DNA from: an uncultured Bacilli bacterium
GTDB taxonomy: Bacteria; Bacillota_I; Bacilli_A; RFN20; CAG-826
Direction of reading: 5' to 3'
DNA: 64,000 bases
Assembly (NCBI GenBank): GCA_905236395.1
Contig: CAJOPR010000058.1
Coordinates: 2,515 to 66,514, forward strand
Shown: positions 1 through 64,000 of the stretch, in pieces
How positions within the stretch are numbered: position 1 is the first letter of the stretch
How the letters are laid out: every line of letters begins with the position of its first letter
The notes under the pieces: generated by a model
The model's database searches: none
What the model was told of the DNA's origin: nothing
The model's input: the letters and a program-made list of their open reading frames with translations, nothing else
Position numbers and translations under genes: made by a program

Positions 1-11336: not shown

Positions 11337-11561
11337 ATGGACGCAATCGAAACAGTCAAATCAATTCTCGCAGAGAAAGTTGATGTCTCTTCATTAAATG
11401 AAAACGATTCCTTAACCAGCCTTGGTTTAGATTCTCTAGACTTAGTGGAAGTTATGCTTTCTATCGAAGATAGATTGGGCATTGAATTCACCAGTGAAGA
11501 AATCGCTTCATTATCAACCTTAAAAGACGTTGTTAAATTAATAGAAGCAAAAACCAAATAA
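11337..11561 (+). CDS. acpP: Acyl carrier protein
   Basis: LGLDSLDLVEVM phosphopantetheine-attachment motif. 74 aa. RBS ggaga. Confidence 0.85.
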   Translation: MDAIETVKSILAEKVDVSSLNENDSLTSLGLDSLDLVEVMLSIEDRLGIEFTSEEIASLSTLKDVVKLIEAKTK

Positions 11562-11626
11562 ATCTTGTTAAAGAATTATTGTTTGTGATAATATCTTTCT
11601 TGCGCTAAGCGCATCCGAGGTTCATT

Positions 11627-11702
11627 GCCTACCTAGCTCAGTCGGTAGAGCTATCGGCTGTTAACCGATCGGTCGTAGGTTCGAGTCCTACGGTAGGCGC
11701 CA
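11627..11702 (+). tRNA. tRNA-Asn (GTT)
   Basis: Hand-folded cloverleaf: acceptor gcctacc/ggtaggc, anticodon loop ctGTTaa, T-loop ttcgagt, encoded CCA. Confidence 0.9.
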
Positions 11703-11705
11703 TCT

Positions 11706-11782
11706 GGCCCATTGGAGAAGTGGCTTAACTCACATGCCTTTCACGCATGCATTCATGGGTTCGAATCCCGTATGGGTCACCA
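11706..11782 (+). tRNA. tRNA-Glu (TTC)
   Basis: Acceptor ggcccat/atgggtc, anticodon loop ctTTCac, T-loop ttcgaat, encoded CCA. Confidence 0.9.
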
Positions 11783-11887
11783 ACTCGGATATAAAGGATT
11801 GATGAAAGTCAGTCCTTTTTCTTTAGAAAAGTGTTAAAAAAATGTTTACATCAACATTCCAAAATTGTATATTATAGTTGCCAATGG

Positions 11888-11978
11888 GAAGGCATTAAAA
11901 TATCCCCGAGATTGGTCGGAACAGAGACTTAAAACCTGTTCGCGCGGTGGTGACGCACCTAAAAACGTTTTTTTCTTA
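11888..11978 (+). ncRNA. Candidate small RNA 1 (about 90 nt) bounded by a sigma-A-like promoter (TTTACA-17-TATATTAT) and an aaaaacg/cgttttt terminator hairpin
   Basis: Promoter consensus at 11848-11880. Self-complementary aaaaacgttttttt at the 3' end. No ORF with an RBS. Confidence 0.3.
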
Positions 11979-12179
11979 CTATGATGTTCAAAGAATCTAT
12001 CCAACAAAAGCTAATTATTGCCGCTAAAGAGTACTCAAAGCTCGTTGGTGTTAACTTTGTTAAACAGAAATCAAATTTCAGAAGAAAAAGGAATAAGAAA
12101 TTGCACAATTGTCAAGATCTCCAAATAGAAATTAGATAGATTGATTTACTTGAAATTAATGAATGATATAATTTACTTG

Positions 12180-12296
12180 TCAAAGGTGGAAAGTCGGTGT
12201 TCGACCACGGCGCATTTCTCCGGAAATGGATGTCAGCGATTCAGGATTCACCGCCCTGTTTGATAAATAGCATCTCGTTTGAGATGTTTTATTTTT
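12180..12296 (+). ncRNA. Candidate small RNA 2 or structured 5' leader (about 115 nt) ending in the terminator catctc-gtttga-gatg + T-run
   Basis: Promoter TTGAAA-N17-GATATAAT at 12148-12176. GC-rich paired segments (ggtgg...ccgcc, gtcggtg...cgaccac). Terminator 12268-12296 lies immediately before the hydrolase gene. Confidence 0.3.
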
Positions 12297-12316
12297 AATT
12301 TATAATAGGAAAAAGT

Positions 12317-13399
12317 ATGGAAAAGCATAAAAAGATAATCATGAATGTCTCGCACGCGATGATATCGGCGCTTGTCACCTATTTTATTAGTGGTGTCGTT
12401 GCGGTTTCTATTGTAAATAGCTTGGTCGTAGATGTGAGAGGCAGCACATTAGATTCTCTTAGTAGTGAGGAGTGCAAAACTCAATACATTAGGAAAGACT
12501 ATGCTTCCATGTCTGAAAGAGAAGAGATTCCTTTCAAATGTCATAATGAAACATTAATGGGATATTTATATCAAGCGAGCAATCCACACGGTGTTATTAT
12601 CTGCGCGCATGGTGTTGGCTCTCTTGCGGATTCCAATAACGCTCAATACGAAAATTACTTTATAAACCAAGGTTGGGATGTCTTTGCTATTGATATGACA
12701 GCCTGTGGTCAAAGCACCGGAAAAGGGATGAAGACCCTTCATGAATCTAAATTTTGCGTCAAATATGCTATAGAAACCGTTTCTAAGCATCAAATGACCA
12801 AGGGATTACCAATTTATCTTATCGGACATTCCTGGGGCGGATATGGCGTAATAGCGGGCTCTGATAAGACAGATGTGAAAGCGGTGGTGTCCTTTGCCGC
12901 TTACGATACCCCGGCTGGGATGATGTATTCCTTTGCGGAAGCTCGCGCAGGAGCGATTGTTAGCTTATCTAAACCAGGCTTTGATTTTGCTTTAACTGCG
13001 TTCTATGGAAACGAATCCTATGTTGCCGCAAGTGATGTTATTAAAAGAAATAGAGATATTAAGTACTATGTTGTTCAAGGTGACGTGGATAACACAGTTA
13101 TATTAAAGAACTATTCAGTTTACGATCATGTCTACGACAAGGAGTTTAAAAACACTAAATCAGTGCTTTTAGAGGGCATCGGTCATAGCTCTCCTTGGAA
13201 GAGTAAAGAAGCGCATGATTATTACGCTTCCTATATTGAACCAGGATTAGAGGATTTGCATAAACAGTATGGTAAAACCATACCAGAAGATAAATTAGGC
13301 GCTTTCGTGGCCACGATAGATAAAGAAAAGTCCAGCGAACTGAACTTATCTTTAATGAATGACATTAATAGTTATTTCTTAGCTCTTGTTAACGAATAA
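12317..13399 (+). CDS. Alpha/beta hydrolase with an N-terminal membrane anchor (GHSWGG nucleophile elbow)
   Basis: GxSxG motif and alpha/beta-fold pattern. Confidence 0.6.
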   Translation: MEKHKKIIMNVSHAMISALVTYFISGVVAVSIVNSLVVDVRGSTLDSLSSEECKTQYIRKDYASMSEREEIPFKCHNETLMGYLYQASNPHGVIICAHGVGSLADSNNAQYENYFINQGWDVFAIDMTACGQSTGKGMKTLHESKFCVKYAIETVSKHQMTKGLPIYLIGHSWGGYGVIAGSDKTDVKAVVSFAAYDTPAGMMYSFAEARAGAIVSLSKPGFDFALTAFYGNESYVAASDVIKRNRDIKYYVVQGDVDNTVILKNYSVYDHVYDKEFKNTKSVLLEGIGHSSPWKSKEAHDYYASYIEPGLEDLHKQYGKTIPEDKLGAFVATIDKEKSSELNLSLMNDINSYFLALVNE

Positions 13400-14259
13400 G
13401 CTGCGTAGTGTTTTGAGTGGCGTTTTTCCATTGGGAGGGGGTCATACATGACTCCATCTTTTTCTTTTTTAAGTCCTTTTTCTCCATAACGGATACGACA
13501 GAACCCCTCTAAGTTATTAAAGGAATAAATTTTGTGCCCACAGAAGTCATATTCTTTGAATGGATAGATAACTTCTCTAGGGAAGGAAAGAGATTCCTTA
13601 TCCACACCCCAATCCTGAAAAGGAATAATAACGGTTTGAGACACTTTTTTACTATCTTTATATTTCTCAGCGACTTGTCTTTCAAACTCTTTGAGTTTCT
13701 TTTTCATGTGATAGAGATGAATTCTTAAATATCCATCAAAGAAGACATAGATCGGCATTCTTCTTTTTGAATACTTAATTAATTTAAGGTGTTCTTCATA
13801 GTTTTCTGGAACTCCCATAAAGGCAACGATATCCACAAAGATGCCATCTCCATTTTTGCATCTATTCGGCAGATGTGCATGGTTGATTTCTTTGATGTAG
13901 GAATTCTTATATCTGATTTTAAATGTAGGAATTAAGACGTTATATCTTTTGTTATCTTCGTAGCAGTCGAAGGAGAACTCATCAGAGAGATCTTCTTTTA
14001 ATGCTTTGACTAATCTTGGAACATCAAAGTAATCGATAGCGATATCCATATCATCATCCCAAGGGATGTAATCACCGTAATTATACAAGCCTAAAGCACT
14101 GCCAAAGGCTAAAGCATAACCGATGTTGTGCTTGCGGCAGATTCTATCTAGTTCCAGAACCATCTTCAAAAGAATAGGATGAACTTCACGAGTGTCGTGG
14201 TGGACTCCATCAATATCTTTGCCTAAATCATACGGATTGTTATCAACTACGTAGCGCAT
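13372..14259 (-). CDS. LicD-family phosphotransferase (choline/phosphocholine transfer to surface glycans)
   Basis: LAFGSALGLYNYGDYIPWDDDMDIAI matches the LicD nucleotidyltransferase-fold signature. Confidence 0.65.
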   Translation of the reverse strand: MRYVVDNNPYDLGKDIDGVHHDTREVHPILLKMVLELDRICRKHNIGYALAFGSALGLYNYGDYIPWDDDMDIAIDYFDVPRLVKALKEDLSDEFSFDCYEDNKRYNVLIPTFKIRYKNSYIKEINHAHLPNRCKNGDGIFVDIVAFMGVPENYEEHLKLIKYSKRRMPIYVFFDGYLRIHLYHMKKKLKEFERQVAEKYKDSKKVSQTVIIPFQDWGVDKESLSFPREVIYPFKEYDFCGHKIYSFNNLEGFCRIRYGEKGLKKEKDGVMYDPLPMEKRHSKHYAAYSLTRAKK

Positions 14260-14316
14260 AATTCTTACTTATTATAATAATGTAAAACCTTTTGGGTTAT
14301 AATTATTTTCGTAATT

Positions 14317-14775
14317 ATGGATGAAACAGTTCTCATATATTTAGAAAGAGATGGTTCCTATTTAATGCTATATAGGAACAAGAGAGAAAATGATTTAAAC
14401 CAGGGCAAATATGTCGGCATTGGTGGTCACCTTGAAAAGGGTGAAACTAAAGAAGCCGCACTCATCAGAGAAGTGAGAGAGGAAACCGGTTTAATCCTCC
14501 GTGATTTTAAATATCGTGGTGACTTGGTTTTCATCAACGATGACTATCAAGAAATCATGTATTTATACACCTCAGATAACTTCTCTGGCTCCCTCAAGGA
14601 GTGTGATGAAGGCGAATTAATGTGGGTCAAAAAAGATAATTTATTATCTTTAAACCTATGGGAGGGAGACAGAGTCTTCTTACCGTTACTCATGAACACA
14701 GATAAGTTTTTAAAGATGAAATTGATATATTCCAAAGACCAGTTAGTCCAAGTGATAGATGAAAGTGAGGAATAG
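14317..14775 (+). CDS. NUDIX hydrolase (MutT-like)
   Basis: Nudix box GGHLEKGETKEAALIREVREETGL. Confidence 0.75.
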   Translation: MDETVLIYLERDGSYLMLYRNKRENDLNQGKYVGIGGHLEKGETKEAALIREVREETGLILRDFKYRGDLVFINDDYQEIMYLYTSDNFSGSLKECDEGELMWVKKDNLLSLNLWEGDRVFLPLLMNTDKFLKMKLIYSKDQLVQVIDESEE

Positions 14776-14777
14776 GT

Positions 14778-15671
14778 ATGAAAGCTAACATATTTGTAGT
14801 TAATTATTTAAAGCACTACTCAGAAGTAGAGTCCAAAAAGAGAAGAAAAAAGTACCCACCACATGGTATCTACGAAGAAATGCTAGATATTCCTTATATC
14901 GATGACGGTTTGTACCACCACAAATTTGATGTCTATCATGGAACCGAACCAAGAAAGAAATGTTGTATTATCGATATCCATGGTGGAGCTTATATCTTTG
15001 GTTATCACCAAGATCAATATGTCTTTGCCGACAAATTCTTAAAGCATGGATATGACTGGGTCAGCATAGATTATCGTATGAATAACGGCAAGATGTCGAT
15101 CATGGATCAAGTGGATGATATTGTTAATAATTTAAAGTATGTTTATTCCCATTTAAAAGAGTTGGGATTAGAAGGTGATAACTTTGTTATTACTGGCGAT
15201 TCTGCAGGTGGCCATTTTGCTTTATCAATGACAGAGATGTTATTAGATAAAGAGTACGCAAAAGAAGTTGGTTATGAGATGCCAGATATCAAGCCAATTG
15301 CTGTCCTAGCGAACTGCCCAGTTTATAACTTCTCCCATATGGGTGAAGGTGTCTTAACCAACTTAGCGATGAAGAGAATGTTTGGGCCTAGTTATAAAAA
15401 TAAAAAGATGTTTGAACTGTTATGTCCTCAAACACATTTAGATTCCCTTACATGTCCAGTGTTTGTATCTACATGTAAAAAAGACTTTATCCGTATCTAT
15501 TCCGAACTATTAACGAAGGATATGGAAGGTAGAAAGAATCTCTTTGAGATTGTTGATATCGATAGTGACAATAAACGCGTGGGCCACGTCCATAACGTCA
15601 TCGATGTCAATTTACCAGAAAGTGAACAAGTCAATGACGCGATGAGGGCGTTCATAGAGAAATGCTTATGA
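14778..15671 (+). CDS. Alpha/beta hydrolase, esterase/lipase (HSL-type GDSAGG)
   Basis: HGGAY oxyanion motif and GDSAGGHFA nucleophile motif. Confidence 0.65.
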   Translation: MKANIFVVNYLKHYSEVESKKRRKKYPPHGIYEEMLDIPYIDDGLYHHKFDVYHGTEPRKKCCIIDIHGGAYIFGYHQDQYVFADKFLKHGYDWVSIDYRMNNGKMSIMDQVDDIVNNLKYVYSHLKELGLEGDNFVITGDSAGGHFALSMTEMLLDKEYAKEVGYEMPDIKPIAVLANCPVYNFSHMGEGVLTNLAMKRMFGPSYKNKKMFELLCPQTHLDSLTCPVFVSTCKKDFIRIYSELLTKDMEGRKNLFEIVDIDSDNKRVGHVHNVIDVNLPESEQVNDAMRAFIEKCL

Positions 15672-16441
15672 GTGAATACGAATTAAGCCATCAAAAGAAC
15701 ATTAGAGACTTAGGTGGAATGACCACTGGTAGTGGGAAGACCATTAAATATGGTCGTCTCTTTAGAGGTGGGCTTATTAATAAGGTCACTTTAGAAGACA
15801 TTGAAGTAGTGGATTCTTTCCATCTCACTGATATGGTGGATTTCCGTTCTAGTGATGAATATAACGATAGACCAGATTATCGTTTTAAAGGTGTCACATT
15901 CCATAACTTCTCAACCTTTGAATCTGATTTAAAAAAGGAAGAACAAAGACATGAAGACGGAAACCTTTTATGGTTTATCGATAAAGGTAATGATGGCCAC
16001 AAACACTTAGCGAAAACATATAAACAACTAGTGGATACACCTGATGGAATAAAAGCCTACAAACAATTCTTTAAGCTTTTGCTTAGCGATGATAAAAGAG
16101 TGGTGTATTTCCATTGCTCACAAGGTAAAGATCGAGCGGGTGTTGCAGCGTTCCTACTAGAACTCGCCCTAGGTGTTTCATTGGAAGATGCGATTGATGA
16201 CTATATGTTATCCAACAAAGCGATGGCGATACGTTTGAAAAATCTCATGAAACTTGTGGAAGATAAGCCGTTCTTTGATGAACAATATCGTCAATCTATG
16301 TACGATGTCTTTTCCGCAAAGAAGGAATACATTCAAGAAGTCATTGATATAGTTAATGAGAAATACGGGGGGTTTGATAAGTATTTCAAAGATGTTTTAG
16401 AGATTGATGTTGATAAATTAAAAGCAATATATTTAGAATAA
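15662..16441 (+). CDS. Protein tyrosine/serine phosphatase (CX5R P-loop HCSQGKDRAG)
   Basis: CX5R catalytic loop. Size and pattern of bacterial tyrosine-protein phosphatases. Confidence 0.7.
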   Translation: MLMSEYELSHQKNIRDLGGMTTGSGKTIKYGRLFRGGLINKVTLEDIEVVDSFHLTDMVDFRSSDEYNDRPDYRFKGVTFHNFSTFESDLKKEEQRHEDGNLLWFIDKGNDGHKHLAKTYKQLVDTPDGIKAYKQFFKLLLSDDKRVVYFHCSQGKDRAGVAAFLLELALGVSLEDAIDDYMLSNKAMAIRLKNLMKLVEDKPFFDEQYRQSMYDVFSAKKEYIQEVIDIVNEKYGGFDKYFKDVLEIDVDKLKAIYLE

Positions 16442-16461
16442 ATAAGCGGAGAAATTTAGTT

Positions 16462-16884
16462 ATGTTACTTGATGAATTAAAGAAAGCCAATTTACAAGCT
16501 ATGAAAGATAAGGATAAAGATGCGAGAAGCGTCTTGTCTGTGGTCTTAACAAAATGCCAATTATTAATCGTGGAAGCTAACGCTAGTGGAAAACCATTTG
16601 AAGATCCACAAGTATTAGAAGTCATCCAAAAAGTTCTAAAAGAACTATCTGATGAAAAAGAAGGATATTCCAAAGTTGGTAATGCCGAAAGAGTGGCTTC
16701 TATCGCACATCAAGAAGAAGTGATTAAAGCCTATCTCCCAAAGCAATTAACCAGAGAAGAAATCATTGAAGAGATTAACAAGTTAGAAGACAAGTCCATG
16801 CCTAGTGTCATGAAGCACTTCAAAGCAAATTTCGCTGGCAAAGTGGATATGTCTCTTGTCAGTCAGATAGCTCGTGGTTTATAA
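16462..16884 (+). CDS. GatB/YqeY domain protein
   Basis: N-terminal LLDELKKANLQAMKDKDKDARSVLSVV pattern typical of YqeY. Confidence 0.65.
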   Translation: MLLDELKKANLQAMKDKDKDARSVLSVVLTKCQLLIVEANASGKPFEDPQVLEVIQKVLKELSDEKEGYSKVGNAERVASIAHQEEVIKAYLPKQLTREEIIEEINKLEDKSMPSVMKHFKANFAGKVDMSLVSQIARGL

Positions 16885-16905
16885 TTGCTAGGCGTCATAG
16901 CCTAT

Positions 16906-16979
16906 AGGGGTGTAGCACAATGGCAGTGCAACGGTCTCCAAAACCGCTGATGCGAGTTCGATTCTTGTCACCCCTGCCA
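16906..16979 (+). tRNA. tRNA-Trp (CCA anticodon)
   Basis: Acceptor aggggtg/cacccct, anticodon loop ctCCAaa, T-loop ttcgatt, encoded CCA. Confidence 0.85.
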
Positions 16980-16991
16980 TCTAAACAAAAT

Positions 16992-17020
16992 TGCTCTAAT
17001 ACATTATTAGGGCTTTTTTA
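16992..17020 (+). terminator. Terminator after tRNA-Trp
   Basis: gctctaata..tattagggc hairpin + tttttt. Confidence 0.5.
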
Positions 17021-17047
17021 TTGCCTAAATGGGGCAATAACTAAAAT

Positions 17048-17076
17048 AAAAAGGGGCTTTTAAAAGCTCCTTTTTC
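17048..17076 (-). terminator. Terminator of the amylase gene (minus strand)
   Basis: aggggctttt/aaaagctcct hairpin flanked by A/T runs, immediately 3' of the minus-strand stop. Confidence 0.5.
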
Positions 17077-18894
17077 TTATGATGTTTTCCAGACAATATC
17101 AGAATAATTAATTATTTGTTGTGTGCTGTAGTATTTTAAATCATTTGTTTGCCTAATGAAGTATTGGTTGCTCCAATAAATGTTACTTGCATTAGCGTCT
17201 GAAGTGCCTTCAATAATGATGTAGTTTTCATTATTATTTAGCTTAACACCCAATCCATCTTTATCTTTACTGAAGGCCATGAAGCTTCCATTTTGTCCAT
17301 CCATCCAGTGATAGGCGAAGTACTTCTTTGTGGAGTTGGTGCCTAACAATACAACACTTGATGTATATGACTCACTTTCTTCTGGAATAGGAATATCTGT
17401 AGCTAAGAAGGATGGGACTAATAAGGCACAACCATTTGTTAATGCGATGTTAGTGGAACCATTAATTGTGTATTCAGTTCCAGTAACGATATCCGTGTAT
17501 TTTTGGTTAGCTAATCCAGAAATGTTTAGATTAACTGAATTACGTGTGTCGGTATCTACGATAACCGCACCGGCATAATTACCAGCACCTCTAAGATTGA
17601 TATAGCAACTATTGTTAATTGATCTATTCTCTGCCTTTTCGTTATAGAGGCGGTGGAAGTAGTTAGAGGCCACAACTTCTTTATCTAACCAACCAGCTTC
17701 GCTGATGGAACAGATTTGACTTGTCCATGAATCTGGTCTAGCTAAATACAAACTAGCAGCGTCTTTTCTGGTGTTTTGTATAACGAACGCTTTATTAACA
17801 TTTTCTTGAGAGATATCTGTGGTCTCTTTTTCATCGTTAGCGTAAGTATCATGAGATTCCGCCCAGAGGACCAATTTGGTTGGATCGACACCAGTTGGAT
17901 AATTGCTCATTAAATTGTTGGTTGTTTCATTATCGATCGCGGTGATAACACGTTGTCCAGATACATTATCAGTAATGGACATATATGGTGTATAGGAAGA
18001 AAATTTTCTTCCTTGACCACATTGATAGAGTATTTCTCCGTAGTAGTATGGTGTATATCCCTTAGATGATTGAGCGTAGCTCGTACATGCACCTAACACT
18101 GTGGGCCAGAAGTTAGAAGCGTATGTACCATCGTCAGGTGTTTCAATGTGTTTCGCGGTATCGAATCTAAAACCCTTAATACCGCAGTCGATATATTCCT
18201 TGAGCATATTGCTCACAGCAGTTTGAACTTGAGTAGTGGATGTATCGACATCTGGTAGACCACCGACACGACCTTGAACTGTCGCTTGAGCGGAGTTATC
18301 GTCTGTGTTCCCGTTATAAGTATGAAGTGGGTATTGTGTATAGACCTGTGAGTTATAAACGCCATTACTACCAGAGAGGTGGTTGGACACGATATCCACG
18401 ATAATATTGATGTTGTATTTTTTGGCCTCAGTACATAAGGAAGTAAGCTCATCTTTTGTACCTAAAAAATTCTCATTATTTCCCGCAACTTTGAAGTCTA
18501 ATGGTTGATATAATTTCCACCATTGAGATTTAGTGCTTTGATCAGCGTAATTGGTCTTATCAACCTTTGGTTGCATTGGAGAAATTTGAATGCTTTTATA
18601 TCCAGCATCATCTATCTGTTTTAATCTTGATTTGATGTCATTTAATTTCCAGTTCCAAGCATGCAAAATAGTGGTGTCTTGGATGGACTTAATTGGTCTA
18701 TTGTAATCAGTGTCTTCCTGACCTTCTGAACTAGATGAACTGGATCCACTTGAACTCTCAGAAGAAGACTGGCTTCCTGAAGAGGAACTATCAGAATTAC
18801 TAGATGCATCTCTGGAAGTGGTGCATCCCATTAATAACAAACAAACCGCTGTTAAGAGCAATAGTTTTGATTTCATGAGACTATTATGATACAT
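17077..18894 (-). CDS. Alpha-amylase family (GH13) lipoprotein with a Ser-rich linker
   Basis: Lipobox LLLMGC. GH13 regions DIVSNH, GFRFDTAKH, WAESHD. Ser-rich low-complexity segment after the lipobox. Confidence 0.8.
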   Translation of the reverse strand: MYHNSLMKSKLLLLTAVCLLLMGCTTSRDASSNSDSSSSGSQSSSESSSGSSSSSSEGQEDTDYNRPIKSIQDTTILHAWNWKLNDIKSRLKQIDDAGYKSIQISPMQPKVDKTNYADQSTKSQWWKLYQPLDFKVAGNNENFLGTKDELTSLCTEAKKYNINIIVDIVSNHLSGSNGVYNSQVYTQYPLHTYNGNTDDNSAQATVQGRVGGLPDVDTSTTQVQTAVSNMLKEYIDCGIKGFRFDTAKHIETPDDGTYASNFWPTVLGACTSYAQSSKGYTPYYYGEILYQCGQGRKFSSYTPYMSITDNVSGQRVITAIDNETTNNLMSNYPTGVDPTKLVLWAESHDTYANDEKETTDISQENVNKAFVIQNTRKDAASLYLARPDSWTSQICSISEAGWLDKEVVASNYFHRLYNEKAENRSINNSCYINLRGAGNYAGAVIVDTDTRNSVNLNISGLANQKYTDIVTGTEYTINGSTNIALTNGCALLVPSFLATDIPIPEESESYTSSVVLLGTNSTKKYFAYHWMDGQNGSFMAFSKDKDGLGVKLNNNENYIIIEGTSDANASNIYWSNQYFIRQTNDLKYYSTQQIINYSDIVWKTS

Positions 18895-18950
18895 ATTCCT
18901 AACTTTTAAAAGTTTACCCTTTTAGTAATGTGTTGTAAGATAAGGGTGAT

Positions 18951-19508
18951 ATGGAAGCACCTGTCGCTATAGAAAACAAACCAGTCGTTTCACGCTATGA
19001 GAAGATTGCTAAGATTATTTCATTAGTTATTTTCCCATTGGTCTTTGTCGCTTTATTAGGCGCGATTATTGGTGATATCGCAGTGTTTGCTATGAACATC
19101 ATCTATTTCTTTGTAGCTTGTATAGCTGCAGTTGGCGCGTTTATTATTGGTTTCTTCTTGATGCTTATTTCTATCATCTTAATTTTTGGTGTTTATCTCC
19201 TAGAAGAGTATGGTTTCTGGCCAGTAGAATGGGCTACTAAAGGGTTCTCGGAAGTTATGGCGGACAACAAAGTTGCACCAGGACAAGTAATGGTTTTAGT
19301 CATTATTCGTATAGTCTTAATTGTTCTATGCGTATTGATTCTTGCTTCAGCAATTGTCGCTTTAGTGTTTGCTAAGAAAGCGCAAAAAGAGAATCCAGAA
19401 AGAAAACAAAGAAGAACAAAAGCCTTTAGTATTGTGGCTATAATCCTATCAGTTTTAGGTTTATTTGCCGCAGCAGTTTTAATTCTCTTACTAGTGTTGT
19501 TGTTCTGA
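18951..19508 (+). CDS. Hypothetical polytopic membrane protein (185 aa)
   Basis: 4 hydrophobic helices and a basic cytoplasmic loop. No motifs recognised. Confidence 0.4.
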   Translation: MEAPVAIENKPVVSRYEKIAKIISLVIFPLVFVALLGAIIGDIAVFAMNIIYFFVACIAAVGAFIIGFFLMLISIILIFGVYLLEEYGFWPVEWATKGFSEVMADNKVAPGQVMVLVIIRIVLIVLCVLILASAIVALVFAKKAQKENPERKQRRTKAFSIVAIILSVLGLFAAAVLILLLVLLF

Positions 19509-19626
19509 CCTAACTAATAATTATCATGTGTAACAAATGTGTGAGAAAAGTCACACATTTTTTTCATTTGTTTGCCTTATACACACATACGGATATACAA
19601 TAAACGAGATTTTTGGAGAGACAATT

Positions 19627-21138
19627 ATGATAGTTGGTTTACTCGGTTCAAGTGGTCATATGGGGATTAAGACCCTTGAAGAATTCTTAAAGATCCCACA
19701 AGTTGACAAAGTCAAAGTACTTCTCGAAAAGAAAGAGAAGAGAAATAAATTAGTTAAGAAACTCGCTAATAAGAATAAAGGCAGAGTGGAAATATTATAT
19801 GGTGACATCTCTAATAAAGATGATGACATCAAATTAGTGGAAGGCTGCTCCTATGTCTTTAACTTAGCCGCGGTTATTCCTCCTAAGAGTGATAAACGTC
19901 CAGACTTATCTTATTTAGCTAACGAAGTTGGCCCACGTTATTTAGTGGAAGTGTTAGAACAACATCCAGAGATTAAATTTATTGATATCACATCTGTTGC
20001 TTTATATGGACATAGAAATGACAAACATCCATTTGAAAGAGTGGGAGATCCATTACTTCCAAGTGTTTTTGATGTTTACGCCGCACATAAGTTAAGAGCG
20101 GAATTCCATATCTTAGAAAGCAATATCCAATACTTCGCAATCATCAGACAAACAGCGATGATTTATGTGGAAATGCTCATGGCCAACAATAAAGACGGTT
20201 TGATGTTCCATACTGCATTTAATGATCCATTAGAATGGTCCACAGCAGAAGATAGTGGTCTTTTAATGGCTAATATAATTAGAGAAGACCTCGCTGGTCA
20301 TCTCACATTTGATAATTTCTGGCGTAAAGTCTTTAACTTAGGTGCTGGTGAAAAGAACCGTATTTCTGGATATGAAACCATTGATGGTGGATTTAAACTC
20401 ATGGGTGGTTCCGCGAAGTCATTCTTTGATCCTAACTATAATGTCACCAGAAACTTCCATGGTGGTTTCTACTATGACGGTGATGAATTAGAGAAATTAT
20501 TCCATTATCAAAGAGATGTTATTGGTGAATATTGGGATAAGGTAGGCAGAGCCTATCCATACATTAAGATGGGTAAGTTAGCCCCTAAATCTTGGATTAA
20601 AGCTTTAGCTATTAAAAAGCTATTTAAAGATAACAACTCACCAGCTTATTGGTATAAACATAACGATGTCGCTAGAATTACTGCCTTCTTTGGTAGTATG
20701 GAAGCCTATGAGAAACAACCCACTAAGTGGGAAGATTTCAAACTCTGGGATTATTTGAAACAACAGAGCAATAGTACGTATGTCCCGATCGACTACGGTT
20801 TTGATATTGATAAGAAAGATAGCGAAGTCACAATTGAAGACTTAGTTAATGTTGCGAAAAAGCATGGTGGTAAACTCCTTTCTAAAGAATTCAAGAAAGG
20901 TGATGTCTACACGAAACTTGAATGGGAAAACAGTGATGGTGAAAAATTCACCGCTAGACCATATTCCATTTTAAGAGGTGGCCACTGGTGGAATCCTCTC
21001 TATAGAGAATATATTTGGGATTTCGATAGATTAGCGAAGAAAGATGAACTCTACGCAGCATATTGGCATGACTCCCATGATAAAGATGAGAATCATTGTT
21101 ACTATATGAACGACAAATACGAGGCATTCATAAAATGA
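19627..21138 (+). CDS. NAD(P)-binding Rossmann-fold (NmrA/epimerase-like) protein with a large C-terminal domain of unknown function
   Basis: N-terminal GLLGSSGHMG glycine-rich dinucleotide-binding motif. Start chosen at the ATG with RBS ggagag; the supplied ORF track starts 90 nt upstream. Confidence 0.5.
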   Translation: MIVGLLGSSGHMGIKTLEEFLKIPQVDKVKVLLEKKEKRNKLVKKLANKNKGRVEILYGDISNKDDDIKLVEGCSYVFNLAAVIPPKSDKRPDLSYLANEVGPRYLVEVLEQHPEIKFIDITSVALYGHRNDKHPFERVGDPLLPSVFDVYAAHKLRAEFHILESNIQYFAIIRQTAMIYVEMLMANNKDGLMFHTAFNDPLEWSTAEDSGLLMANIIREDLAGHLTFDNFWRKVFNLGAGEKNRISGYETIDGGFKLMGGSAKSFFDPNYNVTRNFHGGFYYDGDELEKLFHYQRDVIGEYWDKVGRAYPYIKMGKLAPKSWIKALAIKKLFKDNNSPAYWYKHNDVARITAFFGSMEAYEKQPTKWEDFKLWDYLKQQSNSTYVPIDYGFDIDKKDSEVTIEDLVNVAKKHGGKLLSKEFKKGDVYTKLEWENSDGEKFTARPYSILRGGHWWNPLYREYIWDFDRLAKKDELYAAYWHDSHDKDENHCYYMNDKYEAFIK

Positions 21139-22004
21139 AATTCTTAGGGATTTACTTCACAGGAACCGGAAACACAAAAAGAGTAATTGATAATGCGAAA
21201 GCAGCGTTTATTTCTTTTGGTCATTCCTTAGATGAAGTAGATGTTATCGGTGGTGAAGTGAAAGACTTAAATGAATATGATGGCCTTTTCATCTCCTATC
21301 CTATCTATGGATTTAACGCTCCAAAGCCAATAATTGACTACGTAAAGAAGATTAATAAGCTTGATAAGCAAATACCTTGCCTTATTATGAAACAGTCTGG
21401 AGAGCACTTATTTTGGAATAATGCCTCAAGCTTATATCTCACCAGTTTGTTAAAGAAAAGAAATATCATTGTTAAGAATGAATATCATTACTTAATGCCA
21501 TATTCGTTCATCTTCAGACATACAGACTACATGGCATATCGCATGAATAATGTCATGGAGCATTTAATCCCTATGGATATGGAAGACTTCTTAAATGGTA
21601 AAGAAGTACATTTAAAGAGATTCTTCCTCGATCGTTTCTTTGCCTGGGTACTTCGTATCCAGTGGTGGGGTGGCAGATTCAATGGTCGCTTCTACAAAGT
21701 AGAATCAAAGAAATGTATTAAATGTTTAAAATGTGTCAATGATTGCCCAGTGAAGAATATTGTCTTTGATAAAGAAAAAGGCAAGTTTAAATTCAAAGGC
21801 CAATGCTTGATGTGCCAAAGATGTATCATGTATTGTCCAAGACAGGCAATTAAAGTTGGTATGTTTAACTCTTGGAGAGTGGATGTTCCATACACCTTCA
21901 AAGAAGCGGAATATCAAAAAGAGAAACATCCAAATTATTGCAAGAAGAGTTATATCAGATACTTCGCTGAAAGCGAGAAACGTATCGCAGAAAGTCAAAA
22001 ATAA
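21135..22004 (+). CDS. Flavodoxin-like domain fused to a 2x[4Fe-4S] ferredoxin domain
   Basis: N-terminal flavodoxin-like FTGTGNT motif. Two CxxCxxCxxxCP clusters (CIKCLKCVNDCP, CLMCQRCIMYCP). ATGA overlap with the upstream gene. Confidence 0.6.
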   Translation: MKFLGIYFTGTGNTKRVIDNAKAAFISFGHSLDEVDVIGGEVKDLNEYDGLFISYPIYGFNAPKPIIDYVKKINKLDKQIPCLIMKQSGEHLFWNNASSLYLTSLLKKRNIIVKNEYHYLMPYSFIFRHTDYMAYRMNNVMEHLIPMDMEDFLNGKEVHLKRFFLDRFFAWVLRIQWWGGRFNGRFYKVESKKCIKCLKCVNDCPVKNIVFDKEKGKFKFKGQCLMCQRCIMYCPRQAIKVGMFNSWRVDVPYTFKEAEYQKEKHPNYCKKSYIRYFAESEKRIAESQK

Positions 22005-22041
22005 AACAGGCCATGACGACCTGTTTTGTTTTATTAATGAA

Positions 22042-23403
22042 TTAATAAATATGTGCTTCTTTTGTAAGTGCGTACGCAACTTCTGGCATGTGCATGTAGA
22101 GGGAACGTTTAGCACTGTCATTGGTTAAGAACGCTACGAGGATTGGATGACCTTTGACGACAAAGGCTTGAAGATTAATACATGCATCATGAAGTTTTGT
22201 TGCATCGTAGGTAATTGCTTGGCCATTGAAGAAAGTTGATAGAATCTCATATAGCTTTTCTCCGCCTCCATCGCCAAGAAGAGCAAATAGATCTAACATT
22301 GGTAGGCTTTTAACGTGAGTTATTAACGCATCCAATTGTTCATCTGACATAGACATGAATAGTGGAACAACATATCGGAGTGTTTCTTGCTCGTTTTGAA
22401 CATAGTGTGCTCTTGTATCAATTTCATAAGGAATGAGTTCTGGACTATCTTCAGCAGCTGGTTCCATTAATTTACCTAATGCCCAGTCAACAAATTCTGG
22501 GAAGGTTTGGTATGGATCAGACTCATCACATGAGAATTGTGGTAGGATAATTTGATTATCGAAGTCATAGACCAGTTGATCAACCGATGCAGAATAGATT
22601 TCAACATCAACGCCACATCTATATAAGCCCCATGCTTCAGGAGCAACTTTTGTAACTAAATCACATTTGTTAACAAAATTGAAAACGTTTTCATACGCTA
22701 TTGCGTGTTCTTCTGTTAATCCTCTTGGAGCTTCGAATGTGTATGTATACAAAGTATCTTGTGTGATACCTAATTCATTCTTAGAGAGAATCTTATAAGA
22801 CAAGACGTTAGCAAGACCACCTGCTCTAGAATATCCAGCTGCCCAAACTTTAACTGTTTTATTTGCGTAGTTATCTTGGATGTATGTCTTTAAAGCGGTG
22901 TACATTTTTTCACTGGCCTGATCAAAACCAACGTGATCACCATTTGAACCAAGGAGAAGGTTATTGTCCCATTCCGCTCCATATTTAAATCCAACAGAGG
23001 CGACAGCCACTAATTCGAAGTCGTCAATGTGCTTGTGAGCGAAATAATATTCCACTGATTCTCCGTCTGGTGCTGCATAATCTGGAGAAGCTACAGCATT
23101 GTCGTATCCCATATTGAGATAGAAACTCGCAGCTTGTTCAACGGTTGTGGCGGCTAAAGCTGCACCGAATGATAACATCTTTAAATCATCGTTATATGTT
23201 TTCGCGGATTGTTTGAAATAGTCATCGTTATAGTTGAAGGTGATGTCATAACCAGTTTCCTTTTTAGTGTCGTTTAAATAGGCCTTCATGTTAGTGGTGA
23301 CTTGACCTTTGGTCTTGTCATCAACAGGTTCTTGATTCTTATTTGTGCAACCACTGATGAGTAGTGCGACAGCAATAAGCGAGGTTAGTTTGTATAGTTT
23401 CAT
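22042..23403 (-). CDS. Lipoprotein, putative lipase/esterase-like (GYSRAGG nucleophile-elbow-like motif)
   Basis: Lipobox LLISGC. GxSxG-like motif. RBS ggaggcgcc. Confidence 0.45.
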   Translation of the reverse strand: MKLYKLTSLIAVALLISGCTNKNQEPVDDKTKGQVTTNMKAYLNDTKKETGYDITFNYNDDYFKQSAKTYNDDLKMLSFGAALAATTVEQAASFYLNMGYDNAVASPDYAAPDGESVEYYFAHKHIDDFELVAVASVGFKYGAEWDNNLLLGSNGDHVGFDQASEKMYTALKTYIQDNYANKTVKVWAAGYSRAGGLANVLSYKILSKNELGITQDTLYTYTFEAPRGLTEEHAIAYENVFNFVNKCDLVTKVAPEAWGLYRCGVDVEIYSASVDQLVYDFDNQIILPQFSCDESDPYQTFPEFVDWALGKLMEPAAEDSPELIPYEIDTRAHYVQNEQETLRYVVPLFMSMSDEQLDALITHVKSLPMLDLFALLGDGGGEKLYEILSTFFNGQAITYDATKLHDACINLQAFVVKGHPILVAFLTNDSAKRSLYMHMPEVAYALTKEAHIY

Positions 23404-23473
23404 AATGGCGCCTCCATATCAATAATAACATTTCTTTATATAAAGAATTAACTATTTTGTTTATAATGAAACC

Positions 23474-25321
23474 ATGAGTAAGAAAAAAGAAATTGCCTTT
23501 TGGATAGTTATTGGTGTTTTATCCGTGATTATTACCGGATTTACACTCTTCTATTTTGACCTCGCAAATGGTCCTTTAATTTGCTTTATTTTAGAACTCA
23601 ATGTCATTGGTGCCGCTATTACAGTGCGCATTTTATTAAGACATAAAAAGTTTGTGATTAGAATGATACCAACACTAGCATTTGTGGTATCAACAGCAAT
23701 CATCCTTCCATTAACTAAACCAGCAGTGGAACATAAGTCTGCAGCCTATTATTCTAATCCCGTTCCTACAGAAGTTCTTTCTTTAGAAAATGGTGATATT
23801 AGAGGTGTGTTATCTAAAGATAAAAATGTTCAGATTTATGCAGGCATACCATATGCGAAAGCACCTGTAGGTGATTTAAGATGGAAAGAACCTCAACCAG
23901 TGGAAAACTGGGAAGGCGTCAGAGACTGTTCATATTTCGCTCCTCGCTCTATGCAACCAGCGGGTAACGCAATCACGAATACACTCGTGGATATCTACGC
24001 CGCGAAAGGGTGGCATCCAGATTACATGATGCATCCTGAGCAAGATATGTCTGAAGACTCCTTATATTTAAATATCTGGAGACCAAATAATGACAAAACC
24101 AATTTACCAATCTTAGTCTTTATCCATGGTGGATCTCTCACAACCGGTTCATCAGCCTATGAAGATTACAATGGAGAACAGATGGCCAAACAAGGCGTCA
24201 TCATGATTACCATTACATATCGTTTAGGTGTCTTTGGTTATTTTGCTCACGAGGAACTAACTAATGAATCACCAAACCACACAACCGGTAACTATGGTCT
24301 TTTAGACCAAATCCAAGCTTTGAAATGGGTTAAAGCTAACGCGCATTGCTTTGGTGGTGATGCTTCTAGAGTAACTATCGCAGGTGAAAGCGCAGGATCA
24401 TCAAGTGTGTCCGCGTTATGCACCTCCCCATTAACAACAGGTTTATTTAAGTATGCAATTGGTGAGTCATCATCTTTGGTGGTCAAACAAGCCCCACATA
24501 CATTTAGAAAACTTGAGAAGGCCAAAGAAACCGGCGAGAAAATCATGAAGGAATTTAAATGTTCCTCCATTGAAGAATTAAGAAAAGTACCGGCGAGTAA
24601 ACTAGTTAATACAAAATATTCCAACTCAGAAATGACTTTAGATGGATATGCATTAACAAAGCATCCATATAAGGTCTATGAAGACCATGAAAATAATGAG
24701 TTAGCGTTGCTAAATGGTTATAACGTTATGGAAGCAGATGCTTTTGTAGTTCCTCACTTTTTATTTAGCCCTACGAATAAAAACAACATCAAATCTCGTT
24801 TGATTAATGAGTTTGATGAAGAGACAGGTAATAAACTATATGACCTTTATAAAGATAAGATTGATAAAGACGCTTTCAACACACTCAATGAAATCATGTC
24901 TGTCTATTGGTTCATCCATCCACATCACAGTTGGTCCAATATGGCGTTAGCCGCAGATACATCTGTATATCGTTATCAATTCACTAAAGAGAATCATTAT
25001 CACAGCACTTATCACGCCGGCGAAATGATCTATGCCTATGGCAATGTCGAGAAGTGCAAAGAGAATTGGAAATATGATGACATGGATATCAAGTTATCCA
25101 GACAGATGATTAGATACTGGTCTAACTTTGTTAAGTACGGAGTTCCACATTACGATCCTGAGAGTAGCGACTTACTTCCAACATGGCCTTGCTATAGTGG
25201 TGCGGAAGGAACAACAACGATCATGGAACTCGGCGTTTGTGTCGGCCCAATGAAAGATAAATACGAAGCTGTTTATCCAATAATTGACGAATACATTGAA
25301 AAACAATTGCAAAATTCATAA
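23474..25321 (+). CDS. Carboxylesterase type B family with an N-terminal 3-TM anchor
   Basis: EDSLYLNIW, IFIHGGS and GESAGSSSV motifs of the COesterase family. Confidence 0.8.
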   Translation: MSKKKEIAFWIVIGVLSVIITGFTLFYFDLANGPLICFILELNVIGAAITVRILLRHKKFVIRMIPTLAFVVSTAIILPLTKPAVEHKSAAYYSNPVPTEVLSLENGDIRGVLSKDKNVQIYAGIPYAKAPVGDLRWKEPQPVENWEGVRDCSYFAPRSMQPAGNAITNTLVDIYAAKGWHPDYMMHPEQDMSEDSLYLNIWRPNNDKTNLPILVFIHGGSLTTGSSAYEDYNGEQMAKQGVIMITITYRLGVFGYFAHEELTNESPNHTTGNYGLLDQIQALKWVKANAHCFGGDASRVTIAGESAGSSSVSALCTSPLTTGLFKYAIGESSSLVVKQAPHTFRKLEKAKETGEKIMKEFKCSSIEELRKVPASKLVNTKYSNSEMTLDGYALTKHPYKVYEDHENNELALLNGYNVMEADAFVVPHFLFSPTNKNNIKSRLINEFDEETGNKLYDLYKDKIDKDAFNTLNEIMSVYWFIHPHHSWSNMALAADTSVYRYQFTKENHYHSTYHAGEMIYAYGNVEKCKENWKYDDMDIKLSRQMIRYWSNFVKYGVPHYDPESSDLLPTWPCYSGAEGTTTIMELGVCVGPMKDKYEAVYPIIDEYIEKQLQNS

Positions 25322-25358
25322 TTATCTTTAAGATAAATAAAGAAACGAGGATTGAATT

Positions 25359-26189
25359 ATGTCACGTGCAGATGAGATTTTTGTAGCGAATATGAAAGAA
25401 ATAATGGAACACGGGTTTAATGATAAAGATTTGCCTGTCAGACCACATTGGGAAGATGGTACACCCGCTCACACCATTAAAAAGTTTGGTATCGTCAACG
25501 AATATGACTTACAGAAGGAACTTCCAATCTTGACGATTAGAAGAACCGCTTTTAAGTCATGCTTAGACGAATTACTTTGGATTTGGCAAAAGAAATCCAA
25601 CAATATCCATGACTTAAATTCTCACATTTGGGACTCTTGGGCGGATGAAACTGGTTCAATAGGCAAAGCCTACGGCTACCAATTAGCGAAGAAATCCATC
25701 TATCCAGAAGGTGAATTCGATCAAGTGGATAGAGTTTTATATGACTTAAAACACAATCCTCAATCTCGTCGTATTATGACAAATATCTATAACTTCGAGG
25801 ATTTACATGAGATGAATCTATATCCATGTGCCTACTCCATGACATTTAATGTCACCGGTGACACGCTTAATGGCATCTTAAATCAGAGAAGCAATGATAT
25901 GTTAACTGCGAATAACTGGAATGTTTTGCAATACTCATTATTGATAATGATGTTTGCCCAAGTGTCAGGTTTAAAACCAGGCAAACTCATTCACGTTATT
26001 GCAGATGCGCATATTTACGATAGACACGTTGAGCTTGTGAAAGAAGTGATTGCTAAACCACAACACAAAGCCCCAACATTAAAAATTAATCCAAATGTGA
26101 AAAACTTCTATGATTTCAAAATCGAAGACTTTGAACTTATTGATTATGAATATGAGAAGTTAGATAAGAAGATCCCAGTGGCGGTTTAA
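25359..26189 (+). CDS. thyA: Thymidylate synthase
   Basis: RRIM...YPCA (catalytic Cys), NQRSNDM, DAHIY motifs. The residue after the catalytic Cys is Ala rather than His/Val. Confidence 0.8.
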   Translation: MSRADEIFVANMKEIMEHGFNDKDLPVRPHWEDGTPAHTIKKFGIVNEYDLQKELPILTIRRTAFKSCLDELLWIWQKKSNNIHDLNSHIWDSWADETGSIGKAYGYQLAKKSIYPEGEFDQVDRVLYDLKHNPQSRRIMTNIYNFEDLHEMNLYPCAYSMTFNVTGDTLNGILNQRSNDMLTANNWNVLQYSLLIMMFAQVSGLKPGKLIHVIADAHIYDRHVELVKEVIAKPQHKAPTLKINPNVKNFYDFKIEDFELIDYEYEKLDKKIPVAV

Positions 26190-26192
26190 TCT

Positions 26193-26702
26193 ATGATTAT
26201 TTCCATTTTAAATTGTGATAAAGAATACGGAATTGGTAAAAAGAATGGTCTTCTTTTCTCATTAAAAGAAGATATGTCTTTCTTCAGAAAAACGACATTA
26301 AACCATGTCGTAGCGATGGGAGAAAACACTCTTTTATCTTTCCCAGGAAGTAAACCCCTAAAGAATAGAACCAATATCGTTTTATCCCAAGATGCCACGC
26401 ATAACTATGAAGGTGTCATCAATGTTCATACTTTTGAAGAATTCTTGAAGGTAGTGAATGATTACGCAAAGAAAGAGGACGTTTTTATCATCGGTGGTGC
26501 ATCTATGTACCGTCAAACTCTTCCATACGTTGATTACGTCTATTTGACTAAAGTGGACGCAATTGGAGGGGCGGAAGTCTTCTTTGTGAACATTGATGAG
26601 AACAAGGATTTTGAAATTGTTTCAGAATCCGAACCAATCCAAGATGGTGATTACAAAATCAAATTTGTAACTTATAAAAATAACAACAAGAAATCTATTT
26701 AA
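26193..26702 (+). CDS. folA: Dihydrofolate reductase
   Basis: N-terminal IISILNCDKEYGIGKKNGLLFSLKEDMSFFRKTT. Operon with thyA. Confidence 0.8.
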   Translation: MIISILNCDKEYGIGKKNGLLFSLKEDMSFFRKTTLNHVVAMGENTLLSFPGSKPLKNRTNIVLSQDATHNYEGVINVHTFEEFLKVVNDYAKKEDVFIIGGASMYRQTLPYVDYVYLTKVDAIGGAEVFFVNIDENKDFEIVSESEPIQDGDYKIKFVTYKNNNKKSI

Positions 26703-26716
26703 GAAAGGAGTTTACT

Positions 26717-27628
26717 ATGTATTTAATTGAAACTACTGACTTAACGAAAATATATAGCAAAAAGGCAGCGGTTGATCATGTTAATATGCATATTCCAGAA
26801 GGATCCATTTATGGATTCGTCGGAGAAAATGGTAGTGGTAAAACCACAATCATGCGTTTATTAACCGGATTAGCGGAACCAAGTTCTGGTTCTTTCACTT
26901 TGTATGGTGTTAGCAACAAGAGCCGTGGTATCTACAAGGCCAGAAAGAAAATGGCCGCAATTGTGGAAAGCACATCTTTAGTGCCCACAATGACCGCGAA
27001 AGACAATATGAAATATCAAGAAGCCTATCTTGGTATTAAGCTCACCGAAGAGAAAAGAGATGAATTATTAAAACTCGTTCACCTTGATCAAGTCGGCAAA
27101 AAGAAAGTCAAAGACTTTTCTTTAGGTATGAGACAGAGATTAGGCATTGCTTTATGCTTAATCAATCATCCGGATCTCATGCTCCTTGATGAACCAATGA
27201 ACGGTTTAGATCCTCAAGGTATCGCAGATCTTAGAGATTTATTAATCGAACTAAATAGAGATGAACACATTACCGTTTTAATCTCTTCTCACATTCTTTC
27301 TGAATTAGAGAAGATTGCTTCTCACTATGGTTTCATCAGCCATGGCAAAATCGTTGAAGAATTGACTGTTGAAGAACTCCAAGAAAGATCTAAAAAATCT
27401 CTCACTTTAAAAGTGGAAGATGTGAAGTCCATCGAAGAAGTCTTAAAAGCTTTGAAAGTTAAAGAATATAAGATCTCTCCAAATGGTGATGTGAAAATAT
27501 TTGATAGTGTTGATATTGGTGACTTCGTCACCAAATTAGCAGCGAAGAAAGTAAAAATCCTTTCTATTCGTTCTTCCGATGAATCTGTTGAGGACTACTA
27601 CCTCAGCTTAATTAAGGAGGTTGAATAA
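26717..27628 (+). CDS. ABC transporter ATP-binding protein
   Basis: Walker A GENGSGKTT, signature FSLGMRQRL, Walker B LLDEP. Confidence 0.85.
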   Translation: MYLIETTDLTKIYSKKAAVDHVNMHIPEGSIYGFVGENGSGKTTIMRLLTGLAEPSSGSFTLYGVSNKSRGIYKARKKMAAIVESTSLVPTMTAKDNMKYQEAYLGIKLTEEKRDELLKLVHLDQVGKKKVKDFSLGMRQRLGIALCLINHPDLMLLDEPMNGLDPQGIADLRDLLIELNRDEHITVLISSHILSELEKIASHYGFISHGKIVEELTVEELQERSKKSLTLKVEDVKSIEEVLKALKVKEYKISPNGDVKIFDSVDIGDFVTKLAAKKVKILSIRSSDESVEDYYLSLIKEVE

Positions 27629-27629
27629 T

Positions 27630-28475
27630 ATGCACGATTTATTTAAAGCCTTCTTCTTTAAACTAAAGAGAGATTTGACATTCCGCATTACTTTATTTAT
27701 TGGCCTAGGATTAGCGGTTGCTTTATCCGTTATCTTCTTCTTGGTTGACCTAGTAATCTCCAATCTTGGTGATACTGGTGAATTTATCCATATGTTTGGC
27801 ACAGGTCAGAATTTATTATTATTCTCCTTATCACCTGTCCAAAACTTTGGTTTAGCCATTCCTATCAACCTTATTTGCTTTATCGTCCTTGAATTCACGC
27901 ACGGCACGATTAGAAACAAGATTATTGCCGGTAATAGCAAAGCTAAGATTTATTTATCTTTATTCCTATCTGGCCTCGTGTTCACGCTCGCTCTCATTGT
28001 TGCGTACGCGGGCTTATCATGCGCACTAGGATGTGCGTTTGGTAAGTTTGATCCAAATGGCACAATCTTTGCGGGTGCAGGTACCGGAAATATTGATCCT
28101 GAATACATCTGGAGATTCTTATTAATCGCATTGCTTTGCTACATTTCTATCGCGGCATTTACAACATTCTTTGCGGCGTTGTTTAGAAATATTGGTCCAT
28201 CAATCCCTGTTGTCATTATTGTTTTGATGGGTTTATATATGTCCGCATACATTTTTGGTTTGCTAGGAGATTTTGCTCCAGAATTTAATCATGCATTAAT
28301 GTATATCAATCCACTTTATTCGCTTTATGCTTGTACCACAAAGGTGGTGGGTGAGACACAAGTACTTAAGATTACAGATGAAGCTTTCTTTGCTGGTATT
28401 GGTAGTAACTTAATTTACACAGCCATATTTGTGGGATTTGGAACACTTATCTTTGCAAAGAGAGATGTTAAATAG
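27630..28475 (+). CDS. ABC-2 type permease
   Basis: 6-TM protein downstream of the ATPase. ATG at 27630 with RBS aggagg; the supplied ORF track uses a TTG 9 nt upstream. Confidence 0.7.
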   Translation: MHDLFKAFFFKLKRDLTFRITLFIGLGLAVALSVIFFLVDLVISNLGDTGEFIHMFGTGQNLLLFSLSPVQNFGLAIPINLICFIVLEFTHGTIRNKIIAGNSKAKIYLSLFLSGLVFTLALIVAYAGLSCALGCAFGKFDPNGTIFAGAGTGNIDPEYIWRFLLIALLCYISIAAFTTFFAALFRNIGPSIPVVIIVLMGLYMSAYIFGLLGDFAPEFNHALMYINPLYSLYACTTKVVGETQVLKITDEAFFAGIGSNLIYTAIFVGFGTLIFAKRDVK

Positions 28476-28520
28476 TTTTTAGGAGGAGTAATCCTCCTTT
28501 TCTTTTGCATTTATAAAAAT

Positions 28521-28540
28521 GAGAATGATTATCATTTTCA
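28521..28540 (+). promoter_or_regulatory. Fur-family box (AATGAT-T-ATCATT) overlapping the promoter of the fur-like gene
   Basis: Perfect 6-1-6 palindrome 38 nt upstream of the start. A -10 TATAAT lies at 28564. Confidence 0.55.
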
Positions 28541-28577
28541 TTGATATTAATAAATTAATGTCTATAATTGTTTCTGC

Positions 28578-28973
28578 ATGAAATATAAAACCAAAAACAG
28601 AACAAAGATTATTAACTATCTCAAAAGTCATGATGATAAGCATCTCACAATCGCTGAGATTCAACGTGATTTAAAGGATATTCCACAAGCGAGTTTATAC
28701 CGTTTGATGGATTCCTTACTTGAAGAAGGATTAGTTAGAAAATATGCGATCGATCCATCCTCGCCATGTTGTTTTCAATATGTCGATAATGAACACTGTC
28801 ATGAGCACTTTCATTTAATCTGCACTAAGTGCGGAAAGCTCATTCATTTAGAGTGTGATGAAGTTGAACACCTCTTACACCACATTAAAGATGACCATGG
28901 ATTTGATGTCGATATATCTAAAGTCAATTTATACGGTTTATGTGAAGAATGCGAAAAGGAGAGTAAAAGATGA
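28578..28973 (+). CDS. Fur-family metalloregulator (Fur/Zur/PerR)
   Basis: HxH...CxxC...CxxC architecture (HEHFHLICTKCGK, LYGLCEECEK) and an N-terminal wHTH. Confidence 0.8.
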   Translation: MKYKTKNRTKIINYLKSHDDKHLTIAEIQRDLKDIPQASLYRLMDSLLEEGLVRKYAIDPSSPCCFQYVDNEHCHEHFHLICTKCGKLIHLECDEVEHLLHHIKDDHGFDVDISKVNLYGLCEECEKESKR

Positions 28974-29836
28974 CTTGGGCTAAGGTTCTGGATATCTTTT
29001 TAGATTCTCTCAAAGATAGCGCATTAGTGTTCGCTTTTGTGCTAATTATCCATGTTTTGCTGTCATTTTTTGAGCAAAAATTCGCTAATTTTTTAATTAA
29101 GAAAAAGAAAGTCGCGCCATTATTTGGCTCATTGTTCGGACTCGTGCCTCAATGTGGAACCAGTGTTCTCGGCGCAGATCTATATATTCGCAAAAGCATT
29201 TCTATCGGAACAATCGTCGCAATCTTTTTATCCTGCAGCGACGAAGCATTTATTGCGATTTTAACATCAGGAAAACCGGATAAAATGTTAATGGTTTTAC
29301 CTTTATTAGCCATTAAATTTGTGCTTGGTTTTGCGGTTGGATTACTCGTTGATTTTCTCTTTGAAAAACAAGAGATTAAAGATAATGAAGAGTATCAAGA
29401 AGAAGAGACTTGTCACGCTCATCACACTCATAACTCAAAGGTACACAAACACTTCGTTCATCCATTGCTTCACGCTTTAGAAATATTTGGTTATGTGTTT
29501 GCTATTAACTTTACTCTAGGGCTCATTATTGGGTTTGTTGGTGAAGAGAACTTCGCTAACTTCTTACTCTATAACAGATATCTCACTCCATTATTTGCAT
29601 CATTTATTGGATTGATACCTAACTGCGCATCGTCTTTGCTGTTAAGTGAATTATTCATCGAAGGTAACTTATCATTTGGTGCGTTACTTGCTGGCTTATT
29701 AGTGAATGCTGGATTAGGTATGATGGTGTTACTTAAAAACAAACAGAGTGTGAAAAACGTTCCTTGGATATTATTGATCTGCTTTACAGTTGCGGTAGCG
29801 GCAGGCTACCTAACATGTGCGATTATAGGATTCTAA
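28970..29836 (+). CDS. Two-repeat metal permease (ArsP/DUF318-like) with a His-rich loop
   Basis: Repeated PQCG/PNCAS motifs in two TM repeats. HAHHTHNSKVHKHFVHPLLH loop. Coupled to the Fur-family gene. Confidence 0.55.
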   Translation: MTWAKVLDIFLDSLKDSALVFAFVLIIHVLLSFFEQKFANFLIKKKKVAPLFGSLFGLVPQCGTSVLGADLYIRKSISIGTIVAIFLSCSDEAFIAILTSGKPDKMLMVLPLLAIKFVLGFAVGLLVDFLFEKQEIKDNEEYQEEETCHAHHTHNSKVHKHFVHPLLHALEIFGYVFAINFTLGLIIGFVGEENFANFLLYNRYLTPLFASFIGLIPNCASSLLLSELFIEGNLSFGALLAGLLVNAGLGMMVLLKNKQSVKNVPWILLICFTVAVAAGYLTCAIIGF

Positions 29837-29837
29837 A

Positions 29838-29868
29838 AGAAAACCACCCAAATGGGTGGTTCTTTATT
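29838..29868. terminator. Bidirectional terminator (aaccaccca-aa-tgggtggtt)
   Basis: Perfect 9-bp stem between convergent genes. Confidence 0.7.
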
Positions 29869-29878
29869 AATAGATTAA

Positions 29879-30625
29879 TTATTTGGCTTTGCCTTGGTTG
29901 GCGACGGCTTCCATTTGTTTTTTGAGTTCTTCTTCATCCATTAAGTAGTAGTGTTTAATGGCTTTCATATTGTCATCGAATTCATAGACAAGTGGGACAC
30001 CTGTAGGAATGTTAACACCAACGATTTCTTCATCAGGCATATTGTCGAAGTATTTAACTAAGGCTCTTAAAGAATTACCATGGGCAACCACGAGGACTCT
30101 CTTACCAGCTTCCATTTCTGGTTTAATGACTTCTTCAAAATATGGAACTGCACGTTTAACTGTCAATTCTAATGATTCATTAAGTGGTAAATCTTTTGAA
30201 TCAACATCTCTGAATTGTGCTTGTAAAGCTGGGTTTCTTGGATCTTTTGGATCTAAGGCTGGTGGTGGGCAGTCATAGGAACGACGCCAGATCTTCACTT
30301 GTTCTTCACCATACTTAGCAGCGGTCTCTGCTTTGTTTAAGCCTTGTAAGGCACCATAGTGACGTTCATTTAATCTCCAGGATTTATAAACTGGCAACCA
30401 TTCTCTATCTAATTCAAAGAGAACGTTATTCATTGTATGAATAGCTCTTTTTAATAATGAAGTATGTACGACATCAAAGTCATATCCTTTTTCTTTTAAT
30501 GCTTTACCAGCGCGGTGAGCTTCTTCAACACCTTTTTCGGATAATTCAACATCTGTCCATCCGGTAAAGAGATTGAGCTTGTTCCATTCGGATTCACCGT
30601 GTCTAATTAAAACTAGTTTGTGCAT
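29879..30625 (-). CDS. gpmA: 2,3-bisphosphoglycerate-dependent phosphoglycerate mutase
   Basis: [10 protein letters not shown] catalytic His motif. About 248 aa. Confidence 0.9.
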
Positions 30626-30691
30626 AATGCATCCTCCGTATAACAGATTTATTATACTATTTTCTAAATAGGTATAAAATAGAAATACAAT

Positions 30692-31825
30692 ATGGCAGAT
30701 AAAATAGTTAATCGAGATAAGGTCATTATTCGTACCAGTATTGTTGGCATTATTGGCAACGTTTTACTTGTTGGTTTTAAAGCAACGATCGGTTTTATTG
30801 TTGGATCTATCGCGATTATCATGGACGCGGTTAATAACTTAACTGATGCCCTAAGCAGCATTATCACAATTATCGGCACTAAACTCGCTAATAAGAAACC
30901 GGATAAAAAACACCCATATGGACATGGACGTGTGGAATATATCACATCCACGCTTATAGGTGCGATCGTATTATTCGCTGGTGGATTAGCTATCTATGAA
31001 TCAATCATATCCATCATTGATTACTTTAAGAATGGTGTTCAACCAGACTATAGTCTCGTTTCCTTATTTATCATTGGTGGTGCGATATTAGTTAAAGTCG
31101 GAATTGGCATCTTCTTTAAGATTCAAGGCAAGAAAGTTGATAGTGAAGCCTTAAAAGCATCTGGGACAGATGCATTATGGGATGCGGCCTTGTCAGGCGC
31201 CACTTTAGTGGGTGCAATATTCGCCTATACACTCGGATGGTACGTTGAAGGATATATCGGTATTCTTATCGGTTTATTCATTATTAAATCCGGTATCGGA
31301 ATTGTTAGAGAATCAATTTCCTCAATTATTGGTGAAAGACACGACATCGAAGAGACAAAACATATTATCGAAGATATTAACTCCATCGATGGTGTTAAAG
31401 GCGCGTACGACTTAATTATCAATAATTATGGACATAATAAGAATATTGGTTCTGTTCATATCGGCGTGGATGGGAAGATCTCAGCTAGGGAAATACAAGT
31501 CATTGAAAGAAACATTACTCAACTAATGTATATGAAATATAACATCACTATGACTGTAGGCATCTATGCGGATAACGAAGATTCCGAACTGACAAACGCG
31601 ATGCGCTCTACGCTTGTAAAAACGATAAAAGGAAATCCACACATCTTGCAGATGCACGGTTTCTTTGTGGATATTGAAAATAAATTCGCTAACTTTGACT
31701 TAGTAGTATCTTTTGATGAAAAAGAACCAGAGAAGTTGATTAATGAAGTAAAGGTAGCAATGGAACAAGCGTATCCCGATTACACATTCTTTGTGCAGTT
31801 AGATAAGGATTATTCGCTTAGCTAA
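30692..31825 (+). CDS. Cation diffusion facilitator (CDF) family transporter
   Basis: 6-TM N-terminal domain and cytoplasmic C-terminal domain. Confidence 0.75.
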
Positions 31826-31826
31826 T

Positions 31827-32537
31827 ATGGAAGATAGATTTTCTAGAACCAAACTTATATACGGAAATGACGCGATTGATTCTTTAAAGGATAGACACGT
31901 CATTGTTTTTGGTGTTGGCGGAGTTGGTGGTTATGTCATTGAAGCCCTAGCTAGAAGTGGTGTTGGAGAACTGACAATAGTCGATAATGACGTTGTTTCT
32001 CCATCTAATATCAACCGTCAAATAATAGCTTTGGAATCCACGATCGGAAAAGTGAAAGTGGATGTCATGAAAGAAAGGCTTTTAGATATCAACCCAGAGA
32101 TAAAAGTACATGCAAAACAGGTGTTCTTTTTACCAGAGAATGCTGATGATTTTGAGTGGTCAAAATATGACTATATTGTCGATGCGATTGACACCACAAA
32201 GGCAAAGGTCGCTCTAGTGTTAATTGCCGATAAATACAATGTACCGATTATCTCATCAATGGGAACCGGAAACAAAACCAATCCAATGGGATTTGTGGTC
32301 ACTGACATCAACAAAACAGAAGTTGATCCGTTAGCAAAATCCATCAGACAACAATTAAGAAAACTAGGTATCAAACACTTAAAAGTAGTTTATTCAAAGG
32401 AAATGCCAGTTGATAGTGCTGAAGAAAAGCAAAAAGACTGCAAAACTGGAAAAATAGTGCCGGGTAGTAGCGCTTTTGTTCCTTCCGCCGCAGGATTATT
32501 GATGGCGTCAGAAGTAGTTAAAGATTTAATAAAATAG
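31827..32537 (+). CDS. tcdA: tRNA threonylcarbamoyladenosine dehydratase (ThiF/MoeB-like)
   Basis: GVGGVGGYVIEALARSGVGELTIVDND Rossmann motif. Confidence 0.7.
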   Translation: MEDRFSRTKLIYGNDAIDSLKDRHVIVFGVGGVGGYVIEALARSGVGELTIVDNDVVSPSNINRQIIALESTIGKVKVDVMKERLLDINPEIKVHAKQVFFLPENADDFEWSKYDYIVDAIDTTKAKVALVLIADKYNVPIISSMGTGNKTNPMGFVVTDINKTEVDPLAKSIRQQLRKLGIKHLKVVYSKEMPVDSAEEKQKDCKTGKIVPGSSAFVPSAAGLLMASEVVKDLIK

Positions 32538-32566
32538 ATGCTGTGTAGGATATGGCATCTTTTTAT
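32538..32566 (+). terminator. Terminator after tcdA
   Basis: gatgc...gcatc hairpin + ttttt. Confidence 0.5.
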
Positions 32567-32657
32567 TTATGCTTCATCGAAACAATAACAATATAAATAT
32601 ATAATTGCTATTAATAATTAAAAGGACTAAACTTTATACCGAAAGGAAGATAACGGT

Positions 32658-34073
32658 ATGAAATATTTAAGTGTATCTGAAGTTGCAAAGTTGTGGAATT
32701 TAAACGAAAGAAGAGTTCGTGTTTTACTCCAGGAAGGGCGTATTGAAGGCGCTGTTTTGAAAGGTCATAAATACTTAATTCCTGAGACCGCAACAAAACC
32801 ATTAGATAGAAGAGTTAAAGGGCAAAGAGCGTTTGAAGATTCTCCTATCAAAAATAGCGAAATTGATTTTAAAAATTATAGAAAGATTTATCCAAGTAGT
32901 GATGGCTATTTTGGAAGATATGGTGGATCCTTCTTGCCGAGCAATCTTCAAAAAGCTTTTGATGAAATTTATGCCGGTTATCTAACTATTGCTAAGAGCT
33001 CAAAGTTTATTGCGGAGCTCAGAGAAATTAGAAAGAACTATCAAGGCAGACCAACGCCTATCTACCATTGTCAAAACTTATCCAATTATTTAGGAAAAGT
33101 ACAAATCTATCTTAAGAGAGAGGATTTAAATCATGGTGGTGCTCATAAATTAAATAACGCTATGGGACAAGCTTTGCTTGCTAAATATTTAGGCAAGAAA
33201 AAACTTATCGCGGAAACTGGCGCAGGCAGTCATGGATCCGCTGTTGCTATGGCGGCAGCTTATTTTGGATTAGAATGTGACATTTACATGGGTGAAGTTG
33301 ATATGGAAAAACAAGCTGCCAATGTCGCAAGAATGAGAGTGTTAGGAGCAAGAGTTATTCCTGTTTCCTTAGGAACTAGAACATTAAAAGAAGCAGTAGA
33401 CGCTGCTTTTGAAAACTATGCTAAAGAATATAAAACCGCTTTCTATTGCTTAGGAAGCGCAGTTGGTCCTCATCCATATCCATTAATGGTTAGGGATTTC
33501 CAAGAGATTATTGGTAGAGAAGCCAAACAACAATTCTTAGAAATGACTGGTGAATTACCAGATATCGTTTGTGCTTGTGTTGGCGGTGGATCTAACGCAA
33601 TTGGTATGTTTGAAGCGTTCCTAGAAGAGCCAGTTAATATCGTTGGCGTAGAACCAATGGGTCAAGGACCAGAAATTGGTAAGAATGCTGCGACTATGTC
33701 ATTTGGTAAAGAACAAGTGTTGCATGGATTTAATTCTATAGTTCTTCAAAACCCTGATGGTACCCCCGCTAATGCTTACAGCATTGCATCAGGCTTAGAC
33801 TATCCAGGTGTCGGACCAGAACATGCTTTCTTAAGAGAAATCGGAAGAGTCAAATATGAAGCCATCACAGATGATGAAGCCGCTGAAGCATTCTTCTTAT
33901 TGTCTAAGCTTGAAGGCATTATTCCAGCGATTGAATCAAGTCACGCTCTAGCGTACGCCATTAAATGCGCTAGAAGAATGTCTTCTGGAAGCATTTTAGT
34001 TAACTTATCTGGTAGAGGCGATAAAGACCTCGATTTCATGATCGAAAAATACCCTCAGTACTTAAATCAATAG
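32658..34073 (+). CDS. trpB: Tryptophan synthase beta-like PLP enzyme with an N-terminal HTH (MerR/excisionase-like) domain
   Basis: Residues 1-45 form an HTH_17-like segment. The remainder matches canonical TrpB, e.g. [11 protein letters not shown]. No trpA adjacent. Confidence 0.75.
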
Positions 34074-34121
34074 GTTTAATTATTATCGTTAGTCATTTAT
34101 AATGGATAGCGGTAATTATTT

Positions 34122-35042
34122 ATGAAAAAACGTCTACACTTTTACATCGTGGGTGGCATTTTGTTAATTGGCATCATCCTCGGTTCCATTTTTGATTTGC
34201 AAATTAACGAGTTTCTATTTGACCGTTACAACGGCTTTGGTTTAGCGGTATCTGCCTTTGGCATGATTCCTGGATACGGATCACTTACCTTTATGGGTGG
34301 TGTTTTATTCGCTTTAACGTTACATAGTAAAGAGTTTAAGACATGGCTCAAGGTTATCTTCTATATCTTCAGCGTTACCTTATATGGTTTAGCGGTCTAT
34401 TTCTTAGGCCGTGATGTTTTTAACATCAACGGTTTCTATAGCCCTCAAATATCCTGGTTAGGTTTCGTCATTATGGGATTAATTAATATTCCTATTGGAT
34501 ACTTCGGATATTGGATGGGTAAAAGAAACACCAACCCAAAAATGTGGATTATTGTATTAATTCTTGCTGTTGCTATGTTCGTGGCGCTTGTGCCATTCAC
34601 CACATTGCTAAAAGCAATTATGCATCGTCCAAGATATAGAATTGCTATTTATGAAGGACATATTGGTTTCCGTAACTGGTGGCAAGTCACAAGTAACTAT
34701 AAGGATTATATTGATGCTTCTTTAGGTGCATTAACCAAAGATGAGTTTAAATCATTCCCATCTGGTCACTCCAGCGCGACATTATGTTCACTTATCACCC
34801 TCATCTTAATTCCAATGTTAGAACCAAAGATGAAGGACTACGATGTCGTCTTATTCTATTCTGGATTTGCGTGGACATTGCTAATTATGTTCTCTCGTAT
34901 GCTTGTAGGCGCTCACTTCTTGAGTGATGTATGTTTCGGCGCACTCATCACACTTGTATGCGTGTACATTGGAAACGAAATTATTGTTCGTAAATTTCTT
35001 CCTAAGGAAGAACCTGCAAAGGAAGTAGTTGCAAATGAATAA
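34122..35042 (+). CDS. PAP2-family membrane phosphatase
   Basis: KxxxxxxRP-like, PSGH and SRxxxxxHxxxD motifs (PSGHSS, SRMLVGAHFLSD). Confidence 0.7.
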   Translation: MKKRLHFYIVGGILLIGIILGSIFDLQINEFLFDRYNGFGLAVSAFGMIPGYGSLTFMGGVLFALTLHSKEFKTWLKVIFYIFSVTLYGLAVYFLGRDVFNINGFYSPQISWLGFVIMGLINIPIGYFGYWMGKRNTNPKMWIIVLILAVAMFVALVPFTTLLKAIMHRPRYRIAIYEGHIGFRNWWQVTSNYKDYIDASLGALTKDEFKSFPSGHSSATLCSLITLILIPMLEPKMKDYDVVLFYSGFAWTLLIMFSRMLVGAHFLSDVCFGALITLVCVYIGNEIIVRKFLPKEEPAKEVVANE

Positions 35043-36435
35043 GAAAGTATTGGTATTAGCCATTACTGCTTTATTAATGGTGGGATGTGCACAACGTGGA
35101 ACATCCTCAGTTACCAGTGAATCATCTAGTGGTTCAGGATCAAGTTCTGAATCTTCCAGTGAAGGACAATCTTCTTCCGGTGAATCCTCTTCAGGTGGAG
35201 AATCATCAAGTGAAGATTCATCGAGTGAATCATCTTCTAGTGAGGAAGAGCCACAAGAAGAAACTCCCACAGATTTAGGTGTGATGACTATTGCTCAAGC
35301 TAATGCTTGGCTAGAAGAACATAAGGGAGAAATTCCGAGACATGCTAATGACAGTCGCAATGGCGTGGATAAAACAAGGATGATAACGGTTAGAGGCTAT
35401 GCGATTGGCAAGTTTGACACAGTTAAAACTATGAAAAAATATGGTTTAGACAACAATAAACCAGGCCGTGTTATTTTAGGCGATGTTAATGGTTATATTG
35501 TTGTTGAATCTGATGTCACTAAGGGTGGATCAAATTTATATGACAAACTTGATGACAAATATGTTAATAAGGACACTTCTAAATATGAAGTGACTGGATA
35601 TCCATCCATCACAATGGGCCAAGTCCATTTGCAAATTCCCAGTAATAAAAATTTCTACACATTAAATCAAAATTTAGATATCACTAAAAATATATCTTCT
35701 TATATTGATGAAACCATTGAATTGTCTGAATTCTTTAACGAAGTTAAAGACACTCAATATAACTGCTCTGGTCATGGATATGACAAGGTCTATTGCATTA
35801 ATTCTTTAACCTGTTACCATTACAATTCCAAAGACAATTTCTATTATTTCACTGACGGCGAAAGAATTGTAAAAGTCATGGATCAAAACTTAACTGCCAG
35901 TATAGGGTATAAGTACAATGTTATTGGCATGGCCACAACAAAAAACTATGCTCCAGCTATCCAAGCTATTTCTCTTGAACCTGTAACGGGCGAAGGTGCT
36001 GCTGTTGACACTTCAAAGGCGATCACTCGTGGTAGTGTAGACTTATTAAAAATTAAAACCTCGCAAGATGAAACATCAACAAGGTTTGACAATTTCGTCT
36101 TATCCTTTGGTGGTATTTACAAAGCGGAAGTTCATTTCAATGTTGCTACCGAGAATTCGAATTATTATGTTGGATTCTCAGATGCCGTTTTAAATAGTGG
36201 GAAAGAAATTACTGGTAAGGATAACGCAGGAACTGCCGGTCTTGTCTTCGTGGACAACAATAGATTTTGGAATGTGACAAAAACAGAAATCAACACCTAT
36301 AACGGTTATAAAGACCTTATTGGCAAGAATGAAACGGGCATGGTTTATTACATTCCAGTTCAAGTGACGTATTCCTCAAATAAACCAATCTACAAGGTTT
36401 TCTTATTGCCAGAAACCATTCCTGCAGTCGTGTAA
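35035..36435 (+). CDS. Lipoprotein with a Ser-rich linker, unknown function
   Basis: Lipobox LLMVGC. SSESSS low-complexity segment. ATG at 35035 with RBS aaggaag; the supplied ORF track starts at a TTG at 35029. Confidence 0.6.
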   Translation: MNKKVLVLAITALLMVGCAQRGTSSVTSESSSGSGSSSESSSEGQSSSGESSSGGESSSEDSSSESSSSEEEPQEETPTDLGVMTIAQANAWLEEHKGEIPRHANDSRNGVDKTRMITVRGYAIGKFDTVKTMKKYGLDNNKPGRVILGDVNGYIVVESDVTKGGSNLYDKLDDKYVNKDTSKYEVTGYPSITMGQVHLQIPSNKNFYTLNQNLDITKNISSYIDETIELSEFFNEVKDTQYNCSGHGYDKVYCINSLTCYHYNSKDNFYYFTDGERIVKVMDQNLTASIGYKYNVIGMATTKNYAPAIQAISLEPVTGEGAAVDTSKAITRGSVDLLKIKTSQDETSTRFDNFVLSFGGIYKAEVHFNVATENSNYYVGFSDAVLNSGKEITGKDNAGTAGLVFVDNNRFWNVTKTEINTYNGYKDLIGKNETGMVYYIPVQVTYSSNKPIYKVFLLPETIPAVV

Positions 36436-36469
36436 CCTAGTGACATATTGTTACATGTGTAAGATTAAA

Positions 36470-36501
36470 AAGAGTATCTATTTGTTTAGATACTTTTTTA
36501 T
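36470..36501 (+). terminator. Terminator
   Basis: agtatcta-tttgtt-tagatact + tttttt. Confidence 0.6.
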
Positions 36502-36531
36502 TTTATGATTTAACCGAATAGAGGTTTTCAT

Positions 36532-37401
36532 ATGTATACATTATTCGTTGATACTGACTCTGACATGACCCCAGAGTTATGCGCTAAATACGGTGCGAAA
36601 TTAATTATTATGCCTTACACACTCAACGATAAGGAAGTTAAGCCTTATGTTGATTTTGATAAGTTTAATGGAAAAGAATTCTATGACATTTTAAGAAAAG
36701 GTACTTTACCAAGTACAGCTGCTCTTCCTCCACAAGCTTATATCGATTACTTTGAACCTGAATTCAAAGCGGGAAGAGATATTCTTTATTGTCACTTTTC
36801 AAGCGCAATGTCTGGAACATTTAATTCCATGAGATTAGCCTTAGAGGAATTAAAAGAAAAGTATCCAGAAAGAAACGTCTACACAGTGGATACATTATCC
36901 ATTACCGCAGGTAGCTACGCAGTCGCTATCGAAGTCATGGAATTATATAAAGAAGGTAAATCCATTGAAGAGATCCAAAAGTGGGCCGAGACAGAAGTGG
37001 AAAAACACACCATCTACTTCTATGCTGATAATTTAAAGTTCTTCGCTAAGAGCGGACGTGTCAGTGGATTCAAAGCTTTCATGGGTGGATTAATTGGCAT
37101 CAAACCAATCATCTACGTTAGTAGTGAAGGTAAGATGGTCTCCATCGACAAAGGCCGTGGTAGACAAGCTGCTTTGAATAAGATTCTTGACTATGTCAAA
37201 AAGTTACAAGATGACATCTACTCCCACAGAGTGGTTATCGGACATAGCGATGCCCTTCCATTAGCGGAAGAAATGGCGGCAATGCTTAGAAAAGAATTCG
37301 GTGAACAATTAAATATCGAATTTGTGGAAGTGAACCCCACAATCGGTGGCCATTGTGGTCCTGACTGTATCGGTGTGGCTTTCCATAGCATTCATAGATA
37401 A
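36532..37401 (+). CDS. DegV family fatty-acid-binding protein
   Basis: Family pattern MYTLFVDTDSDMTPELCAKYG... Confidence 0.75.
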   Translation: MYTLFVDTDSDMTPELCAKYGAKLIIMPYTLNDKEVKPYVDFDKFNGKEFYDILRKGTLPSTAALPPQAYIDYFEPEFKAGRDILYCHFSSAMSGTFNSMRLALEELKEKYPERNVYTVDTLSITAGSYAVAIEVMELYKEGKSIEEIQKWAETEVEKHTIYFYADNLKFFAKSGRVSGFKAFMGGLIGIKPIIYVSSEGKMVSIDKGRGRQAALNKILDYVKKLQDDIYSHRVVIGHSDALPLAEEMAAMLRKEFGEQLNIEFVEVNPTIGGHCGPDCIGVAFHSIHR

Positions 37402-37452
37402 AGAGAATGGGTTTCCCATTCTTTTTTATTAAAAGCATGATATAATCAAAAC

Positions 37453-38274
37453 ATGTTAATTTTGATTGGCGCGATTTTATCATTAGGTGGTACCATTGGT
37501 ACTTGGTTTGGATTTGGTTTCCACACTAAGTCTCCTTGGTATCTCTTTCTTTTGTTAGCCTTTTTCATCACATACTTTGTGGTCTATTTAAACATCTATT
37601 GGTTGATCTATCTAATCACCATTAGAAAGTTTAAAAAGATTGAGTCTGCGGAAAAGGTCAATTTGTTCTATTTATTGAACGTCAGATGGACCGCGGAATT
37701 CATTCTTACCATTAATGGTATTTTTGTGAAGAAAATAGGCTTTAAGAACCGCAAAAAGGAAGCGGGCCTATATTTATTCAATCACATCTCAGATTATGAC
37801 CCCTGGGCCATATATAAGATTATGGGTGGTAGATATGCCTTTGTTGGTAAGAAAGCATTAACAGGTATACCTATGGTTAAGGCTATGGCCTCATCTATTG
37901 GCACCCTCTATGTCGATAATGGTGATAAAGACACAAACAACAAGATGATTGATAAAGCAGTTAGATATATCACTAAACAAGATACAAGCGTCGTTATCGC
38001 ACCAGAAGGAACTAGAAGCTTTGATGGTCAACTTCGCCCCTTTAAACATGGTGGTTTCCATATCGCTTTACATAGTAAATGTCCAATTTATTTAATCGGC
38101 ATCAAGAATATGGAAAAGGCTTTAAAGAAAAAGAAATATCAAGCAGCGAAAGTGGATATAGAGCTTTTCGGTGAAATTAAACCAGAAGAATATGAAGGCA
38201 AGACCGCAGGTGAACTCGCGGAACTCTGCGAAGAAAAATATCGCGTTTTCTTAGGACAAGAAAAGCATGAATAG
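37453..38274 (+). CDS. plsC: 1-acyl-sn-glycerol-3-phosphate acyltransferase
   Basis: NHISDYD (HX4D) and APEGTRS motifs. N-terminal TM helices. Confidence 0.75.
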   Translation: MLILIGAILSLGGTIGTWFGFGFHTKSPWYLFLLLAFFITYFVVYLNIYWLIYLITIRKFKKIESAEKVNLFYLLNVRWTAEFILTINGIFVKKIGFKNRKKEAGLYLFNHISDYDPWAIYKIMGGRYAFVGKKALTGIPMVKAMASSIGTLYVDNGDKDTNNKMIDKAVRYITKQDTSVVIAPEGTRSFDGQLRPFKHGGFHIALHSKCPIYLIGIKNMEKALKKKKYQAAKVDIELFGEIKPEEYEGKTAGELAELCEEKYRVFLGQEKHE

Positions 38275-38809
38275 ATTAATTCTCATTACTGGAGATTTAG
38301 CAAGTGGCAAGTCAACCTTAGCCACTTCTTTATCGTATGCTCTGAATATCCCATGTTTTATTAAAGACACGATAAAAGAGAAATATGCGGATATGTATGG
38401 ATTTACCACTCGCGAGGAGAATAGAGCCCTCTCCGTTAAAGCGGTGAATCACATGATTTCCGCTTACGAACAATTCGCCAAAAATGGTAGTGATGTAATC
38501 CTAGAAGCTAACTTCAGAAGTGAAGAACTAAATAGGTTAAAAATATTATCGGAAAAATATACCTATGAAGTAGTGTTATTTATCCTTAGAAGTGATATCG
38601 AAGTTTTGTATCAGAGATTCCTTGCTAGATTACCAAATAGACACAAGGCTCATACCTCTATGCATTTAGATGAAAACATAGATAAATTTGCGAGTTATGT
38701 GAATGAATTAAGAAAGGAAGATCCAGTCTTCATTCCTCATATCATTGACACAACGAAATTAAGTGAAAAAGAAGTGCTAGATAAGGCACTAAATATATTA
38801 AGAAAATAG
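38267..38809 (+). CDS. P-loop NTPase / AAA-type kinase family protein
   Basis: Walker A GDLASGKST. 180 aa. Overlaps plsC by 8 nt. Confidence 0.5.
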   Translation: MNRLILITGDLASGKSTLATSLSYALNIPCFIKDTIKEKYADMYGFTTREENRALSVKAVNHMISAYEQFAKNGSDVILEANFRSEELNRLKILSEKYTYEVVLFILRSDIEVLYQRFLARLPNRHKAHTSMHLDENIDKFASYVNELRKEDPVFIPHIIDTTKLSEKEVLDKALNILRK

Positions 38810-38856
38810 CTTTAGAAAAGCATTTTATTACCATATTTCATTTTGTAAGTATATAA

Positions 38857-40065
38857 TTGAACTCAGTTATGCGTTCGATTAAAGATGTATTTGTTATAGG
38901 ACATGGACCAAGCTCATCACATACGATGGGTCCGGCTTTTGCATGTGAGTACATACTTAAAAAGTATCCAAATGCCAGATTTATCAGTGTGACTCTTGCT
39001 GGTTCTTTAGCCTTAACTGGTAAAGGTCACTTAACCGATTACATCATTGATTTAAAACTAAAACGAATTCCTCATGTCATCAACTTCAATTTCCGGAGGA
39101 AACCTAAACACCCTAATACAATGTACTTTGTTATTGAAGATAATGAAGGAAAGACATATAAAGAAGCAGTTGTTTCTATCGGTGGTGGAACGATTCTCAC
39201 AGAAGATCATCCAGAAGTTGAAAATAACGATGTATATCCACATCGTAAACTATCAGAAATACTTAAGTATTGCGAAGAAGAAAAACTCTCTTTAGCGCAA
39301 TATGTGGAACGCTTCGAAGATAGTGACATCAGAGAATATATTGAAAAGATTTATCAAACCATCAAAGAATGCCGTGAAAGAGGTATTGCTGCGACTGGTG
39401 AATTGCCTGGTTCATTACATCTCCCAAGAAAAGCGCATACTATGTATGAAGCAGCTTGTCAGATTAAAGATGGCACGAAGAACATTCATATGATGATGGC
39501 TATCTCATCCTTCGCAGTTGCTGAAGAAAATGCTTCTGGTGGAGTGGTGGTTATAGCCCCGACATGTGGATCCGCAGGTGTTATCCCTGGCGTGCTTACA
39601 TATTGTGTGATGAAAGACATGCCACATGAGAAGATTATTGATGGCTTATTAGTCGCTGGATTATTCGGTGTACTTGCTAAATCTAACGCATCCGTATCAG
39701 GTGCGGAAGCAGGCTGTCAGGCAGAGATAGGCGTAGCCTGTTCAATGGCAGCGGCGCTATGCGGAGCGGCGCAAAGCTTCTCTAACCAAGATATCGCTCA
39801 ATCCGCGGAAATTGCGCTTGAACATTCGCTTGGGTTAACATGTGATCCTGTATGTGGATACGTACAGATTCCGTGTATCGAAAGATGTGCGATGTTCTCC
39901 CTTAAAGCGGTGAACGCAGCGACACTTGCAAAACTCATTCCAGCAAGTGAAGCAAAGGTCAGTTATGATGATATCCTAAAGACCATGCTTCAAACCGGAA
40001 AAGACCTACAAGATGGGTACCGAGAAACATCCATCTCAGGTCTTGCAAAAGTAGTGAAAAAATAA
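38857..40065 (+). CDS. sdaA: L-serine dehydratase (single-chain, iron-sulfur dependent)
   Basis: N-terminal IGHGPSSSHTMGP motif. Cys residues for the 4Fe-4S cluster. Confidence 0.8.
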   Translation: MNSVMRSIKDVFVIGHGPSSSHTMGPAFACEYILKKYPNARFISVTLAGSLALTGKGHLTDYIIDLKLKRIPHVINFNFRRKPKHPNTMYFVIEDNEGKTYKEAVVSIGGGTILTEDHPEVENNDVYPHRKLSEILKYCEEEKLSLAQYVERFEDSDIREYIEKIYQTIKECRERGIAATGELPGSLHLPRKAHTMYEAACQIKDGTKNIHMMMAISSFAVAEENASGGVVVIAPTCGSAGVIPGVLTYCVMKDMPHEKIIDGLLVAGLFGVLAKSNASVSGAEAGCQAEIGVACSMAAALCGAAQSFSNQDIAQSAEIALEHSLGLTCDPVCGYVQIPCIERCAMFSLKAVNAATLAKLIPASEAKVSYDDILKTMLQTGKDLQDGYRETSISGLAKVVKK

Positions 40066-40096
40066 AAAAACATATAGATTATTTGGAGGTTAAATT

Positions 40097-41470
40097 ATGT
40101 ATCGTAAAAATGCCTGGTTGAAATACGACCAAAAACAAGTCAAAGAAGTGATGAAATTCGCAGAAGGCTACAAAGATTTCTTATCATTTAGCAAGACCGA
40201 ACGTTTAGCGGTCAGATATGCGAGTAAATTACTTGATGCAAAAGGATTCAAAAGAGCGGAAGAACTTAAATCCTTAAAAGTAGGCGATAAAGTTTACTTT
40301 ATTAACAAAAATAAAAACGTCTGCGCATTCATCGTTGGTAAAAAACCACTTGAAGAAGGATTAAGAATCTTAGGTGCTCACATTGACTCACCTCGATTAG
40401 ACTTAAAGGAACACCCAGTCTATGAAAAGAACGGTTTCGCTTTAGGTGATACCCATTACTATGGTGGAGTTAAGAAGTATCAATGGACCACAATCCCACT
40501 AGCCTTACACGGTGTTGTCTGTAAGAAAGATGGCTCTGTTGTCGAAGTTAATATTGGTGAAGAAGAAAAAGATCCAATCGTTGGTATTACAGACTTATTA
40601 ATTCACTTATCTCAAGATCAAATGCAAGCCCCTTTAGCCAAAGCTATCACTGGTGAAAACTTAGATATTACCTTAGGTAGTATGCCATTAGATGAAAAGA
40701 GCAAAGAACCAGTTAAGGCCAATGTCTTAAAACTCTTAAAGAAGAAATATGGTTTTGAAGAAGAAGACTTAGTCTCCGCGGAAATTGAAATCGTTCCTGC
40801 TGGTAAAGCAAGAGACTACGGTCTAGATAGAAGCATGGTCGCTGGTTATGGTCACGATGATAGAAGCTGTGCTTATACATCCTTAATGGCATTATTAGAT
40901 GTCGAAGCAGAAAAAGTTGAATACACAGCTTGCTGTGTTTTAGTGGATAAAGAAGAAATCGGTTCTGTCGGTGCGACAGGCGCTCAATCATTATTCTTTG
41001 AAAACACAATTGCTAGATTAGCGGCATTGATGGGTTCTAAAGACGCTTTATTCTCCGCGAGAAAAGCGATGGAAAATAGCAAGATGTTATCAAGTGACGT
41101 CTCTGCAGGATTCGACCCATTATATCCACAAGTGAACGATCCAAAGAACGCCGCGTACTTTGGTGAAGGTATTGTTTTTAACAAATATACTGGTTCACGT
41201 GGTAAATCCGGTTCCAATGACGCCAACCCAGAATACTATGCATTCATCAGAAAAGTTGTTGATGAAGCAAATGTTAACTGGCAGAATGCTGAACTTGGTA
41301 AAGTTGACCAAGGTGGTGGAGGCACAATCGCCTACATCTTAGGTAACTACAATATGAACGTTATTGATGCTGGTATTCCAGTGCTCAACATGCACGCTCC
41401 TATGGAAATCGTCAGTAAAGCCGATGTCTATGAAGCATATCGTGCATATCTAGCATTCTTAGTTGCTTAA
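40097..41470 (+). CDS. M18-family aminopeptidase
   Basis: ILGAHIDSPRLDLKEHP and GYGHDDRSCAY motifs. Confidence 0.7.
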   Translation: MYRKNAWLKYDQKQVKEVMKFAEGYKDFLSFSKTERLAVRYASKLLDAKGFKRAEELKSLKVGDKVYFINKNKNVCAFIVGKKPLEEGLRILGAHIDSPRLDLKEHPVYEKNGFALGDTHYYGGVKKYQWTTIPLALHGVVCKKDGSVVEVNIGEEEKDPIVGITDLLIHLSQDQMQAPLAKAITGENLDITLGSMPLDEKSKEPVKANVLKLLKKKYGFEEEDLVSAEIEIVPAGKARDYGLDRSMVAGYGHDDRSCAYTSLMALLDVEAEKVEYTACCVLVDKEEIGSVGATGAQSLFFENTIARLAALMGSKDALFSARKAMENSKMLSSDVSAGFDPLYPQVNDPKNAAYFGEGIVFNKYTGSRGKSGSNDANPEYYAFIRKVVDEANVNWQNAELGKVDQGGGGTIAYILGNYNMNVIDAGIPVLNMHAPMEIVSKADVYEAYRAYLAFLVA

Positions 41471-41482
41471 TTATATTTATAT

Positions 41483-41515
41483 AACCTCTCTTAAACGGGA
41501 GGTTTTCTTTTTATT
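41483..41515 (+). terminator. Terminator after the aminopeptidase
   Basis: cctctc-ttaaac-gggagg + tttt. Confidence 0.65.
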
Positions 41516-41569
41516 ATTTTATCTTTACAAACGCATACCTTTTGTTTAAGATAGATAACGCTCAATCGT

Positions 41570-41646
41570 GGCGGATGTGGTGAAGGGGTTAACACACCTG
41601 GCTGTGAACCAGGCATTCGTCAGTTCAAGTCTGATCATCCGCCCCA
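41570..41646 (+). tRNA. tRNA-His (GTG) with an encoded G-1
   Basis: 8-bp acceptor stem ggcggatg/catccgcc, anticodon loop ctGTGaa, T-loop ttcaagt, encoded CCA. Confidence 0.8.
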
Positions 41647-41658
41647 TACATTGAAAAT

Positions 41659-41689
41659 AAGCGTTGATTGAAATCAGCGCTTTTCTTTT
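41659..41689 (+). terminator. Terminator after tRNA-His
   Basis: gcgttgatt-g-aaatcagcgc + ttttctttt. Confidence 0.5.
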
Positions 41690-43380
41690 ATGTCATAAAT
41701 GTAATAATTTATATAAGCATGAAAGAACTTAAAAGAACATTATTAAGAATGGGATTTTACTATTTATTACTTTTAGTAAACACCGTTTTTTCTTTCAGTT
41801 TTATCAACGATAATTTCCCCGCCAGAAACTTACCAACCATTTATTTGCTAGTTTTATCATTTTGCTTAGTTTTATATTACTCACACCGCCTTCCCCCTAA
41901 AGGAACCACTTCGTTTTTAATGAAGTCAATCGCTTGGTCAGCGGTGTTATTAATTTTATTCCGTAGTATCAAGTACAGCGCTTTCTTTTCCGTAGATGTC
42001 TTAGCAAGGCATACATGGTATTTCTATTATGTCCCTATCCTAGTGATGCCTCTATGTTTATTCTTTATTGCTTTGTTAGTTTCTAGAAAGCAAGGTGATC
42101 GTTTCCCGATCGCCTGGATTTGGGTGGTTATATTAACTGGCATATTCATATTGCTAATATTAACTAACGACCTCCATCAACAAGTATTCAAATTCCAAGA
42201 AGGCTTTGTGGATTGGAACAACAATTATGATCATGGTTGGTTATTCTACGTTATTAACGTATGGCAATATTCTTTATATATCGCTGCGGTTGTCATTTTA
42301 ATTGTCAAATGCCGTATCAGTGAATCCAAAAAGAACGCTTGGGTCATCTTAATTCCAGCGACTATCGGTGCGGTCTTATATGTATTGCTATTAACTGGTT
42401 TTGTTCCAAAACTATTCGGTTCTACGATTATCGAATTCCCTGAAGCGCACATCTTCACCATCGCTGTGGTCGTGGAGTGTTGTATCCAACTAGGCTTAGT
42501 GCCAACAAACAATGAATATGGAAAGATATTCCAAAACCTTTCAATTTCATCTGAAGTCACTGATGAAAAAGGCAATCCTATCTATATCTCCAGCAGTGCT
42601 ATCCCAATAACTAAGGAGCAATTTGAATTAGAAAGCGGTTCTAGGATTGAAGAACACACAGTTCTATATAAAATGAAACTCCCTGGTGGATATGGCTTCT
42701 GGCAAGATGATATGAAAGAGCTAGACCGCATTAATGAAGAACTACAAGACGCCAAAGAAGGATTAGAACAAGAAACAGAACTAATTAGACTCCGTAATGA
42801 GCTTGAAGAACAACAAGCTAAGATTAGACAGAGAACCATCCTCTATGACAAGATTGCGGAAGCCACAAAAAGACAATCTCAAACTATCTCTGAGCTTGCT
42901 AAAAAAGCAAAAGCATCTGAAGATGCAAAACTAAAAGATGAATATAGAAGAAGAATTGTTTTACTAGGTGCATATATCAAAAGATATGCGAATTTAACAT
43001 TATTATCGCAAGAGAGTGCGATGATTGAGGTTGGTGAATTAAAACTATCAATTGCTGAGCTTTTACATTATCTCAATTATTATGGTGTTCCTGGTGAACT
43101 AGTGGGTGAGGCTAAATCATCCATCTCTTCTGATTCCGCTTTAGCGATATTTGAAGTATTGGAACTTGTGATTGAAGATAATTTAGATTCTATTAAAGGT
43201 GTTTTTATCAATCTTCTTATCGAAGACAATGTCAAATTGAAACTCATTGTGGAGGACATGAAACATCCTTTTAGCAAAGAGATAACTGAAGAATTATCAA
43301 AAGTGGATGTTCTTACCGATGCGATGGTGGAAGATGATGTTACCTATATCACCTTTAGCGTGAAGAAAGGAGAAAAATAA
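41668..43380 (+). CDS. Multi-TM sensor-like protein with a coiled-coil and a degenerate histidine-kinase-like C-terminus (pseudo-kinase)
   Basis: 6 TM helices, then a coiled coil. No conserved His in the H-box-equivalent region, and N/G-boxes are degenerate. The likely true start is MKELK at 41719. Confidence 0.5.
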   Translation: MKSALFFYVINVIIYISMKELKRTLLRMGFYYLLLLVNTVFSFSFINDNFPARNLPTIYLLVLSFCLVLYYSHRLPPKGTTSFLMKSIAWSAVLLILFRSIKYSAFFSVDVLARHTWYFYYVPILVMPLCLFFIALLVSRKQGDRFPIAWIWVVILTGIFILLILTNDLHQQVFKFQEGFVDWNNNYDHGWLFYVINVWQYSLYIAAVVILIVKCRISESKKNAWVILIPATIGAVLYVLLLTGFVPKLFGSTIIEFPEAHIFTIAVVVECCIQLGLVPTNNEYGKIFQNLSISSEVTDEKGNPIYISSSAIPITKEQFELESGSRIEEHTVLYKMKLPGGYGFWQDDMKELDRINEELQDAKEGLEQETELIRLRNELEEQQAKIRQRTILYDKIAEATKRQSQTISELAKKAKASEDAKLKDEYRRRIVLLGAYIKRYANLTLLSQESAMIEVGELKLSIAELLHYLNYYGVPGELVGEAKSSISSDSALAIFEVLELVIEDNLDSIKGVFINLLIEDNVKLKLIVEDMKHPFSKEITEELSKVDVLTDAMVEDDVTYITFSVKKGEK

Positions 43381-44618
43381 TGGTCTCCTTTAATATGCTA
43401 TCGAGTTTAGTTAGAGCGTTTTTTGCCCTTTGGGCATTGCTTTTATGTGTCATTAATATTGCTAACGCAGTTATGGCGTTTGATAAAAAGAAATACCTCT
43501 TTGGTTCTATTGGTACTATTTTGTTCTTGCCGATCTATTTCTTTTGGCAGGTGATGTTTGATTACGTTTTATACGAAAGCGGTGGATCTCTTAACGTTGT
43601 TTCTAACGCAATGGTGAATCTAGATTGGATTTATTGGTTGTTAATCTTTGTGGTCTTAACTGTATTCACCGTCATTTTACTTGTTTACAACGTTCACTAT
43701 GAGAGAAATAACCTTACAGTTAATTCTATTAAGTTATATCTAGACCAAGTCGACTGTGGTGTCTGTTGTTATAAAGAAAACGGTAGAGTGATGTTCACCA
43801 ACATGACTATGAACCAGTTATGTATAAAATTAACAGGAACACAGTTATTAAATGGCAATCAGTTCTATGAAGCCACAAAGGATCAAATTCTTTCCATTGG
43901 TGAAGAGAGATGGAGATTCTCCTCTCGCGATATCTCTATTGGCAATGAACATATGCGTGAGATTATCGCCACAAATGTCACAAGCGAGTATTTAAAGACA
44001 CAACAATTAGAAAAAGATAAGCTTGAATTATCAAAGATAAATCAGGAATTACAAAATTATAACTTAAGTATTGATGAAGTGGTTCGACACCAAGAAATAT
44101 TACAAGCCAAGATTAACATTCATGATGAGATGAATAGATTAATGCTTTCCACAGTGGCCACAGATAGTGATGATATCTCTAACTTAGATAAGATATTTGC
44201 CTTTTGGCAAGAGAATGCTTCGCTTCTCTCTATGGAAGCAGAAGAGAATAAACAAGAAGTGATGTCTCATAAGATTGAAGAATTAGCTAGAGCTTTAAAG
44301 ATCCGTTTAGTGTGGAAAGATGAATCGGTCACCATATTAAGTGAAGAAGAAAGAAATATCTTTTATGTAGCCGCTCAAGAGGCTATCGCTAATGCGTCAA
44401 AACACGCGAAAGCGGATAGGATGATTATTTCTATTGTTAAAGTGGATGGACATATTGAATGTCGCTTTATCAATAATGGTGAATTACCCGATAAAGAAAT
44501 TACCTTTACCGGTGGATTATCTAACTTAGAAAAACTCATTAAAAAACAAGGAGCCTCTATCAGAGTTAGTAGTGATAAACAGTTTGTTTTATCTCTCATA
44601 TTTTTGAACAAAAAATAA
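43380..44618 (+). CDS. Sensor histidine kinase (HisKA_3/NarL class)
   Basis: TM helices. H-box INIHDEMNRL. HATPase N-box AIANASKHA. ATGG overlap with the upstream gene. Confidence 0.75.
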   Translation: MVSFNMLSSLVRAFFALWALLLCVINIANAVMAFDKKKYLFGSIGTILFLPIYFFWQVMFDYVLYESGGSLNVVSNAMVNLDWIYWLLIFVVLTVFTVILLVYNVHYERNNLTVNSIKLYLDQVDCGVCCYKENGRVMFTNMTMNQLCIKLTGTQLLNGNQFYEATKDQILSIGEERWRFSSRDISIGNEHMREIIATNVTSEYLKTQQLEKDKLELSKINQELQNYNLSIDEVVRHQEILQAKINIHDEMNRLMLSTVATDSDDISNLDKIFAFWQENASLLSMEAEENKQEVMSHKIEELARALKIRLVWKDESVTILSEEERNIFYVAAQEAIANASKHAKADRMIISIVKVDGHIECRFINNGELPDKEITFTGGLSNLEKLIKKQGASIRVSSDKQFVLSLIFLNKK

Positions 44619-44681
44619 TACTAACGGCTGATATGAGTAATAGAAACTTTTAGATAGAATAAAAGTAAGGATTATTAATGT

Positions 44682-45314
44682 ATGGCGTATAAAGTCTTGA
44701 TCGTGGAAGATCAAAACATTCCTTCAGAATTATTTAAGATTTATATCGAAAGTAGTGAGGACTTTGAACACGTTCTCTCTATTTCTAATGCCTCATTAGC
44801 CTTATCAGTCTGTCAGAGCAACGAAATTGATCTCATCCTTATGGATGTTATGACTGACCTTGGCCATAATGGCTTAGATGCCGCGGAAGAAATTAAAAAG
44901 AAATACCCAAAGATTAAAGTCATTATCATCACCTCAATGCCGGAATATTCCTGGCTCAGAAAAGCGAGGAAGATCGGCGTGGATTCCTTCTGGTATAAAG
45001 ATGGTCAAAGAAATAGTCTTTTAGACATCATGAAAAGAACCATGAATGGAGAACATATCTATCCAGATGAAACACCAGTGGTGCGTATTGGTGAGGCCAC
45101 AAACCATGACTTTACTGAAAGAGAACTAGATGTTTTAAAAGAATTAACCACAGGGGACACAAACGCGGAAATCGCGAAGAGATTGTTTATCTCTGTGGCT
45201 ACGGTGAAGAGTCATATTCAACACCTTATGGAAAAGACGGGATTTAAGACGCGTACAGAGCTTGTTAGTGAGGCGCGTGGATTAGGAATCGTCATTAAAG
45301 ATAAGAACAGTTAA
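44682..45314 (+). CDS. Response regulator, LuxR/NarL family
   Basis: Receiver domain (LILMDVMTD) plus a C-terminal LuxR HTH (ELDVLKELTTGDTNAEIAKRLFISVATVKSHIQHLMEK). Confidence 0.85.
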   Translation: MAYKVLIVEDQNIPSELFKIYIESSEDFEHVLSISNASLALSVCQSNEIDLILMDVMTDLGHNGLDAAEEIKKKYPKIKVIIITSMPEYSWLRKARKIGVDSFWYKDGQRNSLLDIMKRTMNGEHIYPDETPVVRIGEATNHDFTERELDVLKELTTGDTNAEIAKRLFISVATVKSHIQHLMEKTGFKTRTELVSEARGLGIVIKDKNS

Positions 45315-45333
45315 AAAGCGTAAAAATGCATAA

Positions 45334-45360
45334 ATGCCGAGCGGATGTTCGGCTTTTTTA
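45334..45360 (+). terminator. Terminator after the response regulator
   Basis: gccga...tcggc + tttttt. Confidence 0.55.
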
Positions 45361-45454
45361 TTAAAAGTTAGGCAATATCATACTATCGGCTGATGTGGGT
45401 AGTTTCCTTGGTCGGTTAAATTATATGTAAGAATACATATGAAAGGATTTTGTT

Positions 45455-46822
45455 ATGAAGAATAATAAACTTTTATTAAGCGTGGCGCTTTTAGCTATGC
45501 TTACTTTAGGTGCTTGTACACCAAAAACATCACCAAGTAGTTCTTCAAGTCAAGGTGGAGAAACATCCTCTGAATCATCTGGATCAGAATCTAGTTCCTC
45601 TTCATCAAGCTCTGAAGCACATCAACACTCAATGGGACAATATGGTTTCTGTTCATGTGGTGAGTATCTTGGTGGTGAATTCGCTATTGAAGCTGGCGCT
45701 GCTAGCGTTCCTACATCCTTCATCGGTGACATGCAAATTGGAGACAAACGTTTCTTCCGCTTAAGCGGTTTAACCGAAAAGCACGCACTTCATGTTGAAG
45801 ATTATGATGGTTGGAATTTCACTCACGAAACCGAAATAGCCGCTGATGTCACAGCCTATAAAAAACTTGATGACGGTTCTATGGATGAGCTTTTAATTGG
45901 TTTTAACACTTCGGAAGATGAAATGACACAAGAAGCTATCAGCTTTGGCCAAGACAAGCATATCTATTTCGTGGTTGAAGCTCACAAAGTACTTAGCGCT
46001 GCATTCTTAGATTTTGTTGAAGATCACTTCTATAACGCTGCAGGTGTTTGCGCAGCTGAAGGCATCTTCAGAGCAGATGGCAAATATGACGGTTATACTT
46101 GGAAATCAATTCCAGTTGGTAGTGAAAGTGCAGATGCCATCTCTCACCCAGATGATGGGAAAGCACATTACTTCAAAATTGTCGAAGATCCAGCCCACCT
46201 TCTTCCATTTGCTCATCACAAATTCAACCTTACTGTAACAAATGAATCCAGAGCCAGTTACAAACTTTATTATCTAGATGCGGAGAATAGTCCAGTTGAA
46301 CTTACTCTTAGCGAAGGCAATGAACCAGAAGTACCTGTTGGTGTCCATGCATTATATGTTGTAGTTACTCATAATGGCATCATCGAAAATGCCTCATTCC
46401 AATTAAGAAGAGTGGAACACTGTAGAGAAGAACATGGTTATTGCCCAGATTGTGAAATAGTCACACTTCCTCTTTCTAAGAGACTCACTATGAATGCTAC
46501 TGAATTCAGCAGTGCATTTGATGTGGTGGAAAACGAAAGGTATAGTTTCTATTTCAACTTTAACGTTGCTGACACTAATATCGAAAACTTTGCTGTTCAA
46601 TTTAACTCACCAATATGGAACCATGTTGCTGCTAGCGTGTGGCTATATGTCTATGATGACGTTAAAGAAGAATTTACATTAGTATATCGTACTGGCACAA
46701 GTACTGCTGAACTTGAGTATGATTTATCAGAAGTCTATTATGGTCCATCCTTAGCGTTCTTTGAATTCACTGCAGCTGGCACCATGAGTGATGTCCAAAT
46801 TAGAGTTCACGATTTCGAATAA
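45455..46822 (+). CDS. Lipoprotein with a Ser-rich linker, unknown function
   Basis: Lipobox MLTLGAC. SSSSSQGGETSSESS linker. Confidence 0.6.
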   Translation: MKNNKLLLSVALLAMLTLGACTPKTSPSSSSSQGGETSSESSGSESSSSSSSSEAHQHSMGQYGFCSCGEYLGGEFAIEAGAASVPTSFIGDMQIGDKRFFRLSGLTEKHALHVEDYDGWNFTHETEIAADVTAYKKLDDGSMDELLIGFNTSEDEMTQEAISFGQDKHIYFVVEAHKVLSAAFLDFVEDHFYNAAGVCAAEGIFRADGKYDGYTWKSIPVGSESADAISHPDDGKAHYFKIVEDPAHLLPFAHHKFNLTVTNESRASYKLYYLDAENSPVELTLSEGNEPEVPVGVHALYVVVTHNGIIENASFQLRRVEHCREEHGYCPDCEIVTLPLSKRLTMNATEFSSAFDVVENERYSFYFNFNVADTNIENFAVQFNSPIWNHVAASVWLYVYDDVKEEFTLVYRTGTSTAELEYDLSEVYYGPSLAFFEFTAAGTMSDVQIRVHDFE

Positions 46823-46837
46823 TATTCAAATTATTAA

Positions 46838-46863
46838 AGAGACCACTTCGGTGGTCTTTTTTG
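46838..46863 (+). terminator. Strong terminator (agaccac-ttcg-gtggtct + T6)
   Basis: Perfect stem-loop. Confidence 0.75.
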
Positions 46864-46876
46864 TTATAATCTACAT

Positions 46877-47164
46877 ATGGCAAGCTCTAAAGATTATTTT
46901 GAATACGTACTTGAACTACTTAGAGAAGTTAGAGGTATTTCCTATCGTAAGATGATGGGGGAATACATGCTTTACAAAGATGGTGTTATCTTTGGCGGTG
47001 TCTATGATGATAGATTCCTTGTTAAGAAGATTAAGGGATTAGAAGATAGACACTTTAAGGAAGTAATGCCTTATCCTAACGCTAGTCCGTTTTATCTAGT
47101 GGATGTTGAAGATCCGGATGAGATTAAAGACATAGTGGATATCCTTGTTAAGGAACTAAGATAA
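46877..47164 (+). CDS. TfoX N-terminal domain protein (95 aa)
   Basis: MGEYMLYKDGVIFGGVYDDRFLVK pattern of the TfoX_N family. Confidence 0.6.
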   Translation: MASSKDYFEYVLELLREVRGISYRKMMGEYMLYKDGVIFGGVYDDRFLVKKIKGLEDRHFKEVMPYPNASPFYLVDVEDPDEIKDIVDILVKELR

Positions 47165-47192
47165 AAAAGACGTCCTACTGGACGTTTTCTTT
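47164..47192. terminator. Bidirectional terminator
   Basis: acgtcc-tact-ggacgt flanked by A- and T-runs. Confidence 0.6.
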
Positions 47193-48101
47193 AGCCTTTC
47201 TTCTCGGGAGGATTAATAAGATGCTTGTGGATTTCTTATAGTTAACCATGTCTGGTTTATATTCCATCATGTGCTTTTCTTCCATCGGGATGGAGATAAA
47301 CATGAACATCAATAAGTTAACTATTGCACCCGCAATATAATACCAAAGTGTGATGTTATTGATAATTAATATGAGAGCCACACCAAACCAGATAAGTATT
47401 TCACCTAAATAGTTAGGGTGACGGGAATATCTCCATAATCCCACATTGATGACATCGCTTCTTGATGTTCTTGTTTTAATGAACTTCTTCATCTGGATAT
47501 CGGAGATAAGCTCTAATAATGTCCCTAACAAAATGACACCAGATCCAATGAAATCTAAATAAGAGAATGATTCAATTGGTAATGAGACATATAGGAATAG
47601 TGGGAGTGACGCCCCAAAGACCACGAGAGTGGGGAACATACAAATTCCAAAGAGATTAACTAATTGATATAACTTGCCACTTTTCTGTTTAAGCATGTTA
47701 TATCTCCAGTCCACATAAGTCATATCATGGAAACCGATAACAAAGTTAACGGTTAATCTAACGGAATATATAAATATCGCTACCAGAGGGATGATAGTGA
47801 ATAAGTTCCAATTGTTGAAATAAAACAAAAGTCCTAAATAGATGAAGAATGTCTGCAAAGACCAATAAGGATCATATACGGATGCAGTCTTACAGAGTAG
47901 ACCACACGCCCAGACAAACACTGTGCTTGTGACATCTGCAATGAGAACCGCTAAGAAGAAGTGTACATAGTCTTTTAATAACCAGAACACCAATCCACCG
48001 ATTAATAACGCAAAAATATAGATGACACCGAGAATCAATAAACCTTGGAGTTTCTTTTTCATAGCCACTAATATATAGAAATTGTTTGATAATATCAACA
48101 A
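47175..48101 (-). CDS. ICMT/DUF1295-like membrane methyltransferase or reductase family protein
   Basis: RYSRHPNYLGEILIW motif. Multi-TM. The true start may be the MKKK 39 nt downstream of the track start (48062). Confidence 0.5.
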   Translation of the reverse strand: MLILSNNFYILVAMKKKLQGLLILGVIYIFALLIGGLVFWLLKDYVHFFLAVLIADVTSTVFVWACGLLCKTASVYDPYWSLQTFFIYLGLLFYFNNWNLFTIIPLVAIFIYSVRLTVNFVIGFHDMTYVDWRYNMLKQKSGKLYQLVNLFGICMFPTLVVFGASLPLFLYVSLPIESFSYLDFIGSGVILLGTLLELISDIQMKKFIKTRTSRSDVINVGLWRYSRHPNYLGEILIWFGVALILIINNITLWYYIAGAIVNLLMFMFISIPMEEKHMMEYKPDMVNYKKSTSILLILPRRKAKENVQ

Positions 48102-48124
48102 TTAAAAAGAAGTGAGTATAATAA

Positions 48125-49504
48125 TTGAGTATGGAAATGTTATATGGCGTAAAAGATAGACCTCCAGTGGGGAAGATTATTCTTTTCGCATTACAACAAT
48201 TATTATCAATTCTAGCGGGCACAATCACATTGCCTCTTATCGTCGGAAATGGCATGAGTCAATCCGCTGCATTAGTGGGCGCTGCTATCGGTACATTAGT
48301 ATATTTACTAATTACTAAGTTTAAGAGCCCTGTATTTTTAGGTTCTTCATTCACCTATTTAGGATCGATGGCCGCAGCTTTTGCGGGTGCCGCAACTGCA
48401 GCGATTGGATATGTCGGTCTTTTGATGGGTGCTATCCTAGCGGGCTTAGTGTATGTAATTCTTTCTATCATTGTTCACTTCACTGGTTCTAACTGGGTTT
48501 CTAAGTTAATGCCTCCTGTGGTTATTGGACCAGTAGTGGCCATTATTGCTTTAACGTTAGCACCTAATGCGATTACTAATATCACCTTAGGTAACGTAAC
48601 TACCTCTGTTGATGGGATTTTGGCCAATCCTTATATTTGTCTAGGCTGTGGCATTATAACATTTCTAACAATCATTGTTGTTTCAAGATTCGCAAAGGGA
48701 ATGCTCAAACTCATCCCGTTTATTATTGGTATTCTAGCGGGATTTTGTGTTGCCGCTTTATTAACCGGTATTGGTTATTGGACTAACACCGATATCTTAA
48801 AGATTGTCGATTTCTCTCCATTCATAAATATGAAATGGGTACCAGATTTCACATTCTTACATATCTATCAAGGTATTAAAGACTTTAAGGATGGTGCGGA
48901 TTTCTTAAAGTATTTTGGTTTAATAGCAGTATCTTATGTTCCTGTGGCATTTGCCGTCTTTGCAGAGCATATTGCAGACCATAAGAACATTTCATTTATC
49001 ATCGGCGAAGATTTATTAAAAGATCCAGGATTATCCAGAACTTTAATGGGTGATGGTGTCGGTTCTATGATTGGCGCAGTATTTGGTGGTTGTCCAAATA
49101 CCACCTATGGTGAATCTGTTAGTTGTGTAGCGTTTTCTAAGAATGCATCTGTGATTACTATTATTGTTACAAGCGCTATGGCGATAGCAATGTCATTCTT
49201 TGGACCGCTTATGGCGTTCTTTGCCTCTATCCCATCATGCGTTATCGGTGGACTTTCCATTTGCTTGTATGGCTTCATCGCTTCCTCTGGTTTACAGATG
49301 CTAAAAGATGTTGATCTTAGAGATGGTAAGAACATCGCTGTTGTCGCCACAATCCTAGTAGTGGGTGTGGGTGGTCTAGTCATTAGATTTGCTTACTTTG
49401 AATTCTCTCCTGTAGCATGCGCATTTGCGTTTGGTGTCCTTATCAATTTATTAGTGAACATCAAAAAGAAACCAAAAACACCAGAAGAAGAACCTAAAGA
49501 TTAA
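48125..49504 (+). CDS. NCS2 family nucleobase permease (uracil/xanthine type)
   Basis: N-terminal RPPVGKIILFALQQLLSILAGTITLPLIVG. 12-14 TM helices. Confidence 0.75.
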   Translation: MSMEMLYGVKDRPPVGKIILFALQQLLSILAGTITLPLIVGNGMSQSAALVGAAIGTLVYLLITKFKSPVFLGSSFTYLGSMAAAFAGAATAAIGYVGLLMGAILAGLVYVILSIIVHFTGSNWVSKLMPPVVIGPVVAIIALTLAPNAITNITLGNVTTSVDGILANPYICLGCGIITFLTIIVVSRFAKGMLKLIPFIIGILAGFCVAALLTGIGYWTNTDILKIVDFSPFINMKWVPDFTFLHIYQGIKDFKDGADFLKYFGLIAVSYVPVAFAVFAEHIADHKNISFIIGEDLLKDPGLSRTLMGDGVGSMIGAVFGGCPNTTYGESVSCVAFSKNASVITIIVTSAMAIAMSFFGPLMAFFASIPSCVIGGLSICLYGFIASSGLQMLKDVDLRDGKNIAVVATILVVGVGGLVIRFAYFEFSPVACAFAFGVLINLLVNIKKKPKTPEEEPKD

Positions 49505-49607
49505 TTAAAATTAAACGATATTAGAGAACAAAAGTTTTGATGATATCGTTTTTTGTTTACTGTTAATTGCCTATAAATATACAATAAAGGCAGAGATAAA
49601 TTTATTT

Positions 49608-51170
49608 ATGAAGCCTTTAAGAGTTTTATTACTACTTTCAGCATTCGCTTTGACAAGCTGTGTGGCTGGTAAGTCTGCACCCACAACGTCAGAACCAGAA
49701 GCACCCACTCAAAGTGGAGGTGGAGGAGGAGCGGTTGTTACTAATAACAACGGTCTGACTTCTGAGCAACGATTAGTGTATGGAAATCCTGTGGATGAGA
49801 CCGCACAATTATACGTTGTTATTGAAGCGGGACAAGTAAAACATCGTCTTAACTTTGATATGTCTCATTACTTATATGATGGTAGTTACAACCGTGTCTA
49901 CTCAATGGTCCTCCAAGGCTTCGGATCTGGATATAGTGAAGATCAACTATATCGTAACGATGAATTAAAGTTTTATATCAATGGCAACACAAGAGTGTAT
50001 CCAATCGCTGACTACTATAACCATTACGGTGGCACAGCAAGAAATAATCTCAAATTGCAATTAAGAAAAACATCTTATGGCGTCAACGAACCACGTTTAT
50101 TTGTTCGCGATGATTGCTACCAACCCACATTATATGTGACATGTTATAGTGACCACTATGAAGCGTTTTTAACCGGTTATTCAGGACAACACTATAGTGA
50201 TCCTTATGTCACTGTTCCTAACCCTAATGGAACAGAACTACCTCCAATTCCGCCTGAAACTCCTGGTGGTATCGGTGGTGATACTGGAACAAGTGGCGGT
50301 GGCGGAGGTACCCTATGGCCTCCAGCCGTTCCTAATGGCCCAGGTGGAAATACTCCTGGCGGAAACGAAGGCGAAAACCAAGGTGGCAATTCTGGAGGCA
50401 ATGAAGGCGGTAACTCTGGTGGAAATCAGGGTGGTAATGAAGGCGGTAACTCCGGAGGTAACCAAGGCGGTAATTCCGGGGGCAACAATAATGGCCCAAC
50501 CGAACAAGAAAAAGAGCAACTCGCCAATGACCTTAAAAACATTCAAAAGACAGGTGAGGGTACACCTCAATCTCCAAAAGTTCCTGCTCCTGGAACTGGA
50601 ATAAATGTTCAAATTGGTAAAACACCTGGAAATAATACTACCAATGGCGAAGGACAAAATGGTGACTTGTGCAATTACCTCAAGAGTGGCGGTGTCATTG
50701 AAAATACATATCGATACACAGTTGGCGAAACCTACGCTGGTGGCGGATATTCTTCTTTAACTTGGTATTATGGCGTCCGTTTAGCGTGGTATGCTGATTC
50801 TGGTTATGTCGTAGACATATTTGATCCAGAAGCTCCAAGTAGTGTTTGGATTAGATGGTCAATTGACGCTCCAACTGGATACAATGGCTCAACACTCCAA
50901 ATTACTCTAAGTAAGAGTAGGGCCAGCAATTTAATTAATAGAAATGAAGCGCTTGGAGAATTGTCATATTCATTACTCGATTTAGTTATGGATAAGTATA
51001 TGAGTGATCCAATAACTACAACATTTGGAATCTACAAGGTACTTTATTCTAGTCCTACTGAATTCTTCCTATGTGATAGTGGACCAGTTATAAGTGAATT
51101 AACAGTTTTAGGCTTTATGTTTGCATACGAGTTTTTCCTCGCATTAGCTGCGGCAAGTCAAGGGAGCTAA
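49608..51170 (+). CDS. Lipoprotein with tandem GGN(E/Q/S)GGNSGGNQ repeats
   Basis: Lipobox ALTSC. About 140 nt of near-perfect 30-nt tandem repeats (50355-50490). Confidence 0.6.
   Translation: MKPLRVLLLLSAFALTSCVAGKSAPTTSEPEAPTQSGGGGGAVVTNNNGLTSEQRLVYGNPVDETAQLYVVIEAGQVKHRLNFDMSHYLYDGSYNRVYSMVLQGFGSGYSEDQLYRNDELKFYINGNTRVYPIADYYNHYGGTARNNLKLQLRKTSYGVNEPRLFVRDDCYQPTLYVTCYSDHYEAFLTGYSGQHYSDPYVTVPNPNGTELPPIPPETPGGIGGDTGTSGGGGGTLWPPAVPNGPGGNTPGGNEGENQGGNSGGNEGGNSGGNQGGNEGGNSGGNQGGNSGGNNNGPTEQEKEQLANDLKNIQKTGEGTPQSPKVPAPGTGINVQIGKTPGNNTTNGEGQNGDLCNYLKSGGVIENTYRYTVGETYAGGGYSSLTWYYGVRLAWYADSGYVVDIFDPEAPSSVWIRWSIDAPTGYNGSTLQITLSKSRASNLINRNEALGELSYSLLDLVMDKYMSDPITTTFGIYKVLYSSPTEFFLCDSGPVISELTVLGFMFAYEFFLALAAASQGS
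50355..50490 (+). repeat. Tandem nucleotide repeat encoding GGNEGGNSGGNQ units
   Basis: Visible periodicity ggcggtaactctggtggaaatcagggtggtaatgaa. Confidence 0.7.
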
Positions 51171-51171
51171 T

Positions 51172-51513
51172 ATGGCTAGATTAAAAAGATATTGTGGACC
51201 ATATATCTTAGAATTTGATGGTAACAGGATCAAAGAATACTGTGGCAAATATCTCTATGAGATAGATGGTTTTAGAGTAAAAGAATACTGCGGAAAGTAT
51301 TTATACGAAATAAGCGGTAACCGCATTAAAGAGTATTGCGGTGTATATCGTATAGAAGTAGATGGCAATAGGATTAAAGAATACTGTGGCCGCTACCTAT
51401 ATGAAATAGACGGAAACCGTATTAAAGAATACTGTGGGAAATACCTCTATGAAATAGAAGGATTCTTATCCCATCAACAGTTAATGGCGCTTATCGCTAT
51501 ATTATTTGCATAA
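51172..51513 (+). CDS. Small protein composed of six tandem 16-aa repeats (RIKEYCGKYLYEIDGN) plus a short hydrophobic tail
   Basis: The repeat is visible in the translation. Its start overlaps the lipoprotein stop (TAATATG), and an RBS gggag is present. Confidence 0.55.
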   Translation: MARLKRYCGPYILEFDGNRIKEYCGKYLYEIDGFRVKEYCGKYLYEISGNRIKEYCGVYRIEVDGNRIKEYCGRYLYEIDGNRIKEYCGKYLYEIEGFLSHQQLMALIAILFA

Positions 51514-51561
51514 GATAATTACCCATACTTTGTATGGGTTTTTATATTAAAGGAGAACATT

Positions 51562-52968
51562 ATGAGTTACACAAAAGAAGAAATCCATCAAATCGTACTT
51601 AATCAGAAAGAGTACTTTCTAAAAGGTGAGACATTACCGATTAGATTTAGAAAGCAACAGCTAAAGAGATTAAAAGAAGCCATTCTCAAGAACGAGGAGA
51701 AGATTTGTGACGCTTTATATCAAGACTTAGGTAGATGTGAAGTGGAAGCTTATTTCTGCGATGTTGGTGATGTGGTTATGGAAATCAATGAATACATTCA
51801 TGGATTATCTAGATGGGCCAAACCAGAAAGACATTATTCGGGACTTGCCTCATTCCCATCATTCACTACGAAAGTGTATAAGATGCCTTATGGTGTCTCT
51901 CTCATCATTTCTCCATTTAACTTCCCGATCTTATTATCGCTAGGTGTTTTAGCCGCTTCTATTGCGGGCGGTAATACCGCAATTATAAAAGCCAGCAGTA
52001 AATCCGCAGCGTGTACACAAGCGATGAAAGAGATTATTGCCGAGACATTCCCACCAGAATATGCGATTGTTATCGATGGCGGACATGATGTCGCAGACTT
52101 CTGCTTAGAAGAACCAGTCGATAAGATCTTCTATACCGGTTCTCCAAATGTTGGTAAACACGTTATGGAAATTGCCAGCAAGAACTTAGTTCCAGTTACA
52201 CTGGAATTAGGTGGCGAAAATGGTAACTGGTGCATTATTAGAAAAGACGCAAACTTAAAAGATGCAGCGAGAAAGATTGCCTTCTTTAAGATTTGTAATT
52301 CTGGACAGATTTGTATCAACATAAATCAAGTGGCGGTGGAGAAATCTGTGGCTAAAGAATTTATTGAAGAACTCAAAAAAGCCATCATTAAACAGATTGG
52401 TGAGCACGCTCACACAAATGAAGAATATCCAAAACTTATTACTAGACGCGCTTACGATAAAATTGTTGAAGAAGCAGAACATTATAAAGAAAGAATTGTC
52501 TTCGGTGGTGAAGGTGATCCAGAGAAATGGAAATACGATCCCACAATTATCTATCCAGTGGATATCAACGAACCAATTGTGAATCATGAAATCTTTGGAC
52601 CATTACTTCCAATCGTTGAATATGAAGACAGTGAAATTGATAAGTTACTAGATACCATTTCTCGTAGAGAACATGGCTTAGCGCTATATCTATTCACCAA
52701 GAATATGAAATGGGCTAAAAAAGTTATGCAAACTCAACAATATGGTGGTGGATGCATTAACGAAGTTTGCTTACATCTCATGGTGAAAGGTGTTCCATTT
52801 AACGGAACAGGTCACTCCGGTATGGGCGCTTATCATGGTGTTTGGGGATTTAGAGAATTCACCCATCCATCGACAGTGTTATTTGGTAAGACTCACATGA
52901 ACTTACCACTTAGGGAACACCCATATAATCAAAAGAAAAAGAAACTTTTATCAAGTTTCCTTAAATAA
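51562..52968 (+). CDS. Aldehyde dehydrogenase (NAD(P)+), ALDH3-like
   Basis: ELGGENG and the catalytic Cys context ICNSGQIC. Confidence 0.8.
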   Translation: MSYTKEEIHQIVLNQKEYFLKGETLPIRFRKQQLKRLKEAILKNEEKICDALYQDLGRCEVEAYFCDVGDVVMEINEYIHGLSRWAKPERHYSGLASFPSFTTKVYKMPYGVSLIISPFNFPILLSLGVLAASIAGGNTAIIKASSKSAACTQAMKEIIAETFPPEYAIVIDGGHDVADFCLEEPVDKIFYTGSPNVGKHVMEIASKNLVPVTLELGGENGNWCIIRKDANLKDAARKIAFFKICNSGQICININQVAVEKSVAKEFIEELKKAIIKQIGEHAHTNEEYPKLITRRAYDKIVEEAEHYKERIVFGGEGDPEKWKYDPTIIYPVDINEPIVNHEIFGPLLPIVEYEDSEIDKLLDTISRREHGLALYLFTKNMKWAKKVMQTQQYGGGCINEVCLHLMVKGVPFNGTGHSGMGAYHGVWGFREFTHPSTVLFGKTHMNLPLREHPYNQKKKKLLSSFLK

Positions 52969-53023
52969 TCGGTTATAATATTATCTTAGAAATATACTTT
53001 TTAGACTGATAGGAGCCACTTTT

Positions 53024-53725
53024 ATGTTTGTATGCATCATTCTTCTCGGCTTAGGTTTAATGTCTCTTACGCTTTTCATTATTGAAAAGGTCAGAAAGTA
53101 CTCAGTTAAAGAGACATTACTTAAAGCTACAACATCCGCACTATTTATCGCTTTAGCGGTTTATTGTAACTACATAAAAGGTGCTGGATCCTATGGTATG
53201 TTTGTTATTTTAGGCCTAGTGGTGGGTATGCTAGGTGATATCTTCTTAGAACTTAAATATGTCTATCCAGAGCACGACAAACCATATTCATACGCTGGGT
53301 TCATTATGTTTGCTATCGGACATGTATTTTACATGTTGGGCATCTTTCTCAATTACTTTAAAGAAGCACATTTCTTATATATCCTTCTCCCATTCGTCTT
53401 TGGTGCGATTATGGCAGTAGCCATAATCCTTTTAGAGAAACCATTGAAGCTCAAATACGCAGACATGAAATGGATTTCTTTGGGCTACGCTTTATTCCTA
53501 TTCTCTAGCGTGGGAACCACAATCAGTTTTGCTATTCTCACACAATTCCAATATGTCCCAGCGATTATGTTCATGGGTGCATTAATCTTCTTTGCTGTCA
53601 GTGACTTAATTTTAAGTGGTACATATTTTGGCGTTGGTAAGGACAAACCATTCGATTTAATATCAAACTGTGTTTTATATTATGTCGCACAATTTGCCAT
53701 TGCCTTCTCCTTATTCTTTATCTAA
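53024..53725 (+). CDS. Polytopic membrane protein (YhhN-like size and topology)
   Basis: 8 predicted TM helices. No catalytic motif recognised. Confidence 0.35.
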   Translation: MFVCIILLGLGLMSLTLFIIEKVRKYSVKETLLKATTSALFIALAVYCNYIKGAGSYGMFVILGLVVGMLGDIFLELKYVYPEHDKPYSYAGFIMFAIGHVFYMLGIFLNYFKEAHFLYILLPFVFGAIMAVAIILLEKPLKLKYADMKWISLGYALFLFSSVGTTISFAILTQFQYVPAIMFMGALIFFAVSDLILSGTYFGVGKDKPFDLISNCVLYYVAQFAIAFSLFFI

Positions 53726-54171
53726 TGGAAACGCTATATAAACAAATAGAATCTTTAGTCAGTAATAAACTCCCGATGGTGAGTAATTTAAGCAATGTTT
53801 CAGCGTTGCTTTTTAAACTTGATAATCTCAATTGGGCGGGTTTTTATCTCGCTGATGAAAATGGCGATCTTTATTTAGGACCTTTCCAAGGCGATGTAGC
53901 GTGTAATTTCATTCCTTATGGCAGAGGTGTCTGCGGAACCGCAGTAGCGGAAAAGAAAACGATCATCGTCCCAGATGTGAATAAGTTTGATGGTCATATT
54001 GCTTGCTCCTCATTATCTAAAAGTGAGATAGTGGTGCCCATTATCAAGGATGGTTTAGTCTATGGTGTGATTGATATTGATTCACCGATATTAGATAGAT
54101 TCCATAAAGAGGAAAAAGCGTTCTTAGAAAAGGTTGCTATTTTACTCGCTGAGAACTGCTTTGGTAAATAA
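53725..54171 (+). CDS. GAF domain protein (free methionine-R-sulfoxide reductase-like)
   Basis: GFYLADENGDLYLGPFQG...CGTA pattern. About 148 aa. Confidence 0.65.
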   Translation: METLYKQIESLVSNKLPMVSNLSNVSALLFKLDNLNWAGFYLADENGDLYLGPFQGDVACNFIPYGRGVCGTAVAEKKTIIVPDVNKFDGHIACSSLSKSEIVVPIIKDGLVYGVIDIDSPILDRFHKEEKAFLEKVAILLAENCFGK

Positions 54172-54321
54172 AATTAACATTTTAAATAAGTGAGTAGAAC
54201 TTAACTTCTACTAAGTAGAATGAATATTGAATAAGTGTTATGTAAACAAAACATAACATTTTTTCTTGTCTAAATGATATTTAGATAATATAGTTATGAA
54301 AGACAAAAGGAAACTTGATTT

Positions 54322-55959
54322 ATGACAATTGGTGAAAAAATCGTTCATTTAAGAGCGACTAGTGGTATTTCCCAAGAAGAACTCGCAAAGATGCTTAAAG
54401 TATCTAGACAAGCTCTTTCTAAATGGGAAAAAGATGAATCTCAACCTCAACTAGAATCCATCAAACAATTATGTGAGATCTTTAAGATTTCCGCTGATGA
54501 ATTAATTAACGACAACGTCGTTATCCATCGTGGAAAGAAACTTAAAGTCAGTATTGGTGAAGACATTAAAACTAAATACTTCGGCACAGATGGTTTTAGA
54601 GGTGAAGCAAACAAGACATTAACAAGCGATCACGCTTATAAGATTGGTCGTTTCTTAGGTTGGTTCTACGCCAATCCTAAATATACAGGATGCAAACCTG
54701 GCTACCGTCCAAAAGTGGTTATTGGTAAAGATACCAGACGTAGTTCTTATATGCTTGAATATGCGGTGGCCGCAGGCTTATCTGCGAGTGGTGCAGATGT
54801 CGAATTATTACATGTCACAACCACACCAAGTGTTTCCTATATTGTCAGAATGGATGGTTTTGATTGTGGTGTAATGATTACCGCATCTCATAACCCATAT
54901 TACGATAATGGTATTAAGGTCATTAACTCCTCAGGAGAAAAGATTGAAGACTCAGTCGCTTTCCTCGCTGAAGCATATTTAGATGGCAATTTAAAACTCC
55001 TTGAAGTAGAAGGCGAAGATCTCCCGTTTGCTTCTAGAGGAAATATTGGCACAATTAACGATTACAGCTCTGGCCGTAACAGATATATTGGTTATTTAAT
55101 CTCTTTAGCGAGACACTCAATGAAGAGCTTAAGAATCGGTCTTGATGCCGCAAATGGTGCGTCATGGATGATTGCTAAAAGTGTCTTTGATGCCTTAGGA
55201 GCACAAACATTTATTATAAATAACCAACCTGATGGTCTTAATATTAACGTCAACGCTGGTAGCACACATATTGAACATCTCTGCAAGTTTGTAAAAGAGA
55301 ATAAATTAGATATGGGCTTTGCTTTTGATGGCGATGCTGATAGATGTTTAGCGGTTGATGAACTTGGTCATCCAGTTGATGGTGATAAGATCATGTACTT
55401 ATTAGCCAACAAACTAAAAGCGGAAGGAGCATTAGAGAAAGACACAGTGGTTACCACAATTATGTCTAACTCTGGTTTAACCAAAGCTTTAAAGGCTAAA
55501 GGTATTGAGAATGTTCAAACCAAAGTGGGTGACAGATTTGTATTTGAAAAGATGCAAAAAGAAGGTTATACACTTGGTGGTGAACAATCCGGTCATATTA
55601 TTATGAAGAAATACGCCACAACAGGTGATGGTGTCCTTACCGCAATCATGGTCACAGAAGAAGTTTTAAATAGAAAAGAATCTCTTTCTAAACTTGTTGC
55701 ACCTGTTAAGTTACTACCACAAAAACTTAGAAACGTTCGTGTTACTAATAAAGCCGCGGTCATGGATGATGCCGCTGTCTTAGCTAAGTTCAAAGAAGTA
55801 AACGATGAAATTGGTGAAAATGGTAGAGCCTCATTAAGACAAAGCGGTACTGAACCAGTGGTGAGAATCATGCTCGAATGTCCAACTGAAGAAGAATGTG
55901 ATAAATACATCGAAAAGATTTACGCAGTAATTAAGAAAAGAGGATATGTTTGTGAATAA
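54322..55959 (+). CDS. glmM: Phosphoglucosamine mutase with an N-terminal XRE-type HTH domain
   Basis: Residues 1-65 form a Cro/C1 HTH (QEELAKMLKVSRQALSKWE). Then canonical GlmM follows (KYFGTDGFRGEAN, active-site TASHNPYYDNGIK). No internal ATG precedes the mutase domain. Confidence 0.75.
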   Translation: MTIGEKIVHLRATSGISQEELAKMLKVSRQALSKWEKDESQPQLESIKQLCEIFKISADELINDNVVIHRGKKLKVSIGEDIKTKYFGTDGFRGEANKTLTSDHAYKIGRFLGWFYANPKYTGCKPGYRPKVVIGKDTRRSSYMLEYAVAAGLSASGADVELLHVTTTPSVSYIVRMDGFDCGVMITASHNPYYDNGIKVINSSGEKIEDSVAFLAEAYLDGNLKLLEVEGEDLPFASRGNIGTINDYSSGRNRYIGYLISLARHSMKSLRIGLDAANGASWMIAKSVFDALGAQTFIINNQPDGLNINVNAGSTHIEHLCKFVKENKLDMGFAFDGDADRCLAVDELGHPVDGDKIMYLLANKLKAEGALEKDTVVTTIMSNSGLTKALKAKGIENVQTKVGDRFVFEKMQKEGYTLGGEQSGHIIMKKYATTGDGVLTAIMVTEEVLNRKESLSKLVAPVKLLPQKLRNVRVTNKAAVMDDAAVLAKFKEVNDEIGENGRASLRQSGTEPVVRIMLECPTEEECDKYIEKIYAVIKKRGYVCE

Positions 55960-56614
55960 GAAAATTTTGACTAAAGAATTATTTGATTGTGATATCCCTT
56001 TCTTAAAAGAGGTGTTCGATAATGCCACATATCCTTGGGAAATTCTTCCTCAGATTAAAGAAGTGGTGGCGAAAGCCTTAAAAGAAGGCCTTCCTGGATA
56101 TCATTTATTAGAAAATGGTATTCTTGTTGGTGAGAATGTTAGCGTAGCTAAAACAGCGACAATCTTACCTCCAGCGATTATTGGAAGTGGCACAGAGATT
56201 AGACCTGGCGCTTACTTAAGAGGCAACGTCATCGTTGGTGAAAACTGTGTCTTAGGTAACTCCAGTGAATTGAAGAATTGCATTCTTCTCTATCACGCTC
56301 AAGCACCACATTATAACTACGTTGGTGATTCCATCTTGGGAAATCACGCTCATATGGGTGCTGGAAGTATCTGCTCAAATTTAAGAAGTGATGGTAAGAA
56401 TATCGTTATCCACGCTGATAAGGATCACGAAACCGGCATTAGAAAAGTCGGCGCCTTCATCGCTGATCATGCCGAAATTGGTTGTGGTGCAGTTTTAAAT
56501 CCTGGAACCATCATTGGTAAAAATACACAAGTCTATCCACTTGTAAGTGTGAGAGGCATTGTGCCAGAAAATAGCATCTATAAAGATAAAGACAATATTG
56601 TCGATAAAAGATAA
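55946..56614 (+). CDS. Left-handed beta-helix (hexapeptide repeat) acyltransferase, GlmU C-terminal-domain-like
   Basis: Hexapeptide repeats (IGENCVLGNSSEL..., IGCGAVLNPGTIIG). Overlaps the glmM stop. Confidence 0.5.
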   Translation: MFVNKKILTKELFDCDIPFLKEVFDNATYPWEILPQIKEVVAKALKEGLPGYHLLENGILVGENVSVAKTATILPPAIIGSGTEIRPGAYLRGNVIVGENCVLGNSSELKNCILLYHAQAPHYNYVGDSILGNHAHMGAGSICSNLRSDGKNIVIHADKDHETGIRKVGAFIADHAEIGCGAVLNPGTIIGKNTQVYPLVSVRGIVPENSIYKDKDNIVDKR

Positions 56615-56615
56615 G

Positions 56616-56642
56616 AAAAAGGTTGCGATTTGCAACCTTTTA
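56616..56642. terminator. Bidirectional terminator (aaaggttgc-gattt-gcaaccttt)
   Basis: Perfect 9-bp stem between convergent genes. Confidence 0.75.
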
Positions 56643-56651
56643 CTTTGTAAA

Positions 56652-57035
56652 TTATTTCTTTTTATCTCTTTTAAGATAATGATTTTTTAATGCATCGTAT
56701 GTCTCTTGGGAGATGATGTGTTCCATCGCACATGCATCTTCATAAGCGACTTCCTCAGTAACTCCAAGATCGATTAACGCTCTAGAGAGGATTTGGTGAC
56801 GGTCATATGTCTTTTCAGCGATCTCAAGTCCGCTAGGAGTGAGGTTGATTTCACCGGTATCATCGTTAACAGTGACATATCCATATGCTTTGAGCTTCTT
56901 TAAAGCGATAGATACAGATGGCTTAGAGAACTTCATAAAAGTGGCTATATCAATAGCCCTGACGAATTCTTTCTCATTTTTAAGCATGAGAATTTTCTCT
57001 AAATAATCCTCAACTGATTCTTTCTTGTTATACAT
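56652..57035 (-). CDS. DtxR/MntR family metal-dependent transcriptional regulator
   Basis: Family pattern: N-terminal wHTH (VRAIDIATFMKFSKPSVSIALKKL) and metal-binding helices. Confidence 0.7.
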   Translation of the reverse strand: MYNKKESVEDYLEKILMLKNEKEFVRAIDIATFMKFSKPSVSIALKKLKAYGYVTVNDDTGEINLTPSGLEIAEKTYDRHQILSRALIDLGVTEEVAYEDACAMEHIISQETYDALKNHYLKRDKKK

Positions 57036-57074
57036 AGGATGCTATTATTCTACATTTTTAAAGTACTAATGCAA

Positions 57075-57096
57075 GTAGTTAATGGTGACTAACTAC
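57075..57096. promoter_or_regulatory. Inverted repeat GTAGTTAA-N7-TTAACTAC in the divergent promoter region between the DtxR-like gene and the Fic gene
   Basis: Perfect 8-bp arms. A second partial repeat (tagtaactattaacta) follows. Confidence 0.4.
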
Positions 57097-57272
57097 CATA
57101 TAGTAACTATTAACTATATTTGTATATGGATAGCTTCTTTTTATTAATAAAAAGAGTGGCAAATTACTGAATTGGAATGAAAAACTAATTCGGTATTTTT
57201 GGCCAAAAAATACGGAAATGATTGAATTTATCTAAGATAAGATAGATAATTGAATCACGAGGTATTTTATAT

Positions 57273-58310
57273 ATGAAAATGTTCGACTTGAAAGGAGCGG
57301 TTTTGGGTTTAAATAAGCCTGGAATTGTTTCTTTGCTCAACAGTATTGAGCTCTACAAAGGTAAAACCTTACCTGTCGCAAAGATTAAAAAGGTTGAAGA
57401 TTTAAAACTTATAGCTCGTCGCAGTGGTGTTATTGCTAGTAATGCCATCGGAAGTGTTTATATTTCCGAAGAACGCGAAAGAGCTCTTTTTGTGAAAGGA
57501 AGTGCGCCACAATCATTACAAGAACACATGGTCAGTGGCTATAGCAACGCTTTAGATCTTATCGAAGAGAACTATAAGTTTCAACCATTAGATCGTAGTT
57601 TCATTTCCACATTACATTATTATATTTATAAGGATTATAACCCTGATTTTGGTGGTCGTTTTAAAGACTCTCAAAACTACATCCAAGAAGCGATGCCAGA
57701 TGGTTCTTTTAGAACAATCTTTGTGAGCTCCGCTCCTGAGGAAGTTTTGCCATTATTAGATAGCCTTATTTATCAGTTCAATTTATGCGCGGCTGATGAA
57801 GAATGCAATAAACTCATCCTTATCGCATGCTTCATGCTCGACTTTATGTGCATCCACCCATATAACCATGGTAATGGACGTGTCAGCCGTTTAATCCTTG
57901 AATTCTTATTAAAGAAATATGGTTATGATGTCGGCGATTACTTCGCTATCCCATATTTAATGAGAAATCACTTAGGCGAATATATCGATGCTTTTGAAGC
58001 TTCATCCAAAGGATGGCATGATAACGAAAACGATTACGAAGCATTCGTTAGTTTTATCTTAAAGAGAATCTTAGAAGCCTATCGTAAACTCGATTACATT
58101 TTAGAAGTTAACGATCTCGATGCGACAAGCGAAGAGAAAGTCTTAAAAGTGGTGGTTGATAGCGCAACACCAATTAGTAAGACTGTCGTTATCAACGTTT
58201 TATATGCAACTAGCCAAGCCACAATTGAGAAGGCTTTAGCAAAGTTATTAAAAGATGGCCGTATCCAATTAATTACCAAAGGCCGTTATTCCAAATATTT
58301 TAGAGTATAA
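57273..58310 (+). CDS. Fic/DOC family protein with a non-canonical motif HPYNHGNGRVSR
   Basis: Fic core HxFx(D/E)GNGRxxR is present, with His at the D/E position. 345 aa. Confidence 0.75.
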   Translation: MKMFDLKGAVLGLNKPGIVSLLNSIELYKGKTLPVAKIKKVEDLKLIARRSGVIASNAIGSVYISEERERALFVKGSAPQSLQEHMVSGYSNALDLIEENYKFQPLDRSFISTLHYYIYKDYNPDFGGRFKDSQNYIQEAMPDGSFRTIFVSSAPEEVLPLLDSLIYQFNLCAADEECNKLILIACFMLDFMCIHPYNHGNGRVSRLILEFLLKKYGYDVGDYFAIPYLMRNHLGEYIDAFEASSKGWHDNENDYEAFVSFILKRILEAYRKLDYILEVNDLDATSEEKVLKVVVDSATPISKTVVINVLYATSQATIEKALAKLLKDGRIQLITKGRYSKYFRV

Positions 58311-58321
58311 GGAGAAAGTTT

Positions 58322-60376
58322 ATGGCTAAATATGATGCTAAACAAATTAGAAATATTATTATCTTAGGTCACCAGAGCTCTGGTAAAACCACTTTAGTGG
58401 AATCTCTCGCTTTAGGTTGTGGCCTTATTTCCCAAAAGGGTGAAGTCGAAAGAAAAAATACCTTGTCAGACTATTCCCCAGATGAACAAAAACGTGGTGC
58501 CTCTATTCAGACAGCGGTCATCCCAATGTTCTATAAAGATCACAAGATCAATATTATTGATGTTCCTGGTAATGATGACTTCATTTCTGAAGTTATCGGT
58601 ATTGCTGGTGTCGTTAAAGGTGCTGTCTTAGTAGTGGATGCTTCCGTCGGTGTCCAAGTCGGTACAGTGAAACACTGGAACACCTTAAGAAAGAAAGGCA
58701 TTCCTACCTTCATCTTTGTTAACAAGATGGATAAAGAACAAGTTAACTTCGAAGAAGTTTTAGAAGAAATCAGAGAAAAACTTGGTAAGAACGCAATTCC
58801 ATTCTGCTACCCATTAGGCCATGAAAAAGGCTTTGATGGATTTGCAAACGTCGTTGACTTAAAAGCTCATAAGTTTGATGGTAAGGGCGAAGTCGAAGCA
58901 GAAATCTACGAAGACAAGAAAGCCAAAGTCTTTGAACTCCATAACACAATCGTTGAAGAAGTCGCAAAGACAGATGATACCCTATTAGAAAAATTCTTTA
59001 ATGGTGAACAATTCACACCTAAAGAAATCCACGATTCTTTAAGAATTGGTGTCTTGAATGGCGAATTAGTCCCAGTTGTCGTTGGTAGTGCCACAAAGAA
59101 CATTGGTATTTCCACATTATTAGACATGTTCATCGATTACTTACCAAATCCATGTGATTTGAAACCATTAGAAGCTAAAGATGAAAATGGTAAAGAAGTC
59201 GTTAGAGTCACTAGTGATAGTGAACCATTCTCCGCTTATGTGTTTAAGACAGTTGTCGATCCATATTCAGGCGTTATCAATATTATTAAAGTGTGCTCAG
59301 GTGTATTGCACGTCGGTGATGACGTGTATGTGAATGGTGCAACACAAAGAGTTAGCATGCTTTATAGCATGACCGGTAAGAAACTTGACGCCATTACCGA
59401 ATTAGGCGCTGGTGATATCGGTGCGGTTACACGTTTAGAGAAAGTTGCTTCTGGTGACACATTATCTTCTCCAAAAGCGATTACCATCTATAAACCAGTT
59501 AAATATCCAACTGCCGTTATCTTTAAAGCTATCGTTTTAGCCAATAAGAACGACGAAAGTAAGATCGGCCCAGCATTAGCTAAGATGCAACTCGAAGATC
59601 CATGTATCGAAGTAAAACGTAATAATGAAACAAAACAATTATTACTTGGTGGTGTTTCATCCTCACATATTGACTTCGTCATTGAAAAACTCAAAGGCGT
59701 TTATAAGGTTGATGTCACAACCGAACCAATGAAGATTGTCTATCGTGAATCTATCAAGAAGACCGCTGAAGGTGATGGTAGATATGTCAAACAATCCGGT
59801 GGTAGTGGTTTCTATGGTGTCGTTAAGATGAGATTCGAACCTGCTGAAGAAAGCGTCTTCGCAGAAGAAGTCTTCGGTGGTGCTGTTCCAAAGAACTACT
59901 TCCCAGCAGTTGAAAAAGGCTTCTTTGAAGCCCTCAATAGTGGCCCATTAGCGGGATTCCCAGTTATTGGTGTTAAAGGTGTATTAGTCGATGGTAAATA
60001 TCACCCAGTCGATAGTAACGAACAAGCCTTCAAGATGGCTGGTATCTTAGCCTTCAAAGATGCATATCCAAAATGCTCTCCAATTATTCTCGAACCAATT
60101 ATGAGAATTAAAGTTCATATTGAATCTAGATTCACTGGTGACGTCTTAAGTGACTTAAATACCAGAAGAGCGAGAATTCAAAACATTGAAGAAAAAGATC
60201 ATGGTAATCAAGAGATTGAAGCTCTCATTCCAGAAGCGGAAATCATTGACTACGCAACACAGCTTAAATCCATTACACAAGCTAGTGGCTTCTTCAACAG
60301 AGAATTCGTCGCATATGAAGAAGTTCCTGAATACTTGAAAGATAAAGTTATTAAGGAAAATAAGATTTCTCAATAA
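58322..60376 (+). CDS. EF-G-like translational GTPase paralog with DVPGNDDF (catalytic His replaced by Asn)
   Basis: G1 GHQSSGKTT, G3 DVPGNDDF, G4 NKMDK, G5 GSATKN. EF-G domain II-V-like C-terminal regions. Confidence 0.7.
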   Translation: MAKYDAKQIRNIIILGHQSSGKTTLVESLALGCGLISQKGEVERKNTLSDYSPDEQKRGASIQTAVIPMFYKDHKINIIDVPGNDDFISEVIGIAGVVKGAVLVVDASVGVQVGTVKHWNTLRKKGIPTFIFVNKMDKEQVNFEEVLEEIREKLGKNAIPFCYPLGHEKGFDGFANVVDLKAHKFDGKGEVEAEIYEDKKAKVFELHNTIVEEVAKTDDTLLEKFFNGEQFTPKEIHDSLRIGVLNGELVPVVVGSATKNIGISTLLDMFIDYLPNPCDLKPLEAKDENGKEVVRVTSDSEPFSAYVFKTVVDPYSGVINIIKVCSGVLHVGDDVYVNGATQRVSMLYSMTGKKLDAITELGAGDIGAVTRLEKVASGDTLSSPKAITIYKPVKYPTAVIFKAIVLANKNDESKIGPALAKMQLEDPCIEVKRNNETKQLLLGGVSSSHIDFVIEKLKGVYKVDVTTEPMKIVYRESIKKTAEGDGRYVKQSGGSGFYGVVKMRFEPAEESVFAEEVFGGAVPKNYFPAVEKGFFEALNSGPLAGFPVIGVKGVLVDGKYHPVDSNEQAFKMAGILAFKDAYPKCSPIILEPIMRIKVHIESRFTGDVLSDLNTRRARIQNIEEKDHGNQEIEALIPEAEIIDYATQLKSITQASGFFNREFVAYEEVPEYLKDKVIKENKISQ

Positions 60377-60384
60377 TAGAACAA

Positions 60385-60410
60385 GGCATCACTTCGGTGA
60401 TGCTTTTTCT
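60385..60410 (+). terminator. Terminator (gcatcac-ttcg-gtgatgc + T5)
   Basis: Perfect stem-loop. Confidence 0.75.
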
Positions 60411-60438
60411 TACCCTAGAAGTGTGATATATTTTCGTT

Positions 60439-60966
60439 ATGAAACATGTTTTTCACTTTGAAGATAAGTATTACACATTTACCTATACCGACCACAAAAG
60501 AGTAGTGGTTCGTGCAGTTTTACTTAACGAGAAAAATGAAGTCGCTATGCTCCATGTTGTCAGTGATGACAAGTTTGGACATCGCGATTGTTTAGAGCTC
60601 CCTGGGGGAGGCAAAAAGAAGGATGAAGGTTTCCATCAAGGCGTCTTAAGAGAAATCGCTGAGGAGACCGGTTTTCAGGCAAAAATCGTCAAATTCCTTG
60701 CAAAAGTTGATGATTTTTACAATTTAATCCATCGTAATAACCTTAATTATTATTATCTATGTATGGTTGATGGATATGTCGGCGAACACAAAGAAGAATA
60801 CGAAAAACGTGTTATCCAAGAACTATTATTCTTAGATATTGATGAGGCTATTAAAAGGCTTAAAGCAGTCCAAGATGATGGAGTGGGTTTACTCATCAAA
60901 CAGAGAGAATTACCGATATTAGAATTAGCAAAGGGGTACATTTATGAACATCCTATTAACAAATGA
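60439..60966 (+). CDS. NUDIX hydrolase
   Basis: Nudix box GGGKKKDEGFHQGVLREIAEETGF. Confidence 0.7.
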   Translation: MKHVFHFEDKYYTFTYTDHKRVVVRAVLLNEKNEVAMLHVVSDDKFGHRDCLELPGGGKKKDEGFHQGVLREIAEETGFQAKIVKFLAKVDDFYNLIHRNNLNYYYLCMVDGYVGEHKEEYEKRVIQELLFLDIDEAIKRLKAVQDDGVGLLIKQRELPILELAKGYIYEHPINK

Positions 60967-61657
60967 TGATGGCTATAATTCAGAAGGCATAAAAATTCTA
61001 AAAAAGAAACTAGAAAAATATGGCAATGTTTTAATCGTCGCTCCTGATTCTCCAAGAAGTGGATGCTCCGCTGCAGTAACAATTTTAGAACCTCTCCAAT
61101 TAGAGAAAGTGGAAGAGAATGTTTATAAATGTTCTGGTACACCTGTGGATTGTGTTTCTATGGGTTTAACTTGTTTTAATATGGACTTTGACCTAGTGGT
61201 TTCTGGTTGCAATAACGGATATAACATCTCTTATGACACGATGTATAGCGGCACTGTCGGTGCTTGTTTAGAAGCCGTTATGCTCAGAAAGAAAGCTTTC
61301 GCTGTTTCTGCGAAACATGGCACAGATTTTAGTGAAGTTGATGAGTATTTTGACCAAGTCTGGGAGTATATTCATAAGCATGGTTTATTAAGTGATAAAT
61401 ACTTTCTAAATATTAATTTTCCAAGAGATGCGGTAAAAGGAATACAGATCGGATCACTTTATTACCGCAAAGATGAGAACTATTTCATACATGATAAATT
61501 TGGTTATCATGCCTATCGTAGATTACAAGAAAACTTTGATGACGATAAAGGTAGCGATTGTTACTTATTTGAACATGGAATCATCTCTATCGTTCCGATG
61601 TCTAGAACCTACTATAACCCCGCTATAAAAGATAGATTAGTTCAAAAAATAAAATAA
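60944..61657 (+). CDS. surE: 5'/3'-nucleotidase SurE
   Basis: N-terminal NILLTNDDGYNSEGI. Confidence 0.8.
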   Translation: MNILLTNDDGYNSEGIKILKKKLEKYGNVLIVAPDSPRSGCSAAVTILEPLQLEKVEENVYKCSGTPVDCVSMGLTCFNMDFDLVVSGCNNGYNISYDTMYSGTVGACLEAVMLRKKAFAVSAKHGTDFSEVDEYFDQVWEYIHKHGLLSDKYFLNINFPRDAVKGIQIGSLYYRKDENYFIHDKFGYHAYRRLQENFDDDKGSDCYLFEHGIISIVPMSRTYYNPAIKDRLVQKIK

Positions 61658-61693
61658 ATTTTAAGGAATAATGATATTTTTGTTGACTATTAA

Positions 61694-61736
61694 GTTAGTT
61701 ATGACTAACATATTGTAAGGTTAGTTGCTACTAACC
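61694..61736. promoter_or_regulatory. Two inverted repeats (GTTAGT-N4-ACTAAC and GGTTAGT-N4-ACTAACC) spanning the feoA promoter and RBS, with DtxR/IdeR-like half-sites
   Basis: Both repeats are perfect. -35 TTGACT at 61683-61688. The half-site GGTTAG/CTAACC matches the IdeR/DtxR consensus halves. Confidence 0.5.
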
Positions 61737-61751
61737 AAAGGAGGAAGTACT

Positions 61752-61964
61752 ATGCCAATTATGCTTGCACCATTAAACGAAGAAGTGAGAGTAATTAGAA
61801 TTCTCGCTGATGAGAAATTGAAAAAACATTTAGAAAGCTTAGGCATTTTACCTAACTCTGTTTTAACTGTCCTTTCCACAGTGAATGGCGGTGTGGTTGT
61901 AGCAATTAAAAACGGACGTCTCGCACTCGATCATGAGATTGCGAGCAAAATACTAGTAGCGTAG
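61752..61964 (+). CDS. feoA: FeoA domain protein
   Basis: SH3-like FeoA pattern. ATG with RBS aaaggagg; the supplied ORF track starts at a TTG 27 nt upstream. Confidence 0.65.
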   Translation: MPIMLAPLNEEVRVIRILADEKLKKHLESLGILPNSVLTVLSTVNGGVVVAIKNGRLALDHEIASKILVA

Positions 61965-61978
61965 AAAGGTAGGAAGTT

Positions 61979-62218
61979 ATGCTTAAAAAACTAGTGGAAT
62001 TTAAAGTAGGCGAGACTGGCCTCATTAAAAAGGTAGAAGGAGAAGGTCGTTTAAGAAGAAGACTCTTTGATATGGGTGTCACTCCTGGTGCGACTGTATA
62101 TCTTCGTAAAAAAGCCCCGCTTGGAGATCCTCTTGAAGTGACTCTAAGAGGATATGAGTTAACACTTCGTAAGAGCGAAGCTGAACTCGTTATTTTAGAA
62201 GTGGAGGATGAAAAGTAA
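61979..62218 (+). CDS. feoA: FeoA domain protein (second copy)
   Basis: VGETGLIKKV...LRRRLFDMGVTPGATV FeoA pattern. Confidence 0.7.
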   Translation: MLKKLVEFKVGETGLIKKVEGEGRLRRRLFDMGVTPGATVYLRKKAPLGDPLEVTLRGYELTLRKSEAELVILEVEDEK

Positions 62219-64000
62219 TGAAAAGATTTGCTTTAGCGGGCAATCCTAACTGTGGTAAAACCACGTTATTTAATTCCCTCACTGGTAGTACCGCACACGT
62301 TGGCAACTGGCCAGGTGTCACGGTGGAAAAGAAAGATGGTGTTTATAAGAAATTAGAAGAGCCAATTTCAATTATTGACCTTCCAGGTATTTATTCCTTA
62401 TCACCATATACAAACGAAGAAGTAATTTCTAGAAATTACATCTTAGATGAACATCCAGACGTTGTTATCAATATCGTGGATGCTACAAACTTAGAAAGAA
62501 ACCTCTATTTAACCACTCAATTATTAGAAATTAATGTCCCACTCGTGGTGGCATTAAATATGATTGATGTCTTAAATAAAGAAGGTAGCACTGTCGATGT
62601 GAAAGCCATCGAAGAAAAACTCGGTGTTCCTGTGGTTGCTGTCTCCGCTCTTAAGGAAGATAACTTAGATGAACTCATGAAGAGAGCGTATGAAGTTAGT
62701 AAAACCCCAAGAGAAGGGAAAACCATTATCACCAACAAAGACATTCTCCACTTAGTGGGTGATGTCAATATTGCCTTTAAAGGCAAAAAAGTTGAAAATC
62801 CTTTATTCCATGCGATTAAATTAGCGGAAAATGATGAGCTTGAAGTAGCCAGTCACCCAGATTTAGTCCCAATGGTGGATGAATTTAAAAAGACATTCAA
62901 CGACGAAACATTTGGTAATGACTTTGAAGCGGTCATCGCTGATAACAGATATCATTACATCTCTGACAATTTCCACACAGTGGTTAAATTATCTAAGGAG
63001 AAGGAAGAAGAAAAAGTTGAAGGCAAGGTCAAGATGTCTAAATCTGACAAGATTGATAAGGTCCTCACTCATAGAGTGTTTGGTCTATTAATCTTCGCTG
63101 TCATCTTATTCTTCGTCTTCCATTTAACATTCGCAGAAGACTTATTCTTCATCGGTAAGAGCGGATGCTTTGAAAGCGTTGCACCTTCATTTGCAGGATC
63201 AGCTTGGGAAGGCTTGTTCTGGCATGAAGGCGGCATCAATTCACCTGGTGTTATCTTATTTAATGCCTTCGATATGACCTTTGGTTGGTTTATCGAATTA
63301 GTGGGTGGATGGATGAGTGGCGTTCCTGAATGGCTCTCTGGCTTTGTCTGCGATGGTGTCCTCTCTGGCTTATTTGCCATCTTAGGATTCTTACCACAGA
63401 TCTTAGTGTTATTCTTATTCTTCGCCATTATGGAAGATACTGGATATATGGCTCGTGTAGCCTTTATCTTAGATAGAATCTTTAGAAAATTCGGTTTATC
63501 CGGACGTGCATTCATCCCAATGATTATGGGCTTTGGTTGTTCCGTTCCTGCGATGGTCAACACCCGTACGCTTGCGGATGATAAAGAAAGAACCGCAACA
63601 ATTAGAGTTATTCCATTCTTCTCTTGCGGTGCTAAATTACCTATTCTCACCGCGATTGCCGGTGGTATCGCGATGGCCTTTGGTTTCAAACATGTCGACT
63701 TAATTACCTACGGTATGTATGTCGTTGGTGTTGTCGCAGCGATCGTGTGTGTCTTATTAATGAGAAACACCACACAACGTGGTGATGCTGCTCCATTTAT
63801 TATGGAGTTACCAGAATATCACTGGCCACAATTCAAAGCCTTGATGATTCACTTATGGGATAAAGCTAAACACTTCGTGAAGAAAGCTTTCACCATTATC
63901 TTAGCCTCCACAATCATCATCTGGTTCTTATCTAACTTTGGATGGAACTGGTCATACTTAGGCACTATGGATGGATCAATCCTTCAATCATTAGGTCAAT
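62218..64000 (+). CDS. feoB: Ferrous iron transporter FeoB (N-terminal part; continues past the window end)
   Basis: G-domain GNPNCGKTTLFN and DLPGIYSL motifs, then a multi-TM domain. TAATG overlap with feoA2. Confidence 0.85.
   Translation, partial: MKRFALAGNPNCGKTTLFNSLTGSTAHVGNWPGVTVEKKDGVYKKLEEPISIIDLPGIYSLSPYTNEEVISRNYILDEHPDVVINIVDATNLERNLYLTTQLLEINVPLVVALNMIDVLNKEGSTVDVKAIEEKLGVPVVAVSALKEDNLDELMKRAYEVSKTPREGKTIITNKDILHLVGDVNIAFKGKKVENPLFHAIKLAENDELEVASHPDLVPMVDEFKKTFNDETFGNDFEAVIADNRYHYISDNFHTVVKLSKEKEEEKVEGKVKMSKSDKIDKVLTHRVFGLLIFAVILFFVFHLTFAEDLFFIGKSGCFESVAPSFAGSAWEGLFWHEGGINSPGVILFNAFDMTFGWFIELVGGWMSGVPEWLSGFVCDGVLSGLFAILGFLPQILVLFLFFAIMEDTGYMARVAFILDRIFRKFGLSGRAFIPMIMGFGCSVPAMVNTRTLADDKERTATIRVIPFFSCGAKLPILTAIAGGIAMAFGFKHVDLITYGMYVVGVVAAIVCVLLMRNTTQRGDAAPFIMELPEYHWPQFKALMIHLWDKAKHFVKKAFTIILASTIIIWFLSNFGWNWSYLGTMDGSILQSLGQ

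Follow-up and report, generated by a model that had tools for sequence, protein, structure and literature searches.

A conserved fusion of a helix-turn-helix domain to an orphan tryptophan synthase β subunit in rumen and gut Bacilli

The 64,000-nucleotide stretch of contig CAJOPR010000058.1 analysed here (the window) carries a gene in which a winged helix-turn-helix (HTH) domain of the HTH_17/excisionase type is joined in frame to a complete tryptophan synthase β subunit (TrpB). The fusion is real, intact-looking, and conserved. We suggest that it encodes a two-function protein, a TrpB that salvages indole on its own and uses the attached HTH to repress the gene from which it is made, a reading that we hold to be evenly balanced between likely and unlikely.

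Results

Layout and conservation of the fusion

The features of the locus are collected in Table 1. The boundary of the enzyme was placed by comparison with the closest TrpB that has no HTH (L026, which starts MDFSTYFSNYPDEKGYFG); this puts the native TrpB N-terminus near residue 69 of the fusion, and the HTH (residues 1–45) is therefore followed by a tail and linker that run to about residue 68. The first-pass annotation had given the N-terminal extension as about 45 residues, which is correct for the HTH itself but not for the whole extension of some 68 residues. The motifs that it quoted were all located, namely, K164 (codon 33147–33149), VGGGSNAIG (G309–N313), and the N-terminal HTH string.

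Table 1. Features of the fusion gene and its leader, in window coordinates
Feature	Position	Strand	Basis
Intrinsic terminator of the upstream ThiF-family gene (PF00899)	32536..32568 (stem-loop 32536–32560 and T-run)	+	Terminator scan; 11-pair stem and TTTTTATTT
Promoter-like site TCGAAA-17-TATAAT (predicted)	32577..32605	+	Consensus scan, 10/12 matches
Upstream half-site-like GGACT (consensus GG[A/T/C]AT), 7 nt before ATACC	32624..32628	+	Leader alignment
Inverted repeat ATACC(G)-N14-(C)GGTAT, candidate operator	32636..32659	+	Motif conservation across fusion loci
Fusion gene, HTH-TrpB	32658..34073	+	ATG start, 471 aa, no internal stop
Winged HTH, HTH_17/excisionase type, residues 1–45	32658..32792	+	Pfam, NCBIfam, AF2, dN/dS, homologues
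Tail and disordered tether, residues 46–68	32793..32861	+	AF2 pLDDT <50 at 53–63; dN/dS 0.30
TrpB1 core (PLP fold type II), residues 69–471 and stop codon	32862..34073	+	TIGR00263, 536 bits; residue table

The same fusion is found in more than 120 protein clusters drawn from ENA, NCBI, Logan, and JGI (470–471 aa, 83–99% identity, 99–100% coverage) and in 26 GTDB species genomes of rumen/gut Bacilli MAGs, 25 of which match from residue 1 and one (L024) from residue 3. A frameshift, a misassembly, or a wrong start codon could in principle join a small excisionase-like gene to trpB, and the first-pass annotation had proposed looking for a break between the two parts and for the same fusion in related genomes. 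No frameshift or stop separates the HTH from TrpB in the more than 120 independent clusters, and the reading frame is identical in these and in about 25 species genomes. The MKY start is conserved in the leader alignment with a Shine-Dalgarno sequence 8–10 nt upstream, the stretch from residue 1 to the TrpB core contains no further Met, and the HTH–TrpB junction is under purifying selection. The conservation of the fusion rules out the frameshift or misassembly reading, and an artefact of any of these kinds is hardly credible. Among the 120 listed clusters, a precomputed HTH_17 (PF12728) annotation exists for just 9, so annotation pipelines overlook the domain; since the proteins are named “tryptophan synthase subunit beta” and the HTH is mostly missed, the family is invisible in current databases.

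Selection acts on both folded parts, with a dN/dS of 0.08 for the TrpB core and 0.17 for the HTH, which is thus under purifying selection.

The N-terminal domain

The assignment to the HTH_17/excisionase type, made in the first-pass annotation, is borne out by near-threshold profile matches, by the homologues, and by the predicted fold. PF12728 (HTH_17) scores 25.1 bits on the whole protein and 28.4 bits on the N-terminus alone, against a gathering score of 27; TIGR01764 (“excise”) scores 28.8 bits, equal to its cut-off; and phrog_2655 is a further family match. An exhaustive search with the N-terminal 100 aa returned 1654 relatives at E ≤ 1e-3. The HTH is about 50% identical to many stand-alone proteins of 65–100 aa, and the KPLDRRVKG tail that follows it is conserved, KP.D.R.K being common to the stand-alone homologues. 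Members of this HTH subfamily also stand at the front of LuxR-, AraC-, and response-regulator-type proteins and of N6-methyltransferases (P0253). Two independent AF2 runs predict a β-α-α-β-β fold with strands at residues 2–4, 33–35, and 38–42 and helices at 6–12 and 17–25, the latter containing NERRVR; pLDDT is 81–89 over the HTH and falls away in the tether (Table 1). The top Foldseek neighbours of this model are Xis, BldC, and MerR-family domains, at a level that is not significant (best E 0.12), and an HTH profile search against PDB sequences gave nothing below E = 0.8. The description “MerR-type” holds for the HTH fold but not for a MerR coiled-coil/effector domain: there is no MerR match in Pfam or NCBIfam, AF2 shows no coiled coil after the wing, and what follows is a disordered linker and then TrpB. 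Taken with its dN/dS, the predicted winged HTH and its DNA-binding structural neighbours argue that the domain is functional, and it may bind DNA.

The TrpB core

The core is canonical, as first annotated. TIGR00263 scores 536 bits against a cut-off of 392.45 (residues 83–463, model positions 1–383 of 385), Pfam PALP scores 144 bits, the structures PDB 5ey5_B and PfTrpB 5dvz match at 482 and 447 bits, and AF2 pLDDT exceeds 90 across the core. All the catalytic residues are kept (H163, K164, E186, T187, H192, G309-G310-G311-S312-N313, D381, E426, and S451). Of these, K164, E186, G309–N313, D381, and S451 align to Pf K82, E104, G227–N231, D300, and S371 and so account for the PLP Schiff-base lysine, the catalytic Glu, the GGGSN phosphate loop, the closed-state Asp, and the Ser to PLP N1. 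The score, the complete set of catalytic residues, and the strong constraint on the core make the TrpB part look active. S191 takes the place of the usual Gln (St-Q114) in 120 of 120 fusions; because the same substitution (“AETGAGSHG”) is also found in 8 of 53 TrpBs with an adjacent trpA, we ruled it out as a sign of altered chemistry.

The extension might alternatively have been one of the TrpB2 type, a possibility that the first-pass annotation had raised against itself. It is not: TIGR01415 (PRK12391) reaches 190.7 bits, far below its cut-off of 518.85, the match does not begin until residue 115, and the family that fits the N-terminus is HTH_17. The TrpB2 enzymes of archaea and Thermotoga are indole-salvage tryptophan synthases. 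The fusion resembles the TrpB1 enzymes (TIGR00263; Salmonella, P. furiosus 5dvz) in having a full-length core, 50–56% identity to canonical TrpBs, and the catalytic residues; it differs in its 68 or so extra N-terminal residues with the HTH, in the Ser at Gln114 (St), and in having no trpA adjacent or in the loci examined. TrpB1 enzymes are usually poorly active without TrpA, and full activity normally needs it.

Surroundings of the gene

The TrpB is an orphan in its locus. A TrpA HMM built from 27 sequences found nothing at E ≤ 1 in the 64-kb window and 34 related loci (535 kb in all), and gave 32 matches in control loci. A Pfam scan of 30 window proteins, covering about 15 kb upstream to 20 kb downstream and one distant ORF, revealed no trp genes, in agreement with the initial statement that neither trpA nor other trp genes flank the fusion. 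The nearest TrpB that lacks the HTH (Victivallaceae, 66% identity) also has no trpA within 10 kb. The terminator after the ThiF gene (Table 1) sets the fusion gene apart as a separate transcription unit. The genes that follow at the position shared by the fusion and the sister clade described below encode DegV, an AAA_33 kinase, and Peptidase_M18. Among the Pfam-scanned neighbours, nothing pointed to an integrase or a mobile element. The surroundings of the fusion gene vary between loci, with at least 10 distinct neighbourhoods.

An inverted repeat at the start of the gene

The intergenic region upstream of the fusion gene is only 120 nt long, and its last 45 nt or so are conserved despite the variety of neighbourhoods. 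Here lies the inverted repeat of Table 1, which spans the Shine-Dalgarno sequence (32642–32649) and the first two bases of the ATG. Of 27 active-fusion loci, 24 have its exact form, ATACC-N14-GGTAT at fixed spacing; in 26 of the 27, ATACC or its variant GTGCC precedes the ATG at a constant distance of 22 nt, and in L024, which keeps GGTAT though shifted off the ATG, the distance is 25 nt. The arms are conserved, and the spacer varies except for the Shine-Dalgarno sequence. The half-sites are 19 bp apart from centre to centre, which is not an integral number of helical turns. No copy of ATACC-N14-GGTAT occurs in 840 kb of canonical trpB loci. The window holds two matches, against 0.24 expected by chance, and when further sites that might mark a regulon were sought, the only ones were a chance match in a coding region of the window, at 23666, and one site within an ORF in L081–L083/L023.

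The GG element upstream of the repeat has both of its G residues (G12 and G13) invariant in 26 leaders and a variable middle base; the combination GG[ATC]AT-N7-ATACC occurs at 47 per Mb in fusion loci and 3.6 per Mb in controls. The predicted promoter of the window gene is given in Table 1; most orthologous loci instead have TATAAT immediately 5′ of the AGGnAT element.

A catalytically dead sister clade

A rare sister clade at the same syntenic position keeps the HTH, but its TrpB part has neither the phosphate loop nor the PLP lysine, which is replaced by Y or F. In Pf numbering, the losses are K82, H81, the GGG loop, and D300, whereas the HTH residues are invariant and the recognition helix, ERRVR, is that of the active fusion; the function of the HTH would therefore outlive catalysis. 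From these sequences, the dead sister is a pseudo-TrpB that probably only regulates. We left out P0272, apparently a chimera whose N-terminal half is of the dead type and whose C-terminal half is canonical. Scanning metagenome contigs with the dead-fusion alignment returned only canonical TrpBs, and the back-translated pattern, YIKREDL, is common to all TrpBs. At one locus of this clade (L085), the sequence TCGGTAT-N9-ATACCGA stands upstream of the gene; an ATACC/GGTAT repeat is clear only there, and most dead-clade loci have no clear one.

Discussion

What we infer is enzyme activity without TrpA, DNA binding by the HTH, an operator role for the repeat, and control by ligand. The C-terminal 400 or so residues would act as a stand-alone TrpB, making L-tryptophan from L-serine and rumen or gut indole, and the N-terminal 45 residues would form a winged HTH, joined to the enzyme by some 25 flexible residues. 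Since TrpB is a dimer, two HTH domains would be presented together, and the pair could bind ATACC-N14-GGTAT, with a third half-site-like GGnAT 7 nt upstream. The repeat extends over the presumed start of the transcript, the ribosome-binding site, and the ATG of the fusion gene itself, and its occupation would repress that gene; the ligand state of the TrpB domain (serine, indole, or tryptophan) would probably modulate this repression. Autoregulation, to which the first-pass annotation had pointed, gains indirect support because the inverted repeat lies over the gene's own ribosome-binding site and start, the HTH is under purifying selection, and the HTH is kept in the dead clade. Weighing against the proposed reading are the HTH profile scores at their thresholds and the non-significant fold search, the 19-bp distance between half-sites, the scarcity of a clear repeat in dead-clade loci whose recognition helix is identical, and the usually poor activity of TrpB1 enzymes when TrpA is absent.

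The repeat could instead act as RNA, as a short hairpin (UAUACC/GGUAUG) with the AUG in its stem and the Shine-Dalgarno sequence in its loop that would control translation or mRNA stability, leaving the HTH to act on other promoters or not on DNA at all. This hairpin is the predicted MFE structure in four of the five leaders folded (z down to −3.2), and the one-sided changes in the 5′ arm (GTGCC in L008 and L019, ATGCC in L171), all five of them A to G, are wobble-compatible and keep G–U pairing. The −10 box in most loci lies upstream of both arms, both of which would therefore be transcribed. The stem, however, is only 5–6 bp long and its loop 12–14 nt, the MFE is as weak as −4.5 kcal/mol (z −0.3), L012 breaks the central pair, and L024 and L171 have TATAAT 1–4 nt before the 5′ arm, so that this arm may not be transcribed there. 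For the two alternative leader hairpins that we considered, covariation is uninformative, because compensatory double changes are absent and the observed values match those of shuffled controls. No T-box, riboswitch, or other Rfam element was found at gathering thresholds in the whole window. On balance, we think an RNA role for the repeat unlikely.

There are two further explanations. The protein might be mainly a transcription factor for other genes, its TrpB serving as a sensor of indole, serine, or tryptophan and catalysis being secondary or residual. The dead clade indicates that the architecture is viable without catalysis, the HTH subfamily is at home at the head of LuxR-, AraC-, and response-regulator-type proteins, and the MocR/GabR regulators provide a precedent (PMC5734734, PMC5320631). 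Against this, all catalytic residues are kept, the core lies far above the TrpB equivalog cut-off and is more constrained than the HTH, and there is no second motif site near other window genes; we consider such a protein improbable. A non-regulatory HTH, which might anchor the enzyme on the nucleoid, attach it to a partner protein, or replace TrpA as an intramolecular activator of TrpB, would suit a conserved N-terminal extension on a TrpB1 whose normal activator, TrpA, is missing from the loci. AF2, however, does not dock the HTH on the core, the linker is disordered, the domain shares about 50% identity with small HTH proteins that stand alone and with the DNA-binding parts at the front of regulators, and the conserved repeat at the gene's own start site would be left unexplained. 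We regard a non-regulatory HTH as likewise improbable and favour the self-repressing enzyme.

A close parallel in layout is M.SsoII, in which an N-terminal region (residues 1–71), a flexible linker, and an enzyme domain follow one another and autoregulation is proven (PMC3978073); M.Ecl18kI is similar (PMC2760811). The fusion has the same order of a DNA-binding-type region (residues 1–45), a flexible linker (46–68), and a complete enzyme (69–471). In the two methyltransferases, the DNA-binding region of about 70 aa binds an operator at their own promoter, whereas operator binding here is a proposal; they are also C5-DNA methyltransferases and not metabolic PLP enzymes. In function, the proposed regulator would resemble MocR and GabR. 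MocR, GabR, and PdxR (PMC5734734, PMC5320631) share with the fusion an N-terminal winged HTH, a linker, and a dimeric effector module with a PLP-enzyme fold, but they combine a GntR winged HTH with fold type I, whereas the fusion combines HTH_17 with PALP fold type II and keeps its catalytic residues. The non-catalytic domains of MocR are paralleled by the dead K-to-Y clade. RbkR (PMC5397151) parallels the active bifunctional form, and BzdR (PMC3602430) is another enzyme-derived regulator. Xis (HK022, Tn916, Pukovnik) and BldC resemble the HTH as winged β-α-α-β-β domains of about 45–55 aa of the PF12728/TIGR01764/phrog_2655 family; they are free-standing and act in recombination or multimeric regulation, unlike an HTH fused to a dimeric enzyme outside any integrase or mobile-element context.

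On the enzyme side, the genital C. trachomatis TrpBA (PMC8376405) and the synthases of gut Bifidobacterium (PMC11085991) likewise keep TrpB with the rest of the pathway missing or unlinked, in an indole-rich host habitat. Chlamydia retains TrpA as an allosteric activator, whereas none is seen in the fusion loci; none of the indole-salvage synthases named here has a DNA-binding domain, and the fusion is a TrpB1, not a TrpB2. The dead clade has a counterpart in the plant TSB-like pseudoenzyme, a TrpB paralogue without catalysis that is kept for a non-catalytic role, the allosteric activation of TSA (PMC12727527). The two changed residues reported for that protein are E to A and D to E, the PLP lysine not being among them (PMC12727527), whereas in the dead clade, which has an HTH, the lysine is lost together with the His and the phosphate loop. 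A literature search for an HTH-TrpB fusion or for Trp auxotrophy in these MAG lineages found nothing specific.

If the proposed double function is true, TrpB would join, as a PLP fold-type-II member, the few enzymes that also serve as transcription factors. It would also point to indole salvage and its control in abundant, uncultured, reduced-genome rumen and gut Bacilli. The active and dead forms, as positional orthologues, would offer a rare view, preserved in nature, of an enzyme on its way to becoming a regulator. Taken further, HTH-TrpB may be an undescribed transcription-factor family on PLP fold type II, with a series that leads from an orphan TrpB enzyme (Victivallaceae-like), through a bifunctional, self-repressing “trigger enzyme” (ATACC-N14-GGTAT) that senses indole, serine, or tryptophan, to a pseudo-enzyme (K to Y/F) that is purely a regulator and occupies the same place on the chromosome. 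We put this series forward tentatively and think it rather doubtful. Were it true, uncultured gut bacteria would have in these proteins regulators that respond to indole or tryptophan; in the rumen and gut, indole is a major signal between species. Stand-alone TrpB activity for biocatalysis has had to be engineered, and a TrpB1 obliged to function with no TrpA is relevant to that purpose as well.

The fusion protein

All motifs quoted in the first-pass annotation were found in the translation of the fusion ORF. TIGR00263, the TrpB1 equivalog, covers residues 83-463 with a score of 536 bits (cut-off 392), and the protein has a Pfam PALP match of 144 bits; a TrpB2 identity was rejected, as TIGR01415 has a cut-off of 519 bits and scores just 190. 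The nearest solved structures are a reconstructed ancestral TrpB (5ey5_B, 482 bits) and Pyrococcus furiosus TrpB (PfTrpB, 5dvz, 447 bits), aligned from residue 83 or 84 to about 460. The catalytic positions are all retained, the sole deviation being Ser191, which replaces Gln (Salmonella Q114). Serine is found here in all 120 fusion clusters listed, and since 8 of 53 ordinary TrpBs with an adjacent trpA also have it, we regard it as a natural variant.

The profile scores of the N-terminal domain (residues 3-44) are marginal: Pfam HTH_17 gives 25.1 bits for the whole protein and 28.4 bits for the N-terminus alone (gathering score 27), TIGR01764 (excisionase family DNA-binding) gives 28.8 bits, exactly its cut-off, and the PHROGs matches, to excisionase and DNA-binding families, are weak. 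The HTH profile matched no PDB sequence. Support for the predicted HTH comes from its relatives, predicted fold and structural neighbours. An exhaustive HMMER search with residues 1-100 (1.84 billion representatives, E<=1e-3) returned 1654 related proteins. Many are stand-alone proteins of 65-100 residues with about 50% identity and the common pattern M.Y....EAA.KW.I..RRVR.L...GRI.GA......W.IP..A.KP.D.R.; in others the domain forms the N-terminus of LuxR-, AraC-, response-regulator/kinase- or N6-methyltransferase-type proteins. Five homologues (P0122, P0125, P0127, P0128 and P0135; 200-325 residues) consist of four to six tandem copies of the HTH_17 subfamily, an unusual all-HTH repeat architecture.

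The AlphaFold2 model of the fusion (38-sequence family alignment, mean pLDDT 91) has a beta-alpha-alpha-beta-beta arrangement at residues 1-45 (pLDDT 81-89), a stretch below 50 at residues 53-63 and a TrpB core above 90; a single-sequence model of residues 1-70 has the same fold. Foldseek found no significant match to this shorter model in the PDB (best E 0.12), as expected for a domain of just 45 residues. Ranked highest were HK022 Xis (rmsd 5 A), BldC, the MerR-family DNA-binding domains of NmlR, CueR and BmrR, and Pukovnik and Tn916 Xis; most have an rmsd of about 2-2.6 A. The closest TrpB without the HTH, from a Victivallaceae MAG (L026, 66% identity), begins MDFSTYFSNYPDEKGYFG and aligns from fusion residue 69 onwards, so the fusion comprises an HTH (1-45), a tail and tether (46-68) and TrpB (69-471). 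The extension is longer than the 45 or so residues annotated. The Victivallaceae protein belongs to a different phylum, is 64-67% identical to all fusions and has no trpA within 10 kb; we suggest that horizontal transfer carried an orphan TrpB subfamily between gut anaerobes and that the HTH was gained later.

Conservation and gene neighbourhood

The same fusion, sought in related genomes, is present in more than 120 clusters (ENA, NCBI, Logan and JGI; 83-99% identity, 99-100% query coverage) of 470-473 residues, a few of 478-480. It also occurs in 26 GTDB species-representative genomes, in 25 of which the match begins at residue 1. Every one of these genomes is a MAG from rumen or gut, with the label Bacilli, Erysipelotrichaceae, Bacillales or Ca. 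Enteromonas. An artefactual fusion, to which we give next to no credence, is ruled out by these full-length clusters and species genomes. Divergent members are L024 (72% identity, matching from residue 3) and P0276 at locus L171 (69%). NCBI labels the proteins "tryptophan synthase subunit beta", and only nine of the 120 clusters listed carry a precomputed HTH_17 match. Purifying selection acts on HTH, linker and TrpB alike (dN/dS 0.17, 0.30 and 0.08; 23 loci, NG86, rough values since dS is near saturation).

The fusion gene forms its own transcription unit, and Rfam has no family match anywhere near it. Upstream lie genes for a Fur-family regulator, a metal exporter, a phosphoglycerate mutase (by eye), a CDF transporter and a ThiF protein; downstream are PAP2, a Ser-rich lipoprotein, DegV, an acyltransferase, an AAA_18 kinase-like protein, L-serine dehydratase and Peptidase_M18. 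The annotated lack of flanking trp genes was borne out: a scan of neighbouring genes, reaching about 15 kb upstream and 20 kb downstream, found none. A TrpA HMM built on 27 TrpA sequences from control loci (those with ordinary trpB) recovered 32 ORFs there and none at E<=1 in the window and 34 fusion loci (535 kb). The protein is an orphan at the level of these loci, and the active fusion occupies at least ten distinct neighbourhoods. Serine is the co-substrate of TrpB; the fused alpha/beta L-serine dehydratase (SDH_beta + SDH_alpha) 4.8 kb 3' of the TrpB gene is probably a coincidence, and it is not kept beside the fusion in other loci.

Coordinates of the features discussed (window positions unless a locus is named)
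Feature	Position	Strand	Remark
Fusion ORF	32658-34073	+	ATG start, 471 aa, no internal stops
Kept catalytic residues			H163, K164, E186, T187, H192, G309-G310-G311-S312-N313, D381, E426, S451; alignment to PfTrpB
K164 (PLP lysine) codon	33147-33149	+
Inverted repeat ATACCG...CGGTAT	32636-32659		6-bp arms
Promoter-like site	32577-32605
Terminator of upstream ThiF-family gene	32536-32560
ATACC-N15-GGTAT match	23666-23690		inside carboxylesterase gene 23474-25321
Metal-homeostasis cluster	28578-31825
Fur-family regulator	28578-28973
ArsP_2-type 10-TM exporter	28970-29836
Phosphoglycerate mutase-like 248-aa ORF	29879-30625	-	by eye; interrupts metal cluster
CDF cation-efflux protein	30692-31825
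Putative lipoprotein	35029-36435		468 aa
L-serine dehydratase	38857-40065
Peptidase_M18	40097-41470
Two-component-like cluster	41668-45314
HTH-free TrpB	L026:10001-11191
Second ATACC-N15-GGTAT site	L081:12297-12321		ATACCGTATTCGGTAATGAAGGTAT
Dead-clade fusion gene	L084:5321-6700
Dead-clade fusion gene	L085:1279-2640
Dead-clade fusion gene	L166:3479-4795
Dead-clade fusion gene	L168:2573-3928
Dead-clade fusion gene	L169:2040-3356
Dead-clade fusion gene	L170:459-1793

A conserved leader

Every active-fusion locus shares a conserved stretch of about 45 nt directly 5' of the ATG (consensus TATAAT-A-GG(A/T/C)AT-N7-ATACCG-[SD]-N-GGT-ATG), even though the genes upstream are not the same and what remains of the intergenic region is unalignable between loci. 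In 26 of 27 loci, ATACC or its variant GTGCC lies 22 nt 5' of the ATG (25 nt in L024), and the exact repeat ATACC-N14-GGTAT is found at the leader position in 24 of the 27 and nowhere in 840 kb of ordinary trpB loci. The arms are conserved and the spacer is variable except for the SD, which moves by 1-2 nt. The start codon alone is insufficient to explain the conservation of GGTAT, because L024 retains it 1 nt 5' of the ATG, with no overlap. At the sequence level, the data show two arms conserved at fixed spacing, as a dimeric DNA-binding protein would require of a candidate operator. Chance predicts 0.24 matches to the pattern in the window; the only other match there is consistent with chance (4 of 100 shuffles give at least two). 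A second site in L081, and likewise in L082, L083 and L023, lies inside the 3' end of an unannotated 282-aa gene just 3' of the fusion; an esterase-like gene follows after about 140 nt. This site may be a chance occurrence or a further place of binding.

A catalytically dead sister clade

Among the proteins from the exhaustive search are HTH + TrpB-like ones, 438-463 residues long (P0150, P0208, P0265, P0271, P0273, P0274 and fragments), that score just 172-289 bits with TIGR00263. This rare clade (about eight clusters of 1-9 members) has Tyr or Phe in place of the PLP lysine, Leu or Ile in place of the His before it, Tyr for H110, G, S, E or N for D300, and x(I/V)A for the GGG of the phosphate loop. 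Its HTH residues do not vary within the clade. The gene order is fusion, (156-aa gene), DegV, (VTC and DUF4956 in some), AAA_33 kinase and Peptidase_M18, the conserved, unannotated gene of about 156 residues being directly 3' of the fusion in four of six loci (L084, L085, L168 and L170). Since this order agrees with that downstream in the window, and DegV is 63-64% and the AAA protein 44% identical to its window counterpart, we consider the dead genes positional orthologues in a related lineage that has lost catalysis but retained the gene and its HTH. L085 has TCGGTAT-N9-ATACCGA about 25 nt 5' of the ATG; the remaining dead-clade loci show no clear upstream repeat. P0272 (463 aa) joins a dead-clade-like N-terminal half (NSMY, AECGDANYA) to a canonical C-terminal half (GGGSNA, GLDYPGIGPEH), which reflects either chimeric assembly or natural recombination.

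Proposed function and alternatives

The family and its cis element are solid. We infer, with middling confidence, that the TrpB domain would act stand-alone to make Trp by indole salvage, and that its dimer would also bind the conserved repeat through the tethered HTH pair and repress the fusion's own gene. M.SsoII and M.Ecl18kI are proven examples of such a layout and logic: an N-terminal region of about 70 residues and a flexible linker precede the enzyme domain, and the operator that these proteins bind lies at their own promoter (PMC3978073, PMC2760811). MocR/GabR (PMC5734734, PMC5320631), RbkR (PMC5397151) and BzdR (PMC3602430) are functional parallels.

The repeat might work at the RNA level as a translational hairpin, which we think unlikely. 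The arms can pair as a 5-9-bp stem that includes the AUG and leaves the SD in the loop (MFE -4.5 to -10.9 kcal/mol, z -0.3 to -3.2); the pair counts hold no compensatory change, the shuffled values equal those observed, five cells have a one-sided, wobble-compatible A-to-G change and one has a break. That the protein is primarily regulatory is less probable still, as the window protein keeps its catalytic positions. The dead clade parallels the non-catalytic domains of MocR and, within TrpB itself, the plant TSB-like pseudoenzyme, which lost other residues and has another role (PMC12727527). Slightly more doubtful again is a non-transcriptional role for the HTH, which would leave the repeat at the gene's start unexplained. 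Compared with these alternatives, self-repression by an active enzyme is the reading we prefer. Neither enzyme-regulator fusions nor orphan indole-salvage TrpBs are new in kind. Full-text searches of the literature gave no description of an HTH-TrpB fusion, and what is new is the combination of the two kinds in a PLP fold-type-II enzyme, together with a natural active-to-dead series.

Other features of the window

The two-component-like cluster encodes a HisKA_7TM membrane protein (570 aa), a 412-aa protein with no family match and a LuxR-type response regulator (210 aa). The putative lipoprotein has a long Ser/Glu-rich low-complexity stretch behind its signal peptide, to which Pfam gives just a weak compositional match, and it begins at a TTG that overlaps the 3' end of the PAP2 gene.

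Follow-up and report, generated by a model that had tools for sequence, protein, structure and literature searches.

A putative two-gene unit of an uncultured Bacilli bacterium encodes an ORFan lipoprotein and a predicted six-fold beta-flower protein

The beta-flower fold was first described in 2023 by mining AlphaFold models (Durairaj et al., Nature 2023, PMC10584680). The six-fold beta-flower is represented in Pfam by PF21786 (Bflower_3) in the Tubby clan CL0395, alongside PF21785 and PF21784, and a semi-conserved motif, [DNEQ]xxG, is found at the hairpin tips of beta-flowers (PMC10584680). In the Tubby-like fold, a barrel of 12 strands surrounds a hydrophobic C-terminal helix at its centre; beta-flowers differ from it in their shorter strands and loops and their circularly permuted topology, and Foldseek and HHpred do not link the two (PMC10584680). 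A phenotype has been reported for one beta-flower only, Cernunnos (PF21784), located in the sedentary chromosomal integron of Vibrio cholerae, which confers phage resistance (bioRxiv 10.1101/2024.07.02.601686). Tubby, LOR and scramblase proteins engage lipids or membrane surfaces with barrels built around a buried helix. To our knowledge, six-fold beta-flowers have not been studied experimentally. Among lipoproteins of the low-GC Bacilli lineage, those of the Vlp/Vsa type in Mollicutes carry repeats and are variable in phase or size.

We analyzed a window of 64,000 nucleotides from an uncultured Bacilli bacterium (contig CAJOPR010000058.1), in which a gene for a repeat-containing lipoprotein is followed by a gene for a 113-aa protein, referred to here as the flower protein. 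The features of the locus are listed in Table 1. ORF calls and Tandem Repeats Finder confirmed that both reading frames and both repeat arrays reported in the original prediction exist. The two genes do not overlap as had been stated, since the TAA of the lipoprotein gene ends at 51170 and is separated from the ATG at 51172 by a single T. The pair is very probably co-transcribed, as proposed originally, because the spacer is only 1 nt long, the Shine-Dalgarno sequence of the second gene lies inside the first, and hairpin terminators were found only outside the pair, before and after it. Read from the sequence, the two genes are one terminator-bounded bicistron. The terminator of the Xan_ur permease gene also marks the 5' boundary of this unit. 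Promoter-like sites were no commoner in the consensus scan than in shuffled sequence, so that the site upstream of the lipoprotein gene is weak when taken alone.

Table 1. Features of the lipoprotein-flower locus (positions in the window)
Feature	Position	Strand	Basis and remarks
Hairpin and U-run at the end of the Xan_ur permease gene (upstream)	49513..49561	+	fold -13.5 kcal/mol, z -3.98, then UUUUUUGUUU
Promoter-like site TTTACT, 18-nt spacer, TACAAT	49556..49585	+	consensus scan, 9/12 matches; 22 nt upstream of lipoprotein ATG
Lipoprotein gene	49608..51170	+	ORF, 520 aa; ORFan
Lipoprotein signal peptide	49608..49661	+	lipobox L-T-S-C, Cys18; read from translation
Pro/Gly/Asn-rich low-complexity linker, residues ~205-350	50220..50657	+	translation; between two aromatic-rich domains
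GGNx tetrapeptide repeats, ~12 units x 12 nt, 36-nt higher order (GGNEGGNSGGNQ)	50343..50489	+	Tandem Repeats Finder
Lipoprotein C-terminal hydrophobic segment, residues 497-517, ELTVLGFMFAYEFFLALAAA	51096..51158	+	sequence; helix in low-confidence model only
GGGAG Shine-Dalgarno of flower gene	51162..51166	+	within 3' end of lipoprotein gene; 5 nt before ATG 51172
Flower gene	51172..51513	+	ORF, 113 aa; predicted six-fold beta-flower, Cys-bearing (YCG) subfamily
Six hairpin repeats of 48 nt (16 aa), residues 3-98	51178..51465	+	Tandem Repeats Finder
C-terminal hydrophobic helix, residues 101-112 (HQQLMALIAILF)	51472..51507	+	DSSP, pLDDT ~89-96
Intrinsic terminator 3' of flower gene	51521..51547	+	8-bp stem, 4 GC pairs, T-run; fold -13.2 kcal/mol, z -4.03

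The flower protein is made of six 16-residue repeats (consensus RIKEYCGxYLYEIDGN), after which comes a hydrophobic tail, LSHQQLMALIAILFA, in agreement with the original description. Tandem Repeats Finder counted 5.8 copies of a 48-nt period (51179-51458; 69% matches), and the mean pairwise identity of the repeats is 65% at the nucleotide and 71% at the amino acid level. Structure prediction with AF2 yielded a confident model (pLDDT 95.3, pTM 0.85) with 12 strands, alternating between 4 and 6 residues in length, that form six hairpins (E-E x6) and are followed by a helix; the proposal that the repeats are beta-hairpins was thus borne out by the model. The helix, with the stretch LMALIAILF, is kept in orthologues and in distant relatives, and from homology with described beta-flowers we infer that it is enclosed by the barrel. 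A signal peptide was not found in the protein, which should therefore stay in the cytoplasm.

The repeats had been likened to a YD/RHS motif. A Pfam search gave no match to RHS/YD, MORN or KWG families even at E<=1 and pointed to the beta-flowers instead. The flower protein itself matches PF21786 with 14.3 bits (E 0.04), below the Pfam gathering cut-off of 34. Its relative P0026, found by phmmer at E 2.6e-15 in a library of 1.8 billion proteins, passes the gathering cut-offs with 39.2 bits on PF21786 and 40.6 bits on PF21785, and a profile of the flower orthologues aligns with P0026 over 105 columns (hhalign 98.9%, E 2.8e-17), in register over all six repeats and the helix. PF21786 is matched by 13 of the 67 phmmer relatives; three giant multi-repeat relatives (P0015, P0039 and P0043) were judged on inspection to be spurious repeat matches. 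The hairpin-tip motif is kept as well, as E-[IFV]-[DSE]-G at repeat positions 12-15; the frequencies are 0.83 for E at position 12 and 0.82 for G at position 15 (41 orthologues, six repeats each). Searching the PDB by sequence with the orthologue profile returned chance-level matches only, and Foldseek found no PDB structure at E<=1e-3, including the Tubby-like 2FIM and 1ZXU, which agrees with the earlier report (PMC10584680).

By its predicted fold, the 113-aa protein is a divergent six-fold beta-flower. It shares with the described six-fold members, which are mostly bacterial and to which it is significantly linked in sequence via those that are Pfam-positive, a length of about 110-120 aa, the six short hairpins with 12 strands, the tip motif and the C-terminal hydrophobic helix. 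It differs from the Pfam-positive flowers in carrying Tyr-Cys-Gly in each inter-petal loop, where these have Ser, Met or Asn, and, unlike those described flowers that are lipoproteins, it lacks a signal peptide. Like YD/RHS proteins, it is built of beta-hairpins repeated in tandem, with many Tyr, Asp and Gly residues; unlike them, it is predicted to form a closed unit of 113 residues with a terminal helix rather than a long shell-forming array, and it has no toxin or cargo domain. A match to a known characterised family had been named as speaking against the original prediction; this applies by half, since the protein falls into a known family that bears a name but has no characterised function.

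The cysteine-bearing subfamily has members in no fewer than 45 Bacilli species of the rumen and gut, with 45 loci from genomes and 80 from metagenomes. Since the same six-repeat layout is seen in 41 aligned orthologues, whose assemblies are independent, it is neither a product of chance nor an assembly artefact, a concern that had been raised for these repeats. In 40 orthologues, every one of the six repeats has YCG without exception, and the cysteines are conserved at 240 of 240 positions. Comparison with the closest orthologue indicates purifying selection (dN 0.11, dS saturated), and the subfamily is, on this sequence evidence, old and strongly constrained. Selection for synonymous diversification of the repeats had also been suggested. 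The fraction of identical codons between the repeats of the window protein was 0.47 against 0.52 expected from simulation, and over 36 orthologues observed and expected values were the same (0.526 and 0.526). Because synonymous sites between repeats are at the neutral expectation, the repeats are simply old and saturated, not selected for diversification.

The lipoprotein begins with MKPLRVLLLLSAFALTSC, a canonical lipoprotein signal, and its lipobox MKPLRVLLLLSAFALTS-C18, read from the translation, agrees with the established consensus [LVI][ASTVI][GAS]C. The linker between its two aromatic-rich domains has a local GC content of 0.51, compared with about 0.37 in the flanks. Searches with the full-length or the repeat-removed query returned self-matches only among 5.8 billion proteins, as did the JGI metagenome scan, and Pfam, NCBIfam, PADLOC and PHROG gave no match. 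Homologues are likewise absent from about 125 loci of related flower genes, including by tblastn of the fetched loci. Judged by these searches, the lipoprotein is a true, species-specific ORFan. The single-sequence AF2 model is unusable (pLDDT 33). We considered a LOR/Tubby-like barrel at the C-terminus, which would have made a pairing of LOR and flower universal, and rejected it (hhalign probability 0.3%; the weak model predicts extra helices).

The GGN array of the lipoprotein had been described as nearly identical repeats and as a candidate for length or phase variation. Tandem Repeats Finder detected periods of 12, 24 and 36 nt (50358-50486), the units matching each other at only 64-85%; exact direct repeats reach 17 nt at most. 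All unit sizes are divisible by 3 and therefore in frame; this differs from slipped-strand contingency loci, in which near-identical units shift the frame or the promoter spacing. The same 520-aa protein is encoded by all four contigs that carry the gene, and the databases hold no other variant. Because the units are in frame and diverged and the protein is identical on four contigs, the sequences give no evidence of phase or length variation, and the GGN repeats look like the most regular stretch of an ordinary flexible linker, not like a genetic switch. The protein resembles the Vlp/Vsa-type lipoproteins in its internal tandem repeats and in coming from a low-GC organism of the Bacilli lineage; it differs from them in its short (12 nt) and diverged units, in showing no evident homopolymeric or promoter switch, no paralogue family within the window and no variant among the four contigs.

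The genes upstream of related flower genes are diverse and include those for HD-GYP, subtilase, LOR and ABC transporter proteins, among others, and no universal operon partner was found among 137 neighbour proteins. LOR (PF04525), which like the Tubby C-terminal domain and phospholipid scramblase belongs to the same Pfam clan and shows a likeness in fold to the flower, is encoded directly upstream of it in 8 species as well as on 8 contigs from metagenomes; at the 8 genome loci, about 1-4 nt lie between the LOR stop and the flower start. Sequence similarity between the LOR and the flower profiles was not detectable (hhalign probability 0.2%). YhhN, DUF1295 and aldehyde dehydrogenase (ALDH) genes are loose but recurrent neighbours. 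All these associations are limited to subclades, where they may reflect residual synteny. Same-strand upstream gaps of at most 15 nt were present at 21 of 36 flower loci (58%), compared with 41% of other gene pairs; unusually tight coupling was rejected as an explanation, the difference being confounded by one clade of 8 species. Among the relatives there are proteins with a lipoprotein signal or with two TM helices at the N-terminus, and the distant flowers P0012 and P0026 are lipoproteins themselves.

Several explanations of the locus were weighed against each other. The two proteins might form a dedicated system, with the flower assisting, anchoring or regulating the lipoprotein, perhaps via the C-terminal hydrophobic helix of the latter. 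The 1-nt spacer, the internal Shine-Dalgarno sequence and the single terminator-bounded unit are what such a pair would have, and the lipoprotein nature of P0012 and P0026 fits as well; however, the searches found no homologue of the lipoprotein at about 125 flower loci or elsewhere, the products should end up in different compartments, and flower genes are packed as tightly behind unrelated genes in other genomes. We regard a dedicated pair as quite unlikely. Tight translational coupling could still mean a functional link between the two proteins in this lineage. The reading as a YD/RHS-like hairpin protein, with repeats kept synonymously different against recombination and GGN slippage in the lipoprotein driving length or phase variation, is extremely improbable and already largely refuted: the predicted hairpins and the 12/24/36-nt periodicities agree with it, but the empty Pfam searches, the saturated codon identity, the in-frame and diverged units and the identical lipoproteins speak against it.

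A role in phage defence, in which infection may make the flower release its buried hydrophobic helix into the membrane, is suggested by the phage resistance conferred by Cernunnos, and the flower is small, occurs in varied genomic contexts and is tied to no one conserved operon. Cernunnos also contains a beta-flower domain, but one that is four-fold and borne by cassettes or prophages in Pseudomonadota and Bacteroidota, whereas the window protein is six-fold and chromosomal. The latter has no PF21784 match at E<=1 and only a chance-level PADLOC match; the genes around it are housekeeping ones that show no integrase, mobile-element or defence-island signature, and it is absent from the viral contigs of IMG/VR. 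A phage origin was rejected, as the Cys-type was not found in IMG/VR and the only PHROG match was weak (phrog_26912, E 4.6e-5). The strong long-term purifying selection and orthologue-like conservation across its host species also argue against defence, which we consider very unlikely here.

Taken together, the data are probably best explained by a self-contained two-gene transcription unit that pairs an ORFan lipoprotein with a beta-flower of an old subfamily by chance. The first gene would encode two aromatic-rich domains joined by a flexible Pro/Gly/Asn-rich linker of about 150 residues, and the second a cytoplasmic protein whose six hairpin petals would close into a shallow barrel around its own C-terminal hydrophobic helix. 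The pairing would be a lineage-specific accident of gene order and not a conserved system, because the lipoprotein is an ORFan that is missing from the other flower loci. The flower may be a small membrane-proximal binding module working in the manner of Tubby, LOR and scramblase, its relatives in the clan; this role is weakly favoured by analogy because of the lipoprotein and TM signals of its relatives, the adjacency of LOR and the YhhN, DUF1295 and ALDH neighbours. The ring of six cysteines would be an addition specific to the subfamily. We hold it unlikely that the subfamily is a functionally distinct beta-flower whose six cysteines form a ring on one barrel face, as a symmetric metal/redox site or site of covalent modification, with LOR, YhhN, DUF1295 and aldehyde dehydrogenase as partners at the cytoplasmic membrane face of anaerobic gut Bacilli.

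The outcome is cleanly negative for an RHS-like repeat, recombination avoidance and phase variation. The current Pfam models miss a large and well-conserved cysteine-containing subfamily in Bacilli of the rumen and gut; purifying selection on this subfamily is strong, and its constraints are six-fold-symmetric. The beta-flower fold is without an assigned function, which makes any clue useful. The operon linkage of LOR and flower in one clade is the first genomic, non-structural hint that ties beta-flowers to the Tubby clan, and a metal or redox role of the six cysteines, if true, would be the first biochemical function for the fold.

The 113-aa protein (here the flower protein) consists of MA, six 16-residue tandem repeats (RLKRYCGPYILEFDGN, RIKEYCGKYLYEIDGF and so on) and LSHQQLMALIAILFA. 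Its predicted repeat structure was borne out by translation and by the 48-nt period found with Tandem Repeats Finder (51179-51458, 5.8 copies, 69% matches). The repeats had been likened to YD/RHS motifs; no YD/RHS, MORN or KWG match was present in Pfam even at E<=1, and NCBIfam gave no match. The only suggestive Pfam match was PF21786 ('6-fold beta flower protein') with 14.3 bits at a cut-off of 34. The beta-flower fold was first described by Durairaj et al. (Nature 2023, PMC10584680) as a shallow barrel whose 8, 10 or 12 short strands form four, five or six hairpin 'petals'. The AlphaFold2 model of the flower protein (11-sequence alignment, pLDDT 95.3, pTM 0.85) contains 12 strands, 4 and 6 residues in alternation, followed by a helix (residues 101-112), exactly matching the published six-petal topology. 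The strands presumably close into a barrel around this C-terminal helix. The hairpin tip, E-x-D/S/E-G (E 0.83, G 0.82), agrees with the tip motif given in the same paper (PMC10584680).

An exhaustive phmmer search of 1.8 billion representatives yielded 213 matches at E<=1e-3; long multi-stretch matches proved on inspection to be spurious repeat matches. Among 67 relatives of 110-260 aa, PF21786 was detected in 13, PF21784 in 8 and PF21785 in 6. Relative P0026 (phmmer E 2.6e-15 to the window protein) scored above the curated Pfam thresholds, with 39.2 bits for PF21786 and 40.6 for PF21785, and hhalign matched it to a profile of 41 orthologues (probability 98.9%, E 2.8e-17), with repeats one to six and the helix all in register. 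The 113-aa protein belongs to the beta-flower fold, which is known but functionally dark. Its exact sequence (51172-51510) was reported absent from a 15-billion-protein collection, yet a 113-aa gene is called at the same position on the ENA contig (L001:7565-7906); the missing entry probably reflects incomplete registration of small proteins.

Scanning one genome per GTDB species revealed 45 flower loci, exclusively in uncultured rumen/gut MAGs labelled Bacilli, Erysipelotrichaceae, Acholeplasmatales and similar. Nearly all encode 113-aa orthologues (identity 45-87%), the closest having dN 0.11 and saturated dS to the window gene. A metagenome scan added 80 loci; IMG/VR viral contigs contained none. 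All six cysteines of the inter-petal YCG loops are invariant in 40 in-register orthologues (240/240), whereas Pfam-positive relatives carry Ser, Met or Asn at the aligned residue and many free-standing 115-aa relatives have FSG or YSG in that loop. These alignments indicate that the Cys ring is a subfamily-specific feature under absolute constraint.

Some relatives carry lipoprotein signals (P0012, P0026) and others two N-terminal transmembrane helices (e.g. P0073), which points to a generally membrane-proximal flower domain. The window protein is presumably cytoplasmic, since it has no signal peptide. A large distant group of 240-260 aa (P0073, P0074, P0078, P0082, P0091, P0098, P0099 and others), missed by Pfam (P0073: no match), has the flower domain C-terminal to the two helices (MRRQ..., positive-inside), which would tether it to the membrane on the cytoplasmic side. 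Three-repeat 'half-flowers' of 65 aa also exist (P0005, P0006, P0009, P0010), with the same C-terminal helix after their repeats. Half-flower genes lie at L049:1406-1603, directly 3' of YhhN and GAF genes such as also occur near the window gene, and at L047:2641-2838, flanked by LuxC/LuxE-like genes and a CobW gene. Phage family phrog_26912 (69 positions) weakly matches the window protein (E 4.6e-5).

The flower repeats share on average 65% nucleotide and 71% amino-acid identity pairwise. For codon pairs encoding the same residue in two repeats, identical codons were compared with draws from local usage: 47% were the same in the window (expected 52 +/- 5%), and the mean over 36 orthologues was 0.526, observed and expected alike, with four outliers in the upper and two in the lower tail. 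The proposed selection for synonymous diversification thus left no signal. Several species share repeat-specific signatures (YIAE in repeat 5, YLLEFDG[KR]R in repeat 4), and between species same-index repeats are more alike than different-index repeats (0.61 vs 0.51), which argues that the repeats are ancient, with silent sites simply saturated. Repeat position 8, after YCG, is uniform within a protein (PPPPPP or NNNNNN; z 11 against column shuffling of the orthologue alignment) and varies between species, and position 4 frequently reads RERERE, so that pairs of hairpins show three-fold pseudo-symmetry. These patterns suggest symmetric co-selection or occasional gene conversion.

Both predicted ORFs are present in the window. 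They were thought to overlap; the lipoprotein TAA (51168-51170) is followed by a single T and the flower ATG at 51172. The two-gene unit is bounded by hairpins and has no terminator between its genes, so that co-transcription and translational coupling are likely. At gathering thresholds, Rfam detected no riboswitch or other RNA element near the locus; its sole matches in the window were four tRNA genes (11627-11779, 16906-16976, 41571-41643).

Features of the locus in the window, and recurrent neighbours of flower genes at loci from other genomes and metagenomes (L numbers)
Feature	Position or loci	Strand	Details
Hairpin and U-run ending upstream permease gene	49513-49551		-13.5 kcal/mol, z -4.0
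Promoter-like site, weak	49556-49585
Lipoprotein ORF	49608..51170	+	520 aa
Tyr-rich domain of lipoprotein	about residues 45-205
Pro/Gly/Asn-rich linker of lipoprotein			about 150 residues, holds GGNx units
C-terminal hydrophobic helix of lipoprotein	51096-51158		21 residues, ELTVLGFMFAYEFFLALAAA
Shine-Dalgarno of flower gene	51162-51166		GGGAG
Flower ORF	51172..51513	+	113 aa
Hairpin and UUUUU ending flower gene	51521-51539		-13.2 kcal/mol, z -4.0
LOR-flower block, genomes	L015:3121-8307; L011, L016, L017, L024, L028, L031, L035
LOR-flower block, metagenomes	L062, L063, L067, L072, L083, L084, L089, L094
GAF near flower gene	window, L002, L021, L025, L049/50, L060, L132
YhhN near flower gene	window, L007, L049
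DUF1295 near flower gene	window, L002, L029, L018, L008
Close homologue of window aldehyde dehydrogenase near flower gene	L095, L056
Recurrence of window genes 3' of flower gene, coordinates	L095:2281-3651; L056:685-2052; L060:3554-3979; L007:1805-2533

As predicted, the upstream protein has a textbook signal of a lipoprotein at its N-terminus (MKPLRVLLLLSAFALTSC), its lipobox reading L-T-S-C. Next come a Tyr-rich domain, the linker and another aromatic-rich domain, which closes with a hydrophobic helix; the protein would carry a lipid anchor at its N-terminus and, at its C-terminus, possibly a membrane segment or a buried helix. Pfam, NCBIfam, PADLOC and PHROG gave no match, a search of 5.8 billion proteins, full-length or without the low-complexity middle, returned only the protein itself, a JGI metagenome scan returned nothing, and no relative is encoded at roughly 125 flower loci. 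Only the Gly/Pro-rich linker departs from the base composition of the flanks, and single-sequence AF2 was uninformative (pLDDT 33). Overall, the lipoprotein is an unremarkable ORFan, and its linker is of low complexity. Its GGN repeats have periods of 12, 24 and 36 nt (50358-50486, Tandem Repeats Finder) and had been called near-identical; the units match at 64-85%, and no exact direct repeat is longer than 17 nt.

Upstream of flower genes elsewhere lie HD-GYP, S8 subtilase, ABC transporter, CobW-like, amidohydrolase or HAD lipoprotein and other genes. The sole recurrent partner is LOR (PF04525, LURP-one-related, Tubby clan), found in a block of GGDEF/EAL, LOR, flower, cytidine-type deaminase and Xan_ur permease genes in 8 species and 8 metagenome contigs, with LOR-flower gaps of about 1-4 nt at the 8 genome loci. 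The block LOR protein has 167 aa and about 82% identity between species. In the window, genes for an aldehyde dehydrogenase, YhhN (which we take to be lysoplasmalogenase-like) and a GAF-only protein follow the flower gene (51562-54171); the same three adjoin flower genes in more distant species in differing order. These looser neighbours may reflect residual or decaying synteny, and the three genes may form a lipid- or aldehyde-related neighbourhood. Several of the neighbour genes encode membrane-lipid enzymes, which is weak evidence for a role linked to lipids or membranes.

Any function of the flower protein we infer from such evidence; we weakly favour a small binding module, Tubby/LOR-like and membrane-proximal. 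A functional pairing with the lipoprotein, specific to this lineage, would fit the tight packing in the window, but flower genes have an unrelated gene at most 15 nt upstream in 21/36 cases, so that tight packing is their usual state and not a mark of partnership; the pair is not a conserved system, and we regard such pairing as improbable. An anti-phage role draws on Cernunnos, the only beta-flower for which a phenotype has been reported (bioRxiv 10.1101/2024.07.02.601686); since Cernunnos is four-fold and cassette-borne, unlike the window protein, we consider this role more doubtful still. Least credible is an RHS protein joined to a contingency locus: the tandem repeats are real, and GGN slippage by whole units could alter length but not frame, because the units are 12, 24 and 36 nt. 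Phase variation is unsupported, with frame-neutral, diverged units and an identical lipoprotein in 4/4 contigs carrying the gene. The observation behind the original prediction is real with two factual corrections; its interpretation is right only in part.

The window protein is a new beta-flower, in a Cys-bearing subfamily that had not been modelled before. Through the LOR-flower block, beta-flowers are linked at the genomic level to a Tubby-like protein, a connection that the accessible sections of the beta-flower paper (PMC10584680) do not mention. Experiments are best directed at the invariant six-Cys ring and the linkage to LOR.

Follow-up and report, generated by a model that had tools for sequence, protein, structure and literature searches.

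An XRE-family HTH domain fused to phosphoglucosamine mutase in uncultured Firmicutes and a candidate operator upstream of its gene

Results

Organization of the locus

In the window (the whole stretch of 64,000 nucleotides of DNA that was analysed), a gene encoding phosphoglucosamine mutase (GlmM) with an N-terminal XRE-family HTH domain is followed by a gene for a stand-alone acetyltransferase. The features of the locus are the following.

54160-54181, no strand: weak secondary operator-like site, TTTGGTAAATAAAATTAACATT; second-best PWM match in the window, 10.5 bits
54206-54220, no strand: lineage-specific perfect palindrome, TTCTACTAAGTAGAA; exact match
54239-54260, no strand: candidate operator (site A), TATGTAAACAAAACATAACATT; slightly degenerate copy of TATGTAAAC-N4-GTTTACATA, top PWM match
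54266-54294, plus strand: predicted sigma-70-type promoter, -35 TTGTCT, 17-nt spacer, -10 TATAGT; consensus scan
54322-55959, plus strand: HTH-GlmM ORF, ATG start, single uninterrupted frame, 545 aa
54322-54516, plus strand: XRE/Cro-C1 HTH domain, aa 1-65; Pfam HTH_3, AF2 helices, invariant positions
54517-54573, plus strand: linker, aa 66-84, VVIHRGKKLKVSIGEDIKT; alignment
54574-55959, plus strand: GlmM part, aa 85-545, four domains; matches to TIGR01455 and PDB 7OJR/3PDK
55946-56614, plus strand: stand-alone left-handed beta-helix (LbH) acetyltransferase, 222 aa; Hexapep/LbH matches only
56617-56641, no strand: hairpin, AAAAGGTTGC-loop-GCAACCTTTT; terminator scan, between the convergent LbH and DtxR-like genes

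The operon begins with HTH-glmM and continues with the acetyltransferase gene, and in relatives these are followed by nagB or glmS, both of which score above the cut-offs of their families (TIGR00502 and TIGR01135, respectively). The hairpin is a predicted bidirectional terminator that likely ends the operon; in relatives, nagB lies between the LbH gene and the position of the hairpin. TTG and TATAGT-like boxes recur upstream of the fused genes of relatives. Rfam searches of the window and of ten related loci returned no glmS ribozyme or other riboswitch, and only four tRNAs were found, so that control of the operon by RNA was rejected.

The HTH domain and GlmM are encoded in one reading frame

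The earlier note on this DNA had claimed that an HTH domain is fused in frame to GlmM, and the 545-aa ORF, with HTH_3 and PGM_PMM_I-IV matches in one frame, bears this out. Pfam HTH_3 (PF01381) matched aa 11-61 (E 4e-14; 52.8 bits against a gathering score of 23), the recognition helix falls at approximately S28-R29-Q30-A31-L32-S33-K34-W35, and the domain has numerous invariant positions among 37 homologues. An AF2 model placed five helices at residues 3-13, 18-24, 29-36, 44-54 and 58-62 (pLDDT 80-92); this model was made from a shallow 37-sequence alignment with a mean pLDDT of 64, is good only for confirming the HTH fold, and is uninformative on the placement of the HTH relative to GlmM or to the dimer axis. 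The linker, with a pLDDT below 50, is conserved in the low-GC group of fusions, where IVIHRGKKLKMSIGEDIKTKYFG is nearly invariant even with a diverged HTH; in the Clostridial group its sequence and length vary. Inspection of codons 66-90 revealed no in-frame ATG, GTG or TTG, just as the earlier note had stated, which rules out an internal mutase start, and the mutase part has no RBS of its own. The same note had counted a further HTH-enzyme fusion in the window, and this was not recovered: tblastn with the fused HTH detected no second XRE HTH of the same type in the 64 kb, and Pfam searches of ten unannotated ORFs of the window detected neither an HTH-enzyme fusion nor an NTP_transferase or UDPGP domain.

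At least 120 protein clusters (81-88% identity, ~545 aa) all gave both HTH and PGM Pfam matches, and the fusion is a single ORF in at least 46 loci that were assembled independently in metagenomes and GTDB genomes, the window included. The sources are low-GC "Bacilli bacterium" MAGs from rumen and gut, and Clostridial MAGs; the counts from genome contigs and metagenomes are lower bounds, and the window's own species group was not among the matches listed in the GTDB scan. There is practically no chance that a frameshift, an assembly error or a missed stop codon has joined a small XRE gene to glmM: the identical uninterrupted frame occurs in all of these clusters and loci from different samples, the linker shows conservation of its protein sequence, and neither a start codon nor an RBS is present for the mutase alone. 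The comparative data thus refute such an artefact. The fused GlmMs group together in a neighbour-joining (NJ) tree, as one clade in which a single non-fused member is nested, demonstrating a single origin of the fusion. Whether the fusion is a well-known arrangement in its lineage, as the earlier note had asked, has a divided answer. It is conserved across the whole clade; however, it is rare among GlmMs overall (approximately 6 of 150 best representatives and 7 of 80 GTDB loci), and a literature search found no published account of an HTH-GlmM fusion.

The GlmM part has an intact active site

PGM_PMM_I-IV matched in order at aa 85-534, all above their gathering scores, and the NCBIfam equivalog model for glmM (TIGR01455) scored 493.1 bits over aa 87-538 against a cut-off of 447.55. 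The alignment with B. subtilis GlmM (7OJR) begins at residue 3 of 7OJR (KYFGTDG), which corresponds to residue 85 of the fusion, and the PDB matches to 7OJR and 3PDK have E values of 1e-117 to 1e-120. Compared with the canonical Firmicutes enzymes (7OJR, B. anthracis 3PDK and S. aureus 6GYZ; full-length alignments, E 1e-110 to 1e-120), the fusion has the same four domains and shares all catalytic residues, but is longer by the 84 aa of N-terminal HTH and linker and by 7 aa inserted in domain 1. The catalytic residues of B. anthracis GlmM, as listed in PMC10087520, were used as the reference. The phospho-Ser loop TASHNP (Ser189, equivalent to S100 of B. anthracis) and the Mg loop DGDADR (D336/D338/D340; D240/242/244), the two sites that the earlier note had singled out for checking, are both intact by alignment, as are the sugar loop GEQSGH (E421/S423; E325/S327) and the phosphate loop RQSGTEPVVR (R506/S508/R515; R410/S412/R419). 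All nine active-site residues are invariant across the 37 homologues, and the catalytic motifs are retained in 35 of 35 full-length fusions. By sequence criteria only, the fusion protein is a catalytically competent phosphoglucosamine mutase that would interconvert GlcN-6-P and GlcN-1-P, and, given its fully conserved active site, it is most likely still the pathway enzyme. GlmM dimers have been documented (PMC8573169), and the fused GlmM probably forms the same M-shaped dimer as the canonical enzyme.

It is very improbable that the fused copy is a sensor paralogue without housekeeping catalysis, with a separate plain glmM supplying the pathway. A precedent for such a protein is BzdR of Azoarcus, in which an XRE-type HTH is joined to a shikimate-kinase-like domain (PMC3602430); like HTH-GlmM, BzdR has its HTH at the N terminus, linked to a C-terminal domain with an enzyme fold, and it controls the operon of a related pathway. 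However, the kinase-like domain of BzdR is a non-catalytic effector sensor, whereas the catalytic residues of the fused GlmM are all invariant and its score exceeds the glmM equivalog cut-off. Moreover, translational coupling ties the gene to that of the enzyme for the following pathway step, it occurs in clusters with nagB or glmS, and between the two fused lineages the GlmM part (63-66% identity) is more conserved than the HTH (~50%).

The downstream gene encodes a stand-alone acetyltransferase

The acetyltransferase ORF shares 14 nt with the end of glmM, or 8 nt if translation starts at a GTG two codons further on, and is translationally coupled to it. The Pfam matches of the 222-aa protein are to Hexapep/LbH only (Hexapep E 5e-18), with no NTP_transferase match, and the nucleotidyltransferase domain is absent. 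The protein scored 136 bits against Arch_glmU (TIGR03992; cut-off 292), covering only model positions 212-391 of 393, and it lies far under every GlmU cut-off (TIGR01173, TIGR03992 and TIGR03991). The earlier description of this gene as a GlmU-like acetyltransferase half without the uridyltransferase domain therefore holds, with matches confined to the C-terminal half of the GlmU models; a partner uridyltransferase was not found within the 64-kb window. The best PDB match was aa 243-390 of S. tokodaii ST0452 (2GGO/5Z09; E 2e-24), making the protein closest to an archaeal-type rather than a bacterial GlmU. His122, Tyr125, Asn145 and Lys151 align to H308, Y311, N331 and K337 of ST0452, which we take to be essential residues (the catalytic His and the substrate-binding Tyr, Asn and Lys), and the motif PHYNYVGDS is present in 57 of 58 neighbours. 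Judged from these matches, the 222-aa protein is probably a GlcN-1-P N-acetyltransferase. The acetyltransferase activity of GlmU requires trimerisation (PMC10087520), and in dissected E. coli GlmU the acetyltransferase domain works with a separate uridyltransferase (Pompeo et al. 2001, as cited in PMC10087520).

The gene pair of glmM and acetyltransferase is widespread in Clostridia, and a stand-alone acetyltransferase adjoins glmM, fused or not, in 39 of 81 Firmicutes loci. Truncated GlmU C-terminal domains have moreover been reported in a 2026 preprint (10.64898/2026.06.23.733835), and an acetyltransferase that stands alone is thus not as exceptional as the earlier note implied. The protein resembles the split GlmU of that NagU preprint in being an LbH-only homologue of the GlcN-1-P acetyltransferase half whose gene lies beside glmM, and it adds to the examples of split-GlmU pathways, which were recognised only recently.

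A conserved palindrome accompanies the fused genes

New in the present analysis is a palindrome of 18-22 bp, TGTAAA-N6-TTTACA or the variant GCAAC-N5-GTTGC, upstream of most fused genes. Approximately 31 of 40 low-GC fused loci have an orthologous site between -78 and -109 relative to the ATG; TGTAAACCAAAGTTTACA is an example of a perfect orthologous palindrome. A PWM was built from 29 orthologous sites, leaving out the window's own, and site A was its best match in the 64-kb window (18.0 bits), the next match outside this promoter scoring 8.0. The secondary site, TTTGGTAAATAAAATTAACATT, lies 79 bp upstream of the main site and overlaps the stop codon of the GAF gene; equivalent secondary sites occur 78-80 bp upstream of the main site in two related loci (L089 and L092). 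Site A has two mismatches in its right arm, and a search with the bare TGTAAA-N6-TTTACA consensus was set aside as support, since matches at 10 of 12 positions in the window were not above chance (6 found, 8.25 expected) and site A is no better than chance by that measure. Only the orthologue-derived PWM picks the promoter site, and the support for site A is its PWM rank together with orthology.

Across loci, the density of palindrome matches at 10 or more of 12 positions is 5.4 per kb within 220 nt upstream of the fused genes, against 0.085 per kb in the remainder of these loci, a ~64-fold difference. PWM matches of at least 12.5 bits outside fused-gene promoters numbered 5 in ~1.2 Mb of flanks, and apart from these no other candidate targets of the fusion protein were seen there. 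All 6 Clostridial fusions are preceded by GCAAC-N5-GTTGC, versus only 2 of 73 non-fused glmM genes, and these two non-fused matches (L020 and L043) looked like chance. The site stays with the fused gene while the upstream neighbour genes differ between loci. Fusions with the recognition helix RQSV have a GCAAC-type site in 12 of 12 loci, and those with RQSL have a TGTAAA-type site in 16 of 16 and a GCAAC-type site in none of the 16; phylogeny confounds this correlation, behind which there are perhaps 2-4 independent changes. These data show that a conserved, promoter-specific palindrome co-varies with the recognition helix of the fused HTH, which presumably binds it.

An alternative considered was that another regulator, encoded by a separate gene, recognises the palindrome, with the fused HTH binding at another place or acting as a module for protein-protein contacts. 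The imperfection of site A fits this reading, as does the second conserved palindrome, TTCTAC-N3-GTAGAA, which suggests that more than one factor may act at the promoter. Nevertheless, the TGTAAA/GCAAC palindrome travels with the fused gene in two distant lineages with different neighbours, is missing from 71 of 73 non-fused glmM promoters, almost never occurs elsewhere in 1.2 Mb, and comes in variants that track a recognition-helix residue. Its size and symmetry (15-18 bp) also suit a Cro/C1 dimer. A separate regulator is therefore improbable, and binding by the fused HTH is the preferred reading.

The palindrome TTCTAC-N3-GTAGAA, TTCTACTAAGTAGAA in the window, is found at an equivalent position in L087 and L089-L094; another subclade has TTATAAC-N3-GTTATAA instead. 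It was rejected as the HTH operator, as it is limited to one subclade, gives way to another palindrome in a subclade whose recognition helix is the same, and does not track that helix. A further candidate, TCTAAATGATATTTAGA, between the -35 and -10 boxes, was dropped because it is not conserved in relatives. A cre/LacI-type site was rejected on its spacing of 18 bp; such sites have a spacing of 14. Site A is located just upstream of the predicted -35 box, with its centre near -52, a position that suits an activator as well as a repressor.

Discussion

The reading that we favour, with moderate confidence, is that HTH-GlmM is bifunctional: a mutase, predicted to be active, that would bind the palindrome in its own promoter and control the amino-sugar operon by negative autoregulation tuned by the state of the enzyme. 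As GlmM enzymes form M-shaped dimers, each dimer would display a pair of HTHs, which would bind TGTAAA-N6-TTTACA at 54239-54260 and perhaps the weaker site 79 bp upstream. Operator binding would control transcription of HTH-glmM and the coupled acetyltransferase, plus nagB or glmS in relatives. Negative autoregulation modulated by the state of the enzyme, whether substrate occupancy, Ser189 phosphorylation or closure of domain 4, is the most likely logic; both the sign of regulation and any metabolite dependence we infer. The flux of UDP-GlcNAc precursors could thereby be coupled to expression, as in a "trigger enzyme". A more specific form, which we put forward only tentatively, is a metabolite-gated trigger enzyme in which the open/closed or phospho/dephospho cycle of the mutase, under the influence of GlcN-6-P or GlcN-1,6-bisphosphate, would reposition the two HTHs of the dimer and so switch binding to TGTAAA-N6-TTTACA.

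A simpler arrangement, in which the HTH-GlmM dimer binds its operator constitutively and its abundance sets a homeostatic negative feedback, with catalysis independent of DNA binding, seems rather unlikely. All of the operator evidence fits it equally well, and the low pLDDT of the linker and its variation in the Clostridial group fit a passive tether. On the other hand, the near invariance of the low-GC linker, despite a diverged HTH, suggests more than a tether, and precedents point by analogy to ligand coupling, which is the usual arrangement where a regulator fused to an active enzyme heads the operon of its own pathway (BirA, PutA and NadR).

Trigger enzymes with a fused DNA-binding domain, a concept reportedly from Commichau and Stuelke, include BirA (biotin ligase and repressor), NadR and PutA. 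Like these proteins, HTH-GlmM unites, by sequence criteria, an active metabolic enzyme with a DNA-binding domain at its N terminus; the operon that it is predicted to target serves the pathway of the enzyme itself, and a dimeric enzyme would offer two DNA-binding domains to a palindromic operator. Dissimilar from them, its enzyme is an alpha-D-phosphohexomutase, a kind of enzyme unreported in such a role, and it would contact DNA through a Cro/C1 (XRE) HTH in place of a winged helix or ribbon-helix-helix. The regulatory role of canonical GlmM is also of another kind, namely inhibition of the c-di-AMP cyclase CdaA/DacA through protein-protein contact and not DNA binding (PMC8573169, PMC6368335), and the fused gene lies outside any cdaA-cdaR-glmM operon.

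Cell-envelope synthesis depends centrally on the supply of UDP-GlcNAc, the control of which is topical (glmS ribozyme, GlmR, GlmM-CdaA and NagU). A GlmM that brought its own DNA-binding domain to a conserved operator would illustrate in compact form how an enzyme can evolve into a regulator, and would mean a new mode of control for the amino-sugar pathway in abundant uncultured rumen and gut Firmicutes. If the metabolite-gated mechanism is true, amino-sugar supply in these uncultured gut Firmicutes would be sensed by a pathway enzyme in place of the glmS ribozyme or GlmR-type controls, and HTH-GlmM would be the first phosphohexomutase shown to be a transcription factor. The two operator variants, paired with variants of the recognition helix, lend themselves to specificity testing.

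The HTH-GlmM fusion is a single reading frame with a conserved active site

An earlier note on this DNA had claimed an in-frame fusion of an HTH domain to a phosphoglucosamine mutase, with no in-frame start codon near the mutase, and both claims were confirmed. A single ORF encodes HTH_3 (Pfam, aa 11-61, E 4e-14, exceeding gathering) and, C-terminal to it, PGM_PMM_I, II, III and IV (Pfam, aa 85-534), and the glmM equivalog model TIGR01455 (NCBIfam) matched aa 87-538 with 493 bits (cut-off 447.6). Codons 66-90 include no ATG, GTG or TTG, and therefore the mutase has no possible separate start. The fusion is real and not an artefact.

Genes and operon end at the fused glmM locus
54322-55959, + strand: HTH-GlmM fusion ORF, 545 aa, ATG start, no interruption
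55946-56614, + strand: left-handed beta-helix (LbH) acetyltransferase ORF, 222 aa, 14-nt overlap with fused glmM
56617-56641: hairpin, a likely terminator at the operon end, followed by a convergent DtxR/MntR-like gene

The closest solved structures are the Firmicutes GlmMs of B. subtilis (7OJR, E 4e-120) and B. anthracis (3PDK, E 6e-117), and the GlmM structure alignments start at enzyme residue 3 (KYFGTDG), which is fusion residue 85. The catalytic residues of B. anthracis GlmM, Ser100, Asp240/242/244, Glu325/Ser327 and Arg410/Ser412/Arg419 (reviewed in PMC10087520), align to Ser189, Asp336/338/340, Glu421/Ser423 and Arg506/Ser508/Arg515 of the fusion; the phospho-Ser (Ser189) and the Mg residues (Asp336/338/340), whose integrity the earlier note had raised as a question, are intact. 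All nine catalytic residues are invariant across 37 homologues, and the four active-site motifs are retained in 35/35 full-length fusions, with substitutions confined to non-catalytic positions. The fusion protein has most probably remained a functional mutase.

The HTH is also highly conserved (37 homologues) and was predicted by AF2 as a five-helix XRE fold with a pLDDT of 80-92, within a poor model of the whole fusion (mean pLDDT 64; linker <50). The linker is near-invariant in the low-GC group of "Bacilli bacterium" rumen and gut loci (alignment), which hints that it may couple the HTH and the enzyme rather than serve as a passive tether.

Distribution and origin of the fusion

Comparison with related taxa, as the earlier note had proposed, revealed that the fusion recurs. 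A search of 5.8 billion proteins recovered no fewer than 120 clusters with 81-88% identity, each of about 545 aa and all with HTH and PGM Pfam matches; named members are annotated 'phosphoglucosamine mutase [Bacilli bacterium]', and the window's own protein is present on four assembled contigs. A GTDB genome scan added at least 7 single-ORF fusions from Clostridial MAGs (Acutalibacteraceae, Ruminococcus, Christensenellaceae and others by label), with a GlmM part 63-66% identical and an HTH about 50% identical to the window protein, and a metagenome scan (query aa 1-110) added at least 39 loci, 54-87% identical, in samples of rumen and gut origin, both scan counts being lower bounds. Fused proteins made up about 6 of the best 150 matches to aa 1-200 among 1.84 billion representatives; GlmMs rarely have this architecture.

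In a neighbour-joining tree of the GlmM parts, all fused proteins group together in one clade, within which a lone non-fused member is nested; the pattern points to one origin of the fusion with occasional loss. The nested member, L008 (a GTDB MAG, Eubacteriales), lies within the fused Clostridial clade; its GlmM has an N-terminal extension of just 9 aa and its glmM still has an LbH gene on the 3' side, and it appears to have lost the HTH secondarily.

Three GlmM-like representatives (P0220, P0262 and P0266) carry different N-terminal extensions of about 140-155 aa, unlike the fusion HTH, and other kinds of N-terminal GlmM fusion may exist. Close kin of the fusion HTH occur as 8-16 tandem XRE copies, an unusual architecture, in database proteins from outside the window (P0121, 1002 aa; P0126, 703 aa; P0232, 2332 aa).

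A stand-alone acetyltransferase gene follows fused glmM

The downstream gene had been described as a GlmU-like acetyltransferase half lacking the uridyltransferase, and the searches agreed: the protein matched hexapeptide/LbH models exclusively and aligned to the C-terminal half of archaeal-type GlmU alone (positions 212-391 of 393), well under every GlmU cut-off. Among solved structures the closest is S. tokodaii ST0452, through its C-terminal LbH domain (2GGO/5Z09, E 2e-24). A PHYNYVGDS motif is present in 57/58 neighbouring LbH proteins, and His122, Tyr125, Asn145 and Lys151 align with ST0452 H308/Y311/N331/K337, the functionally important residues in work on ST0452 and E. coli GlmU. Separated GlmU halves have activity of their own provided that they are trimeric, according to the account of Pompeo 2001 cited in PMC10087520, and a 2026 preprint (10.64898/2026.06.23.733835) describes bacteria, sporadic Clostridia included, with truncated GlmU C-terminal domains only plus a monofunctional uridyltransferase, NagU. 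The stand-alone acetyltransferase belongs to this recently recognised kind. Searches of the 64-kb window found neither an NTP_transferase nor a UDPGP-family gene; the uridyltransferase must be encoded outside it.

An LbH gene adjoins glmM in 39/81 Firmicutes loci, fused or non-fused alike. It lies immediately 5' or 3' of non-fused glmM in many Oscillospiraceae, Acutalibacteraceae and Christensenellales MAGs (L009-L081), which suggests that the split-GlmU arrangement may be widespread; no glmM-adjoining LbH gene was present in the sampled cultured isolates (Faecalibacterium prausnitzii, Sharpea, Faecalibacillus and others).

Wherever the sequence 3' of a fused glmM is complete, the next gene is an LbH gene, which mostly overlaps glmM. 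After it, relatives have nagB (TIGR00502 above cut-off), or glmS in locus L003 (TIGR01135, 764 bits). The nagB gene (GlcN-6-P deaminase) lies immediately 3' of the LbH gene in loci L084-L088, L099, L100, L103 and L121, and in L106 and L122 it shares the promoter region of the fused gene in divergent orientation. It is absent after the LbH gene in the window (56614-56652), either lost or never acquired. Rfam searches of the window and ten related loci turned up four tRNAs but no glmS ribozyme and no other riboswitch.

A palindrome upstream of the fused genes is a candidate operator

Comparison of the regions upstream of the fused genes revealed a shared palindrome with the low-GC consensus TATGTAAAC-N4-GTTTACATA and the core TGTAAA-N6-TTTACA.

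Upstream elements in the window
54239-54260: candidate operator, main site, top match of the position weight matrix (PWM) in the 64-kb window, 18.0 bits
54160-54181: secondary candidate site, second-ranked match, 10.5 bits, same upstream region, 79 bp 5' of the main site
54266 (-35, TTGTCT) to 54294 (end of -10, TATAGT): predicted promoter, directly 3' of the main site
54206-54220: perfect palindrome TTCTAC-N3-GTAGAA, about 35 nt 5' of the candidate operator
54269-54285: third palindrome, TCTAAATGATATTTAGA, between the predicted -35 and -10 boxes

In about 31 of 40 non-redundant low-GC loci the palindrome stands between -78 and -109 relative to the start codon, and matches of at least 10/12 reach a density of 5.4 per kb within the 220 nt 5' of fused genes versus 0.085 per kb elsewhere in the same loci. 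The PWM, which combined 29 orthologous sites and left out the window's own, was scanned across all 64 kb; the next-best score after the main and secondary sites was 8.0 bits. Matches of at least 12.5 bits beyond fused-gene promoters numbered just five in 1.27 Mb of fetched loci. Upstream neighbours vary by locus (GAF, TetR-adjacent unknowns, the S15 region and others), and the palindrome stays with the fused gene. The secondary site has counterparts 78-80 bp 5' of the main site in loci L089 and L092. In the window, the candidate operator is an imperfect copy, and only its orthology makes it a convincing one.

A variant site, GCAAC-N5-GTTGC, covers the ribosome-binding region (-27 to -29) in part of the low-GC loci, and one or two copies stand 5' of 6/6 Clostridial fusions versus 2/73 non-fused glmM genes. 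Loci with the recognition helix RQSV have a GCAAC-type site in 12/12 cases, and those with RQSL in 0/16, with a TGTAAA-type site in 16/16. The site variant tracks the recognition helix, as co-evolution of reader and site predicts, in a correlation that is partly phylogenetic.

The TTCTAC-N3-GTAGAA palindrome is kept in the nearest relatives (L087, L089-L094), with TTATAAC-N3-GTTATAA in its place in another subclade; the window has one further exact copy, at 21690-21704 within a Fer4-domain ORF (0.15 copies expected per window). The third palindrome showed no conservation in relatives.

Proposed regulation by HTH-GlmM

Cro/C1 repressors dock paired HTHs on two-fold symmetric operators. GlmM forms M-shaped dimers (PMC8573169), and an HTH-GlmM dimer could offer its two N-terminal HTHs in Cro/C1 style to a two-fold symmetric operator of 15-18 bp. 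HTH-GlmM would thereby autoregulate the glmM / acetyltransferase / (nagB or glmS) operon as a trigger enzyme, a role like that of BirA, PutA and NadR. Repression would be the most likely sign, relieved or strengthened by the enzyme's substrate or phosphorylation state; activation would also suit a main site just 5' of the -35 box. We infer operator binding, sign and effector dependence alike. The domain logic is shared with BzdR (PMC3602430), an XRE HTH with an enzyme-fold sensor, but HTH-GlmM, judging from its residues, would have a live active site. Full-text literature searches turned up no account of an HTH fused to GlmM; what GlmM is known to regulate is the c-di-AMP cyclase, which it inhibits at the protein level (PMC8573169, PMC6368335).

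Other genes in the window

The earlier note mentioned another HTH-enzyme fusion in the window, which may be a Fic-domain protein (57273-58310, 345 aa) whose C-terminal stretch of about 100 aa has no Pfam match and by eye resembles a winged-helix tail. Small ORFs without Pfam matches surround a T2SSE-type ATPase (8316-9374) at 6923-10739, a cluster that looks like a competence or type-IV-pilus-like operon with no relation to HTH-GlmM.

Follow-up and report, generated by a model that had tools for sequence, protein, structure and literature searches.

Why does a gene for a Fic protein with an altered active site lie directly in front of a gene for a paralog of elongation factor G (EF-G) that lacks the catalytic histidine, and does one product act on the other? 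This question is raised by a 64-kb stretch of DNA from an uncultured Bacilli bacterium (the whole of which is called here the window), in which a preliminary description had suspected a modifying enzyme coupled to a GTPase. The part of that proposal that has stood is the pair itself, given that the operon is conserved and that the Fic motif follows the linkage, whereas the loss of the histidine turned out to be unrelated to Fic.

Organization of the gene pair

The Fic gene (57273–58310, forward strand; an open reading frame with a Pfam match) encodes 345 amino acids, and the gene of the EF-G paralog (58322–60376, same strand) encodes 684, in five domains of the EFG II type. Both frames lie at the positions first given for them, and the motifs HPYNHGNGR of the Fic protein and DVPGNDDF of the EF-G-like protein are both there. 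The Fic stop codon TAA ends at 58310 and the ATG of the paralog begins at 58322, leaving a forward-strand spacer of 11 nt (58311–58321) that holds a GGAGA ribosome-binding site; this spacing suggests that the two genes are co-transcribed and that their translation is possibly coupled. In the orthologous loci the gap between them is 12–43 nt.

A promoter-like element, TTGAAT-17-GATAAT (57222–57250, forward strand), is found 22 nt 5′ of the Fic start codon; it is a consensus match only, of a kind no more frequent in the region than in shuffled sequence. At the other end, 10 nt past the EF-G stop codon, a terminator-like hairpin, GCATCAC-TTCG-GTGATGC, is followed by TTTTTCTT (60386–60411, forward strand); a motif scan lists the palindrome of this hairpin on the minus strand. 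Between positions 54000 and 64000 of the window there is no credible Rfam match to a riboswitch or leader RNA.

Whether the unusual residues are real is answered by the homologues: both substitutions are conserved in 120 close homologues of each protein, which rules out a sequencing error as the cause of either. The Fic motif reads HPYNHGNGR in 116 of them and HPFNHGNGR in 4, and the EF-G motif reads DxPGN in 118 and DxPGS in 2.

The EF-G paralog and its missing histidine

The 684-residue protein is above threshold for all five Pfam domains of EF-G (GTP_EFTU, EF-G_D2, EFG_III, EFG_IV and EFG_C) and is, by these sequence matches, a translational GTPase of the EF-G/EF2 family with a G domain followed by domains II, III, IV and V. 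The EFG II type is defined by Gly16 and Leu25, by a G2 element relaxed to xxxSx and by the retention of G1, G3, G4 and G5 (Margus 2011, PMC3150367), and the paralog agrees with this definition in its G16-HQSSGKTT-L25, RGASI, DVPG, NKMD and GSAT elements, with the caveat that in phmmer searches it is nearer to the canonical EF-G of Thermus thermophilus (504 bits) than to EF-G-2 of the same species (1WDT, 414 bits).

All of these elements are on the forward strand. The P-loop G16-HQSSGKTT-L25 (58367–58396), in which Gly16 and Leu25 are the type-I signature residues of EFG II (Margus 2011), has Ser where the canonical AHIDAGKT carries its Asp for binding a monovalent cation (Atkinson 2015). Switch I (G2; 58493–58513) reads RGASIQT rather than RGITI, with the Ser at the Thr position that is characteristic of EFG II (Margus 2011). 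Switch II (G3; residues 80–87, 58559–58582) reads D-V-P-G-N84-D-D-F, and its Asn84 stands at the position of the catalytic histidine, with which it aligns in T. thermophilus EF-G (IIDTPGHVDF). The G4 NKMD (58721–58732) and G5 GSAT (59084–59095) show, at the level of sequence, that elements for binding guanine nucleotides are retained.

Family models place the protein in the 'elongation factor G' subfamily NF009381 (PRK12740.1-5; 787 bits, cut-off 583) and leave it below the cut-offs for canonical EF-G (TIGR00484; 595.5 bits against 659.4), for the EF-G2 equivalogs NF009377 (513 against 890) and NF058620 of Bacteroides (538 against 1000), and for tetracycline ribosomal protection (NF012153; 311 against 775). 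The NCBIfam scores rule out a tetracycline protection protein, RF3, LepA or BipA as its identity.

That this gene is the only fusA of the genome appears unlikely from the result with TIGR00484 and from its surroundings, since a str-operon context was never seen: next to it in the window lie the Fic gene and Nudix genes instead of rpsG and tuf. A second EF-G gene is absent from the 64-kb window and from all of the other loci retrieved, which extend at most 10 kb to each side. Genomes with a single EF-G always carry EFG I (Margus 2011, PMC3150367), and on this basis the paralog would be an accessory factor beside a canonical fusA located elsewhere.

The replacement of His by Asn had at first been regarded as the special feature of this GTPase, and this view has not survived, because the absence of the histidine is normal in the EFG II-type family: of the 148 nearest cluster representatives with a readable motif, just 7 keep the catalytic His. 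Asn occupies the position in all 57 linked loci with a readable paralog, and it is also fixed in approximately 120 proteins of the sister group, near which no Fic gene occurs in the 6 lineages inspected. The Asn and the diverged G2 are thus older than the pairing with Fic and independent of it, and a connection between the H-to-N change and Fic is ruled out. The residue at the same position of T. thermophilus EF-G-2 (1WDT) is, we assume, Tyr.

A Fic protein with a remodelled active site

The upstream protein is a member of the Fic/Fido superfamily, as its match to Pfam PF02661 (7.4e-13, residues 105–213; 49.6 bits, with the gathering score at 24) and its predicted fold indicate. Its layout resembles that of SoFic: the Fic core is preceded by an N-terminal helical region, in which a remnant of the inhibitory helix survives, and is followed by a C-terminal helical domain, taken to be a winged helix on the model of SoFic-type structures. 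It matches PDB 8UQU (4.4e-38) and the SoFic model of PADLOC (1.8e-24), the latter a sign of relatedness and not of membership, and it scores 23.4 bits with the SoFic equivalog NF046030, whose cut-off is 550. An AlphaFold2 model searched with Foldseek returns only Fic proteins as top matches (8UQU, 4RGL, 7XUX, 3CUC, 8CIL and SoFic 3ZCN/3EQX); the pLDDT of this model is 68, falling below 50 at the active-site loop and the inhibitory helix, and it has been left out of the mechanism.

The motif H195-P-Y-N-H199-G-N-G-R203-V-S-R206 (57855–57890, forward strand; from sequence and alignment) keeps the catalytic His, the GNG anion hole and both Arg residues, while the acidic ligand of Mg2+ is replaced by His. 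Compared with the canonical AMPylator motif HxFx(D/E)GNGRxxR, the protein reads HPYNHGNGRVSR, with His at the D/E position; compared with Doc-type kinases, in which Lys replaces the second Gly of the motif (GNKR), it retains GNGR; and compared with BepC, the basic residue at the D/E position is His or Arg rather than Lys and the rest of the motif is intact. Among the 59 loci of the Genome Taxonomy Database (GTDB) that carry this type of Fic, 50 have His at this position and 9 have Arg (HPFNRANGR).

A second change concerns auto-inhibition. Class II enzymes are recognized by (S/T)xxxE(G/N), canonically S-N-x-I-E-G, and the aligned remnant in the window, S56-N-A-I-G60-S61 (57438–57455, forward strand), has Gly instead of Glu. 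The same Glu-to-Gly change is present in all readable EF-G-linked Fic proteins (56 of the 57 linked GTDB loci; that of L055 was not recovered), in the form SNxIG[NS] or variants such as SCAMGS and SSQIGN.

In Fic enzymes the target is docked by a flap. Here residues 135–151 (57675–57725, forward strand; model strands E136-140 and E146-150) are predicted to form a beta-hairpin that would correspond to this flap, and it is nearly invariant across 31 orthologues (N135, I137, Q138, E139, D143, G144, F146 and T148–V151). In the orthologue alignment no variation occurs in the catalytic His, the GNG, R203, R206 or the flap, an indication that the active site is under purifying selection; these elements have been kept over some 80 orthologues whose sequences diverge by up to 46%.

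Conservation of the pair among genomes

Whether a Fic gene and an EF-G paralog co-occur in other genomes can be answered clearly. In all 57 of the 59 GTDB loci in which the downstream gene could be read, each from a different species and with a Fic identity of 60–90%, the paralog lies directly 3′ of the Fic gene, and 25 further linked loci came from metagenomes in an independent retrieval with EF-G as the query. The adjacency persists as the flanks change: only the 7 closest loci share the flanking genes of the window, and the remaining loci have unrelated chromosomal neighbours. In five other loci whose genes next to the pair were inspected, no integrase or transposase was found, and the paralog matches no PADLOC model, so that a mobile element or defence island has been set aside as an account of the locus.

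The state of the active site follows the linkage exactly. The D/E position holds His or Arg in 59/59 GTDB loci, whereas Asp (HPFxDGNGR) is present in 16/16 readable unlinked homologues, which are 31–41% identical; likewise, the inhibitory Glu is absent in 58/58 readable GTDB loci, whereas S[NS]xIEG is present in 14/14 readable unlinked homologues. This exact tracking, together with the conserved operon, fits a pair made of a modifier and a GTPase. The pairwise distances of the Fic proteins and of the paralogs co-vary (Mantel r = 0.67, reached by 0 of 999 permutations), the linked paralogs form one clade in a neighbour-joining tree, and the pairing is confined to a single clade of uncultured Bacilli from rumen and gut, apparently with one origin.

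Fic enzymes usually modify GTPases in their switch regions. Linked and unlinked paralogs are fixed differently at 43 positions, mostly in domains IV–V and not in the switch regions, and the hydroxyl residues specific to the linked ones are T310, T605, T614 and T646; the choice of an acceptor residue from these differences was tried and is not decisive.

Alternative occupants of the upstream slot

In the metagenome loci of the clade the slot upstream of the paralog is occupied by Fic in 25 cases and by a DUF6275 protein in 8, and it is empty in none; a protein look-up added 2 more DUF6275 cases. Neither tblastn nor blastp found a remnant of Fic in the DUF6275 loci, and the presence of this protein in the Fic slot suggests that a partner without enzymatic activity might suffice. 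The operons with Fic and those with DUF6275 fall in different blocks of NCBI accessions, which has no bearing on whether they share a genome. Upstream of the paralog in a sister clade, this slot is taken by a P-loop kinase-like gene that matches Zeta_toxin weakly and, like Fic, represents an ATP-using fold. The literature searched contains no report that joins a Fic domain with elongation factor G and no mention of DUF6275.

The dependence between the two genes is one-way. The paralog exists without Fic, either alone in sister clades or with the DUF6275 protein, and the Fic type of the window never occurs without the paralog among the informative loci; this is what would be expected if the paralog were the object of the Fic action.

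Proposed mechanism and its alternatives

The reading that we favour, with a probability of roughly 45%, is that the operon works as one unit in which the remodelled Fic protein acts on the co-encoded accessory paralog of the EFG II type. The promoter-like site, Fic gene, paralog gene and terminator-like hairpin make up a two-gene operon, and the paralog would be an accessory factor rather than the housekeeping translocase. Its sequence suggests that it binds guanine nucleotide through G1, the DxPG of G3, the NKMD of G4 and the GSAT of G5, and that, lacking the catalytic His, the RGITI motif of switch I and the Asp of the P-loop, it most likely binds the ribosome with little or no ribosome-stimulated hydrolysis of GTP, in analogy to EF-G2 of Mycobacterium smegmatis. 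The Fic protein would descend from a class II, SoFic-like AMPylator whose active site underwent concerted changes, losing the auto-inhibitory Glu and exchanging the acidic Mg2+ ligand for His or Arg but keeping the catalytic His, anion hole, Arg pair and flap. We infer that such a protein could bind nucleotide without Mg2+, much as a Lys replaces the metal in BepC, and that it is probably catalytic, with the paralog as its covalently modified target and the switching on or off of ribosome binding as its physiological role. What the sequences themselves show is the layout of the operon, the conserved pairing, the one-way dependence and the concerted motif changes. Several observations speak against the proposal: the DUF6275 protein in the Fic slot, the concentration in domains IV–V of the residues that separate linked from unlinked paralogs, the low confidence of the structural model at the active site and the confinement of the pairing to one clade. 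Two qualifications also belong to it: operon membership alone does not identify the target of a Fic protein, and conservation of the motif is no proof of catalysis, because the motif of BepC is 'well conserved' and yet its Fic domain works by protein binding.

That precedent leads to a different account, in which the Fic protein is non-catalytic and, as a pseudoenzyme or adaptor, associates in a fixed ratio with the paralog (or with its nucleotide), or else is a transcriptional regulator of the operon; an adaptor could hold the paralog off the ribosome or load it, and a regulator could act through the presumed winged helix. BepC combines a basic residue at the D/E position with non-catalytic protein binding, both His and Arg are tolerated at that position here, a small DUF6275 protein can substitute in the slot, a gap of 11 nt is compatible with synthesis of the two proteins in a constant ratio, and one structural neighbour is Fic2 of Coxiella (8CIL), whose activity depends on DNA binding. 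The strict upkeep of the catalytic His, anion hole, Arg pair and flap is hard to square with scaffolding alone, and we consider this account unlikely. The same grade seems appropriate for a toxin derived from SoFic and freed from repression, which would hit the core of translation (EF-Tu, canonical EF-G or the ribosome) with the paralog as its antidote, its decoy or a resistant bypass factor that would sustain translation at a slow rate. SoFic, an abortive-infection toxin, is the closest family by the PADLOC match, and Sofic has an antitoxin gene, AS1, downstream (PMC12249575). Fic toxins are normally de-repressed by loss of the inhibitory Glu; EF-Tu is the target of Doc, and ribosome function is disrupted by Fic2 of Campylobacter fetus, whose motif is degenerate; the classical toxin folds include both Fic and the Zeta-like kinases, the second echoed in the weak match in the sister-clade slot. 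Against these points, a 684-residue GTPase that stands alone in sister clades was not invented as an antitoxin, the pair sits among ordinary chromosomal genes with no signs of a mobile element or defence island, the paralog corresponds to no PADLOC entry, the distances of the two proteins are consistent with joint inheritance, and the loss of the Mg2+ ligand speaks against a simply hyperactive AMPylator.

It could also be that there is no functional link and that the insertion of a SoFic-like gene 5′ of the paralog, in a single ancestor, created a tight operon that has merely persisted. The single clade with its apparently single origin, a paralog that does not need Fic and an Asn84 older than the pairing would all agree with this, but an adjacency held in 57/57 species and 25 metagenome loci despite the turnover of both flanks, an active-site remodelling that correlates perfectly with linkage and a slot that is never empty in the clade (25 Fic, 8 DUF6275, 0 neither) make it decidedly improbable. 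To return to the action of Fic on the paralog, the operon suggests a previously undescribed way of controlling spare EF-G factors. A wider generalization, which we regard as doubtful, is that in uncultured Firmicutes of gut and rumen the EF-G paralogs without His act as hubs, their ribosome binding being switched, covalently or physically, by interchangeable upstream partners (a remodelled Fic transferase that may be independent of metal, a P-loop kinase-like protein or a DUF6275 protein).

Significance

Paralogs of the EFG II type are widespread and their role is mostly unknown (Atkinson 2015); of the two best-studied examples, one slows translation and the other lets it run more cheaply under stress. 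A conserved partner gene offers an experimental handle on this family, as it provides a candidate regulator, a candidate chemistry and a defined pair for co-expression. Moreover, some 80 natural Fic orthologues without the inhibitory Glu and the Mg2+ ligand, in which every other catalytic element is kept, constitute a natural experiment on the question raised by BepC of whether the metal's role can be taken over by a basic side chain. If the paralogs were indeed such hubs, this would be the first Fic enzyme with a co-encoded GTPase of the EF-G family as its dedicated substrate, and the first in which catalysis is supported by His or Arg instead of Mg2+; if the pairing were functionally meaningless, what remains would be an ordinary EFG II paralog beside an odd Fic gene in one uncultured lineage.

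Comparison with known systems

Translation factors and their modifying enzymes are known as gene neighbours, as in the case of EarP or EpmA with EF-P; the adjacency is alike, whereas the enzyme families and the chemistry differ, and the modification is here only proposed. Doc, of the Phd-Doc system, is a kinase of the Fic fold that targets the translational GTPase EF-Tu, and the protein of the window shares with it the fold and an altered motif; unlike Doc, a small toxin with GNKR and an upstream antitoxin, it keeps GNGR.

BepC of Bartonella (HxFxKGNGRxxR; 4WGJ) also has a basic residue in place of the acidic one in an otherwise conserved motif, and its Lys stands in for Mg2+ in contacting the alpha and beta phosphates (PMC7842960). 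The likeness does not go beyond function; in sequence the Fic protein of the window is unrelated to the FIC-OB-BID architecture. BepC, which has that architecture, is secreted as an effector and acts on host GEF-H1, whereas the protein described here stays in the cell, has His or Arg instead of Lys and has a translational GTPase as its presumed partner.

With the SoFic type (Shewanella SoFic 3EQX/3ZCN, the Bordetella protein 8UQU and the Sofic defence toxin) the Fic protein shares length, domain order and fold, as well as a WHDNENDY block common to its canonical relatives. It differs from them in the Gly that replaces the inhibitory Glu, in the His or Arg that replaces the Mg2+-binding Asp, and in being always accompanied by an EF-G paralog, neither standing alone nor followed by a small antitoxin.

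The paralog, for its part, resembles the known EFG II or EF-G2 proteins (T. thermophilus EF-G-2, 1WDT; M. smegmatis EF-G2, 9K0Z/9K10; Bacteroides thetaiotaomicron EF-G2) in its five-domain architecture, in Gly16, Leu25 and a relaxed G2 with Ser, and in the retained DxPG, NKxD and GSAx; it lacks the catalytic His, like M. smegmatis EF-G2, in which the residue is Tyr, and it shares with the group a location outside the str operon. Unlike the known EF-G2 proteins, it has Asn rather than Tyr or Phe at that position, belongs to a Bacilli-specific DxPGNDD[FY] subgroup with at most 50% identity to any other cluster, falls outside the NCBIfam models NF009377 and NF058620 and, unlike any EF-G2 in the literature searched, shares its operon with a Fic gene.

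Organisation of the operon

The Fic protein (345 aa) is encoded on the forward strand at 57273–58310, and its sole Pfam match is the Fic domain (PF02661, 7.4e-13, residues 105–213). The motif H195-P-Y-N-H199-G-N-G-R203-V-S-R206 lies at 57855–57890 (+). An 11-nt spacer containing GGAGA separates this gene from that of the EF-G paralog (58322–60376, +; 684 aa), which has all five EF-G domains and in whose G3 region, D-V-P-G-N84-D-D-F, an HMMER alignment places N84 opposite the catalytic histidine of T. thermophilus EF-G (IIDTPGHVDF). At 57222–57250 there is a promoter-like site, and at 60386–60411 a hairpin followed by a T-run; no terminator was seen between the two genes. The preliminary description had pointed to a Fic protein with HPYNHGNGR adjoining an EF-G paralog with DVPGN, and both reading frames and both motifs are indeed present. 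Among 120 homologues of the Fic protein the motif is HPYNHGNGR in 116 and HPFNHGNGR in 4, and in 120 EF-G homologues the G3 motif is DxPGN (118) or DxPGS (2); in view of this conservation, both unusual residues are genuine.

The surroundings of the pair deserve a brief description. A gene for an MntR/DtxR-family metal repressor (56652–57035, −) and the Fic gene are divergently oriented, both in the window and in its closest relatives. A phosphoglucosamine mutase gene (54322–55959; PGM_PMM I–IV, with a fused N-terminal XRE-type HTH domain) overlaps by 14 nt the gene of a 222-aa hexapeptide-repeat protein (55946–56614) that is similar only to the acetyltransferase half of GlmU. Downstream of the paralog, in the window (60439–61657) and in the same place in approximately 17 related loci, there is a gene for the 5'/3'-nucleotidase SurE, which directly follows the paralog in 10 loci and follows a Nudix hydrolase gene in the window and seven loci. 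The proximity of two nucleotide-hydrolysing enzymes to a putative nucleotidyl transferase may have a meaning or none.

Conservation of the pair across genomes

With the Fic protein as query, a scan of GTDB at a single genome per species retrieved 76 loci. In 59 of them, all from MAGs of rumen or gut origin with the labels Bacilli, Erysipelotrichaceae, Bacillales or Candidatus Enteromonas, the Fic protein is 60–90% identical to that of the window, and the paralog lies 12–43 nt downstream in every one of the 57 that have downstream sequence (linked proteins). The other 17 loci (Bacilli, Lachnospiraceae, Atopobiaceae, Parabacteroides, Dethiosulfatibacter) hold Fic homologues of 31–41% identity, with no EF-G within 10 kb in any of the 17 (unlinked proteins). 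Conservation of the window's flanks, with glmM, a hexapeptide transferase gene and mntR upstream of the pair and nudix and surE downstream of it, is limited to the seven nearest loci; in the other loci the pair lies among unrelated chromosomal genes (GGDEF/EAL, Rex, YggS-like, 5-FTHF cyclo-ligase, M18 peptidase), and no integrase was seen beside the pair in the inspected loci. The distances among the Fic proteins and among the paralogs co-vary (Mantel r = 0.67; none of 999 permutations as high), and in a neighbour-joining tree without bootstrap the linked paralogs form one clade nested within the Asn-type group. The co-occurrence of the two genes, raised as a question in the preliminary description, is thus established among the informative GTDB loci, and the two-gene operon is conserved as a unit amid changing surroundings.

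Some retrieved relative loci (L-numbers, with coordinates within each locus) show other neighbourhoods. One distant EF-G paralog (L146, 3001–5052; DIPGSEEF, 49% identity) lies approximately 2.7 kb downstream of a gene for a Fic homologue (37% identity) whose motif, HPFLDANGR, is AnkX-like; this proximity is probably coincidental. A DtxR/MntR-family repressor is encoded three genes upstream of an unlinked paralog (L079 1088–1456; L080 2966–3334), and other unlinked paralogs (L082–L085) have heavy-metal ATPase and ArsR/CsoR genes as neighbours. Together with the mntR gene of the window, these metal genes may reflect a metal-stress context or coincidence.

Active site of the Fic protein

The position of the acidic Mg2+ ligand in the Fic motif is occupied by a non-acidic residue in all 59 loci with a Fic protein of the window's type (HP[YF][NS]HGNGR in 49, HPFNHANGR in 1, HPFNRANGR in 9); the motif is HPFxDGNGR in 16 of 16 unlinked homologues in which it is readable. 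In 14 of 14 unlinked proteins with a readable region the inhibitory motif of class II is present as S[NS]xIEG, and in the linked proteins with a readable region it is SNxIG[NS] or a variant (e.g., SCAMGS), with Gly replacing the auto-inhibitory Glu in all. Linked Fic proteins show no variation in the catalytic His, in GNG, in either Arg or in the flap. There is, then, a coordinated remodelling of the active site that occurs only in linked proteins. For a basic residue in the place of the acidic one, the closest precedent is BepC (HxFxKGNGRxxR), in which no enzymatic activity was found and whose known function is protein binding (PMC7842960).

A relationship of the protein to class II Fic proteins of the SoFic type is shown by a match to the PADLOC SoFic model (1.8e-24), similarity to PDB 8UQU (4.4e-38) and Foldseek matches to 8UQU, 4RGL, 7XUX, 3CUC, 8CIL, FICD and SoFic; the AF2 model of the protein has medium quality (pLDDT 68) and cannot be relied on at the active site. 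Membership of the SoFic equivalog was rejected, as the score of 23 bits is far below the cut-off of 550.

The EF-G paralog and its missing histidine

The paralog passes NCBIfam NF009381 (787 vs 583), fails the canonical EF-G equivalog TIGR00484 (595.5 vs 659.4) and falls below the NCBIfam cut-offs of the two EF-G2 equivalogs and of the models for tetracycline protection. The signatures of EFG II are Gly16 and Leu25 in the P-loop and a Ser-bearing G2 relaxed from RGITI, with DxPG, NKxD and GSAx retained (Margus et al., 2011; PMC3150367). The paralog has G16-HQSSGKTT-L25 and RGASI in G2, and keeps DxPG, NKxD and GSAx; to judge from its sequence, it is an EFG II-type paralog. No second EF-G is encoded in the 64-kb window and, since single-copy genomes always carry EFG I (Margus et al., 2011), we infer from the family assignment that a canonical fusA lies elsewhere in the genome.

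When 1.84 billion cluster representatives were searched in full, none exceeded 50% identity to the paralog. Among the best 150 matches, the residue after DxPG, readable in 148, is most often Tyr (61), followed by Phe (31), Asp (10), Ser (9), Asn (7) and Leu (7), with His in no more than 7, so that the absence of the catalytic His is an ordinary trait of the family. [quoted passage not shown] In a sister group of approximately 120 proteins, 49–58% identical to the paralog of the window, DxPGNDD[FY] is present in all; in six lineages of this group the paralog gene is solitary, with no Fic gene within 5–6 kb and never in a str-operon setting. Given that Asn is fixed in this sister group, Asn84 and the diverged G2 are older than the link to Fic and independent of it. 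The preliminary description had read the His loss and the diverged G2 as a sign of impaired GTP hydrolysis, and had named an H-to-N change common in an established family as evidence against its view of the pair; the rarity of His among the relatives and the fixed Asn of the sister lineages provide that evidence.

Other occupants of the upstream slot

With the paralog alone as query, 80 metagenome loci were retrieved, and the 33 in the clade of at least 67% identity with enough upstream sequence were judged. The slot upstream of the paralog holds a His- or Arg-type Fic gene in 25 and a conserved 85-aa ORF in 8, and is in no case without one or the other. These ORFs, 75–88% identical to one another and without similarity to Fic, stop approximately 20–45 nt before the paralog and match Pfam DUF6275 (PF19791; 26–34 bits against a gathering score of 22.6) and phrog_918, an assignment confirmed by the annotation precomputed for one contig of 718 kb. 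No literature on the DUF6275 protein was found. Examples in the place of Fic are L094 2716–2973, L102 2723–2980, L113 2683–2943 and L170 2222–2479, and further loci are L095, L101, L111, L115, L141 and L171. The DUF6275-linked type makes up 37 of the 120 close EF-G homologues. DUF6275-linked paralogs form three groups that are each nearest to Fic-linked paralogs and interleaved with them, which points either to an upstream gene that was exchanged repeatedly or to two operons within one genome, with gene conversion keeping their paralog copies similar. In L170, a RimK-like ATP-grasp gene (1048–1923, −) and a pseudouridine synthase gene lie immediately upstream of the DUF6275–EF-G pair on the opposite strand; the RimK family modifies ribosomal protein S6.

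A more distant clade with DAPGND[DS]F (54–56% identity) has, in 8 of 8 informative loci, a P-loop kinase-like gene (183–213 aa) that stops 9–22 nt before the paralog (L137 2422–2973; L130 2390–2977; L132 2416–2976; L139 2432–2983; also L128, L129, L138 and L143). Its product matches AAA_18, Zeta_toxin and AAA_33 weakly; among solved structures the best relative is PDB 2RHM (3.8e-12), described as a 'putative kinase'. The dependence is therefore one-way: linked-type Fic never occurs without the paralog, and the paralog occurs with other upstream partners or with none. Approximately 150 nt upstream of DAPGADEM-type paralogs there is a conserved Cys-rich ORF of approximately 98 aa (...CANCTKPxFCxDC) without a Pfam match (L148 2556–2843; L152 1759–2055; L156 2549–2845; L166 2544–2840).

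Possible roles of the pair

Four readings can be weighed, and the likeliest, to which a probability of roughly 0.45 is assigned, is that the Fic protein would bind a nucleotide without metal and act on the co-encoded paralog, probably through covalent modification, which would control the binding of the paralog to the ribosome. The modifier–GTPase interpretation of the preliminary description is partly supported: the pairing is real and specific, but the loss of His is a trait of the family and does not result from the pairing. That the two proteins have no functional link is the least probable of the four readings, since the motif state matches linkage perfectly and the upstream slot is never empty.

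The Sofic/AS1 pair (PMC12249575) and Doc are precedents for a Fic toxin that acts on the core translation machinery, with the paralog as decoy, antidote or bypass; however, the chromosomal setting of the pair, its pattern of inheritance and the fact that the paralog also exists independently make this unlikely. The Fic protein might instead be a non-catalytic partner, as the precedent of BepC and the substitution of DUF6275 for Fic suggest, or a DNA-binding regulator through its C-terminal domain, but all the other catalytic elements are strictly retained and this alternative is considered doubtful.

A conserved operon of Fic and an EF-G paralog, with DUF6275 and kinase-like proteins as alternative partners, is absent from the literature searched. 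Each component is of a known kind, one being an EFG II paralog that lacks the catalytic His and the other a Fic protein whose motif is non-canonical.
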